DNA of 64,000 nucleotides, from NCBI GenBank assembly GCA_950097015.1, contig CATNEN010000039.1, positions 16,492,001 through 16,556,000 of the forward strand, written 5' to 3'. A program made the position numbers and the translations under genes. The DNA is from Macrostomum hystrix. Taxonomy: Eukaryota; Animalia; Platyhelminthes. The notes below the pieces were generated by a model. It was not told the origin of the DNA. It saw only the letters and a program-made list of their open reading frames with translations, and made no database searches. Positions within the stretch are counted from its first letter, which is position 1; every line of letters begins with the position of its first letter. This document shows, piece after piece, positions 1 to 64,000 of the stretch.

Positions 1-3
1 CAG

Positions 4-2421
4 AACAAATTGTGGCCTCTCCATCACCTAACTAGACGCTGTTTAGCATCTTCTTTGTCTTCTTCAGCAAAGCAAGCATCAACAAGCCTGCCACCAACTG
101 TGGCCATTGTTGGCAGTGGGCCAGCTGCATTTTACACTGCACAGCAGCTGTTGAAGCTGCACCCAAGTGTGCAAGTAAGTTTGCTGATTGTTCAGCATGC
201 TATCAGCAATGTTTCTGTTTGTCAGACGTTTTCCTGTTTTGCATATACCCTATATGTCTAGTGGCTGCTAGTTGCATGTGTGTTTTTTAGCTGATTGTTA
301 CCTGTTAGGTGCTACCTGTTTGTCTCTTAGCTGCACCTGTGTCTCTGTCAGCTTCTACCTGTGTCTGTCAGCTGCTAGCTGTGTGTCTGTAAATGGATAC
401 CTGATCTGTGTGTTAGCTTCTGTAGGTGTAAATCATACTTGGCGCTCTCAGTTTAACCTAATTATAACTACTAAGCCATAATCATTTTAATTCATTGACA
501 TTGCACCTGGAACACGCCAGGTAGACCTACTGGAACGCCTGCCCGTGCCATTCGGCCTAGTCCGTTACGGAGTCGCGCCCGACCACCCGGACGTGAAGAA
601 TGTGATCACCGGTTTCACTAAGATCGCTCGTGATCCGCGTCTAGCCTTCTTTGGTAATGTCAGCGTCGGGTCCGACATCAGACTTCGTCAGCTACTAGAC
701 GCCTACACAGCCGTGGTGCTAGCCTACGGAGCTTCCAGAGCCAGACAACTCGGCATTCCCGGTGAGGACAGCCTGTCCAATGTGCTGTCGGCTAGGTATG
801 AAACTAGAATTTTCATTTACCTGTTTGATCGCGAACTAGAGCTTGAGTCCTATCCTATCCTATCTATCGTTTCAGAGACTTCGTCAACTGGTACAACGGC
901 TATCCTGGCGCCGAGAATCTCAGCGTAGACCTCGCCGCAGCCGAAACGGCGGTTATCATTGGCCAAGGCAATGTGGCTCTGGACGTAGCGCGCATCCTTC
1001 TGTCCAGTCCTGACAGGCTGCGGCGCACAGACACGCCCGAACCTGTGCTCAGGCGCCTAGCAGAAGAGTCCAATATTCGCCGGGTTCGTCTGGTTGGCCG
1101 GCGCGGCTTACTTCAGGCCGCCTTCACTACTAAAGAGTTCAGAGAGCTGGCCAATCTGGACGGTGTCGGCGTCCGTCTTGACGGCGCGCCTTTGGCCGCT
1201 GAACTAACACCAGAACTGCTAGCTGGGTTGCCTAGGCCAAGGCGAAGGCTGACTGAACTTGTGGGTGTTTTTGTGTGTTTTTTACTTGATGGTTCTTTTG
1301 TTCTGCACTCCCTTAGGCTGATTAAAGATAACCTTCTAGAATACTGCAACGCCCTTTGGTTTAATACATTTAGATTTAGGCACCTTAATCCCTGATTATC
1401 GCACCTTAATCCCTGATTATTGCACCTTAATCCCTGATTATTTCACCTTAATTCCTGATTATCGCACCTTAATCCCTGATTATTGCACCTTAATCCTTGA
1501 TTATTACACCTCAATCCCAGATTGTTGCACTTTAATCCCTGATTATCGCACCTTAATATTTTATTATCGCACCTCAATCCCTGATTATTGCACCTTAATC
1601 CCTGATTATCGCACCTTAATCCCTGATTATTACACCCTTATCCCTGATTATCGCACCTCAATCCCAGATTGTTGCACCTTAATCCTTGATTATCGCAGCT
1701 TAATCCCTTATTGCAGCTTAATCCCTGATTATCGCTCCTTAATCCCTTAATCTTTCAGGTGCTGAAGTCGGCCAACTCGGAATCAGCCGCTGTCATGCCG
1801 CGACAACTAACGTTGCACTTTCTTCTGTCACCCTTAGAGTTTCTGTCGTCGCCATTATCGCCAGATAGAGTTGGCTCCGTCAAGTTCAGCAGAAATGTTC
1901 AGTCGGTTCCCACTGCCGATCAAGTTAAATCATCTGCTAACTCCAGCTTCAGCCTAGACTGTGGCCTGGCTGTTGTTAGCGTTGGCTACGAAAATGTCGC
2001 CCTAGATCCTCTTATCCCAATGAATTCTCGCACCGGAGTTGTGGCCAACGACGAAGGCAAAGTGTCCGGCTTAGACAATGCCTACTGCGCCGGCTGGTTA
2101 AAAACCGGGCCCTCCGGTGTTCTTCTAAGCACAATGTCCGACAGTTTTCACACCGCTCAAAGATTATTAGACGATTTGAATTCCGGTAAATTATCTTCGA
2201 ATCAGTCGTCTAGGATCGGCAGAGTGGGCCTGGTGAAAGAACTGCGGTCTCGCGGCATCCGCTTCACCACCTTCGCCGACTGGGAGCGCATCGACGCCAG
2301 GGAGCAGAGCAGCGGCAGATCTTTGGGCAAGCCGCGCGAGAAGATCTTGTCTGTTAGCGATTTTCTGAAGGCGGCAGACAACGATAAAGCCAATTGTAGT
2401 ACAGGGAACAATGAGCAATAA
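4..2421 (+). CDS. FDXR: NADPH:adrenodoxin oxidoreductase (ferredoxin reductase), 5'-partial. Exons ~4-174, 521-795, 876-1260, 1759-2421
   Basis: Motifs [64 protein letters not shown] and GKPREK. The GT-AG boundaries join in frame. No ATG in the first visible exon, so the start lies upstream of the window. Confidence 0.95.
1380..1750. repeat. 21-bp minisatellite (GCACCTTAATCCCTGATTATC)n in FDXR intron
   Basis: Direct tandem copies visible. Confidence 0.95.
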
Positions 2422-4309
2422 CAATGCAGGGAATATTACTGACATTGTTAGTTTAAATAAAAGAATCGCCTCCCTGATGCATTTGTCCAGATTTTTTTAT
2501 CATTTTTAACTCCGACTTTAGAGTAGATCAGCATTATTCGGACTGTTTTGACACCTATAAAAAGTTTCCCACGGTGTTTTAGGCCAACGGTCTTCCACAG
2601 AGACACATTGATATTCGTCTTGTTACTTGCTAATTCATAAATACGAACGTAGTATTTAAAATTAAATTTCATTTTTAACGATACGATTTGCTTACCTACT
2701 GACTAAAGGCTTTACTTTGTAATTATGGCTTTTAGAATAATTATTACACGCTTAACTAATAATTGTCTGCGTATGACCACGAAGTCACGATGCTTGCATC
2801 ATTTGCTTAGCTACTCGGTTGAAAGAATTTTTTATCACATTTAATTAGTTTCTTAAAAGTTTATCGAGATTTAAAGCTCGCTCATCTTAAAAAGTGCTTA
2901 ATTGTTTAGAAAAAAAAATTTTTTAGGCCGCTTTAATTGCTGCATGTGATGCTTCACGTGACGCTCCTTCCGAGAAAAATCAGCTCAAAGTAAAATCAAT
3001 GAGCTTGCAAGCATGTGAAATTTATGGATCCTATAGTTGTATGCCCAGGGTGTGCTGCCAGTTTATTTTCTGAAATATAAATTCTGTTGAAATGCTGTAT
3101 TTTTTATAAATTTTAATTAGCTATGATGTGAGCTAAAACAATTATTCGTCCGCTTCATTAAGTTACAATCCAAGTCGGCTGGTTGCTAATTAAAAAGTTG
3201 CTATCAAGACTATAGGGGCCTACGCTTCCGTGCTCTGTCAACAATAATACAGTGTATCGAATGTGCACGAATAATCGTACGTTTTTTAGGCATGCAGCTC
3301 CGTATTAATGCAAATAAGCCAAAGCGACATCTGTACTGACTTTTTATTTTAGACGGGTTTATTACTATGTTTTTAGCAAAAAATATATAGTTTTTGTATC
3401 AGTTTTATCTCTTTAATTCTAAATCTAGCTTTTTACAAATGTATTTGTTTTTATAATTAATTTATAACATGCAATTAAGTGTAAACTTTTTAAAATGGTT
3501 CAGACGACGACGTGGCGGTGGGACTTTCTACGAATTTTAGTTATGTCTGTCATTTTATCCAGAGATAACACTTTACAGTAACTTTGTGAGTTAAAAATAA
3601 AGACGGAAGAAATTCAGAAAAACTGTTTCTTTTAATGAAGCAAAACGTACAGGGAATATATATGCTCAAAAATTCAAACGTTATTAGTAGTAACTTAACT
3701 TAGAATTTGGAGCCACTATGTTTAGTTGTTTCATATTCGTTTTTTTTAGGCCTATCAACAACATTGTGAAATTAGTGCTACAAGATTTAGCTTGTCATTA
3801 AGTTTTAGTCCCGATCAGATGATGCTTTTGAAACTTAAAGTTATTTATTTAACCTAAGTATTTGAGCCACTTATATACTGACTTATTTATACTGGCTGAT
3901 AATATATTGTGCTTTGTTCACAGGTCATGTCTAATAAAGAAATGTTAATTTAACTTAAGAACTAGCGATCTGAAATTTTTCTGTATATTTTTTCTTTGTA
4001 GTTTATCATGTGTTTATTTAGCTGGATTTTTTTTGCAACATAACAATTATTACCAAGGAAAAAGTAGGCATAGGCACATACATGCGCAACACCTGGCCGA
4101 CCCGGCCAATCCGGCCGGGTGACGAGCAGCCGAGCAAGGTAAGTCGCATAAATGGCCACCCAAGAAAAAAATCGGACAGAAAAAAAACGAGCGGAAAAAA
4201 AGAAAAGAAGGCAGGAAAAGGAGGAAAGCAGAGAAAGGAAAGAAGAAAGGAAGGAAAGCAAATGGGGAAAGAAGCAAAAACGTGACAAAATCTGCAATCA
4301 GAGGCAACT

Positions 4310-4470
4310 TAGTCGCATTCCAAGGGAAGTAAGTCGCAATCAGAGGGAAGTAAGTCGCAATCAGAGGGAAGTAAGTCGCATTCAGAGGGAAGTAAGTCGC
4401 AATCAGAGGGAAGTAAGTTGCATTCCAAGGTAAGTAAGTCGCAATCAGAGGGAAGTAAGTCGCATTCAGA
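4310..4470. repeat. 21-bp tandem repeat (GTCGCAATCAGAGGGAAGTAA)n
   Basis: About 7 copies. The core AAGTCGCA also occurs in the nearby inverted repeats. Confidence 0.9.
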
Positions 4471-5068
4471 TTTATTACAGTGCATTAAACTTATAGGGAT
4501 AGGAACTGAAGTTACTGAACTCAAAAAAGTCCACTCTGCAAGTCCAAATGTGAGTCTTCTATATTCTCCGCATCAGAAGTTGCAGTAGGTTGCTGTTGAC
4601 GACCTCCAGGAGCATCAGATCGCCAGTGACTCTTAAGCCAGTCATTTACATATTGATCTGGTTTAAAATACGGCTACAGTTTGCTTCCCGGCATACATTT
4701 GAAATTTGAATTTCTGGCACACAAGACCATTTTTCTGGCGTACAGTATGACACATTCGTGAGTATGGTGATGGTGATGTTGAGCCTCATGGTCTCCGGCA
4801 CCACTTGGAAGATCCGATTGGACAAGCAGGGAAGCAGCTTGACGGGCGACGCCACGCAGCTGACCTCACCAATTTCATTCACGCCGACGATCGAGTTGCC
4901 AGAGTGCACTCTGCTGCCAGCGGAAGACTAATTAGATGACGAGGCATTTTACTATTGCAACACAGTCATAGTTACCCCTGCCGTTTACCCAGAAAAAAAT
5001 TTTTGGGCATAGGTATGTATGTCGCATTTTTTTTTAAAAACGAAGTCGCATGGCCAGTGTAAATTTGG

Positions 5069-5896
5069 GAGGTTGCGCATGTATGCATAGGCATATTTTA
5101 CTTTGTTTTGCATAATTTTTTTCTTTTTGAAATTGCATGCCCTCATTAGGGAATATTGGAAAATAATGAAATGAACATAGAACAACAAATTGCAACAAGT
5201 TAAAATGGTCACTTGGTCAGTCATTCAGAAGAAAATCACAATGAGTAATAATGAGCCACCTAGGCCTAGTAGAGCATGGCACTAAATATGTTCTTTGGAT
5301 ATGTTCTTAGTCGAGGCCATAGGAACTCCTCAAGGTAAGCAACAAACAAGTCATCCAATGTCCCATGCATGTTGTAGAACTTTTGCTTGGCATGGCTCAT
5401 GTGCCCTAAATGGTGTTTGTGTACATTGTGGAATTGGCAGGGTTGATAAAGTGTCCCTAACCCTGCCAACAGGTCCACAAATGCATGGTGGTTCACAACT
5501 GCAACACAAACTGCTGTAATATTGGTAGGAGGGTGCCAACATTGCAATCCTAGACTACTGTCATCATACTACTGTGTACTGGTATTATGTTCCACCATGC
5601 CTAGAACCCAGTGACCCTCAGGCCAAGCTCCTTGATGGTACTTCCTATGCATGAACTTGCTTTTGTCCACTTCAACCTCCATTCTAGGCCCCCAAGTTGC
5701 ATTGGATGGTCCACTAGGTACTGCTAGCATATGTTGCAAAGGAACTGGAGCTAGTCAACAATGGTTTTAAATGAGACACCCAGCTGAGCAACCTGGTCTC
5801 GTCTTGTTCTCCAGGGACCAAAAGTCGGTGAGCTCCACTCTCTTGGCCAGTGGTATGGTGGTATTCAGTTATGATAGACCATACATGCGCAACCTC
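5069..5896 (-). mobile_element. Degenerate Merlin / ISXO2 (IS1595-like) DDE DNA transposon relic
   Basis: Minus-strand pieces translate as QLGVSFKTIVD*LQFLCNIC*QYL, EVEVDKSKFMHRKYHQG..GHWVLGMVE, GTLLPILQQ, VVNHHAFVD and MHGTLDDLFVAYLEEFLW. These match Merlin motifs (VEIDESKF..RKYHRG..WVFG, VNH..FVD, YL.EF.W). Stops and frameshifts present. Flanked by a 17-bp inverted repeat GAGGTTGCGCATGTATG (5069-5085 / 5880-5896). Confidence 0.8.
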
Positions 5897-8005
5897 ATTG
5901 CTCTATTTACGACTTAGTTTGCTCTCATTTGCTCTCTTTTTCTCTCCCCTTTTTCCTTTTCTTCACGCCTTCCTCTTATTGTCCCTTGGTCCCCCCTTCG
6001 ATTTTTTTACACTTCGTCGATTGGTTTTTGCGACTTACCTTGCTTGGCCCTCGTTTCATTCAACACCTCGGCCCTTGTCGGCTGGGTGTTGTGCATTTAT
6101 GTGATAGACTCATAGACTCATTCTCTGTTTGATTTGTGTCTATGGACATGACTTATAAATGAGTGTTAAAGAGCACTTACAGCAACATAGTTGCTCTATA
6201 TCCTTGTTGGCAAGCCACCAAATTGTAGCAATAGTGTTACATGTGGCCTTATCCAAAAGGTGAATGTTTACATTGACAAATCCAGTAACTCTGCTGCACC
6301 TCGTACCTCATTTGGTGGCAAAATCCAAGATAGGGCAGCTGGACAACTAGCCATGGCATGGAAATATTAGCAGTTAGTAAAATCAATATGCACTTATATA
6401 TGTTGCCCCTAGTCATCCCTAGCCCTAGCATGCAAAGCCCAAATATGTCTATATGGCACTTAAACCCAAAATCCATGTTAGCACTTAAAACCTTGCAAAG
6501 CTACATCAGCATATGTCTGTGATCCTTGCCACTTCATATTACACATCACTGTAGTTGCATGAATCAGTTTGAAAAATAATTTAGCAAAACTAAGTAAAAA
6601 ATTGCCAAAAATTAATCTAGTACCTATAGTTCAAACAAACTTTGAATTCTTCCTATCTTTTATTTTATTATGTGCATTGGTGCATAAAAATTATAACTTA
6701 TGAATTTAAAGAAAATAGGTTATTCTGCTGGCTATTGCTATTCCATAATGCTTTGTATTCTGTAGATAATGTACAACATCTGCTATAGTATAGATACTAT
6801 ATGATAATTAACTTAAGCACATGAATAACATTTGCCTGTCCTAGTCACAGAAATAACACTTTCTCTCAAATTCTCAATACTATATTGTGATGGCCAGACA
6901 ATACACAACTGGCAAATGCCAGTGTAGTTGCACTTACAACCTTTCTACCTCTGTAAAGTTGAAGTGGGTTGGGTGCACCCAGCCTATAGCCAACTTGCCA
7001 AGCCAGGAGGTTTTGCAAAGTCATACCACCTTTTTGCACTTCTCTAGTCCCGTTTATCTTATTACACTTTTTATCATGTAATACACAATTGTAAACAAAA
7101 GGCTTTCCACCTTAATATTTTAGTCCTTAACACCTTCATTTTTTTCTAGATAAATATTACAGGCTTATCACTAGGGCCTATATATCTCTCCCTATGGACC
7201 ATATGACTATAGGCTATGGTAACATATCACTTAGCACAAGCAGAATCACTTTTATTGCTCTTACTGACATTAAACTTGCAGGACATTTTCCATGGATTAG
7301 AGGTACACTGCCTCAAAAATCCAACTCAAAACTTCAACACCTCTCTGAGCTACTTACTCAATTATTGCTTATTTACTTTTTGCCACTCTGGCATGTTCAC
7401 TTATATACAAAAATATGGTTTGTTAAAATGAGTAAATTTCACAGAATATGCATTATATTTTATGTAATGATACTATTTAAGGAGTTAGATCAATAAACAA
7501 AAATATTGGCACAATTTTGATTCAAAGAAAAAAGCATCCATGCTACAAAAATAAAAAAAGATAATTACAGAAATCTTTATTTTTTAATATATAGCATTAG
7601 GGTCTTTTGGTAGTTAGAGTGATATAGAGTGATAAGTTAAATCTATATCAATTTAGATGTGTAATTCTAGATAGTAAACAAACTAGTGACTAGGCCTAGT
7701 GTGGAGTCTTTTGATTCTTTGATTCAGGTCAGCCTCAACATACATGTACATGTTATTGCCGATAATATGTCTAAGCTGTTTCAATTGTAGCTAGCTTGTG
7801 TAGTAGCTATGATGATTTTAATTGTTCTTTATAATAAAATCAAACCACAAAAAAGTAAAAAACTGAATTTTTGCTATTTCTCTGACTTAAGCATCTCCGT
7901 CTACAAACAATTTGTTTTTTTCTGATGCCTTGCACTTTCTTAAAAGTCAGTTTTATGTTTTTATGCAAAATCGCTTTGTTTTATAATTTTCAGGAAAATT
8001 AAGCC

Positions 8006-9026
8006 ATGCAGCCAGATGAACAGTTTGATTTCCAATTCAAAATTGTCATAGTTGGCGACATGAATGTAGGCAAGTCTTGCATTGTGCAAAGATTTAAAAC
8101 TGGGAGCTTCTGCGAAGATCAAGCTAGCACTATTGGAGTTGATTTCACAATGAAAACACTGCTGATTAATGGTACCAGAGTGAAGCTGCAGATTTGGGAC
8201 ACTGCTGGTCATGAACGCTTCCGCACCATAACGCAATCTTATTATCGATCAGCCAGTGCTGCCATCATTGCCTACGATATTACTAGAAGGGTAAGCTAAA
8301 TATTTGTTACAAGAAAGTGCATAAATTGTACGAAAACTGAAGAGGTTGTAGCCTAGTGGTTAGAGCATCGGACTCACGACTTAAAGGTCCGGAGTTCGAT
8401 TCCCGAGTCCACTGGAACCATGTGTGTCCTTAAGCAAGATACTTAACTATACATTGCTTCAGTTCACCCAGCTATTAATTGGGTACCAGCATTAGCTGGG
8501 GTAATTGAGAGTGAGTGTGGCGTGCCACCAGTCCATGGACTGAACAGCCGTACGCAGCCTTCAGATGCGCCGTGCAATAGCTGCGGCTGTGCTGTCGGCT
8601 GTATTATTATGGTTTGGAAACCATCTTATTGTGGTTTCTTTACTAAATATTTAATTTGAAAACCTGCAGGAGACTTTCAGCTCGCTGCCTCACTGGGTTG
8701 AGGATCTGAATCGGCACGCAGATGCTAACGCAATCCACATTTTGGTTGGTTGCAAATCGGATCTTGAGCAACACCGGCAGGTGTCTACAGTTGAAGGCGC
8801 CGAATTTGCCGATCGGTTAGAGATGCTAGCTCACCTAGAAACTTCAGCCAAGAACTATGCCGATGACAGTATTGATCGTCTGTTTACCACAGTGGCCGAG
8901 GAATTGCTTCAAAGGATTGATAATCCGTCGAATCTGCTGAACGATGGAAATCCGATCTCTTCTGCAGGTCAGGTTCGGATATCGATGACTCGTGGTCAAA
9001 ATGGATTCCTCTGCTGCTCTTCTTAG
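8006..9026 (+). CDS. RAB43: Rab43/Rab19-like small GTPase. Exons 8006-8290, 8670-9026
   Basis: [34 protein letters not shown](H)[19 protein letters not shown] and a C-terminal CCSS prenylation motif. The phase-0 GT-AG intron joins in frame. Confidence 0.88.
8342..8610 (+). mobile_element. tRNA-derived SINE (family 1) in the Rab intron
   Basis: tRNA-like head with A box TAGCCTAGTGG and B box GTTCGATTCC. Central TGTGTCCTTAAGCAAGATACTTAAC...CACCCAGCT...GGGTACC core and (TAT)n tail. Related copies at ~13915-13960, 35082-35240, 35286-35350 and 39480-39600. Confidence 0.8.
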
Positions 9027-9034
9027 TTGGAAAA

Positions 9035-9590
9035 CAGGAAATCCCAATTTAGGGATTTTAATGTTCGTAGCCAAATGGATCTTTTTCTGCTGATTGCTAC
9101 TTTGGAAAACTATGAAAAAATCCCATTTTGGGATTTCAGTGTGTCGTAGCCAAATGAGTATTCCTCTTCCAGATGCTATTTTTGGAAGAACAAGAAAAAT
9201 CCCATTTTGGGATTTCAATGTGTCGTAGCCAAATGAGGATTCCTCTTCTGCTATTTTTAGGAAAACATGGAAAATCCCATTTTGGGATTTCAATGTGTCG
9301 AAGCCAAATGAGGATTCCTCTTCTGCTATTTTTGGAAGAACAAGAAAAATCCCATTTTGGGATTTCAATGTGTCGTAGCCAAATGAGGATTCCTCTTCTG
9401 CTATTTTTAGGAAAACATGGAAAATCCCATTTTGGGATTTCAATGTGTCGTAGCCAAATGAGGATTCCTCTTCTGCTATTTTTAGGAAAACATGGAAAAT
9501 CCCATTTTGGGATTTCAGTGTGTCGTTGCCAAATGAGGATTCCTCCGCTGTTTTTCTTTTTATGGGAAAACTAAGAAAATCACATTTTGG
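9035..9590. repeat. 75-bp tandem repeat with internal hairpins, just after the Rab stop codon
   Basis: About 7 units containing AAATCCCA-TTT-TGGGATTT and GAGGA-T-TCCTC. A/B variants alternate. Confidence 0.9.
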
Positions 9591-9949
9591 TATTGGCTTT
9601 ACGAGTTATAGATTTCAACAAAAATTGGTCTTTTACTTAGACGAAAAAAGAATTTTCGCATTGTTCAGCATTTTTGTTTTCTACATTAAAATCGGATGTA
9701 ATCTATTTTTATGTAAATTGTGCTTGGTTTTGCATTGTACACAATGTATTTTGCCATTCAAAAGCAACCAAATTGATTTTTCGAGTATTAATTTTTATGT
9801 ACATCGCGTTAAAAAACTATTTTACACGTTTATTGTATTATGCCCAGTAATTAAGTCATTACAAAAAACATTGACTTCCAACAAAATGTCAAGATAAAAA
9901 CTTTGCGTACACATTTATTATTTTATTATTTTTCACTGTGGGCGGGCTA

Positions 9950-10700
9950 CTTCAGGGCCGCTCTTCCCCATTCCTTCAGTGCCGCTCTTCCCCATTCCTT
10001 CAGTGCCGCTCTTCCCATTCCTTCAGTGCCACTCTTCCCATTCCTGCGGGGCCGCTCTTCCCCATTCCTCCTGGGCCGCTCTTCCCCTTTCCTTCAGTGC
10101 CGCTCTTCCCATTCCTTCAGTGCCACTCTTCCCATTCCTGCGGGGCCGCTCTTCCCCATTCCTCCTGGGCCGCTCTTCCCCTTTCCTTCAGTGCCGCTCT
10201 TCCCCATTCCTTCAGTGCCGCTCTTCCCATTCCTTCGGTGCCGCTCTTCCCCATTCCTTCAGTGCCGCTCTTCCCCATTCCTTCAGGGCCGCTCTTCCCC
10301 ATTCCTCCGGGGCCGCTCTTCCCCATTCCTTCAGGGCCGCTCTTCCCCATTCCTTCAGTGCCGCTCTTCCCCATTCCTTCAGGGCCGCTCTTCCCCATTC
10401 CTTCAGGGCCGCTCTTCCCCATTCCTTCAGTGCCGCTCTTCCCCATTCCTTCAGTGCCGCTCTTCCCCATTCCTTAAGAGTTGCTCTCCTCCATTCCTTA
10501 AGGACTGCTGTCCTCCATTCCCTCAGGGCTGCTGTCCTCCATTCCCTCAGGGCGCTGTCCTCCATTCTCTCCGGGCCGCTGTCCTCCATTTCCTCAGGGC
10601 TGCTGTCCTCCATTTCCTCAGGGCCGCTGTCCTCCGTTCCCTCAGGTCCGCTTTCCTCCGTTCCCTCCGGGCCGATGTCCTCCTCCTCCAGCGTCCCTGA
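9950..10700. repeat. 24-bp minisatellite (TCTTCCCCATTCCTTCAGGGCCGC)n upstream of UGDH
   Basis: Tandem copies; same family as 11400-11825. Confidence 0.95.
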
Positions 10701-10807
10701 GGACGCCCAGGTTTTCTTAAGTCACCCTAGGTTCACCCTAATTGGACGGTATTCAACCGCATAGTTGTAACATCTGAACTTTTTTTCTGATTTCAGTTGT
10801 GCTCATT

Positions 10808-10838
<31 letters not shown>

Positions 10839-10842
10839 GCCA

Positions 10843-13800
10843 ATGTCCACATCAAGAGACCTTGCCGAGGCTCAGCCTCCGTCAACGCCGCGGCCCATTC
10901 GTCGAATCTGCTGCATCGGCGCCGGCTACGTTGGCGTGCCATCCAGCGCCGTGATAGCCAGCCAATGCTGCCACATTGATGTCACCGTGGTTGATATCTC
11001 CGTAGCTAAAATTGCCGCCTGGAACTCTAACGACAGTCATCCGCTGTACGAGCCGGGACTGGCCGAGCTGATCTCCCGCACTAGGGGCGTTAATTTGCAC
11101 TTTAGCAGCGACATGATCGGCCCATTGGAGGGCGCCGATCTGATTTTCATCTGCGTCAATACGCCGACTAAAGCCTACGGACTGGGCCAGGGCAAGGCGG
11201 CCGATCTGACTACGCTTGAGTCTGCCGCCAGGTAATGCTCACGCGTGCTTGCAATTCCCATACTATCATTTTATACTATCTGTTTCCAAATGAGATTTTC
11301 TCCTCTGTTCCTTTAACGTACAGTCTAGTCTCCCCTACTCATTCTGAAATATTCTTTCCTATTATTATTTCCTTTATTTTTTTCTTATTTTTAACTATGG
11401 GCTGGCTTCTTCAGGGCCGCTCTTCCCCATTCCTTCAGGGCCGCTCTTCCCTATTCCTTCAGGGCCGCTCTTCCCCATTCCTTCAGGGCCGCTCTTCCCC
11501 ATTCCTTCAGGGCCGCTCTTCCCCATTCCTTCAGGGCCGCTCTTCCCCATTTCTTCAGGGCCGCTCCTCCTTATTCCTTCAGGGCCGCTCTTCCCTATTC
11601 CTTCAGGGCCGCTCTTCCCCATTCCTTCAGGGCCGCTCTTCCTTATTCCTTCAGGGCCGCTCTTCCCTATTCCTTCAGTCCCGCTCTTCCCCATTCCTTC
11701 AGGGCCGCTCTTCCCCATTCCTTAAGAGTTGCTCTCCTCCGTTCCCTCAGGGCTGCTGTCCTCCGTTCCCTCAGGGCTGCTGTCCTCCGTTCCCTCAGGG
11801 CTGCTCTATTCTGTTCCCTCAGGGCACGGATATTCCCTCCTATTAATAAAGGGATATTATCCTGTGTTCTTTAAGAGATAAGTACATTCAGTGCAATTTA
11901 ACAAGTCTAATCAATGTCGCCTAAATCGCAGGCACATTGTTCGCATAGCCAGCCAGCCAAAGATTGTAGTGGAGAAGAGTACAGTACCCGTGCGTGCTGC
12001 TGAAAGCATCTGCAAAATCTTGCGCGCCAACGAGCGACCCGGGGTTCGGCACACTGTCTTGTCCAACCCGGAGTTCCTGGCTGAGGGCACCGCCGTGCAG
12101 GACCTACTCCGTCCAGATCGGGTTTTGATTGGTGGCGAACGGACTCCTGAAGGTCAGGAAGCTGTTCAACGGCTTGTCGATGTAAGTGAAAAATGTTATG
12201 TTCATTAATAGACAAGAGTAAAAATGTATAATATTATAAGATTTAACGATAAATAGCAAATTGCTAAAGTGCTAAAGTCTTTGTAAATCAGTGAGCCTGA
12301 ATTTTCTTACAATCGTTCCTGAAGTTTCTTATAATCAGTCCTGAAGTTTCTTATAATCAGTCCTGAAGTTTCTTATAATCAGTCCTGAAGTTTCTTATAA
12401 TCAGTCCTGAAGTTTCTTATAATCAGTCCTGAAGTTTCTTACAATCGGTCCTGAAGTTTCTTACAATCATTCCTGAAGTTTCTTATAATCGGTCCTGAAG
12501 TTTCTTACAATCGTTCCTGAAGATTCTTATAATCGGTCCTGAAGTTTCTTATAATCGTTCCTGAAGTTTCTTATAATCGGTCCTGAAGTTTCTTATAATC
12601 AATCCTGAAGTTTCTTATAATCGGTCCTGAAGTTTCTTACAATCGTTCCTGAAGATTCTTATAATCGGTCCTGAAGTTTCTTATAATCGTTCCTGAAGTT
12701 TCTTACAATCGTTCCTGAAGTTTCTTATAATCAGTCCTGAAGTTTCTTATAATCAGTCCTGAAGTTTCTTACAATCATTTCTGAAGTTTCTTATAATCGG
12801 TCCTGAAGTTTCTTATAATCAGTCCTGAAGTTTCTTACAATCATTTCTGAAGTTTCTTATAATCGGTCCTGAAGTTTCTTACAATCGTTCCTGAAGTTTC
12901 CTTTAATCGGTCCTGAAGTTTCTTACAATCGTTCCTGAAGTTTCTTATAATCAGTCCTGAAGTTTCTTATAATCGTTCCTGAAGTTTTTTTTCTTTCACT
13001 CGGTCCTGAAGTTTTTTGTCATCGGTCCTACAGTCCTCAGTCCTGAAGTTATTTAGATTCTATCTGTAGACTATCTGTAGTATATTTCTAATTAGTGTAC
13101 AAACCAGTGCTGATTGGCCCTAAAGTTTCTAGATAGTCCATGAAGGTTCAGCTAGATTAGCCCCGAAAAAGGCAATCCGTGAAAAGCTTTCGCAAGCTAT
13201 AATTTCTAACTGGCGCCCTCCTGACAGGTGTACGCCAATTGGGTGCCGAAAGATCGCCTAGTAACCATGAACCTGTGGAGCTCGGAACTGTCTAAGCTGG
13301 TTGCTAACGCGATGCTAGCCCAGCGAATCAGCAGCATCAACGCCGCGTCCGCCATCTGCGAAGCCACCGGAGCCGACGTGTCCGAGGTGGCCAGGGCTGT
13401 TGGGGCGGACTCGCGAATCGGACCCAGATTTCTCTGCGCCAGTCTGGGCTTCGGCGGCAGCTGCTTCCAGAAGGATGTGCTTAATTTGGTCTACCTGTGC
13501 GAGAGCTTGAATCTGCCTGAGGTGGCCAGGTGACCTACTGCTCAAACTCTGAATTGCTCAATAACTCCTATCTGATAATCCCTCATGAACTGCTAGATTA
13601 ATAATCGGCCCTCATGAGCTCCTAGATTTATAATCCCTAAATCCCAATTCAAAATCCCTAAATCCCAATTCATAATCCCTAGATCTCAATTCATGATCCC
13701 TATATTCTAATTCATGATCCCTAGATGATTCTAATTCATAATCCCTAGATCTCAATTCATAATCCCTAGATCCCAATTTATAATCCCTAGATCTCAGTTC

Positions 13801-16005
13801 ATTATCCCTAGATCTCAATTCATGATCCCTAGATCTTAATTTATAATCCCTAGATCCTAGATGCAAGTCCTAGATTTATTTAAACTCATAGTTTAGAGCT
13901 AGGCATTTAATCCCTAGTTCTTCAGTTCACCCAGCTTTGAAATTAGTATTAGCTGGGGTACACATATGTGTGGATGTGACGGCTTCGTAAGTCAAGTTGC
14001 ATTTCTATATATGTACGCTCGTATATATTCTCTGTATATTCTTGCAATATTCCCCACTGAATTCCAGGTATTGGGAGGCTGTGATCGCGCTCAACCAGTA
14101 CCAGAAAATCAGATTTTCCGACAAGATCATCGTCGACCTGTTCAACACGGTTAAAGGCAAGCGGATCGCCATCCTTGGCTTCGCTTTTAAAAAGGACACC
14201 GGCGACACCAGAGAATCGCCTGCCATCGACGTCTGCCGACGACTGATCGACGAGGGCGCTCTGCTCAGAGTGTACGACCCCAAGGTTTGTTGCTGTTGCT
14301 GAAGAACTCCTAGTATGCTTTCTCTCCCTGTCTGTCTTCCCTCTCCCCTGTCTTCCCTCTCCCCTGTCTTCCCTCTCCACTGTCTGTCTTCCCTCTGCAC
14401 TGTCCGTCTTCCCTCTCCCCTGTCTGTCTTCCCTCTCACCTGTCTGTCTTCCCTCTCGCCTGTCTGTCTTCCCTCTCCCCTGTCTGTCTTCCCTCTCCAC
14501 TGTCTGTCTTCCCTCTCACCTGTCTGTCTTCCCTCTCGCCTGTCTGTCTTCCCTCTCCCCTGTCTGTCTTCCCTCTCCACTGCCCGTCTTCCTTCTCCAC
14601 TGCCCGTCTTCCCTCTCACCTGTCTGTCTTCCCTCTCACCTGTCTGTCTTCCCTCTCGCCTGTCTGTCTTGCCTCTCCCCTGTCTGTCTTCCCTCTCCAC
14701 TGTCTGTCTTCCCTCTCCCCTGTCCGTCTTCCCTCTCACCTGTCTGTTTTCCCTCTCCCCTGTCTGTCTTCCCTCTCGCCTGTCTGTCTTCCCTCTCTAC
14801 TGTCCGTCTTCCCTCTCTACTGTCCGTCTTCCCTCTCTACTGTCTGTCTTCCCTCTCTACTGTCTGCCTTCCCTCTCCCCTGTCTGTCTTCCCTCTCTAC
14901 TGTCTGTCTTCTTCCCTCTCTACTGTCTGTCTTCCCTCTCTACTGTCCGTCTTCCCTCTCTACTGTCTGTCTTCCCTCTCTACTGTCTGTCTTCCCTCTC
15001 TACTGTCTGTCTTCCCTCTCTACTGTCTGTCTTCTCTCTCTACTGTCTGTCTTCCCTCTCGCCTGTCTGTCTTCCCTCTCTACTGTCTGTCTTCCCTCTC
15101 TACTGTCCGTCTTCCCTCTCTACTGTCTGTCTTCCCTCTCTACTGTCCGTCTTCCCTCTCTACTGTCTGTCTTCCCTCTCTACTGTCTGTCTTCCCTCTC
15201 TACTGTCTGTCTTCCCTCTCCCCTGTCTGTCTTCCCTCTCTACTGTCTGTCTTCCCTCTCCCCTGTCTGTCTTCTCTCTCTACTGTCTGTCTTCCCTCTC
15301 GCCTGTCTGTCTTCCCTCTCTACTGTCTGTCTTCCCTCTCTACTGTCCGTCTTCCCTCTCTACTGTCTGTCTTCCCTCTCTACTGTCCGTCTTCCCTCTC
15401 TACTGTCTGTCTTCCCTCTCTACTGTCTGTCTTCCCTCTCTACTGTCTGTCTTCCCTCTCCCCTGTCTGTCTTCCCTCTCTACTGTCTGTCTTCTTCCCT
15501 CTCCCCTGTCCGTCTTCCCTCTCACCTGTCTGTCTTCCCTCTCCACTGTCCGTCTTCCCTCTTCCCTGTTTTTCTTTTTTCTTTCTCTGTCTTTTTCCTC
15601 TCTCCTTGTCTCTCTTCCCTTTCTTCCCCGGACTCTCTTAACAATGAAACTCTTGCCGAGCAGTCTCAATCTACCTTTCCACCCCATTTACTCACCAACC
15701 CCTCTTAGGTGCTGAGTTCGCAGATTCGCGAAGACCTTGGCCAGCCTCTCAAATCGTTGGATGGTAACGTGACAGTGTGTTCGGATTGCTACACTGCAGC
15801 CGAGGCCTGCCACGCTGTAGTGATCTGCACCGAGTGGGCCGAATTCGCAGAATTAGATTTCAATCGCATCTACCTCGGCATGGAGAAGCCGGCCTTCATT
15901 TTCGACGGTCGGAATATACTGGACCACGAAGCCCTGCTTAAAATTGGGTTCAGCGTGCGAGCTGTTGGCAAACGATTGGGGCGAGACGATAATGTTGGCA
16001 TCTGA
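10843..16005 (+). CDS. UGDH: UDP-glucose 6-dehydrogenase. Exons 10843-11231, 11932-12181, 13228-13529, 14068-14284, 15709-16005
   Basis: [61 protein letters not shown] (catalytic Cys), [15 protein letters not shown] and IFDGRN. All junctions are GT-AG and in frame. Confidence 0.97.
11400..11825. repeat. 24-bp minisatellite in UGDH intron 1, same family as 9950-10700
   Basis: Same unit and same flanking signatures. Confidence 0.95.
12295..13050. repeat. 22-bp minisatellite (TCCTGAAGTTTCTTATAATCAG)n, UGDH intron 2
   Basis: About 30 tandem copies. Confidence 0.95.
13620..13862. repeat. 21-bp minisatellite (CTAGATCTCAATTCATAATCC)n, UGDH intron 3
   Basis: Tandem copies. Confidence 0.9.
14320..15565. 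repeat. 20-bp pyrimidine-rich minisatellite (CTGTCTGTCTTCCCTCTCTA)n, UGDH intron 4
   Basis: About 60 tandem copies. Confidence 0.95.
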
Positions 16006-16098
16006 CGGGTAGCGAAATCTGTAATTTAACGGAATTTTCTCGACGCATTACTTTTCTTTTCTTCTTTAATACCATGGTTCCAAGGTGGAGAGAGCGGA

Positions 16099-16303
16099 TA
16101 GACAGTGAGGTATAGTCTTTGGTAGGCAGTGAGATAGAGTCTTTGGTAGACAGTGAGGTAGAGTCTTTGGTAGACAGTGAGGTAGAGTCTTTGGTAGACA
16201 GTGAGGTAGAGTCTTTAGTAGACAGTGAGGTAGAGTCTTTGGTAGACAGTGAGGTAGAGTCTTTAGTAGACAGTGAGGTAGAGTCTTTGGTAGGTAGACA
16301 GTG
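16099..16303. repeat. 24-bp repeat (GTAGACAGTGAGGTAGAGTCTTTG)n downstream of the UGDH stop
   Basis: About 8 copies. Confidence 0.9.
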
Positions 16304-16734
16304 AATTATATAGATAAACTTTAGCTTAAAGCTAAGCATAAGTTGGCAAGTCTTTCTCGTTAATCGCTAAATGTCATTTTATTTAGGCTCATTTACTATC
16401 TGCAGCTGCTAAAATATTAATCGATATTTGGCCAAAAACTAAATTCATTCGTTACAAAAGATATGTCTAGATTGATTTTTTGCAACTTCCTTGTGAGTTC
16501 ATTCAAGTTTCCGCGTATTAAAACATGGGTTTTGCAATTTCTGTACACTATCATGAATATAAATCAAATATTTAACCATTTTCATATCTTATTCTTCTTA
16601 TTCATATCATAGTAAAACTGACTTTCATGATTCATTATTTAAACTGATTTTGACACGGTAATTTTTCTCTGATTTTCTAGTTTTATCTAAATAAAGTTTT
16701 CTGTTATTAGATTATAATTAAGTGACGCGTAGAT

Positions 16735-17185
16735 TAGATTAGGGTGACTCATAGATTAGATAAGAGTGACAGATTAGGGTCTCATAGATTCGATAAGAGT
16801 GACAGATTAGGGACTCAGAGGTTAGATAAGAGTGACAGATTAGGGTGACTCATAGATTAGATAAGAGTGACAGATTAGGGTGACTCATAGATTAGATAAG
16901 AGTGACAGATTAGGGTGACTCATAGGTTAGATAAGAGTGACAGATTAGGGTGACTTATAGATTAGATAAGAGTGACAGATTAGGGTGACTTATAGATTAG
17001 ATAAGAGTGACAGATTAGGGTGACTTATAGATTAGATAAGAGTGACAGATTAGGGTGACTTATAGATTAGATAAGAGTGACAGATTAGGGTGACTTATAG
17101 ATTAGATAAGAGTGACAGATTAGGGTGACTCATAGATTAGATAAGAGTGACAGATTAGGGTCTCATAGATTAGATAAGAGTGACT
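16735..17185. repeat. 35-bp minisatellite with TTAGGG in each unit, followed by a short 24-bp repeat to ~17285
   Basis: Unit GATTAGATAAGAGTGACAGATTAGGGTGACTCATA. Confidence 0.9.
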
Positions 17186-17308
17186 AATGTAGATTGAGGC
17201 AGGCGATGACTCATAGATTGAGGCGGGCGATGACTCATAGATTGAGGCAGGCGATGACTCATAGATTGAGGCAGGCAGTGACTCATTGACTCCTCTCTCG
17301 CCCTTCAG

Positions 17309-18485
17309 GACGGCAATCCGCGTGTTTCAGCCACCCTTGAAGAGCTGGTCCGTCAGGACGCTAGCCTGAAGGCGGCCATCGCCGATCTGCGCAATCCGGA
17401 CGCCTGTCGCAGTCGTCGCGACCTCGCCAGCCTAGAGTCGACTGGTCGCGACTGCCTGCGCGAGATTCGACGTCTTCTACGCCAACTAGACGACCTACTG
17501 GACGCCGTCGATGGCGAAGTTGAGCGGGCCCGGATAGAACGGGAGGCGCGCAATTGCCAGCGCAGCCTGCAGGCCGGCCAGGAGGCGATGCGGGAGGCGG
17601 CCTTGCAGAGGAAGCTGACGCTGCAGGAGGCCGAGCGGGCCGACCTACTGCGGCCGGATGTCGGCGGCGGCACTGGCGGCAGTGACGCTGGAGATGACGA
17701 CAGCTCAGCCAGGTGAGTATCAATAAACTTCATTATTCTTCCTCGGTCTCGTCTCTCCGGTGTCTTATATCTTATCTTGGGCAATGGTGCATCATTTGGT
17801 GCCACTAAACCCGCAGCCAGCGATGAGCCAATTCTACCCATTTCGCTGACTCCTGAGAACAAACACACACACGTGTGTACATCTGCCCTGACTTTCTCAT
17901 CGTCAGGCAGTGTACACTTTACTGTGACTTGGAGGTTGGCCCTTAATGGCGAATATTGCACGACAAGCCCCCAAAGTATGTGGACACTTCCCGGAAATAT
18001 TTGTGTATCATATAAATAGATAATCTAACATTTTTCCTTTTCCTTTTTCCTATGTTGGGACATAATGGATTGCTAGTCCAACCCATTTGTCTATTCAGGA
18101 ATGTTTAGGGATAAACTACCTTTTAAATCCATTTTCGATCCCAACAACACCACCCAGACGTCGACTACGTCAGCGCGAGGAGAGCGCTTCGGCTGCCGCC
18201 TCCCAGGTGACGCAATCGCTGCTGTTGCTTAGCAACCAACTAGCCGAGCAGGTGGAGGCCAGCTCTGAGACGGCCAGTAGATTGCTGCGCTCCTCAGACC
18301 AGCTGAAAGAGACAGGCGAAGAGCTGAAGTCCATGACTGGTCATATCAGCACGGCCAAACGGTTGCTAACCAGACTGTCTAGGCGAGATTTCACAGACAA
18401 AGTGCTTATCTTCTTGGCTTTTGTCTTCTTCTTTAGCACCTGCGCCTATATTGTTAAAAAGAGAACCATTGGTGTGACTGTTTGA
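17309..18485 (+). CDS. BNIP1: Vesicle transport SNARE Sec20/BNIP1. Exons 17309-17712, 18158-18485; start exon unresolved (candidate 16463-16492)
   Basis: Exon 17309 is missing from the ORF track (no start codon) and reads DGNPRVSATLEELVRQDASLKAAIADLR... The C-terminus ELKSMTGHISTAKRLLTRLSRRDFTDKVLIFLAFVFFFSTCAYIVKKR matches the Sec20 SNARE plus tail anchor. Confidence 0.88.
17775..17975 (-). mobile_element. SINE family 2 fragment in the Sec20 intron
   Basis: Reverse-complement match to 21771-22075 and 59755-60080. Confidence 0.75.
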
Positions 18486-18879
18486 GGCAGTGCAGTCTCA
18501 ATGGAGCTTATCTGTAACTATGCTTTGTGTGACCTTCGATGTCGCATCAATTAACATGCAATGCTTTTTAGCTATTAGTAACTGAGAGTAAACACAAATC
18601 GTCTGCTTTTATTGATTATTAAAATTGACAGTTATTTTCGTATTTTTTGTCTCTTTAATACTCCTTAGTCCATTATAGTTCAAATCACAAAGTAAGCAAT
18701 ATTTAGATTTGAAAATCCATTTGTTTTATATAATCTTTTAGCTTTCAAGTCCACTCCAGAATTAACGATTTTCTACTTTCAGTAGTGCAGGCAGTATTTT
18801 GTAAGCAAAAACTTTCAAATTCGTTTTTTTCCAGCAATTTTTTCTCGAGAATTTTTTACTGAAAAAATAATAAAGTACA

Positions 18880-20291
18880 ATGCAGAACCGATTCTCTGTC
18901 GCCCTCGCCCTGACTGTCGCCGTGGCCTTCTGCCTCTGCCTGGCTGTCAATGTCAACGCCGAAGAGACCAAGAAGGAGGTGAAAGAGTTGCGCATTGGTG
19001 TCAAGAAGCGCGTCCCGGCGGAGGAGTGCACGACCAAGGCTGCCAAAGGCGACACTTTGAGCATGCACTACACCGGTACACTGTACTCCGACGGTAGCAA
19101 ATTCGACTCCAGCCTCGACAGGGACCAGCCTTTCAAGTTTACTCTCGGCGTCGGTCAGGGTGAGGACTGAGTGATTCTCTGCCTCATGTTTGGTAGAGTT
19201 TGTGGTAGATAGAGTCAGTAGAGTTTGTGGTAGACAGAGTCAGTTGAGTTTGTGGTAGACAGAGTCAGTAGAGTTTGTGGTAGATAGAGTGGCTAGAGTT
19301 TGTGGTAGATAGAGTGGCTAGAGTTTGTGGTAGATAGAGTGGCTAGAGTTTGTGGTAGATAGAGTGGCTAGAGTTTGTGGTAGATAGAGTGGCTAGAGTT
19401 TGTGGTAGATAGAGTCAGTAGAGTTTGTGGTAGATAGAGTGGCTAGAGTTTGTGGTAGATAGAGTGGCTAGAGTTTGTGGTAGATAGAGTCAGTAGAGTT
19501 TGTGGTAGATAGAGTCAGTAGAGTTTGTGGTAGACAGAGTCAGTTGAGTTTGTGGTAGACAGAGTCAGTAGAGTTTGTGGTAGATAGAGTGGCTAGAGTT
19601 TGTGGTAGATAGAGTGGCTAGAGTTTGTGGTAGATAGAGTGGCTAGAGTTTGTGGTAGATAGAGTGGCTAGAGTTTGTGGTAGATAGAGTGGCTAGAGTT
19701 TGTGGTAGATAGAGTCAGTAGAGTTTGTGGTAGATAGAGTGGCTAGAGTTTGTGGTAGATAGAGTGGCTAGAGTTTGTGGTAGATAGAGTCAGTAGAGTT
19801 TGTGGTAGATAGAGTGGCTAGAGTTTGTGGTAGATAGAGTGGCTAGAGATTGTGGTAGATAGAGTGGCTAGAGTTTGTGGTAGATAGAGTGGCTAGAGTT
19901 TGTGGTAGATAGAGTGGCTAGAGTTTGTGGTAGATAGAGTCAGTAGAGTTTGTGGTAGATAGAGTCAGTAGAGTTTGTGGTAGATAGAGTCAGTAGAGTT
20001 TGTGGTAGATAGAGTGGATAGAGTTTCAGTTGTAGTTGTCTTAGCTAATTCAAACCCAACTCACTCCCACCCCCCCAATGTCCAGTGATCAAGGGCTGGG
20101 ACCAGGGCCTCATCGGTATGTGCAAGGGAGAGAAGCGACGCCTTGTCATCCCGTCTCATCTGGGCTACGGCGAGAACGGCTCACCGCCAAAGATTCCAGG
20201 AAATTCGGCTCTGGTCTTCGAAGTCGAACTACTGGACATTGAACGCAAGGATGCCGAGATGTTTAGCACCAAGATGCCGGGAGAGCTGTGA
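18880..20291 (+). CDS. FKBP2: ER-lumenal FKBP-type peptidyl-prolyl isomerase (FKBP2/FKBP13-like). Exons 18880-19159, 20086-20291
   Basis: Signal peptide, [35 protein letters not shown]|[29 protein letters not shown]. Ends in PGEL (KDEL-like). AATAAA at 20319. Confidence 0.95.
19190..20026. repeat. 25-bp minisatellite (AGAGTTTGTGGTAGATAGAGTGGCT)n filling the FKBP2 intron
   Basis: About 33 copies in two variants. Confidence 0.95.
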
Positions 20292-20451
20292 GATCCTGGA
20301 TGACAGTTGTTAGGGCTGAATAAAGCTGAATTAACCAGATTATTGTCACATTTCTTTGCGCTTAACTTTTTTGTTTTTTGGTGATTTTTTTATATTAGTT
20401 TAAGCTAGAACTTATTAGGAATTTTTGTAAAACGAATTTATTGCAGTAGAT

Positions 20452-20885
20452 GGGGTAGAGTCTACGGTAGATTTGGTAGTCTACGGTAGATTTGTTAGAG
20501 TCTACGGTAGATTTGGTAGAGTCTACGCTAGACAAGGTAGAGTCTACGGTAGACAAGGTAGAGTCTACGGTAGACAAGGTAGAGTCTACGGTAGACAAGT
20601 TAGAGTCTACGGTAGATTGGGTAGAGTCTACGGTAGATTTGGTAGAGTCTATGGTAGATTGGATAGAGTCTACGGTAGATTGGGTAGAGTCTATCGTAGA
20701 TTGGGTAGAGTCTACGGTAGATTGGGTAGAGTCTATGGTAGATTGGATAGAGTCTACGGTAGATTGGGTAGAGTCTATGGTAGATTGGGTAGAGTCTACG
20801 GTAGATTGGGTAGAGTCTATGGTAGATTGGGTAGAGTCTACGGTAGATTAGGTAGAGTCTACAGTAGATAGAGTAGAGTCTATGG
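20452..20885. repeat. 21-bp minisatellite (GTAGAGTCTACGGTAGATTGG)n
   Basis: About 20 copies. Confidence 0.95.
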
Positions 20886-21770
20886 CAAATTCGGTGGACC
20901 CTCCAGTAGAGTCAGTAGGCTCTGGCCCATATTGAGTCGAGTACATTAGTCGGCACAGTAAGTCAATATTCAATTTATTGTTTTCCTACTTCTGTGTTGT
21001 ATCTTTTTTTCCTAGCCTAGTTACTATCTGTGTTTTAATCAGCTTAAATTATTATTTAGCAAAGCATTGAATGCCCAACACTTACATGCCGCAATTATGC
21101 ATCGGTTTGAGTCTGCAGTGTGAATCGAAAATATCATCGTATGTGCCGTGTGTGCCAATGATTTATGCTATCTTTGTGTCAGTTCGTTATGCTTAACCTT
21201 ATTTGCGTAAGGCCGTTTCGCTATTCGATCAAAATTATTGTTCTGCTCTTCAGACAAACAAATGAAGAATAATGAAATTAACACAAATAAATTATCATAA
21301 ATTCATTCGTCTTTTTTCAATTTTGCAATTAATTCTACCAACTATCTATCTAGCAGTGATGAATAAATAATTAAAATATATGATAAGGGTTTCAAAATCT
21401 GTTTTCCTTTTATTTTTTCTTGAAATAACATGGTTGCATAGCAACAAAAGGATGCATCAACAGACGATTAATGGAACACGCCATTTTAGCGTCTATTGTT
21501 AAGAAATTTGATACAATTGGCATGACTTTGTAGATTATTAGTGACTTGGTTTTATAAATGATGAAATAGTTGAAAACACAACTAGCTTTCATAATCAATC
21601 TTTTCATGCTTTAAGTATGGATTCTAACTGCTTTCTTTGTGTAGCGATCATCTGACACAAAGGTACTGTTCCGTTTGTGCCTGGGGTTGAGCAATCGTAG
21701 GAAAATGGAATTATTGATTTAGCTTAACTCCACACTAGTTGTACTTAACTAAAGACAAAGGACTCGTTGG

Positions 21771-22075
21771 GGGGGTGAGTGGCAGAGCGGCTAACGCGTT
21801 TGCCTCTCGCACCAAGGTCCCTGAGCTCGATTCCGCCGCGAGGCCGCATTCATTTAGGGCGCAGCCGCGAAGAGAAGGCTTGGGGGCTTGTCGTGTAATT
21901 TACACAATTGAGGAACAAACTCTAAGGCAGATGTACACACCTGTGCGACTGCGTACAGTATCTGTGTGAGTGTGTGCTCAGGAGTCAGCGGAATGGGTAG
22001 AATTGTCTCATCGCTGGCTGCGGCTCTAGTGTCACCAAATGATGTACCAGTGCCCGCTGCCCTGCTGCAAATTTA
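21771..22075 (+). mobile_element. tRNA-derived SINE (family 2), most complete head in the window
   Basis: A-box-like TGGCAGAGCGG and B-box-like GCTCGATTCC. Body shared with 17775-17975(-), 26302-26495, 43223-43420 and 59755-60080. TTA-rich tail. Confidence 0.75.
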
Positions 22076-22499
22076 AATATTTCTTTATTATTATTCATCC
22101 CAGATCCCAGAATCTTACAGTTTTCTCCCGGATCCCAAATTGCGAATTTCTCCGATTTCACTCGTGTGAGTTTACTAGGACACAGGTACATTCGGATTCT
22201 ACTATTGTGTAGATAGTTCAAACTATAACAAAGGCACTGTCGTTGGACGCCTTGTAATTGAAGTACATTCGAACTAGCGGCTGCAATTCCGAAATATTGA
22301 CCCGGCCGGCAGATTTTGGGCCCCACGGATAGGCCAGGTGCAGGAACAGGTGTCGGCCAATTGTCCGATTGGTGTGGGTCAAATCTGGTTTTAATCGGCC
22401 GGCTAGGACTGATCGACAGGCGTCTAGGCGCCATTTTTCATCGGGCGAGCCTGGGTTCGAATTTGTATTTTAAATATTCATATAAAAAAGTACATGATT

Positions 22500-22718
22500 T
22501 CGGGATCTGAGAGAAATTGAAGATTTGAGGATCTGGGAGAAATTGAAGATTTGAGGATCTGGGAGAAATTGAAGATTTGAGGATCTGGGTGAAATTGAAG
22601 ATTTGAGGATCTGGGAGAAATTGAAGATTTGAGGATCTGGGAGAAATTGAAGATTTGAGGATCTGGGAGAAATTGAAGATTTGAGGATCTGGGAGAAATT
22701 GAATATTTAAGGATCTGA
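22500..22718. repeat. 26-bp minisatellite (GAGGATCTGGGAGAAATTGAAGATTT)n
   Basis: About 8 copies, with degenerate inverted copies at ~22098-22155. Confidence 0.9.
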
Positions 22719-22884
22719 ATTCGTCCTCGTTTTATATATTGGTTCAACAAAAAACCCAGAATTTAAAGCGTACGTACAAGAATACTATCAGAATACTATC
22801 TTAGAGCACGATCCGGATATGACTCCTCACTTAAAGGTGTTACCAGCAGAGCATCAAGCATCATAGAGATGAAGCTCCGCTCAC

Positions 22885-25800
22885 CTGTTTTAGCTCTGCT
22901 ACAGAGCTTAGGAAAGTCGTGCCACTTTGTGTCCATCAGCGAGCTGAACACTTCCGGATCTAGCAGCCTGACTGCAGGATTAGCCGTCCTGTTTGCTGTC
23001 CTAATCCAGTCGTTGTACACACCGGTCAACAGGTCGGGCCCGGTGGTGGGTCCGGCTCCAGTCACGTGACCTGGCACTGAGCTCACCGCTGCCAGCACGG
23101 CCAAGAAGAACGGGTGCCGAGGGATGGCCCCCATAGCGCTGTTCATTGCGGTGAACTCGCGATTGTAGAGAATGCGAGCCTGCACTTGGCGTTCCTGGTC
23201 TAGGAATGCCGGCCCGGCGCTTAGCAGGTCCGGGAAAAACGGTCGCCTGCACTGGACGTCCATGTCCAAGTAGATGCCTGCGATGTTTACATCATTGCAT
23301 TTGCACTCGACAGAATTACACAGCTACGTTCGTGCAACATACGAGGGGTGTCTTAAAAGCGCCCAGAATTTCTATCAGAGCTCTGCAATCCCTCGCTACC
23401 CAGAGTAGCGAGTACATCTACCCAGAGTACTACCTCAGCTGCGAGTAATTACATTTTTGTCATTCATTTTATGTGAGACCGAAATTCATTGACCTTCTCA
23501 GCATGCTCCCAAACTCCTAATGTGGCTAACGTCCATAGCGTATTACTCACAAACATGCTTCAGGACAAGCGTTGCGTGATACTCACAAACATGCTTCAGG
23601 ACAAGCGTGTTACTCACAAACATGCTTCAGGACAAGCGTGGTGTGATACTCACAAACATGCTTCAGGACAAGCGTGGCGTGATACTCACAAACATGCTTC
23701 AGGACAAGCGTGGTGTGATACTCACAAACATGCTTCAGGACAAGCGTGGCGTGATACTCACAAACATGCTTCAGGACAAGCGTGGTGTGATACTCACAAA
23801 CATGCTTCAGGACAAGCGTGGCGTGATACTCACAAACATGCTTCAGGACAAGCGTGTTACTCACAAACATGCTTCACGACAAGCGTGGTGTGATACTCAC
23901 AAACATGCTTCAGGACAAGCGTGGCGTGATACTCACAAACATGCTTCAGGACAAGCGTGGTGTGATACTCACAAACATGCTTCAGGACAAGCGTGGCGTG
24001 ATACTCACAAACATGCTTCAGGACAAGCGTGTTACTCACAAACATGCTTCAGGACAAGCGTGTTACTCACAAACATGCTTCAGGACAAGCGTGTTACTCA
24101 CAAACATGCTTCAGGACAAGCGTGGCGTGATACTCACAAACATGCTTCAGGACAAGCGTGGCGTGATACTCACAAACATGCTTCAGGACAAGCGTGGCGT
24201 GATACTCACAAACAATGCTTCAGGACAAGCGTGTAACTCACAAACATGCTTCAGGGCAAGCGTGGCGTGATACTCACAAACATGCTTCAGGACAAGCGTG
24301 TTACTCACAAACATGCTTCAGGACAAGCGTATTACTCACAAACATGCTTCAGGACAAGCGTGTTACTCACAAGCATGCTTCAGGACAAGCGTGTTACTCA
24401 CAAACATGCTTCAGGACAAGCGTTGCGTGATACTCACAAACATGCTTCAGGACAAGCGTGTTACTCACAAACATGCTTCAGGACAAGCGTGTTACTCACA
24501 AACATGCTTCAGGACAAGCGTGTTACTCACAAACATGCTTCAGGACAAGCGTATTACTCACAAACATGCTTCAGGACAAGCGTGTTACTCACAAGCATGC
24601 TTCAGGACAAGCGTGTTACTCACAAACATGCTTCAGGACAAGCGTGTTACTCACAAACATGCTTCAGGACAAGCGTGTTACTCACAAACATGCTTCAGGA
24701 CAAGCGTATTACTCACAAACATGCTTCAGGACAAGCGTGTTACTCACAAGCATGCTTCAGGACAAGCGTGTTACTCACAAACATGCTTCAGGACAAGCGT
24801 GTTACTCACAAACATGCTTCAGGACAAGCGTTGCGTGATACTCACAAACATGCTTCAGGACAAGCGTGTTACTCACAAACATGCTTCAGGACAAGCGTAT
24901 TACTCACAAACATGCTTCAGGACAAGCGTGGCGTGATACTCACAAACATGCTTCAGGACAAGCGTGGTGTGATACTCACAAACATGCTTCAGGACAAGCG
25001 TGGCGTGATACTCACAAACATGCTTCAGGACAAGCGTGTTACTCACAAACATGCTTCAGGACAAGCGTGTTACTCACAAACATGCTTCAGGACAAGCGTG
25101 TTACTCACAAGCATGCTTCAGGACAAGCGTGGCGTGATACTCACAAACATGCTTCAGGACAAGCGTGTTACTCACAAACATGCTTCAGGACAAGCGTGTT
25201 TCTCACAAACATGCTTCAGGACAAGCGTGTTACTCACAAGCATGCTTCAGGACAAGCGTGTTACTCACAAACATGCTTCAGGACAAGCGTGTTACTCACA
25301 AACATGCTTCAGGACAAGCGTGTTACTCACAAACATGCTTCAGGACAAGCGTGTTACTCACAAACATGCTTCAGGACAAGCGTATTACTCACAAACATGC
25401 TTCAGGGCAAGCGTGTTACTCACAAGCATGCTTCAGGACAAGCGTGTTACTCACAAACATGCTTCAGGACAAGCGTGTTACTCACAAACATGCTTCAGGA
25501 CAAGCGTTGCGTGTTTCTCACAAACATGCTTCAGGACAAGCGTGTTACTCACAAACATGCTTCAGGACAAGCGTGTTACTCACAAACATGCTTCAGGACA
25601 AGCGTGTTACTCACAAACATGCTTCAGGACAAGCGTGTTACTCACAAACATGCTTCAGGACAAGCGTATTACTCACAAACATGCTTCAGGACAAGCGTGT
25701 TACTCACAAGCATGCTTCAGGACAAGCGTGTTACTCACAAACATGCTTCAGGACAAGCGTGGTGTGATACTCACAAACATGCTTCAGGACAAGCGTGTTA

Positions 25801-27127
25801 CTCACAAACATGCTTCAGGACAAGCGTGGTGTGATACTCACAAACATGCTTCAGGACAAGCGTGGCGTGATACTCACAAACATGCTTCAGGACAAGCGTG
25901 TTACTCACAAACATGCTTCAGGACAAGCGTGTTACTCACAAACATGCTTCAGGACAAGCGTGATACTCACAAACATGCTTCAGGACAAGCGTGTTACTCA
26001 CAAACATGCTTCAGGACAAGCGTGGTACTCACAAACATGCTTCAGGACAAGCGTGTTACTCACAAACATGCTTCAGGACAAGCGTGTTACTCACAAACAT
26101 GCTTCAGGACAAGCGTGTTACTCACAAACATGCTTCAGGACAAGCGTGTTTCTCACAAACATGCTTCAGGACAAGCGTGTTACTCACAAACATGCTTCAG
26201 GACAAGCGTGTTACTCACAAACAATGCTTCAGGACAAGCGTGTTACTCACAAACAATGCTTCAGGACAAGCGTATCACTCACAAACATGATTCAGGACAA
26301 GGAGAGTGTACACTGCCTGACAATGAGAAAGTCAGGGCAGATGTTCACACGTGTGTCCCCGCATGCGTACGGTATCTGTGTGCGTGTGCGCTTAGCAGTC
26401 AGCAATATGGGCATAATTGATTTCTCGCTGGCCGCTGGTCTAGTGTCACCCAATGATGTGCCATTGCCCGCAGCCCTCCTACAAGTAATATTATATTTTT
26501 ATTAACCTCCATATTGATACAGCGCCATGTAGCGAATCACATCCGATCGCTGCAAGCCGGTGCCAAGGCTGCGGAACTTGGCCGCGAAGCCTGGGAAATG
26601 GTCCTGTACGAAGGTGTACATGTCCGACTCGCGCCAAAGTACATACTGCCAGTCCGGGTTGAGTCTCAGACAGCTCCTGATGTGAGCAGCGTACTCATTC
26701 GGCACTAGCTCTGTGCTGAAAGTCTGGTGCAAGATTTTTGGGATTTCAGGCCGACGACGAATAATTGCCTCGTCGGCGACTGGGGCGAAGCTGTCAGTTT
26801 GTGTGACATCGTCTTGTCCGGCTTTGTCCAGTGGCTGCAGACTCACGATTATCTGGAAGGCGAATCGGAATGTCAATATTGTGTGGAATGTCAGGTGAGT
26901 GACTAGAGAATGTCAGGTGAGTGACAATGGAATGTCAGGTGAGTGACAATGGAATGTCAGGTGAGTCACAATGGAATGTCAGGTGAGTAACAATGGAATG
27001 CCAGGTGAGTCTGATGTGCATTCTCTGATGTGCCTGTTAGTATAGTACTCATACTCACCACAATACCGACAACAGACAGCGCGCTAATCTTCACAAGAAG
27101 ACGCCGGGGATGGCAAGTGGTTAGCAT
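22885..27127 (-). CDS. GT32-family (Gly_transf_sug, DXD) type II membrane glycosyltransferase. Exons 27127-27059, 26852-26507, 23277-22885; 3' exon(s) unresolved
   Basis: N-terminal TM ISALSVVGIV|IIVSL, IPKILHQT, LNPDWQYVLW, RSDVIRYMALYQYGG|IYLDMDV (DXD), NSAMGAIPRHPFF and TTGPDLLT. GT-AG junctions in frame. Confidence 0.85.
23538..26300 (+). repeat. 31/36-bp satellite (TACTCACAAACATGCTTCAGGACAAGCGTGT)n, ~2.8 kb, in the glycosyltransferase intron
   Basis: Near-identical head-to-tail copies without spacers. Same monomer at 41106-42530 and 44965-45470. Confidence 0.97.
26302..26495 (+). mobile_element. SINE family 2, 3' half, abutting the satellite
   Basis: GTGTACACTGCCTGAC..GTCAGGGCAGATG and CTAGTGTCACC shared with the other copies. 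Confidence 0.75.
26884..27010. repeat. 22-bp repeat (GTGAGTGACAATGGAATGTCAG)n
   Basis: About 6 copies in glycosyltransferase intron 1. Confidence 0.85.
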
Positions 27128-27744
27128 GCGAAAGCCAGGTAAACGCACTAAATTAATCTATATCGCTGCTTCACATTCACTGAGCACAATTAAATTCACC
27201 TACTAATTAATCTTGTTTTGTCTCTTGTTTCTTTTTAAGCTTTGTTAATCGACTAGACAGCCAATCAGAGATGTTTTTAGGTCTCATACTTTGACAGCAA
27301 AAAGACAACGCTATTTTATCCCTAGAGGAAAGGCAACCAAGAGTTGTCTTACTTACCGATAGCTCCCAAACCGAATGGATAAAAATTTTCCACTTTTTAC
27401 GATGAACAAAATTTTAAAACCGTTCGATGTCAGATAAAATTTTGTCAGACACCTCGACGAGAATCGTTGAATAACTCGACGATGCTAATGTTTTGTGATT
27501 CTGGAAGTTTGTTTCATCGAACAGAGCGAAAATTTTTAGTCCGTGTTCTGGAGTTTCATGGGGATTAATGGAATATTTTGGAAGATACAGAAAGAATGGT
27601 CACTTCCAACAACTATTGGGTACCTGTTTATAGGACGGTGAAGATTAGCAGCTTCTATCATCCCAACTGCCTGCGCTGCTTCCGATGCAGCGCATAGAAG
27701 ATGAATTCTACGCAATTCCAGTGAAAGTCGCGACGGTTGCACAC

Positions 27745-28020
27745 TGCTGAAGTGCCGAGGGCCACAATATCCAGCGTGGTTTGGCCGACGCCATCATCGC
27801 TGAGAACCTACCTGGGCACGACCGTGGGCACTGCCAGAGCTTCGGCCATCTCCGAGGGTCAGTCGGTGCCAGCGCTCGTCTTTCTGATCTGCCATAGCAT
27901 CGAGAACTTCATAGCCGACGTCGGCGGCATCATGGGGATCCACCTGGGCATGTCTGCTAACCGTGTGCGAGCTCATCGATCTCATTGTCGACTTGAGTAG
28001 ATCATCCACCTGCTGCCTAA
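27745..28020 (+). pseudogene. DEG/ENaC (ASIC/FaNaC-like) channel C-terminal pseudogene fragment
   Basis: ISSVVWPTPSS resembles the ENaC S..WPS motif. IENFIADVGGIMGIHLGMS is followed, after a frameshift, by LTVCELIDLIVDL, the TM2/selectivity-filter signature (ADIGGxxGLxxGxSxLTxxE). Confidence 0.7.
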
Positions 28021-29269
28021 TTAGCGACGAAGAGCAGCGATTTGCTTCGACTGAACAAGCGGAATCGACTGAACGGCCTCTTTAACATTCAGAGCTGATT
28101 GTGCGCTGTCGAAAGTATTGAAAAGTGTTCTTTGATTTTGAAGGTGGGGACAAGTGGCACAAGCCGAATATGGACACCCTGATACTAATGTTTCTCATTT
28201 CGTTGATCAAGCCTCTATATTGGCCTAAACTCAACTATTTATCGTACTTGCTGAAGTTCCAGCTGATCAGTCCAGATAAAGGTCGGTGACCACCGAAGTC
28301 GGAGATGATGCAGGCACATTCGGGTGACGTGCTGATAAATTTTGAAGGCCTGGCAAGGCCGCAGTGAGGTGCAAATTCGTGTGTAGGGGTGTATGAAATA
28401 CGCTAGCTCCTATGGGAAAACTCGGACCTTCGGCCAGAAACATTGAATATCTCGATGGTCTGAAAGGCTGTCTATTTGATTCTTGTATTAGAAGATGCGC
28501 AACAAAAAGTTGGCCAATGTTCTTGAGTTTCGTGTGCTTGCGTTCCTCCGTTCGGGTGCAGCAAAAATGGGGTAAATCCCCCCTTGATAGTTGTGATGTA
28601 TGACTCGTAGTCCAGGGATATTAGTTGTGGCAGCCAGCCCCAGTCCATGGACTGAAAATAAAAAAACAGCTTCTTTTCAAGCGCCACTTTAATTGGTTTC
28701 ATTTCCGTCTAACTATGCATCTTTTACTTTAAGTAGTAAGTCAAGATTTTTAAAGCGTTAATTTTGAAATTATATAAATTAATTACAATCACTTTACGAG
28801 TCCACTTTTTTACTTACTCAGAATAAAATATTTTAGATTATTACTTCTCTGAGTAGCATTAGTGTCTTATAATAGTGCATCAAGCTTGTAAATACCTTAG
28901 AAAAGACTGGATAGGGGAGAAAAATTCAAAGAAAAATGATCAAAGTCTGCAGTGGAATCAGAGATGCTTTAAGCATGCATCACAAAACCAATTAGTTTGT
29001 CTGTAAAGTTTTTTAGTTAATATTGATGCAAAGCTTTTGTTAAAACACATTCAGCGATATTGATAAGTGTAAAATAGCAATCGTGATTTTTTAACATTAT
29101 ATCATAAAGGGTAGCTAATATATTTTGCTCATAAAATTATATCGATCTGCTGACAAATTTATAGACATAAAAGTCTCATTTAGATGGCGGTAGAGCTGTA
29201 GTATCAGTAAAATTTAAAATATTGTTCTGTTCCATCACAACATTAAAATGTCTGCGATTATTTCAGCTC

Positions 29270-29615
29270 AGTTCTTAATCACTTTGGTTCAATTTCCTAT
29301 CATTTCCGTTCAGTTCCCAGACGTTTTAGTATATTTACTGATCATTTCTGTACTTTTTCCGATATTTCCGTTCAGTTCCTCATCTTTTCCGTACAGTTAA
29401 TGGTCATTTTTTAAAGTCAGTGATCTTTTCTATACAGTTCGGGATCATTTCCGTACAGTTATTGATCATTTCCGTACAGTTATTGATCATTTCCGAACAG
29501 TTAGTGATATCTTCCGTACAGTTGGTGATCACTAATGTACAGTTCGTGATCATTTTTGCATAGTTCTTGATCGCTTCCGTACAGTTTGTGTTCATTTTTG
29601 TACAGTTTATAATAT
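29270..29615. repeat. Degenerate 21-bp tandem repeat (ATCATTTCCGTACAGTTATTG-like)
   Basis: Periodic CGTACAGTT core. Confidence 0.75.
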
Positions 29616-29696
29616 TCTCCGAAGAGTTCCCAGTCATTGCCATCGTCTCTTTAACTTCAGAGTTTACCATTAGCCCGCCAGCAGCGCAATCGCAGT

Positions 29697-32600
29697 CTAG
29701 AGGCTCCCTTTTCTACCGCCGAAGTCACCGGCCAGTCGGCCACGGTGCTCAGGGTTGGCAGTTTTACATCGTCGTCCAACTGCGCTCACTGTCGCCTCTT
29801 CCTCCGGGACGATTAGCTCCAGCGCAGCGTCCTGGTTGTCCTCCTCGATATCGACGACGGTGCACGAGACGTCGACGGTTGTGGACGTCTCACCGACCTC
29901 TGAAACGGCATTTGCTGTTCGATTACTTTTTTCTGACTTCTTCTCCGACGTTTTTTGGAGCTCAAGGTCAACCCAACTGGCGTGGTTTTTCTCGCTGACC
30001 GTCGACATGACCTCCAAGGTCCGTTTGCGCCGGTTGCACGTGATTAGCCGGTAAAGAATCGAGAATTTGTGCCACAGACCGTAGCGAACCCGATTGGCTC
30101 GATAGACCCGATGCAGGAAGTGCATTGTGGATTTGTTCCTGGCGACGCGATCGATAAAGCTGACCAGAGAGGCAATGAGAAAGTTCAGCGTCAGTATGGC
30201 AAACATCAGGATGTAGACAAAGTGCAGAACCTTGATTTCAGTCTTCTTGAACTCCATGCTCAGAGTCGAATTGCCAAACTGACGCGATGTTGGATCGAAC
30301 AAATTCAGCGAGGCGCTGAACACTCGATAGAACTCGCTGAGGAAGCTTGACAAGTCCATGTTGGAGAACTCGCTAAACTCGGCGCCTACCTGGTGCAGAA
30401 TTCCCGCAGTCTGAGCCCAGAACAGGTTGGCGAAGATCACAATGCAAATGATGTAGATGATGCTGAGTTGCAGGAAGCGCTCCAGCACCTGTCGGAACAT
30501 CATCACCGTTTCGCCAAACAGCGGAGCGCTCTCCATCATGTACAGGAAGAGCAGATTGACGCATAGAGCGCACATGTGCAGGAAACTGCCAACTGCCTGG
30601 AAGGCGACTTCAAGGTTTAGCAAGGTTCTCATCACCAATTGGTTGGCCTCCGTTGACGTAAAGTTAGCGCGGACGCCCCTGACAATAGCGCAACCGGCGT
30701 ACTGCAGCAGGCCAAGGGAGCATGGCTGGGTGAAGCAGCTGTTAAAGAAAGCTGCCAGGAGCCAGTAGGCGACCCAGCAGAACAGGCACAGCAACAGCAG
30801 GAGGTCCGTGCTCTGCGTGCGTCTCTTGTAGAGATGGCGATACCGCACACTGCGCCACTTCAGCTTGTAGTGGCTAACAATGACCGAGGCAATGGCACGC
30901 AGCGGAAAAAGCATTGCCTTCAGCAGAATTACCAGCGCAATAATTATGCCAGTCAACTGTGCCACGTGATGACCGTCCGCGATATGGAAATTAAAGTTTG
31001 GCAGGCTATTGGTGCAGAAATTGCCGCGGAACTCAGACAGTAGAGTAGCTAGCCGATCATTGCTCAGGCCAAGTGCGTAACGTATTCTCTTCTCGACGTC
31101 CTCCTTACTCAACATGACTCCGGCGTGGATCGGCACGGACATTCTGTGGGTGGACGGCTTGAGGCACTTTATTGCGGCCAGAGGATCGGCTACCGCGTCG
31201 GATGCGTCAAAAAATGCGTAGGTCATGGGCAGCGGAATGTAGAGAATGCACAGGCAGAGAATCCAAGGCAGCAGTTCAAGAGCTAGAACAATTTTCACAC
31301 TCCAGGAGATGCCCATCTGCAGCATGGCCGGGTGCTGCAGGAAGCCAGATTCGTGCAGACGAGATATCTGTTCCGGCGTTGTTAGCGACGCCAGGAGAGC
31401 CATGGGCGCCCGGTGGAATCGATTGCACCGGCTGCCGACCAGGTACTCGTCCATCAGGTAGTGCTTGGTGATCATATTTCCGTGAACGCTGGACTGTACG
31501 TAGACGCCGGGCAATTCAAGGAACACGATGGCCAGCTGGTAGCACTCCAGGTAGATTGCCAGTTCCAGGCTGTTGAAGTCGAAGTCGTCCAACTGTCTGG
31601 CGGTGGCGCGGCTGTTGGCGGCTCCGCCGCACTTTAGAGCAGTCTCGAGGAACTTGGCGTAGGCGGCTGTTGGTTTCACCTGGGATTTGGGGTGGGGCAA
31701 TATTGGTCTTTAACACTCGAACTTCCCTCTATTTATTTATTACCTTGCAACTAACAAACATTTAAGCATAATTATCCCAGTTTTTTGTTTCATTCGGTTG
31801 CTTCCAAAAAGATCAATAACTTGACTTGAGATGCAGGTGGATGCATCGGAGACGACTTGCTGCCAATTCCGATATCTTTTAGCAACCGACTGAATAGCTC
31901 ACAATACGTAAAAAGCTAATGTTGCAACGTGAGAGTTCTTTGAGAGAAAAAGGCTTGCTGGAGAAAGTTGATGGGCTGGTAAGACCAGTAAGGTGTGTAC
32001 GCTCCTGTAGTACATTCATGGACAGGGAGTGCATTGTCAGTTCTTCTTATTTACTTAAATTAGATGTACGCAAAGTCAGGGAGTAACGCCAGAGATGAGA
32101 AATAACTTTTGTGTAGCCTACAGTGATTAGCAATAAGCAATTTGGCCACAGTGATTAAATATCTGCAGCGAGATGTGAATGTATGAACGCAGAGTTACAA
32201 CTGACGTGAAGTCTTCCAGAATGATTTTTCGCTTCAGAAGCAACAGAACCTACAGGGCAGTCCATCCGGACATTGTTAAAATGTGGCGCCACAAAACCCA
32301 ATGTCTTTTCAGCTTGCAGTCCGCGGACCGAGAAAAAGACCTGCTGCAAATAGAATCGGTTCCCGGAGACCAACTGCTCACTAGAGTGAGCATGAATGTC
32401 AATCTACGAGCGTATGCAGCCGTAGCTTAGTGGCGTTATTGGACGACGTGTGGGTGCTTCTTTCATTTTAATTTTTGACCATTGGTGAGCGTTAATCCGG
32501 TAAACTCGGCACCGACCGCTGAACGCTGAAGCCATCGCTCGCAGCTGCAACCAGTGGAATGACCTGCGGAATCTGTCACCGGGTGCTGAAGCTGCCCGGG

Positions 32601-35600
32601 CTAATATGCAGCTGGACTGTGATGGCCGCATGAGCCTGACTGTTGGTACGTGCGTCTGTCCGAAAGCGTCCTACAAACGTCGATACATATTGAAGAATTT
32701 TAAAAGCGACAAGGATCTAAAGCACCACCAGAAGCGTAAAATTTTTCTTCGTGAAAGACTAGAGCTTCAACTAGAAGCAGATGGCACTGTGACTGAGGAG
32801 TCAAATCTAGTTGAAGGTTCGGTCACGGATGAGGATGACACGAAAGACCTGCGGTCCACTTCTATGTTGTTGTTTGACAAAATGAAGCCTATTCAAAAAG
32901 GCCGTGAAAGGCGAATTTCAAAACAAAAGCGAAGACAAAGAAGACAAAGAAGGAAGCAAAATGACTGGCACGCAACAATTGATTTCTTCGAATCGGACAG
33001 CAGTGGTTCTGATAAAGTTGACGAGTTGAAAAGCGAATTCGACTTGCGCCTCGCGGACGCGATTCAATCAGAACTGGCCAGACACCGACCGCGACGATCC
33101 AGACAATCATGGCCACCAACGCCGCGGAAACAATCTGCTCGACCATGGTTTCAGCGTCCATGCCTCGGAAGCTAGCCTTTGTGTTAGAGCCCGACCTTTC
33201 CGAGTTTGTAGTTTTGGAAGTTATTAAAGAAAGTGAGCTAGAGTGCACAATATTTCTGGTGCATCACGTGTGCTCCAAACAAGAGTTCGCGCCAGTTACA
33301 TCCATCAGAGAATTGAAAAGCCTGGATAATCGTATCGGTGTCCTGCGCTCAAAGTCTGTCTCGATTAAAACGAGCGCTCCATACTTCAAAGAATTTAAGT
33401 ATCGCATCGATGCATTGGCAAAGAGCGTCGAAAATGTCGGAGTCCGAGGCCAGAATGACTGCCATCTGAGCCCTGCCGATGTTCAAGACACCAACCACCG
33501 CACCCATCAATGCCGAGCTGGTGCTAGCGCCCGACTGCGAGATCTGCTGTCAACAGCTGTCCACCGGTGACAGCGTCGACTCTTTCGCCGACGGCGCTAC
33601 CATGCTGAGCGAGTGCGGCCACCGGTTCTGCAACAGCTTCTGGTTGCAGCACGTGTCTGGCAGCATCGCCAGGGGTCGGGCGGACATCTGGTGTCCCGCA
33701 TTCCAATGCAAGACGGCTCTGGACGCGGCCACGCTGCTGTGGTTCTGTCCGGCCGATCTTGTCTCCGCTCTGGGCTCGGCCACATTCCGTTCGTGGCTTT
33801 CCGAGCAAAGCGAACGGCGTCAGCGACGACTGTGCCCTCGGCCGAGCTGCGGTCGAGTGCTCGAGAGTCGGGCCGGGGTGAACACGCTGTGCGACTGCAG
33901 CGGGTGCGGACTGTGCGTCGGCTGCGGGCACGAGCCGCACTGGCCCTGCGACTGCGACACGGCTGCTAAGTAAGTAGTTCAATACGCTCGTAGTAAAAAT
34001 ACCACGGGGGTAATAATGCCCATATTTTTCTTCAAACTGTGTCTCCTAAAATTGTCAATTAATTGCCATGAAAATGCAAACATTTCGGCATCGTCAAGAT
34101 ATTCAAAGATTCTTTTCGGGGTGTCTGCATGCAAAAACAACTTATTGAGGCATAGTTTTTCTGCTCGCAAAATTTCATCATTAAACTATGTCGGCTATCG
34201 ATCTTGATCGAATTCTAATGATTATATTGTTGATTTTTTCATCATTTTTGAGCCTATATGGATTCGAGGTTTAGACAGAGCAATGCAAATTTTTCATGTC
34301 ATCAGGGTATTCGATAAGAATCGCTGAATACCTCGACGATGCGGACGTCGGATGTCGTAATTTAGTTTATCCAAAAGGATCGGCTGCAACCACATGACCT
34401 GTCCGTGCGGTGAGCACTTCTGCTGGTGGTGCGGCCTGCCGATGACGGCTCAGGTCCGTGCAGCAAGCTCAATTCGATCAGTTCGAAATCTGGTTTTAGT
34501 TTCCAGCAAGTGCTCACAGTTAGGGACTCGATTCTACTGCCGAACAGCCGGCAGTCTCGCGTGTACTGCACTGCCGTCCGCATTCGGCTAGCCAGACAGT
34601 CGGCAAGGTGGCTGCAATCGGAACACGCGGCTAGCAGGCTGAACAATTTACTCTCAGCTTACTACACCAGGTGTCAGCTGAAGCTGCTCTGCGTGCCAAA
34701 TCAGCATCGGAGCAGCTTGTACAGGTGGTGAGGCAGGCCAGCTTTGAGGCTGAGTGCACCTACGCTCACCTTAGCAACAGGCAGGGTTCGAAACGCTTGC
34801 AGAATGCGCAATGGAGAAGTGGTGGGCGATCTTTAACGGCCAATATTGGTCAGCTAGTGGAGATTTTGATCAATGAAATTGACCGTTGGATTGCCTGCAG
34901 AAGAAGCGTCGCCTGTTGCATCGCGCAATGGCCGTGAAGGAAATGAGAAGAAGCAACTGTGAATAACGATTCATTTTGGGTTTTAATAAAATAAAATTTT
35001 GAATTACTATGCGTTACAATTCATTAAGAAACTGTAGCGAGAGCTTTGCTACAAAAACATGATTTTGAAAAAAATTACTTTGAAGGTCGGGGGTTCGATT
35101 TCCGACTCCACTTGTGCAATTTGTGTCCATTTGAATTCAGCCAGCTGGGGAATGAGTACCAGTATTATCCGGAGTAATTGAGAGTGGTTTTGGTACCTGT
35201 CCATGGACTGAACAGCCGCGCGCAGCCTTCAGATGTGAACTAAAGCAATGCAGGGTTATCTGTCTTACTAGATGGCACAGATTGAACCAGTGGAGTCTGG
35301 ATTCGAACTCCCGACTTCAAGTTGTGAGTCCACGCTCTAACCACTAAGGTAAAATGCCTCTAAAATAAGGTGAAAAATATACTAAAGTTAAAATGAGGTA
35401 TTGTAAAGTAAAAGTGCACACCTATAGCTTAGCCTCAATTCGTACGCTCAATACTTGCAAACTGCGCGCTATTTTTAGAAAATAGAGCTGAGCAATGCTT
35501 TCGTTTCCAGGCGATGCACTTCATGAATTGACGCGCAATTGCACCACTTTCTATTATTAGTTTTGTCCTACAATTCAAACTTGAAAAATAACTCTAAGCA

Positions 35601-38600
35601 AGTAGGCGAATAAAAGCTCTACTAACAGTAGAGTAGTGAGGGTCCTGCAAGACTTTTTCATAGCCAGTGTTGCACCGCTTGCGCCACATTGTGTTAAGTA
35701 TTCTGTGGGGGAATCAGTTATGTACACTGCCCCTGTCAGTGATCTATTTTTAGATCTGCCTCAGGGTCTGGCTAACGGGTGACGACACGCGGCGAAAGCC
35801 CCACCCCAAGCCCCAAGCAGCGGAGACAGTTGCTATAAATAAGAGAGCGGCTATGGTGAAATTCTATTCAAGAGAGAGAGAGAGAGAAGACCAGCTCTTC
35901 AAAGCTTCAATTGCAGCTTGCATTTTGTTTTATTTTTTTAGGCTGTAAATTTTTTCTTACTAGTTAAACAAAAATGGGCCTGTCTGGACGCAGACGAGCT
36001 AAGCCGGAGAATCGCAAAAACAAAGCTTCATCAGCGCCATCAAGTCAGGACTGTCATCAAACTCATCGACTGCAGGATCGCGACAACCGGCGCCTGGGTA
36101 AAACCTACCGTAGAGTGTCCCATAAGGAGGCCAGAGAGAGGAAGTCTACTAACCTACTGTCGTTTGACGTCAATCGAGGCTGGAACAACGACCTGATGCC
36201 GGCGGAGCAGCCGACGCACCCGGAGATCGGGGCGTCCCCGAACGCCAATTTGTTCAACAGGAGCATGATTCATCTGATGGATAAGGAGTGAGTTCTTGAT
36301 GCGCCAAGCCTTTACTTGACCACTGGATTTGTCTTCCTTGATTATATCTGATCAATCAATCTAGCTCGCACATGTTCGTTCATGCCATTCAGCTTCACAA
36401 GCACCGTGACCTACTCGCTCAACAAGAGGCACCGCTGGGACTTCACCAAGCAACTGACAGACGAGTACGACTCCAAGGAGGAGTTGAAGTCGCAGAATGT
36501 CTTTATCTCCGAGGCCGTCGCCCGCGGCCGCAAGCAGCCAGCCGTGTGGAAGGTGCTGACGAACGCAGCCTACACTGCAGACGCAGCCGATGAATTGCGC
36601 AAGCACAAGAAAGAGCTTGGCAAAAAGATTTCCCGCCTGACCAGCGAACAGAAGAGGGAGACAAAGAAGCACAAGAGCGCCCAGCTGAAGCAGCAGGTGC
36701 TGCAGACTGACCGGTTTCAGTTCAGCGACAGGGTGAAGGCTTCGCAGACTGAGCGAACTCTGGTGAGCACTGTGTCGGGTACAGGCGTCGGCTCGATTAA
36801 TTTGAGCTCCATCAAGCGCAACTGCAACCTGTGGAATCACCTGTACAACGTGTCGCCCAACGCCGAGGAGGCCAGGCTTAGCCTTCAACGAGACTTCGAG
36901 GGCCGGATGACTATCTCCGTGGGCACCTGCGTCCCCAGCCCGCACGTGGACGTCAGGCGGTGCACCCAGTCTGAGAAGGACACCAAGCTGGAAAAGCTGA
37001 ACGAGCGTAACTGGCCCACTCCGAGGCAGCGGGAGCGAATGACTCAGAAGCAGAGGCGCTCCGAGATGGAGATGCAGCTGGACATGGACGGAGAGTGGAG
37101 CCTGGTTGAAACGCCAGCGAACGAGGTCGACGATGTCGACTGCGACTTCAGCCGCCCATCGGAGGTGGTTGCTCTAGTAGACTTCGCCAGGCCAAAGATT
37201 TCGGTGAATCGCAACAAGAAGCTGGCTGCCAAGGCGCGAAAGCTTCGCATGCAACAGCTGGAGCAGAAGAGGAAGCACCGAAACACAAGCGACAACACTT
37301 CTGGCAGCAGCTCTGGCTATGACTCGGGATCAGATGGCGGCGAAGATAAGGCCGGCACCGGAACGAGCGTTAGAGAAGAAATCGAGCCAACGGACGTCCG
37401 GCTCCTCGAGACCATGAGAGCGGCCCTGACTGCGACCCGACCAATCGTGCAGATGCCCCGGGCAGCTGCTGAGACTACTCGCGTTTCCGAATTGTTCTCT
37501 GAGGCGTCTCACCAAAGCGCTTTGGTTGTCTCTGGGTCGGTGCCTAGGAAGCTTGCTGTGTTGCTTCAGCTGGACCTCTCGGAGACTGTCGTATTTGAAG
37601 AGATCGAGAGCGCGAATGACTCTGAGTTCGCTCGATTTGCTGTTCATCACGTTTGCCGAACAGGCAATAGTTTTGCTTCCAGAACTACAGCTGGCGAGGT
37701 GGCTTCTCAAGCTGACCCGTTCGACTTTCTTCTAGGAATGTTGGCTGATGTGTCAGTTTCTGGACAAGCGTTCGAGAGGAGCGTTGGCAAGAGATGTGAA
37801 GCTTCGATTGGTTGTCCAATCGCTGGGTGGAGGCAGGCGTCGACAATGTCGGAGTCCGAGGCCAGACTGACTGCGATCCGAGCTCTGCCGATGTTCAAGA
37901 CACCAACCACCGCACCCCTCGATGCCGAGCTGGTCCTAGCGCCCGACTGCGAGATCTGCTGCCAACAGCTGTCCACCGGTGACAGCGTCGACTCTTTCGC
38001 CGACGGCGCTACTATGCTGAGCGAGTGCGGCCACCGGTTCTGCAACAGCTGCTGGTTGCAGCACGTGTCTGGCAGCATCGCCAGGGGTCGGGCGGACATC
38101 TGGTGTCCCGCATTCCAGTGCAAGACGGCTCTGGACGCGGCCACGCTGCTGTGGTTCTGTCCGGCCGATCTTGTCTCCGCTCTGGGCTCGGCCGCATTCC
38201 GTTCGTGGCTTTCCGAGCGAAGCGAACGGCATCAGCGACGACTGTGCCCTCGGCCGAGCTGCGGTCGAGTGCTCGAGAGTCGGGCCGGGGTGAACACGCT
38301 GTGCGACTGCAGCGGGTGCGGACTGTGCGTCGGCTGCGGGCAGGAGCCACACTGGCCCTGCGACTGCGCCACGGCTGCTAAGTGAGTAGTTAATTTTCGA
38401 ATCGATTCTATTTTAACTTCAGCGTCAAACTTAATGAGACGAAATCCAAAATCAAACATCCAGGTATCGCTCTAAGATGAAGTCTATGGGCCACGAGAAG
38501 TTGGAACTTCGGGATCTCAACGCTGAGACTAATGTGAACGCCAAGCAATGCCCCTCCTGCTTCCTCATCATGGAGAAGGGAATCGGCTGCAACCACATGT

Positions 38601-41600
38601 CCTGCCCGTGCGGTGAGCACTTCTGCTGGTGGTGCGGCCGTTCGATGAAGGCTCACAACGGCTCCGGACCGTGCATTGACCGCCGCGGGAGCATTCGGTC
38701 CGAGTTTCGCGTCCAGCGTGTGTTCACAGCGCAGGACTCCTTCCTGGTGCCGAACAGCACGCAGTCCCGCCTCTACTGCGCCGCCGTGCGGGCCCGCATC
38801 AGTCGCGGCTCCTCCAACGTGTCGCTGCTTCTGAAGAGTTCCTTCCAGATTCAGTTGGCCAACCTGTTCACATCGCACGCGATTCGGTTCAAGGGCGTCA
38901 GCTGGTCGACGGCTGCCCAGTTGGGCCGGGAGACCTCGATGCGTCTGGTCAGAGCCACCTTGCACGCCAGCTACCTGGTGGAATACTCATTCGCCCACCT
39001 TGACAGCCACCGGGTCGACCGACGCACCAGCGTCGCTGTGCGAGCTCTGGGCAGCCACATCGCCGAGTTGGTCGCGGCAATGTCAACCGAGGTTAAGGAA
39101 CAGTGCCGACGCGGCTACCGCGGACCGAAACAGACTCTGCTGGCCTACGAGAGGCTGATGATGATGCAGAGCTGCCTGGAGAGCAAGTGCCGACTGCTCC
39201 ACTGCATCGTGTCAAATCAGCGAGAACGCAGTCGAGTGCAACAGAACCAGCGATTCAAGCCTGCTAAAGTGTGAACTCTAAAAAATTCTCATTGCGAATG
39301 ACTTGAAGTCTCTCATTCTCCACTCGCACGCTAATAAGTTTATGCTACCTATCCAATAGAAAAGTAACCATTCGCTCGTTTAATACTAAAATTTGATATT
39401 CTACTGTTGGATTTTGTGTTGACTTAATTTTAGAGAGACAAAACGATAGAAAGTATAACTTGCCCAGTTCGGCCTCTAGCACAGCCGCGGCACTTCTTAA
39501 GACTGTGTACAGCTGTTCTGTCCATGGACTAGGGAGGGTTTAAGATTATTGCTAAGCTTGAACTCAAAGCTCAAAGTTAAGCTCTCACCACTAGGCTGCA
39601 AGCTCGCTATCGGACTAAGCATGAAACATCAGATGCTGCACTCTATTCTAAAGTGCCAACCCCTATTTCTGAGTAAAAAACCATAGCAAAAATTGTGCAA
39701 TGGCGAATAAATCCCAGGCGCAAAATGCAATCTCGCTACTGATAGTAGACAGAACACATTCGTGGAATTTATGGAATGATTGCATTTTTGCGTCAAATAA
39801 ATATATTTTCATTGGTTGCTACGGCCAACAAGGCATGACTTACACGAAATCATGACATAAAAATGGAACCCGAAAATTATCTGTAACTCTAAAACAATGC
39901 TATTTGCTTAGCACAATCATTCCCCTAAAAACGTGTGCTTTAGTTTGAAACACGGACTAACCCGGTTGTAAAACTTTTATTTGCGCACAAGAGCAAACAC
40001 TGCTGACCAAATACTTCGTGATTGTCTGGGTCTGTGGCTAGAAAAAATTACTTGTCATGATAGCACACTGCCTCACCTGATAATAGCGCACCCGATAACA
40101 CACTGCCTCACCTGATGATAGCGCACCCGATAGCACACTGCCTCACCTGATGATAGCACACCTGATAACACTGCCTCACCTGATGATAGCGCACCTGATA
40201 ACACTGCCTCACCTGATAATAGCGCACCCGATAACACACTGCCTCACCTGATAATAGCGCACCCGATAACACTGCCTCACCTGATAATAGCGCACCCGAT
40301 AACACACTGCCTCACCTGATGATAGCGCACCCGATAACACTGCCTCACCTGATAATAGCGCACCCGATAACACACTGCCTCACCTGATAATAGCGCACCC
40401 GATAACACACTGCCTCACCTGATGATAGCGCACCCGATAACACACTGCCTCACCTGATGATAGCGCACCTGATAACACTGCCTCACCTGATGATAGCGCA
40501 CCCGATAACACACTGCCTCACCTGATGATAGCGCACCTGATAACACTGCCTCACCTGATGATAGCGCACCTGATAACACTGCCTCACCTGATGATAGCAC
40601 ACCTGATAACACACTGCCTCACCTGATGATAGCACACCTGATAACACACTGCCTCACCTGATGATAGCGCACCTGATAACACTGCCTCACCTGATGATAG
40701 CAGCCCCAGCAGACCGCATGAAGTAGGCTGCAGTTGTTCTTGTCCTGGAGTTTAAATATTCTATCGGCAGCCGTGGCCGCCTCAGACTGTGACAGGGCAG
40801 TGCTTCGCGCCAATTTCAGCAGCCGGTCGAAGCAGCTCGAAGCAGCATAGAAGCTGCACAGGTGGGCCACATAGTGAAAGTCCACGTCTGAAGTGCTCCA
40901 CTTGCTGCCCGTGTCATACTCAACTCGAATGGAACATATTGACAGCTCAGAAGTATTTCGATTGGACAATTCTGTCGAAGTGTTGTCATCATCTTGTTTG
41001 TCCTCCTGGATGATGAATGAGTTCATAACAATGCAGCTGTCTCATTCGACTCACAAATGACAAACTTGGGTACAAAAAACACGTACGTTAGCCATCAACT
41101 TTTAATTGTTTGTGAGTAACACGCTTGTCCTGAAGCATTGTTTGTGAGTAACACGCTTGTCCTGAAGCATTGTTTATGAGTAACACGCTTGTCCTGAAGC
41201 ATGTTTGTGAGTAATACGCTTGTCCTGAAGCATGTTTGTGAGTTATACGCTTGTCCTGAAGCATGTTTGTGAGTAACACGTTTGTCCTGAAGCATGTTTG
41301 TGAGTAACACGCTTGTCCTGAAGCATGTTTGTGAGTAACACGTTTGTCCTGAAGCATGTTTGTGAGTAACACGCTTGTCCTGAAGCATGTTTGTGAGTTA
41401 TACGCTTGTCCTGAATCATGTTTGTGAGTAACACGCTTGTCCTGAAGCATGTTTGTGAGTAACACGCTTGTCCTGAAGCATGTTTGTGAGTAACACGCTT
41501 GTCCTGAAGCATGTTTGTGAGTAACACGCTTGTCCTGAAGCATGTTTGTGAGTTATACGCTTGTCCTGAATCATGTTTGTGAGTAACACGCTTGTCCTGA

Positions 41601-43183
41601 AGCATTGTTTGTGAGTAACACGCTTGTCCTGAAGCATGTTTGTGAGTAACACGCTTGTCCTGAAGCATTGTTTGTGAGTAACACGCTTGTCCTGAAGCAT
41701 GTTTGTGAGTAACACGCTTGTCCTGAAGCATGTTTGTGAGTAACACGCTTGTCCTGAAGCATGTTTGTGAGTTATACGCTTGTCCTGAAGCATGTTTGTG
41801 AGTAACACGTTTGTCCTGAAGCATGTTTGTGAGTAACACGCTTGTCCTGAAGCATTGTTTGTGAGTAACACGCTTGTCCTGAAGCATGTTTGTGAGTAAC
41901 ACGCTTGTCCTGAAGCATTGTTTGTGAGTAACACGCTTGTCCTGAAGCATTGTTTGTGAGTAACACGCTTGTCCTGAAGCATTGTTTGTGAGTAACACGC
42001 TTGTCCTGAAGCATTGTTTGTGAGTAACACGCTTGTCCTGAAGCATGTTTGTGAGTAACACGCTTGTCCTGAAGCATGTTTGTGAGTAACACGCTTGTCC
42101 TGAAGCATGTTTGTGAGTAATACGCTTGTCCTGAAGCATGTTTGTGAGTTATACGCTTGTCCTGAAGCATGTTTGTGAGTAACACGTTTGTCCTGAAGCA
42201 TGTTTGTGAGTAACACGCTTGTCCTGAAGCATGTTTGTGAGTAATACTCTTGTCCTGAAGCATGTTTGTGAGTAACACGCTTGTCCTGAAGCATGTTTGT
42301 GAGTAATACGCTTGTCCTGAAGCATGTTTGTGAGTAACACGCTTGTCCTGAAGCATGTTTGTGAGTAATACGCTTGTCCTGAAGCATGTTTGTGAGTAAC
42401 ACGCTTGTCCTGAAGCATGTTTGTGAGTAACACGCTTGTCCTGAAGCATGTTTGTGAGTAACACGCTTGTCCTGAAGCATTGTTTGTGAGTAACACGCTT
42501 GTCCTGAAGCATTGTTTCTGAGTAACACGCCTTAAAGAACATCAAACAGGGCGGAAAACTTTCATAAGTATATGGTGGACTTTCAAGACAATCGGTCATT
42601 TGGTTTGGAAGCTATCGTGAAGTATAGGCAGTGAGTATTTGAAATAATTTCTTGATCTTTCCCCAGGGTTGAAAAAGAGCGCGGGTTTCTACAATTACTC
42701 CACTCCAATCTAGAAACTTTTGTCCTCCTAATTTAGCTCGTAGTAGTCCTTGATTTGCACAGATGAGTAAATCTAAACGAAATTTACCGTTCTCAGCAAC
42801 AGACGTCTCAGGCACAGCTCAAACTGATCCGCCAAGTCGCACTGCATCGCTTCAACCAGGCGCCAGCTATCGGCGTCTCTGGCGGCGGCAGTCGCGGCGA
42901 TGACGTAACAGTCGTCGGGACCATCGTCGGCTATTCGCAGGGCCGGCGGATTGGTCTTGTTCTGGGCTTTGCGCGACGTCGACGTCGCATTCGACTTGGA
43001 GAACATTGCGGGAGCCACTCGGCAGCTCTTCTGCTGCGGCTTTAGCTTCTGGCACAGTCGATCTACCAGTTCAGAAAGAAAACCCGGCTTGGAAACTGAG
43101 TCTTCCTGGAGTTCCATTGCTTGGCTGTCGTCTGTGAGTTCCGTGAGCTCACCAGGCATATTGGGTGTCGATTTGTCACTCAT
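29697..43183 (-). CDS. Divergent TRP-like multi-pass cation channel. Terminal exon 31679-29697; inferred upstream exons ~41037-40691, ~42612-42529 and 43183-42788
   Basis: The terminal exon has ~6 hydrophobic segments, including FGETVMMFRQVLERFLQLSIIYIICIVIFANLF (S4-S5/S5-like) and HFVYILMFAILTLNFLIASL (S6, LNxLIA motif). An upstream exon has ankyrin-like QDKNNCSLLHAVCWG and a phase-0 donor at 40691 compatible with the acceptor at 31679. Linking the upstream exons is inference. Confidence 0.6.
32179..34937 (+). pseudogene. Ariadne-like RBR E3 ligase paralog A, disrupted
   Basis: Homologous to 35974-39274 but split over several frames (breaks near 33110-33175, ~33470, ~34430, ~34670). RING1 reads CNSFW versus CNSCW in the intact copy. 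The RING2 start is degraded. Confidence 0.8.
35082..35350. mobile_element. Two converging SINE family 1 remnants (35082-35240 +, 35286-35350 -)
   Basis: GGTTCGATT...GTCCATGGACTGAACAGCCG..CAGCCTTCAGATG matches 8342-8610. The minus-strand tRNA head reads TAGTGGTTAGAGCG...GAGTTCGAATCC. Confidence 0.7.
35834..35840 (+). promoter_or_regulatory. Candidate TATA box for RBR paralog B
   Basis: TATAAAT after a GC-rich stretch, 140 bp upstream of the ATG at 35974. Confidence 0.45.
35974..39274 (+). CDS. Ariadne-like RBR (RING1-IBR-RING2) E3 ubiquitin ligase with a long basic N-terminal extension. Exons 35974-36287, 36393-38381, 38464-39274
   Basis: RING1 CEIC...CGHRFCNSCW...CPAFQC, IBR CPRPSC...CVGCGQEPHWPCDC and RING2 KQCPSC...GCNHMSCPCGEHFCWWC with the catalytic Cys. 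Phase-2 GT-AG junctions join in frame. Confidence 0.88.
40058..40702 (-). repeat. 33/35-bp tandem repeat derived from an exon/intron junction; each unit contains CAG|GTGAGG on the minus strand
   Basis: About 19 units of CACTGCCTCACCTGATGATAGCGCACCCGATAA. The first unit overlaps the exon end at 40691. Confidence 0.92.
41106..42530 (-). repeat. 31/32-bp satellite, same family as 23538-26300
   Basis: Reverse complement of the same monomer. Confidence 0.97.
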
Positions 43184-43222
43184 GTTGTCAACCTGAGAAG
43201 GATTAGTTACTCTCTTAATTAA

Positions 43223-43420
43223 CTCTCGCACCAAGGTCCCTGAGCTCGATTCCGCGGCGAGGCCATGCACATTCATTTGTGGCGCAGCCGCGGAGAGAAG
43301 GCTCGGGGGCTTGTCCTTGAGGACCAACCTCCGAGGCACAGTGAAAGTGTACTCTGCCTGACGATGAACAATTCAGGGCAAATGTACACACCTGTGGGAG
43401 CCTTTGCGCTCAAGAGTCGG
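43223..43420 (+). mobile_element. SINE family 2 fragment
   Basis: CTCTCGCACCAAGGTCCCTGAGCTCGATTCCG is identical to the head of the 21771 copy. Confidence 0.78.
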
Positions 43421-44169
43421 CGAAGCGGGTCCCGCCACACTAGTGGAGATCAACCAAACAACCAAACTGTTCCTCTTGGATGTATAGTTTGGACGTCGAT
43501 TTGTGAACGAACAAAGCTAGACTTACCAGCTTATTTCAAGAGAGTTGGTTCGATTTGGCAATATGTAGAACCGATACAGTTCGATACAGAGTCTACAAAA
43601 AGATCGTCATAAGTATACTCAAATTGGGATCCAGAGTTAAGGCGGGGTGGCGCCGTTCCCCTTTTTCAAACACGCAAATAATTCAGTGCACTCAGCTGCG
43701 GATCTTATATTTGCCCGAAAAATAATTATTAATATCAGATGCGTGTGTTTATGTGTGTGTATGTCATTGGCATACTAACTGGCCCTGCAATCGGCAGGCA
43801 AACTTATACAGTGAATTACGACCAGGTCGTGATCATGTTTGCCCACGGAGCCAGCCATCACACACAACTGACCATATCGGTGTAGTTGCAGCTCTATCTC
43901 AAACTCCATACAGACATTTACAAATCAGTTTGTTTCCAATTAACTAGATTAACCAATAGATATTTCTGGATTCTAAATCACTATTGACACAGTACAAAGG
44001 CATGGTTGCTATAGCAACAAAATATTAGAGATGGCATCGACTTTGAGTAAATGTATAGCCAAGTTTTTGTAGATAGACGTGATTTATAAAATGGAAATGT
44101 AGTTTTACAACGTAAAATGTCAAAATTGTTTGGAATTATTATATTTAACGTCATAATAAAAGAAACAGC

Positions 44170-44418
44170 CTATGATCTTCCGTAGCCACGTTTCTTGCGC
44201 CAGTACCACTTCTTTGCGGAGCCAGCAACCGACTGCAGCTCATCTGGTTCCATTATGTCGTCAAGGGTTCGCGCCGGATTTTCAGCTGCAGCCTGGGCGT
44301 CATCCGAGTCGACGAGTTGCTGTCTAGACGGCGAATCATCAGCGGCAAAAGCGTGGACTGCGGTGGATGCCGCCAACACAGTGATTAGAAGAACAAGTGA
44401 AACTGCCTCGGGCTTCAT
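44170..44418 (-). CDS. Small secreted peptide precursor, 82 aa (neuropeptide- or antimicrobial-like)
   Basis: Hydrophobic signal peptide, acidic spacer, C-terminal KK-WYW-RKKR-GY-GRS. Splice-acceptor-like TTTAG 3 nt before the ATG. GC-rich coding island in an AT-rich context. Confidence 0.7.
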   Translation of the reverse strand: MKPEAVSLVLLITVLAASTAVHAFAADDSPSRQQLVDSDDAQAAAENPARTLDDIMEPDELQSVAGSAKKWYWRKKRGYGRS

Positions 44419-44964
44419 CTTCTAAAGGCTTATGGAATTTCTAAAGTGGTCTGATAAGATTTCATATTAGCAACAATCGGGTAATACATATACTAAGAGT
44501 TGAGCGCACATCTGGGATTTGCAGACATCTGCTCAGACATCCTGGAGAAGTGCATGCTCGCAAACTCGACAGTTTTCTACTTATAATTGCCACATCATGG
44601 AGATTCGCCAGTTTCACATTAATACTGCTGTGCGGACTTCGCGTGTGTTTTAAGATCTATTTTGCTACAGAGACAGTAGAATAAGTTGAGTTGAATTCAG
44701 TTTCAAGTATAGAACTCATGAGAATTGTACACATGACACATTTGAGTCTAAAAATAACTGCCAGCATTCTGCTTGCTCGGTGAAGTAGACGTTAAAGTTT
44801 AGCCCTAGCAAGAAGGCTGTGGGCAGTGGCCTATGCATCAGTAGGTGAGTAGACTCGTAGCCAGCTAAGAGACAATTTGTCCATCCACTGTCTCATGAGC
44901 ACACACGCAGTTACTGTACGTCACACAGACATTACATGTGCTCTAAATTTTTCGTTTTCATCTA

Positions 44965-45470
44965 ATGTTTGTGAGTAACACGCTTGTCCTGAAGCATTGT
45001 TTATGAGTAACACGCTTGTCCTGAAGCATGTTTGTGAGTAACACGCTTGTCCTGAAGCATGTTTGTGAGTAACACGCTTGTCCTGAAGCATTGTTTATGA
45101 GTAACACGCTTGTCCTGAAGCATGTTTGTGAGTAATACGCTTGTCCTGAAGCATGTTTGTGAGTAACACGCTTGTCCTGAAGCATTGTTTATGAGTAACA
45201 CGCTTGTCCTGAAGCATGTTTGTGAGTAACACGCTTGTCCTGAAGCATGTTTGTGAGTAACACGCTTGTCCTGAAGCATTGTTTATGAGTAACACGCTTG
45301 TCCTGAAGCATGTTTGTGAGTAACACGCTTGTCCTGAAGCATGTTTGTGAGTAACACGCTTGTCCTGAAGCATTGTTTATGAGTAACACGCTTGTCCTGA
45401 AGCATGTTTGTGAGTAATACGCTTGTCCTGAAGCATGTTTGTGAGTAATACGTTTTTAGTGAAGCATGTT
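44965..45470 (-). repeat. Third copy of the 31-bp satellite, organised as a 94-bp (32+31+31) higher-order repeat
   Basis: The variant monomer CATTGTTTATGAG recurs every 94 bp. Confidence 0.93.
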
Positions 45471-46205
45471 TGCAGTTACTAAATTGCTACTGGGCATTGA
45501 AGTTAATCGCTTGGCTTTAAACTAAAAATAACAAAGACGAACGGTAACTTTATTTGTAGCGTAGTTCAAAATAAAAAACAAGTGCATAACGTTAGAAAAT
45601 CATCAATAATGATTTATTAAGAAATTAAATTTAAACAAATTAAAACAAAACCACCTTTAGCACTGCTTGAACCTACAGGTAAGATTTCGCAGTCTAAAAA
45701 ATAAAGACATATTTTATTGGATATAAAGAATTTGGTATCACAGACACTGTGTAGAGCCCAGCGTAGAAAAAAATGTGGAATGTCAGACATGAAAATAAAA
45801 TAGAGTTAGACAAAAGTTAAAAAGTTTTACTATCAAAGAGATATAATATCCATAGACATGGAGAATAGTAAATTTATACACAAGATAGATAGGAAATACA
45901 AGTGGAGAGGGTGGTATATAGTTATTAATGACCCGACATTGTCATGGTCTAGAAATGGTTTCTGTCTTATAAGGCAAGAAGGTAATCAACTGATTGACAC
46001 GGAATAAGAAAAATGGTGCAGCGATATGAAAGTACTTTTACAATGTGTTTTATATATACGCAGGATAAGCTTGATTTAAGTCACGAAGAATTTTCTATAA
46101 ATTCTATTGCTTACTACTGTTAGTAATAAAATATGGTGCGTCAAAAATTGTTTTCTATGTCAATAGAAATTTTTCATGTTAGAAATTCGATTGGTAACTC
46201 AACAC

Positions 46206-48403
46206 TCAACTTTGAGCACACTGACTGCGCGAACGGCCATTTCCGTTGCCGCTAATAGCAGGCCCCGCCGCTAAAGATGGAGTAGACGAGAACTGCTGCT
46301 GCTGCTGCTGCTGCTGCTGCCTTCTAGCGCCAGCCTTTAGTGGAACCGGAACACCAGAGCTTCGCCTTTGGCCAGGCACTGGCGCTGGAAAATTGGACAT
46401 CGACGAAGTTGGCAACGCCTGTACCAACGCTGGCTGCTGTTGCTGCTGCTGCTGCTGCTGGCTAGACAGAAACAGCTGCTGGCTTGTCTGCGGCAATGGC
46501 CGGCGCAGATGATAGCCAACACTGCCGGATAGCATCAGGTCGTCCGTTGTGAGATAAGTTGGATCCAAATCGGCGGCAATGTTTCTGGCTGGCATCGGTG
46601 CAGCCTGATGATTGGTTGACGCAGCAGATGGCTGTGCGGCCGATGACGTGGTGGCCTGGTTAGGCAATCTGGTTGACATCAAAGGACTGTCCGCAAAGTA
46701 ATAGGCGGATACTGGCCGCTGCTTGCTCTGCTGCTGCTGCAGTCTTTGTTCAGGCACTTGATTATGCATCGTTGCTAGCACTTCGCGTTGTTGCTGCTGT
46801 GATATTTGCTGTTGCTTTTGCTGCTGCTGTTCTAGTCTTGGTTGTTGTTGCTGCTGCTGCTGCTGCTGTCTTTGTTGCTGCCTCTGAATTGGCGGCTCTT
46901 GCTTCTGAAGTCTTTGTTGCTGCTGTTGAATTGGTGGCTGTTGCTGCTGTAGTCTTTGTTGCTGTTGTAGTATTTGTTGCTGCTGTTGAATTGGTGGCTG
47001 TTGCTGTAGTCTTTGTTGCTGTTGTAGTATTTGTTGCTGCTGTTGAATTGGTGGCTGTTGCTGCTGTAGTCTTTGTTGCTGTTGTAGTATTTGTTGCTGC
47101 TGTTGAATCAATGACTCTTGCTGCTTTAGTCTTTGTTGCTGCTGCTGAATGGGCTGCAGTTGTTCCTGTAATCTTTGTTGCTGCTGCTGAATAAGCGGCT
47201 GTGTCTGAGTACCATTTGTTGGTCGTTGTTGCTGAAGTTTTTGTAGCGAAACCTGTTGCTGCTGACCGCCAAAAGGCTGAGACTGATTTAAGTTTGACCT
47301 GAATTAAATTAATGAAACAGAGAGCGAGGTTGTTGCCACGGATAGCGAAGGATCGAACAAGGGATTGAAAGGATTAGGGATAGGGATGAAGGATCGAACA
47401 AGGGATTGAAAGGATTAGGGATAGGAATAATTGAACCATATTAGAGGGTTAGAACCTACCTTGGCTCCGGCGGTTGAGGCGGCCGCTCATTAAGCCCATT
47501 GACCCCAGAATCAGCTGCCACAGCTGCGGCTGTCACAGCCTGCCTCAAAGACTGTCTCGTGTGAGCGTAACGCGACGGTGGCGCGTCGAATACTCCGCTG
47601 ATCGCAACGGCGCCTCCGTCGACTACAACTGCGCCGGCCAAAGAGGAGGCGAAAAGCAATCCGCCGGCGCTGTTGGCCGGATTGTCGTAGATTGGCGAGC
47701 CAGGAGCCACCACGGGCAGGCCAAGATCTTGTTCGTCATCGTGTCGAAACCGACTGGCACCGGCGCTGCCACCAGTCTGCACCCAGGCATCGACGCTGCG
47801 CGATCGCTGATGCTGTTGACGATGCCGGCGATGTCTGGCGCGTCGACGTCGATGCCGACGATGATGACGACGCAATCGATAGCGGCACTCGTCGAGTTCG
47901 GCTATGCATCTGGCAAGGCTAGCGTCGGCTTGTTCAATTTCTGACATCAGCCTGGCTAGCTGGGACTCGCTGTCATGAATGCGCCTGGCCAGAGTTGCGT
48001 CGCCGCTGCCGACGCCACTTCGACTGGCCGGAACAACGGCTGGCTCGCTGTCAGAGAATTGTCGTCGACAATAATCAGCTTGTTCGCCGAGCTGTCTTAG
48101 GCGATCCTCCAGTTGGCGTCTACGCGTCAACAGCGCAGCTTCCTGATCCTCCAACGAGTCGCTGTCGGCCGCGTCTAAATCGCCAGCGCCACTAGAGTTA
48201 AGATTTCCGTCGTCACTTTCAACATCGACAGGACGCAAAGTCGTGTTGTTATCGTCGTCGGCGCCGCCCCAGCGTCGAGCCAGATGGGCAGCCAAATCGG
48301 CGTCGCGGTCGCAGAGCTCCCGAGTGGCTTGCACCTGACGGAATCTGTCCAGCTGCTGCTGGCTCAGGGCCCGAGCCTGCTTTAGCATGCGCTGCTGCTG
48401 CAT
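46206..48403 (-). CDS. Uncharacterised coiled-coil protein with a glutamine-rich C-terminal half. Exons 48403-47460, 47298-46206
   Basis: Two long GC-rich ORFs joined in frame by a GT-AG intron (47299-47459). Heptad-like segments, a poly-R/H patch and (PIQQQQQILQQQQRLQQQ)n repeats. Confidence 0.7.
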
Positions 48404-49147
48404 AGCTTTTCACTTTTTTAATTTAATATCCTAATATCTCTGACACACTACTGCTTCGAGTAGTTGAGTAACGTAAGTTACTTTCCTTTTTCGATTTTTG
48501 GCTGAAAAAAGAGCAGGTATATTTATTAGTTTATATATAAGTAGAGATCACACCAAAAATAGCTGGGCCATATGTACAGTTGCCCAGTCTACGGGCATTA
48601 GAGAGAAGACCGCAGAGCCACTAAAGTTTCTACCTATTTTCTACCCATGACAAGAACGGTTTACTCTGTACTCAAGATTCGAACTCGTGACCTTTTAAAT
48701 TTCAATAATTAGAAATTCTAAGATTTTTTTAAAAAATACAAAAGACAAATGCACATATTTAGGACTAATTGCGTGTTTCATTTTAACGATGATGTTTATT
48801 TAAATGGGAACTAATTAATTTGAACTAGAAAAGAAATGCAATCGTATTTAATTTCAAATAAATAAGACAAACTAGTAAATTGCACACAAATAACACACGA
48901 GGGGATGCTTAAATCGCATTGTTCAAAGCTTTTTACCAGAAAATAATTTTTTGTCGATGATACAAGAAAAGTACTATAGAGTCAGCGAGGAGACACAGTG
49001 AGAAAATTCAAAGTAAAATATAACACTTAAAACTAGGGCAAAAAAGTACGCCCATTATCGCTATTTAAGTATGACATTTTCCTAAATAACACTACTAATA
49101 GTAGGCTATAATTTTCAGATTGTTTCATAAAGTTCGCAACATATTGG

Positions 49148-52100
49148 CTAGCAGGCCAACAACGGAGCGGCCCTCTCGTGCAATGCCTTGGCGTGATATT
49201 CGAAGCGCGGATCTGAGCGCAACTCTGGCGGGACAGCGGGACACTGCAGCAGCCGATGTACAGCCGGCGGCATCGCCTGCTCAATCTGGCGCTGCTGCTG
49301 CTGACTCGGCCGACCGTCTAAAAGCAACAGGTCGGAGCTGAGCAGCTCAGCTGTGCGAATAAATACACTGTCGGAGCCGCTGGCGTTCTCGCTTTGTGCC
49401 ATAGACATCATCGAGGCGTCAGTGTGCTGATGCTGCAGTCGCTGTTGTTCCAGCTCCTGACTATTGCGCCAGTCGGCTAGCAGGGCCCTGGCCCAGATAA
49501 GGGTGCGCAGGGCGTCGCGCTCGTCTGTCTCGGTTAGATAGGCCAGCAGGTCTAGTGCGCGTTTGAAATGCAGCTCAGACTGATCAATGCGATCGGCTAG
49601 GCCGCTGAATCGATCGATTAGTTCGGCGGCTGTGTACACTCTGGTGTGACGCTGCTGCTGCTGATCCGGATCCCGATGCCTGCCGCCCTTCGGATCTTCA
49701 GCGTCATCATCTGAATAAATAGGAATGTACTATAGTAAGCCATGCCCCAAAACCGGCCCGTTTTCCCTTTCAACAAATATAGTATCCTGTCTCATCTCTG
49801 CCGCATCTGATCTCTCCCGTGTCTCATCTCTGCCGCGTCTGATCTCTCCCGTGTCTCATCTCTCCCGTGTCTGATCTGTCCCGTGTCTCATCTCTCCCGT
49901 GTCTCATCTCTGCCGCGTCTGATCTCTCCCGTGTCTCATCTCTCCCGTGTCTCATCTGTCCCGTGTCTCATCTCTCCCGTGTCTTATCTGTCCCGTGTCT
50001 CATCTCTCCCGTGTCTTATCTTTAGGTTTTCTCAGTGACCCGCAAGCTAATAAGTTTGCCGACCCCAGCTCTAATCTAACCACTAGGCTACAGCCCCCTA
50101 CGGATCGGCCCAATAACATGCAGGTACACTAACCATTGTCCTCCTGATCGCTAATAGCATCCTGCGGCAGGTAGTCCTGATAATCCAACAGTTCTAAGCC
50201 GCGATTAGCCGCTCGCAGAGCCTCAGCCATGCCGCCGCTGCCTCCGCCGGCGCCGCTTGCCAAATAAGCCAGTTTGGCCATAGACAGCAGGCTACGCTTA
50301 CGGCTGGCCAGTCGCTTCTCGCCTCTTGCCAGCGCAGACAGGGTGGACCCGGCGCGACCAAATTGACCAGAAGCGACTTCTTGAAGCCAGGCCAGCGGTT
50401 GCGTGTCCGGATGTTGATGCTGCTGCTGCTGATGCTGCTGCTGCTGATGCACAGTCATGCGCAGCAGTCGGCCCCGCTTGCCAGTGCGCAAATAATAAGC
50501 AGCCAAATGAGTTGAAAAGCCGGACAATTGGGCCTGATAGCGAGACAGCATCTGCTGCTGATCCTGACTGTCTGGGGCGCTCTCGCAAATCTGAATCAGC
50601 AGGTCAAATTCACGATAGCGCTCCGCTAGGGCTACGGCCCGGTCCGGGGCGTCGCATTTCTCCCACAGGGCGAATAGCAGTTCGCGTCTAAAAATGCAAG
50701 ATTGGTCACAAACAAACACTTGCAAATTCTAGCTTATTGAACTGACATTCTCAAATCCTAGAGCTGACATTCTCAAATGCTAGAGCTGACATTCTCAAAT
50801 GCTAGAGCTGACATTCTCAAATCCTAGAGCTGATATTCTCAAATCCAATAGCTGACATTCTCAAATGCTAGAGCTGACATTCTCAAATCCTAGAGCTGAT
50901 ATTCTCAAATCCTAGAGCTGATATTCTCAAATCCTAGAGCTGACATTCTGAAATCCTAGAGCTGACATTCTTAAATCCTAGAGCTGACATTCTTAAATCC
51001 TAGAGCTGATATTCTCAAATCCTAGAGCTGATATTCTCAAATCCTAGAACTGACATTCTCAAATCTTTGAGCTGACATTCTCAAATCCTAGAACTGACAG
51101 TCTCTAATCCTAGAGCTGACATTCTCAAATCCTTAAAAGAAATTACCTGACATCCTCGAAACGGTCGCCACCACTGAGACTGGCAAGCAGCAAGTCCAGG
51201 CACTCGGCAGTATCGGACAGCAGTTCGGCTCGCACTCGGGCCTCAGAAACACTTTGGCCAAGGTGGCCAATTAGTTGACTAGCGATGCCGTGCAGCCATT
51301 GGCCAGAACGATCGTAATCTAGCCAGCGAGACTGCTGCTGCTGCTGCTGTTGTTGTTGCATTTGAAGCACTCTACCCTCGCTTCCGCCTCCCAGACGATC
51401 GGTGGAACGCCTGTAGGACAGCAGATCTCGCGCTAGGCCGGCCATTAAAGAGCCGGCATCAAGGAAGAATGCGTTCAACTCGCGCGCAGTTCGACTGGCT
51501 GACTGGCGGGCCTGCTCAAGCAGCTGGGCGAGGGCCGGAAACAGCTCAGCTGTGCGACTCACCTGGAGGGTTGAAATTTACTTATTTAATAATTCTACCA
51601 CTGTCACTCTGATATATATAATATTCCCCCTATATCTCTTCACTAATCTTCTGATCACGTTCTAATGTCAGCTTCCCAAATATCCCACTCGTATACTTTT
51701 CCTTATTCTTTCTTCCCAAATCTCTCATTCCTGAATTTCTTCCCTAATCTCTCACTCCTATCTTTCTTCCCAAATCTCTCATTCCTGAATTTCTTCCCTA
51801 ATCTCTCACTCCTATCTTTCTTCCCTAATCTCTCACTCCTATCTTTCTTCCCTAATCTCTCACTCCTATCTTTCTTCCCTAATCTCTCATTCCTATCTTT
51901 CTTCCCTAATCTCTCACTCGTATCTTTCTTCCCTAATCTCTCATTCCTATCTTTCTTCCCTAATCTCTCATTCCTATCTTTCTTCCCTAATCTCTCACTC
52001 CTATCTTTCTTCCCTAATCCACCAGCCATATTTTCCCGAACTGATCCCATCCAGCAGAATCCCCGATTGAAACCTCTCGATAGAACAGGTCGCTAGCAGT

Positions 52101-55100
52101 CAGTGCCATTGCGCCTGGCTGCACACCAACGGAAGCCGTTGCCAGCCTGTCGCCGACCACCCGGCCAATGACAGACTCGAACAGGGAGCCGGCGGAAGCG
52201 GAGCCGGCTGCGGAAGAGCGCAGCTGAGCCAGGCGAATGGCCCTGGCAGCCAAGGCCATCTCGGCGAGGTCGTGCAGATCGGCTAGGCGGAGCCCCGGCG
52301 GCGGGCAGGTCAGAAGGCCGGCTTCGTTGAGAAATTTCAAGTACTGACTTATCCATTGACGCTTATCGTCTAAAACGCGTTCGATAATCACAGAGGTTGA
52401 GCCGATGGAGCTGCAGTGCTGCCTGAAGTCGGCATTCGATGAAGCTTCGACGGTGTCGTCAGCTTCCGATGGCCAACGCGGATCGGCAGTTGGCGGCCGG
52501 TCCAACAGATAGGCGCCGAAATTTAAAAAGGCCGATGATAACTGATGCTCGACATTTGATGAATCCGAAGACGACGATGACGACGAAGCTGCGGCGGCTG
52601 CGCACATTGATGCCAGGGCGTCTAGGCACTGACGATCCTGCCTGGAGCCGCCGCTGGCGAAGTAGGCGCGAAACGCTGCGGCTAGAAGCGAGCGGCTATT
52701 GCGCGTATCCGATGACATCGAAGCCGCCTGCTGCTGGGCACCCGGCCGGCGCACCGAACCACTAGAAACTGAGGCCGCTGCTGCTGCTGCTGCTGCGGCG
52801 GCGGCGGCCACGGTATTGTGCTGGTAAATTGTTCGTAAAGATTGAAATGGACACGGACATGGACACCCGACGTCAATTACCCTACTATAGTTGCTACAAT
52901 TACCCAACGCATTCTAACGCTCAGGATTATCAGCTGAAGTATTGGAAATATTTGCATATATTTTACTCAACCTTGTTGCCCTACTTACAGTAATGCTGTT
53001 AGCATATAAGCAAGGAAAATTGATGACGAAAAACTTACCATAGAAGCATGCTGCTGCTGCTGCTGTTGCTGATGATGATGATTGACAGCCTGCAGTGCGG
53101 CAACGCCTAGCCGTCTAGTACAGAAGTAGGTACCCTCGCCGGCTAGACAGCCAACGCCGAGCAGTTTATCCCCGGTTTGAGATAGCAACAATTTGGCATG
53201 CGATTGGCCAGTGAATCCGTCAATAGCCAGCAGGGCTTCGGGTGAGCACAACAGCAGTACTGGACTAGCTAGAAGCTGGTCTGTAGCTCGCAAGCAGGGT
53301 AGGTGCTGATTAATATCGTTAAATATCTGTTCGCCGAGCAGCAACAGGTGAGTGAGGGCGCCAGTAGATGGGTCCACCTGGATGAATGAGTTTTTAGTAA
53401 AAAATCGAAATAAAACTACAATTAGCATTTTTAAGAAATCTACGACAATTGAAAGCTCACGACAAATAAAAAACCACGGCTGGCAGATTTCTTTATAAAA
53501 AATAATTATTTATAGCTAATCAGAACCATCAGACTGTAAATAGCTCACAGCCAATCAGAACCATCAGACTGTAAATAGCTCACAGCCAATCAGAACCATC
53601 AGACTGTATGTAGCTTACAGCCAATCAGAACCATCAGACTGTATATAGCTCACAGCCAATCAGAACCATCAGACTGTATGTAGCTTACAGCCAATCAGAA
53701 CCATAAGACTGTATATAGCTCACAGCCAATCAGAACCATCAGACTGTATATAGCTCACAGCCAATCAGAACCATCAGACTGTATGTAGCTCAAAGCCAAT
53801 CAGAACATCAGTATCCAATTATGCGCACGGTCAAAAGATTGTTTTAAACAGCAATCAGAGCAGCCCATACGAACTCACCTGAACGCAGACAATGGTGTTA
53901 TTGCAACTATCTCCGCCATTGTTGCCAAGGGTCGCAGAGCACGCAACCCACAGGTGGCCAGTCTCCGGTGTTAACTCCAAATCGAGTAGGTGAACATTAT
54001 TGCAGGCCAGTTGTCTACTAGAAGACAACTCATTGGCAACCAGCCTAGCAACCGGTAGGCTGCCCAGGTGGGTCTCGGTTGGAGGCGAGCCCCCGGGGCC
54101 GAAATCTAGACGCCACCTCTCGATCTGATTTGAGTAGCGAATAGGTCAAGGTGAGGCCAATAAGTATTACAAAACTTATATTCGAAATTCGAGACCTCAT
54201 TTAAACTGCCTCAAATCCTTAGTTCGATACCTCACTTAAAATTATACATCACCCTTGGCTTAATACCTCAAACTAATCACCTAAATTGCCTGACATTCAT
54301 GGGTCGATACCTAATATAAAGTATCCGAAATCCTTAGGTCGATACCTCACTAAAAGTATCTGAATACTTTTCGATACCTTACTTAAGTATCATAAATCCT
54401 TGGTTCGATAACTCATCTAACCTGACTGACATCCTTGGTTCGATACCTCATCTAAAATCCTTGATTCGATACCTTATCTAAAATCCTTGGTTCGATACCT
54501 CACCTGAATTATCCAAAATTGTTTGTTCGATACCTCACTTAAAATTATACATCACCCTTGGCTTAATACCTCAAACTAATCACCTAAATTGCCTGACATT
54601 CATGGGTCGATACCTAATATAAAGTATCCGAAATCCTTAGGTCGATACCTCACTAAAAGTATCTGAATACTTTTCGATACCTTACTTAAGTATCATAAAT
54701 CCTTGGTTCGATAACTCATCTAACCTGACTGACATCCTTGGTTCGATACCTCATCTAAAATCCTTGATTCGATACCTTATCTAAAATCCTTGGTTCGATA
54801 CCTCACCTGAATTATCCAAAATTGTTTGTTCGATACATCACTTAAAATATCTAAAAAAATGGTTCGATACCACACCTAACTTACATCCCTGGTTCGATAC
54901 CTCATTTTAACAATTCAGTCGCTAAAAAAACAACTAGGGGACTGACCTGCCCGCCGGTGCCAATGAGGTATACGAAGCATCGAGCCTCAACGCCACCGCC
55001 AACGCCGCCACCAGAACCGGCGATCTGACGCTCCGGCGAAGTTTCGATGCTGATCCGGAAGGCGCCAACACCTGGCGCCGATGCGGCCGGATCTCCGCAG

Positions 55101-57294
55101 CCGCCTCCGCTAGTCGAAGATTGCCCGCCGCCAGGAGCGCCTTGAACCCCGGCGCCGCCATATACAAAAGCTGACACGCGCCGACTAATGCCAGCCAGAT
55201 AGGAGCGACTTTTAACCAACGGCCGGCAGGAGATGCTATCTGGCCGGCAGGAGACAAGATGCAGAGCGCCGCCGGTTGCCGTGCTCAATAAGCAGTGCCT
55301 GCCGAATATGTGACGCAACTGTGAGCATTGCTCACCACGCAGCTGTTGCATCTGAGCCTCGCAATAGCTGGCTGGCTGGCCAATTGATGGCCAATAGTAG
55401 AGCAGGCCGCCAGGACTGGCTGATAGGCAGCCGGCGATAGCGGCAGCATCTGCCGTTGCCTCGCCGGAACTTGAACCCGATGGCGCCTACACAATTAGAC
55501 GGATGGATTGATTAGATCAGGGGGGCTCGGCAAACTCCGGTCCGAGGGCCAGATGAGGTCCTGGAAACTCCAAAAATCCGGCCAGTTGCCTCTTCCAACA
55601 CCTATAGTATCCTGTCTTATCTCTCACTTATCTGGAGATGTGTCTAAGCTCACCCCTGTCTCATCACTTCTCTGTCTAATCCCTACCCTGTCTCGTCTAT
55701 CCCGTGTCTCAACTCTTCCCTGCTTATCCCTCCCCTGCCATCTCTTCCCTGTCTTATCTCTCCCCTGCCATCTCTTCCCTGTCTTATCTCTCCCCTGCCA
55801 TTTCTTCCCTGTATTATCTCTCTCGCCTGCCATTTCTTCCCTGTATTATCTCTCTCGCCTGCCATCTCTTCCCTGTATTATCTCTCTCGCCTGCCATCTC
55901 TTCCCTGTATTATCTCTCTCGCCTGCCATCTCTTCCCTGTATTATCTCTCTCGCCTGCCATCTTTTCCCTGTATTATCTCTCTCGCCTGCCATCTCTTCC
56001 CTGTCTCATCTCTTCCCTGTCTTATCTCTTCCCTGTCTTATCTCTTCCCTGTCTCATCTCTTCCCTGTCTCATCTCTTCCCTGTCTCATCTCTTCCCTGT
56101 CTCATCTCTTCCCTGTCTTATCTCTTCCCTGTCTCATCTCTTCCCTGTCTCATCTCTTCCCTGTCTCATCTCTTCCCTGTCTCATCTCTTCCCTGTCTTA
56201 TCTCTTCCCTGTCTTATCTCTTCCCTGTCTCATCTCTTCCCTGTCTCATCTCTTCCCTGTCTCATCTCTTCCCTGTCTTATCTCTACCCTGTCTCATCTC
56301 TCCCCTGTCTCATCTCTTCCCTGTCTCATCTCTTCCCTGTCTCATCTCTTTCCTGTCTCATCTCTCCCCTGTCTCATCTCTTCCCTGTCTCATCTCTTCC
56401 CTGTCTTATCTCTTCCCTGTCTCATCTCTTCCCTTTCTTATCTCTTCCCTGTCTTATCTCTCCCCTGTCTCATCTCTCCCCTGTCTCATCTCTTCCCTGT
56501 CTCATCTCTTCCCTGTCTTATCTCTCCGTTATTATCTCACCCCTTTCTCATATTCCTACAGCAAATGCGGCCCACTATCGTCTTTTAGATTCTTTCCGTG
56601 GCCCGCACGCTAACAAGTTTGCCGACCCTTGAGTTACGAGGTCAGATGGATAATAATAATCGTTTGGCTAACTACAATGACCTATTATTTAATATATTTT
56701 ATATGAAAAACAAATATACCCATTTTGAAACATAGATAATCTATTTGATCTATCTGGTGCCTACTAGTCTACCCAATCAATCATCAACAATCTACTAGCC
56801 TTATCTAATTTTTTTATCTATCATTAAGTATTTAAGTGCTATTCTATCCAACTTATCAAGTATCTAAAGTCCATCCTCCTTATATGCCAAATGAACTAAG
56901 TAATTAAATTTATATTTAATAAGCAACCTTAGCCATTCCTCAGTGATTTTAAACTCACAGAAAACAGCAGATCAACCAGTTCTGCCCTGTGTGCCAAATC
57001 AGACACACACAGCGGCAATTCCCGACAAATCAAAGGCAGTGGCCTGCCAGTTGTACCGCTGGCCAATTGACGACCGCGCCAGACGTACAAACTGCGGCCC
57101 AGAATCATGCTAGCCCAGCCGCGCCTGTGCAGCCGTACACTGCAAGGCTTGCCACGATTCTCACTGCATCTCAATGCCTCGGCTACTAAAACTGGGAAGC
57201 CGCCGCCACTACCACCAGGCATAGAAGTAATTGGCACAGCCTGCAGATGGCCAGAATCTTCTTCAAGCATCTGGCTTAGATTTGCAGACTGCAT
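49148..57294 (-). CDS. NUP133: Nucleoporin Nup133. Exons 57294-56959, 55486-54947, 54124-53879, 53377-53039, 52820-52074, 51562-51147, 50687-50134, 49710-49148 (true start may lie upstream)
   Basis: FPVLVAEAL..GWA..ICRELPL, LYYWPSI, LAGISRRVS, DRPPTADPRW, IIERVLDDK, DLFYRE|VS, LAERYREFDLLIQICE, KRSLLSMAKLA and FKRALDLLAY are colinear with metazoan Nup133 motifs. Junctions are GT-AG. Confidence 0.92.
49750..50069 (+). mobile_element. Truncated copy of the hAT-Charlie-like MITE with a 16-bp internal minisatellite
   Basis: Shares TATAGTATCCTGTCT.ATCTCT and the 3' end AAGTTTGCCGACCC with 55518-56631. Confidence 0.7.
50740..51133. repeat. 22-bp minisatellite (GAGCTGACATTCTCAAATCCTA)n, Nup133 intron
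   Basis: About 18 copies. Confidence 0.95.
51705..52020. repeat. 27-bp minisatellite (TCTCTCACTCCTATCTTTCTTCCCTAA)n, Nup133 intron
   Basis: About 11 copies. Confidence 0.95.
53513..53808. repeat. 35-bp minisatellite containing AGCCAATCAG, Nup133 intron
   Basis: About 8 copies. Confidence 0.93.
54180..54905. repeat. 303-bp exact tandem duplication built of degenerate ~25-40-bp TTCGATACCTCA subunits, Nup133 intron
   Basis: 54222-54524 is repeated at 54525-54827. Confidence 0.9.
55518..56631 (+). mobile_element. Non-autonomous hAT-Charlie-like DNA transposon (MITE) with an expanded internal pyrimidine-rich minisatellite (16-bp unit in its 3' part)
   Basis: Left end CAGGGGGGCTCGGCAAACTCCGGTCCGAGGGCCAGAT and right end GTGGCCCGC...AAGTTTGCCGACCCTTG are imperfect inverted repeats resembling Charlie/MER58-type termini (CAGGGGTCGGCAAAC). 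No clear TSD. Confidence 0.72.
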
Positions 57295-58103
57295 TGCAAT
57301 GAGAATTGTTGCTAGAAAATCTGATTAGGTTCTGAAAAGGTATTAATAATTATTTTATTTAGATGCTTAGAACAGATTTAATTAAAATAGAAATCTAAAC
57401 TTCCCAGGCAAGTTATATAAGCAACTATCTTTCTATTAATTTTTTCCTGTAAGAGAAAAGAACTTAATTGCCACTAATTTGATTGTTTTTTGCTTCTAGT
57501 TCAAAAATAAGCTAAGAAAATGTAACTAAATTTAGTAAAAATGATAAATCTTTATTCAGATAGGCCTACTCTCCTGAACCAAAATGGTGCTATTGATCAT
57601 TCAAGCTCAAGGCTAGTGACTATGCCAGCCTTACTACTAAAAATGGGTATCCACAAAAAACATAAATTAATATAAAATATGATATTTAAGACTTAATAAA
57701 TACACTACCAACAAGCAACAACCAAATTAAATACACTACCAGATTAACTAAAAAATATGATACCTAAAAATCATCATATACTACATCCTCAAAAACTAAT
57801 TCTAAGAAAACACTACAAACTTTGGTGGCATTAATATTAAAATTACTTAGAAATTATATTAAAGTAGTAAATACCCCTATAACAACTTTGGTGTCATCAT
57901 TGGGATAAAACATCTTAAGTGATAGCCTAATTAAAGAGAGACACACTAGGGCATAGGACAACTTGGGTGACTTTGTCAAGTATAAAGTTTGAATATTAAA
58001 TCAGCACTACAACAATGAAAATTTTTGAAAAGTAGGCCTAAAACATGCTACTTTTAATGTTTTTGGCTTATTGCAGTTTTTTGTTGTAATAATAAATGGC
58101 AAA

Positions 58104-58802
58104 GCTTATTCCCACTGTCCCGTGCTGATAATTTCAATTTTATCCACATGGATCTGTGTTGATAATTTCAATTTTATCCACATGGATCCATGCCGATAAT
58201 TTTCTGCTTAGGCCTATCCACACGGCAGCTTGTATGAATAGGTCTACAACTCTTTATATATGCTGTGCCATTCATTTCAATTTTATCTACACGGTTCTGT
58301 TCTTTGAAATGAGGCCCTTTCAGGTTTGAACGTTTTGTTGAACCATCAAGCCAATAGATCGACAAAGTTGCCAGTGTGTTACAAAAGTGTTCTACATTTC
58401 AACTTACACATTCATTAACTGACATTAATGTCATCCTTTTTAATTATTGTAATAACAACTCACTAAATCTTTTGTCATCGTTACGTGTTTTCATTTGAAT
58501 TGTATTGACTTAAAAAGTAAAAAGTCTATCAAAGAAAATCATACGAGTCAAACAGCAGAATTCTAGTCAGCACCAAACTCGTCACACATATTATACATCA
58601 TTGTTATTATTTTACACTATTAATTGATAGTGTACACTATACACTATACTCTGAAGCAAAAGCCTTATGCTCAGAGAAGAATAGGTAGGGACTTGAAAGT
58701 AGACCTATTCATACAAGCTGCCATGTGGATAAGCAGAAAATTATCGGCATGGATCCGTGTGGATAAAATTGAAATTATTGGCACAGGACCATGGGAATAA
58801 GC
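58104..58802. mobile_element. MITE/foldback-like element with ~100-bp terminal inverted repeats
   Basis: 58104-58247 (GCTTATTCCC...GGCAGCTTGTATGAATAGGTCTAC) is the imperfect reverse complement of 58699-58802. AT-rich non-coding interior. Confidence 0.8.
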
Positions 58803-59754
58803 ACTTCCATAATAAATAGGCAACCATAGGCCTATTTATTGCCTTGCCTACCTAGTACTACTAAGGATTAAGGAACAATTAGGCCTAACTTGTCCCATTG
58901 AGTTTTAAGTCAACTTAGGCCTAACTTCTGGTGTTCCTAATTTGTCTTTGCATATTGCTACTAAAATACTAAGCAATTAAGGTTTTTAAGCACTAGGGCC
59001 TATATAGGCCTATTAGAATTGTATAGGGCAAATATAAGGCTCAATGCCAATGAGGTACATAGGAAAGGATAGGACAAGTAGAATGCCAAAAGTAAAAAGT
59101 AATTAATTTATTTGGCCATTTGCAAATAACCACTTCAATCAACTTGCAGTAAACTTCAGAGATTGTTTAAGCATGCAAAAGTATGTAAAACGAGACCTTT
59201 GTTTAAAGAAAAAAATGGTAGGGCCTAAGGTCAGTTTAGCCTTTGTGACTGTAACTGCAACTATAGGCCTAGGCCTACTTCTTTGGCACAACTCTGCAAC
59301 ATAGGCTAGCACCTAGAAGTTCCATCTCGAAAGCCAAATAAGTCCTAGTTAGTTCTGAAAATTTCAGCAGTAACTTTTCATTTTAGGTCTAGGATATAGT
59401 TAGGCCCCTACCTTAAATTTATTTTTTTTTTACTTTTAAAATCATCAACATTATTGACACTTTTAGACTTTTAGTATTAGCCTCAGAGAGTTAAATACGC
59501 AAACAGTTCCTGTTTGGATTTCGTAAGTTGTAAAACTAGAAATAAGATGCAGGATAGGTCCTTTAAAAACATGATATTTTGTAGCCAGCCACTGTAAAGG
59601 CAGACACAAGACTTCTAAGTCTTTAGAGTCAAGTGACACCGAGTTTTAATCCCAGAGGTTCTTACCGGTGTTACAAGTGTAACAAAATGTGATCGCCGTT
59701 TTCCATCAGATTGCTAAATATTTTTAACTTTAAAAAGCTAGAAATCTATCTTAA

Positions 59755-60082
59755 CAAGGTTTTCCTCTCCCACCAAGGTGCCAGAATTCGATTCCACAGC
59801 GAGGCCACATTTATTTAGCGGCGGAGAGAAGCCTTGGGGGCTTGTCGTACAATTTACCCCTAATGGCCAACTTCCATGGCACAGTGAGAGTGTATACTGC
59901 CTGACGATGAGAAATCCAGGGAAGATGTACACACCTTTATGAGCGCATGCATGCGTATAGTATCTGTGTGCGTTTGTGCTCAGGAGTCAGCGGAATGGGC
60001 AGAATCGCCTCCTCGCTGGGTGCTGGCCTAGTGTCACTAATGTGCCATTGCCAGCAGCCCTCCTGCAATTATTATTATTAAT
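59755..60082 (+). mobile_element. SINE family 2 copy, head truncated, (TTA)n tail
   Basis: Colinear similarity with 21771-22075. Confidence 0.78.
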
Positions 60083-62200
60083 CCATCAAAAACGTATTAG
60101 CACATTTGCTTCTCCTTTTCCTCGATATACATTTTGCAGTCGTGCACTTACCTTCAAATGATAGTCTGAGCAAGGGCCACTAGAAGACCTTATAATCTGC
60201 TCAATCTACAAATTTTTCTTTTACTTTGAAATATACTTTTTGATTGCAAGGATATTGACTGCGATATTTAGGATTTAATCCCTGGATATAGTATTATTGC
60301 ACACGCAGAATTTTTTACTTTAGAATTTTCAGGGGTACACAATACAAAGCAGCAACTTTGATGACTGTCTTAAACACACCCAAGACTGAGACATCCGACA
60401 ATGGGGTTTTAGATGGGGTATTAATCAGACCAAGAGTAATAATTATAGAACTCCATGCCAACAAGAACGAAGCCTTGTTTTAGAGCCATCTGAACTGCAA
60501 ACGAGCCCGTAAGTTACAGTATAAAAAAGAATTAAGTCAGCAATAGCTCAGTCGATTCAACTAACCAACTTTTCACTCAGCGTTGGCCAACGAATGCAAA
60601 AAATGAATGCTGGAGATATACTTGTAGAATTGCTTTTCTTTTTATTTTCACCTTACATATATTAACTTTACCTAAGGTCAAAACAGTATCTGATTCCCCT
60701 AAAGAGGAGTTTACTCCTATGTTATAACAAATTGTGTGCATTTTTTACTTTATTCAGACATTGCTGGACAACAATTTTATCGGCAGCCAATTAGGCAGTA
60801 TGTAGACTTCTTTGCTTAGCATTACTTACCAAAATTGTAAAACAAAAAGGCAAAACAGAATGGGATCTAACTATATGATACGAAGTTCACACGAAACAAG
60901 CTGCCAAAAGATAAGCTACTACACCGATCATGAGGGGGTTTGGATGTAACAAAGTTTTAAATAAGTACAGTTGTGATTGCTAAGCAACATTAATATTGTA
61001 CGATTTCAATTGAAAACCCTAAATATGAAGTATTAGGTTCCCATTTTTTGTAAACCGGTCATCATTTTCACAACGAAAGCAAAGTAGAGACAATATTATA
61101 GCGGGAAAAAACTGAGAAAAGAGAATGGCTTTGATTGGTTGGTTAAAAAAAACAGCTGGAGCAGCAAACACAATAAAAAAACAATCACAACAGACACTAC
61201 GGTGAAAATAATAGAAATGGAAACAGTTGAAAAATTGTTAGAAAAGCATAGGGACACACACTAAACAGAAGCAGAAAAAAACACAAAAAGCAAATTATTA
61301 ACCTTTGCCAAAAATTATGGGCGACATTAAACTGCACCTATTGCCATTTCAGTGACGTTAATCATTAAATAAATAGGAGAGTAGAACAAACCGGCCTACA
61401 AAAAACTTTAGAATGATAATAGAGAGCTGCATTTAAATAATTGCCACATTGTACATTGTTTTTTTGAGTAGTATCATTCGTATTTTTGCTTTATTTTTTT
61501 TCTGATCTCTTTCGCTTTGTACACATACACAACTAGACTTAAAGTAAAAAGGTATGTAAAGTTGCGCCTAGATAGATAAACAATAAGATAGAATTAATAA
61601 GATAATAATACAACGATGGAAAACATGCAAGCTATTGGTAAAGCGCACACGATGCCAGAACTGTACAAATAATAAACGCAAACAAGAACACACTTATCAG
61701 GTAAAGCTAAGGAAAAAACATTTTATTTTTTAAACGAATTTTTTAATATCTAATTTTACTTTGCTACGGCAGAATAAACTAAAAATCTTTAAATGTGAGA
61801 CTACTTTGAATTTAGAGCCTACTTAGTGCCATAGAATATTTGATGCACAACACTTATTAAACAACACCCTACTGCGAAAGTAAGATACCGCGAACAATAG
61901 GACTAAAATTAGAAAAGCCAAGAGTGATAAAAATGCGCTAATTAGGTTGTAATCTTTCATTTTTAGCAAACACAGGCCTACCAATAACCAATTTTCTTAA
62001 ATTTGACAAGAAAAAAATGACACTCGAATCAAGTAGAAATTAACAAATGAGACTTAGCAAAGGGAGGCAGGAAATGATAATTAAAAATAGTAAAAAAACA
62101 CAAAACACACATTAACACTCGCGCCATCTACTATTTACTCCGAACGTAAAATAGACAAGAGTCACTAATTGTCAATAAAAGTAAGACAGGCTGTTTGATT

Positions 62201-62866
62201 TTAGCAAGCATCGCTAGCTGGCAGAGCTTGAATTGGTGTTTCTACTTTCTTCTCAACTAGGGCAGCGGCCAGCTCAGCGGCGTGATTGTCGCCGTTAGAA
62301 TTGGCGCTGTCTCCGTTCAGCCTGCTGGATTTCTCCTCGGCTGAGTCGGCTGGCGGCTGAGCAGCGGGACGATCGGTGGAGTCCTTGCCGGCGTCGCCAT
62401 TCGACTCTGACTTCTCGTCGCTGCTAGCAGGTTTAGCTTCCGTCTCTGGCTTATCACCATCGGCCTTCTTTTCTTCAACTACTGGCACCGGTTTCTCTTG
62501 TTTGTCCGTGTCTTCTTTCTTAGCCTCCTCTGCCGTCCCCTCCTCCTCCTTCTTCTGTTCCTTAACAGATTCCTCTTTGTCCTCAGTCTTCTCGGCGCAA
62601 TCTTCCTCTGCAGAAGCATTGGCCTTCTGTACAGCAGATTCAATCTCCATTTTCTCTTCAGCCTCCGGTTGAGCGGTTTCTGATTCCGGTTCCTTCTTGG
62701 CGGCGGCTTTCTTTGTTGGCGAGGCGCGCGACTTCTTTGGCGACGGCTCAGCTGAAACTGGGGCAGATGTCGTTGCGGGCGGCGCCTCGTCCTCTTTGGC
62801 GGCTAGACGCGACGAACGACGACGTGGCTCGGCAGCCTCGCCAACTGAGCGCTTTCCACGGGGCAT
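62201..62866 (-). CDS. 221-aa intrinsically disordered protein with an HMGN-like nucleosome-binding motif and a long acidic tail
   Basis: MPRGKRSVGEAAEPRRRSSRLAAK...PKK...KKAAAKK followed by an E/D/K-rich region. Strong acceptor (T-rich..AAG) 15 nt upstream of the ATG. GC-rich coding island. Confidence 0.8.
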   Translation of the reverse strand: MPRGKRSVGEAAEPRRRSSRLAAKEDEAPPATTSAPVSAEPSPKKSRASPTKKAAAKKEPESETAQPEAEEKMEIESAVQKANASAEEDCAEKTEDKEESVKEQKKEEEGTAEEAKKEDTDKQEKPVPVVEEKKADGDKPETEAKPASSDEKSESNGDAGKDSTDRPAAQPPADSAEEKSSRLNGDSANSNGDNHAAELAAALVEKKVETPIQALPASDAC

Positions 62867-64000
62867 TGTTTTGTAGATTATCTTAAAAAACGGAAAAAAA
62901 GGTGCAGTGATATTTATCTGATTTGGCTGTCTGTATGTCAGGTTGTGTCAATAGAAGTTTCCAGACCTAACAGAGCTGTTGAATATCGTGACAATTAGTC
63001 TGCAAAAAAATTAAGTTGTTGTACAGAAAATCGTTGATTATATTTAATATCTCTTTAAGGCTTTTAAATTGTGTTAATAACTAGATAATATATAATATAA
63101 TAACTAAATAACTAAACATTCTATATATGTATATAAACATTCTAAACATTCTACATTCATTCTAAATATTTGATAGTCACAAAATATGTATAACACAAAA
63201 ATATTTTACCAGCTACATTGTACAAGCCATGGCACATCTTCAATTTCAATATTGAATATACGCTTCAAGATACTGAATAGTTTGGTAAGAAACTTACATT
63301 ATTTACATTTCAACATTGTATTATTAACACCCTCAACAATATATTTAATCTAATAAGTCATTTAAAATAATTCAAAATCTAGCTTTAACACAAATACACT
63401 TTTTTTGAAATAGCACAAGGTGCATCAACAACAAATCCAGATAGGTTTTGTATCAGAACACATGCTACACTTTCCTGACTATGGACCATATTTGAAATGG
63501 TGGCCTGTATGCTGGAATATTCTGGAGTGCCGAAGCATCCACACAGCAATTTGGCATATATATTTTAGGCATATGAAAAGGAAAGAAAGACTCATTGGTG
63601 TGTCACAGCAAACATTTTAAGCCTTTAAAAAGGAAAAAATATACTGTGTGCAGCTTGCAAAATAAATGACAATTTATACATGAATGTATGTAGGCCTAAT
63701 CATTGGACATATAGATATAGCATGCATGTCATTCTATATCATGTCAAACTAAACTATAGACAAAAATACATTTGTTTAAGGTTTAATTATAATTTATTTG
63801 AATTTAAATTTCTCAATATTTTATTTACATTATTTGATGCAAACCCATTGATTTGTCACATTTTTGAGGTTTTATATTTGGTTGTTTAACATGCAATTTT
63901 AAATGCTGCAAAAGTCATGTACATGTATTAGTGGTTAGGCCTATTGCTTAGAAACTAAGCACAAAACATAGGGGCCTAAATGTTTTCCTGAATAAACACT

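Follow-up and report, generated by a model that had tools for sequence, protein, structure and literature searches.

The HMGN family is defined by a basic nucleosome-binding segment, a nuclear localization signal (NLS), and a negatively charged C-terminal regulatory domain. Its core consensus, RRSARLSA, occupies residues 22–29 of HMGN2 and is critical for nucleosome binding, and phosphorylation of the motif serine turns HMGN off. The lysine- and proline-rich part of the protein that contacts DNA comes directly after the motif. HMGN1, HMGN2, HMGN3, and HMGN5 share an intron-exon plan, and published surveys report canonical HMGN proteins in vertebrates only and none in invertebrates. Similar motifs are present in tardigrade Dsup (RRSSRLTS) and yeast Dot5 (RRSARIAT, residues 6–13), and the nucleosome binding conferred by the HMGN, Dsup, and Dot5 motifs needs the arginines in each case. 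According to cryo-EM structures, RRSAR of HMGN2 and PPRRSSRLT of Dsup both sit on the acidic patch of H2A-H2B, where R26 of HMGN2 and R367 of Dsup serve as the arginine anchor to H2A E61/D90/E92. In the Dsup structure, the backbone of R363 contacts H2B Q47, and S365 contacts H2A E61 or E64. Dsup is basic overall.

An initial annotation had described an HMGN-like protein in an apparently invertebrate genome and had regarded HMGN proteins as vertebrate-restricted. The host is indeed the flatworm Macrostomum hystrix. The restriction stands for canonical HMGN but not for HMGN-like motifs, which are documented in tardigrade Dsup and yeast Dot5. The window analyzed here is a stretch of 64,000 nucleotides (assembly GCA_950097015.1, contig CATNEN010000039.1, positions 16,492,001–16,556,000), and its numbering is used below unless the contig is named. 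On the minus strand, positions 62201–62866 hold a complete coding sequence (CDS) in one exon, consisting of 221 codons and a TAA stop. The product has a mass of 23.4 kDa, a pI of 4.8, and a net charge of −16. The GC content is 57% in the CDS versus 32% in the flanking 3′UTR, and there is no other open reading frame (ORF) of at least 130 amino acids within ~6 kb.

The protein begins with a basic module, MPRGKRSVGEAAEPRRRSSRLAAK (aa 1–24, 62795..62866, minus strand; net charge +6), which contains the core motif RRSSRLAA (aa 16–23, 62798..62821, minus strand), the predicted arginine anchor for the H2A-H2B acidic patch. An acidic spacer rich in proline, alanine, and threonine follows (aa 25–40, 62747..62794, minus strand; net charge −4, pLDDT <50). 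It leads into a basic patch, PSPKKSRASPTKKAAAKK (aa 41–58, 62693..62746, minus strand; net charge +7), with two S/T-P-x-K sites and the NLS-like tetrad KKSR. The remaining 163 residues form an acidic tail rich in glutamate, lysine, alanine, and aspartate (aa 59–221, 62204..62692, minus strand; net charge −25, pI 4.3). Basic clusters were found at aa 2–6 (PRGKR) and aa 44–58 (KKSR/KKAAAKK); a bipartite NLS is a feature of the HMGN family. We infer that the patch at aa 41–58 provides both a DNA contact and a nuclear signal. AlphaFold2, run on the single sequence, predicted no globular domain. It predicted one long single helix in the tail (aa 67–122, corresponding to 62501–62668, pLDDT ~75) and a short one (aa 193–205). 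By computation, the protein is predicted to be fully disordered apart from these helices, with its charges segregated along the chain.

The elements quoted in the initial annotation, namely the N-terminus, the SPKK/KKAAAKK patch, and the long acidic tail, were all located in the ORF. It had also been proposed that four elements reproduce both the order and the spacing found in HMGN. The order was confirmed, but the spacing was not, because the 16-residue spacer at aa 25–40 intervenes. To our knowledge, canonical HMGN has no counterpart of an acidic spacer between the motif and the lysine patch.

Transcript contigs from four public runs of two studies were mapped onto positions 60501–66400 in window numbering. 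GT..AG joints of a neighboring gene appear in the same runs, which are therefore RNA-derived. A genome-identical contig of 2,330 nt from run X5 spans positions 60576–62882 and contains no joints. At its 5′ end, it carries 23 extra nucleotides past 62882 (reverse complement, TGCGAAGACTCAATTTATTGCAT) that, together with the overlapping G, match the 3′-terminal part of the Macrostomum spliced leader, which is 35 nt long (CGGTCTCTTACTGCGAAGACTCAATTTATTGCATG; PMC8629364). A contig from run X1, which is labelled as a different organism and is 1–3% diverged from the assembly, reaches position 63000 and then passes into a 23-nt spliced-leader tail. The minus strand has two spliced-leader acceptors. 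The proximal AG lies at 62882..62883 (exon start 62881; X5 contig) and is preceded by a polypyrimidine tract, TTTTTTTCCGTTTTTTAAG. The distal AG lies at 63000..63001 (exon start 62999) and is indicated by the X1 contig and the polypyrimidine tract TTTTTTTGCAG.

The 5′UTR measures 15 nt in the proximal isoform (62867..62881, minus strand) and 133 nt, free of ATG, in the distal isoform, and the first genome-encoded ATG in both is that of the 221-aa ORF. The terminal AUG of the spliced leader is in frame with the ORF in the proximal isoform and would add the residues MIIYKT, a possible N-terminal extension. In the distal isoform, the spliced-leader AUG opens an upstream ORF of 10 codons. The AT-rich 3′UTR of at least 1.6 kb (60576..62200, minus strand) is joined to the CDS in one X5 contig, and the ORF list contains just short ORFs and no second cistron in this interval. 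The mRNA is composed of the spliced leader, a 15- or 133-nt 5′UTR, a 666-nt CDS, and a 3′UTR of at least 1.6 kb, all in one exon. The spliced leader joins just upstream of the ATG, 15 nt (or 133 nt) before it, which rules out the ORF as the final exon of some larger protein. A search of the genome for paralogues (220,453,370 bases, 42 contigs) returned solely the gene itself. We conclude that 62201–62866 is a genuine, transcribed, single-copy gene of M. hystrix.

A small divergent gene lies upstream on the plus strand. Its exons are at 64817–64891 and, in the numbering of locus L019 (L019 position plus 64,000 gives the window position), at 1175–1247, 1633–1812, and 2081 onward; the transcript contigs contain three GT..AG introns for it. 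Its exon peptides, translated singly and unjoined, include AADSKREEFRKYLEKAGVLDALT and VLVGLYEEPEKPNNALEFLKLHLG..., and we take it to resemble the c-Myc-binding protein MYCBP/AMY-1. Searched against Pfam, the exons gave coiled-coil noise only. An operon with this neighbor was rejected because the neighbor lies on the opposite strand (GT..AG on plus). HMGN1-type synteny was likewise rejected, as the adjacent gene is presumably MYCBP-like and not WRB, BRWD1, or APEX1-like. The neighbors of HMGN1 and the amphioxus APEX1-like gene are discussed in PMC10188112.

Elsewhere, the window contains ordinary animal genes, namely those for UDP-glucose dehydrogenase, Sec20, RING-IBR ligases, and a nucleoporin. 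The ligase genes are two adjacent paralogues of RING-IBR (RBR-type) E3 ubiquitin ligases (33100–33980 and 36380–39280), whose RING-IBR segments are near-identical and whose N-terminal parts have diverged. A glutamine-rich ORF of QQQQILQQQQRLQQQQPPI repeats (46206–47111, minus strand) lies upstream of a 315-aa ORF at 47456–48403 with no Pfam family. A tandem array with a unit of ~31 codons (LLTNMLQDKRVTHKHASGQACYSQTCFRTSV), open in several frames, occupies 23400–26500 on the plus strand. The same unit forms a second array, inverted, at a distance of 15 kb (41000–42600, minus strand). Further tandem repeats were found at 9000–11850, 14000–15700, 20470–20870, 51660–52100, and 55500–56630 and at L019 2467–4566, and one tandem repeat interrupts the UDP-glucose dehydrogenase region at ~10.8–11.8 kb. 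Situated between and inside genes, the tandem repeats yield long spurious ORFs on both strands.

Across the contigs of related samples, which are 1–3% diverged, the first 55 codons are invariant, the N-terminal module included. Replacements occur downstream of codon 55 (A56S, S149I, E151G, and L203P) and account for four of six substitutions, the other two being silent. Indels in the CDS sum to 3 nt among these samples; those in the 3′UTR measure 1–2 nt each and would, because of these sizes, break a reading frame. Run X1 has 4 substitutions in 666 nt of CDS versus 16 in 859 nt of 3′UTR (Fisher p = 0.04). These differences were counted in favor of the CDS being constrained relative to the 3′UTR among samples 1–3% diverged.

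RRSSRLAA is identical to the HMGN consensus RRSARLSA at six of eight positions, with all three arginines kept. Its hexamer RRSSRL is identical to that of Dsup, and a proline stands two residues upstream, as in both Dsup and HMGN. S18 is the counterpart of the HMGN serine whose phosphorylation acts as the off-switch. We presume that the likeness to HMGN1 and HMGN2 extends to the flanks (EP-x before and AK after the motif), the MP-basic start, and the KKAAAK patch. The N-terminus of HMGN2 is printed in a review as PKRKAEGDAK, which is consistent with such a start. Judged by its residues, the flatworm motif is a fit to the experimentally defined acidic-patch motif of HMGN and Dsup. The functional class combines R-R-S-x-R-[LI] in a disordered region with acidic-patch residues that are kept in the host histones, and both were found in M. 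hystrix. The residues in question, H2A E56, E61, E64, D90, E91, and E92 and H2B E101 and E109, are all present.

The initial annotation had pointed to H2A-H2B as the surface on which the peptide should be modeled. We used the H2A and H2B of M. hystrix from a histone cluster on the same contig (contig positions 19196001–19203500). This cluster, ~2.6 Mb from the HMGN-like gene, holds two H2B genes with differing N-terminal tails as well as H2A and H3. The complex was predicted from H2A residues 12–120, H2B residues 24–121, and aa 1–45 of the flatworm protein, alongside three controls. The peptide sat on the acidic patch, with ipSAE values of 0.72, 0.73, and 0.71 versus 0.00 in all three controls. 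The docking mark had been attained in 51 of 78 solved complexes, compared with 2 of 108 mismatched pairs; peptides and three-chain jobs fall outside this calibration. Contacts agreed to at least 92% between runs, and the partner pLDDT was at least 57.

The confident interface comprises residues 15–21 and 23–24 of the protein, A60, E61, E64, L65, and D90 of H2A, and V40, Q43–P46, E101, L102, and H105 of H2B. In the model, R16 touches H2B Q43 at the elbow (the counterpart of human Q47 in an alignment by eye), S18 touches H2A E61/E64, and R20 touches H2A E61 together with H2B E101/L102/H105. This modeled register is that of the Dsup cryo-EM structure (R363 to Q47, S365 to E61/E64, R367 to E61/D90/E92). 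The docking result may reflect recall of complexes already solved for Dsup, HMGN, or LANA. We take the complex model as moderate support for acidic-patch docking, and it is silent on affinity.

A further proposal had been that the first 70 residues be compared with the HMG14_17 profile of Pfam (PF01101). The comparison gave 9.8 bits (E = 2.1), below the 23.5-bit cut-off, and the first 50 residues gave 10.1 bits (E = 1.7), again below it. HMG14_17 was nevertheless the sole family reported out of 24,736, and the alignment was collinear, placing aa 3–62 on profile positions 2–53. The score corresponds to ~1e-4 per model, a rate at which chance alone would yield a few such proteins in a proteome. 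The match, which is not significant, points to resemblance and falls short of a proof of homology. When the genome was scanned in six frames with PF01101, no match appeared, but the controls were equally silent, which makes this blank uninformative. The full-length protein matched no Pfam family and no domain.

Homologue searches found no homologue for the full-length sequence in a library of 5.8 billion proteins (candidates of 121–387 aa considered), for the N-terminal 63 residues as a query of their own (one candidate), or for region 1–63 of the full protein (56 candidates). A phmmer search of the N-terminal 63 residues against 1.84 billion representatives gave 0 matches at E ≤ 0.001. These blank results carry little weight because the query's own sequence was also absent from them; the libraries searched apparently contain no Macrostomum proteins. 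Among PDB chain sequences (phmmer; queries of 221, 63, and 30 aa), no nucleosome-binding protein was matched, and a "virulence factor family protein" at E = 0.65 was dismissed as a chance match. The ESM Atlas returned no usable match for aa 1–63 and, for the whole protein, chance-level E/K-rich clusters (DUF4775, score 0.80). A literature search for HMGN in flatworms or neoblasts found nothing.

Set beside HMGN as a whole, the flatworm product is likewise a small disordered protein. It has a basic segment near the N-terminus, the core RRSxRLxA with EP before and AK after it, the motif serine at the phospho-switch position of HMGN, a lysine-rich NLS-like patch followed by a negative C-terminal region, and modeled docking on the H2A-H2B acidic patch. 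Measured against the HMGN family definition, the core motif is present at aa 16–23 within a segment of net charge +6 (aa 1–24), and aa 59–221 supply the negative C-terminal domain. This tail is alike in composition and not in sequence. The shared intron-exon plan, in contrast, is absent, transcript and genome being collinear and the gene intronless. The flatworm gene also differs in its spliced-leader trans-splicing, its score below the Pfam cut-off, the 16-aa acidic spacer between motif and lysine patch, its length of 221 aa compared with ~90 aa for HMGN1–4, and its flatworm host, whereas canonical HMGN is reported from vertebrates only. On these sequence comparisons, HMGN membership is not established, and we have not filed the protein in that family.

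Likeness to the other known acidic-patch binders is more local. Dsup shares with the flatworm protein an invertebrate host, disorder, and the identical RRSSRL preceded by proline. The modeled contacts of the first arginine with the H2B elbow glutamine, of the serine with H2A E61/E64, and of the last arginine with H2A E61 match those in the solved structure. The Dsup motif, however, lies near the C-terminus of 445 residues, whereas that of the acidic 221-aa flatworm protein is at aa 16–23, and, as far as the search of PDB chain sequences goes, the likeness is confined to the motif. Dot5 likewise has an HMGN-like motif a few residues from its N-terminus that binds the acidic patch, and a separate element that contacts DNA. 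It differs in possessing a thiol-peroxidase domain, whereas the flatworm protein has neither a Pfam domain nor a predicted globular fold. Arginine-anchor binders of the type of the LANA N-terminal peptide are comparable as short unstructured arginine peptides, predicted here to enter the H2A E61/D90/E92 pocket. Their sequences are different, the flatworm motif following the HMGN/Dsup pattern.

The initial annotation had left two readings side by side, an unrecognized HMGN ortholog or a convergent analog. The former is not supported (a score below the Pfam cut-off, no homologue in the libraries searched, no intron), and a convergent analog or very distant relative is the defensible half. We favor, on balance, the interpretation that the gene encodes a 23-kDa disordered HMGN-like acidic-patch binder, convergent with HMGN or very distantly related to it. 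An independent origin of the motif, or divergence beyond detection, is judged more likely than simple HMGN orthology.

The alternative that fares best is true descent, which would make this a protostome orthologue of the ancestor of vertebrate HMGN1–5, date the family to before the vertebrates, and imply a loss of introns here. The match exceeds the 8-aa core: EP before the motif, AK after it, the start with MP and basic residues, the KKAAAK-type patch, and the negative tail all occur in HMGN order. The collinear match to profile positions 2–53 of the one Pfam family reported argues in the same direction. In addition, the authors of the cryo-EM study make the case that the motif is older than the protostome-deuterostome split. 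We nevertheless consider descent unlikely. Its score of 9.8 bits against a cut-off of 23.5 is one that a few proteins per proteome reach, the libraries searched contain no intermediate homologues, and the intronless gene departs from the plan common to HMGN1, HMGN2, HMGN3, and HMGN5. Moreover, the neighboring gene offers no HMGN-type synteny, the published surveys report no invertebrate HMGN, and short linear motifs readily converge. That the whole HMGN layout predates the bilaterian split and the flatworm protein is a bona fide protostome HMGN is, to the same degree, doubtful.

Ranking behind descent, and in our estimate slightly more improbable, is that the motif is fortuitous or has another use, such as a basophilic-kinase site or nuclear/nucleolar targeting. 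On this view, the gene would encode a disordered acidic protein of a generic type, with no docking on the acidic patch, for instance a chaperone of histones or ribosomal proteins, a nucleolar protein, or a charge buffer. The sequence RRRSS also conforms to the classic R-R-x-S kinase consensus, the tail evolves freely, and the nearest clusters in the ESM Atlas consist of E/K-rich proteins from arthropods named "nucleolar protein 58-like" or "triadin" (at the chance-level score of 0.80). Chance expectations for the motif were estimated analytically from assumed typical amino-acid frequencies. The strict core is expected ~3 times per proteome, which favors a fortuitous origin, and ~0.17 times if only the first 30 residues of each protein are counted. 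For the extended pattern EPxRRS[AS]RL[SA]AK, the expectation is ~6e-6 per proteome, and a match of these 12 residues at the extreme N-terminus argues against chance. In a six-frame translation of the window and the fetched loci (236,332 aa), RRS[AS]R[LIVM] occurred once, in this ORF. The controlled complex model, which passes in the published binding mode, also speaks against a fortuitous motif, as does the finding that three otherwise unrelated proteins require the same 8-residue motif to bind nucleosomes. It is very improbable that the protein is a genome protectant of the Dsup kind, coating chromatin and protecting DNA against hydroxyl radicals, for the shared disorder and exact RRSSRL hexamer are set against a strongly acidic flatworm protein (pI 4.8, net charge −16), a motif that is N-terminal here and C-terminal in Dsup (aa 360–370 of 445), and a PDB chain sequence search with no match to a nucleosome-binding protein.

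For the HMGN-like acidic-patch binder, computation supplied the gene model and transcript, the motif, the disorder and charge segregation, and the modeled docking, and these form the basis of the following proposal. We infer a nuclear location, a DNA contact, a function of the tail, and a phospho-switch. We propose a nuclear architectural protein, which would bind via RRSSRL on each nucleosome face. The RRSSRL segment (R16, R17, S18, and R20) would serve as an arginine anchor inserted in the H2A-H2B acidic patch, and the SPKK/KKAAAKK patch would add a DNA contact, and with it affinity, as well as nuclear import. The long acidic tail might compete for basic partners, such as the tails of linker histone and core histones, and so loosen and open chromatin. 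HMGN proteins in general have been described as opening chromatin in this way. The off-switch would be phosphorylation, at S18/S19 or at the S/TPxK sites, which would release the protein. The flatworm protein probably works like HMGN, and most like the long-tailed HMGN5.

What is new is a flatworm protein with the whole HMGN layout and no detectable family. Dsup and Dot5 share the 8-residue core, whereas the flatworm gene, an expressed and concrete candidate, reproduces the full layout. The vertebrate restriction of canonical HMGN is not yet overturned by it. Should the protein be a protostome HMGN after all, the family would be ancient and evolve too fast for recognition, with Dsup and the flatworm protein as its visible remnants. 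M. lignano, a member of the same genus, is a model species for transgenesis and RNAi. If nucleosome binding holds true, the gene would add spiralian evidence to the question of whether the HMGN design is old or arose repeatedly, and would provide a handle on chromatin decompaction in a clade that serves as a model for regeneration and stem cells.
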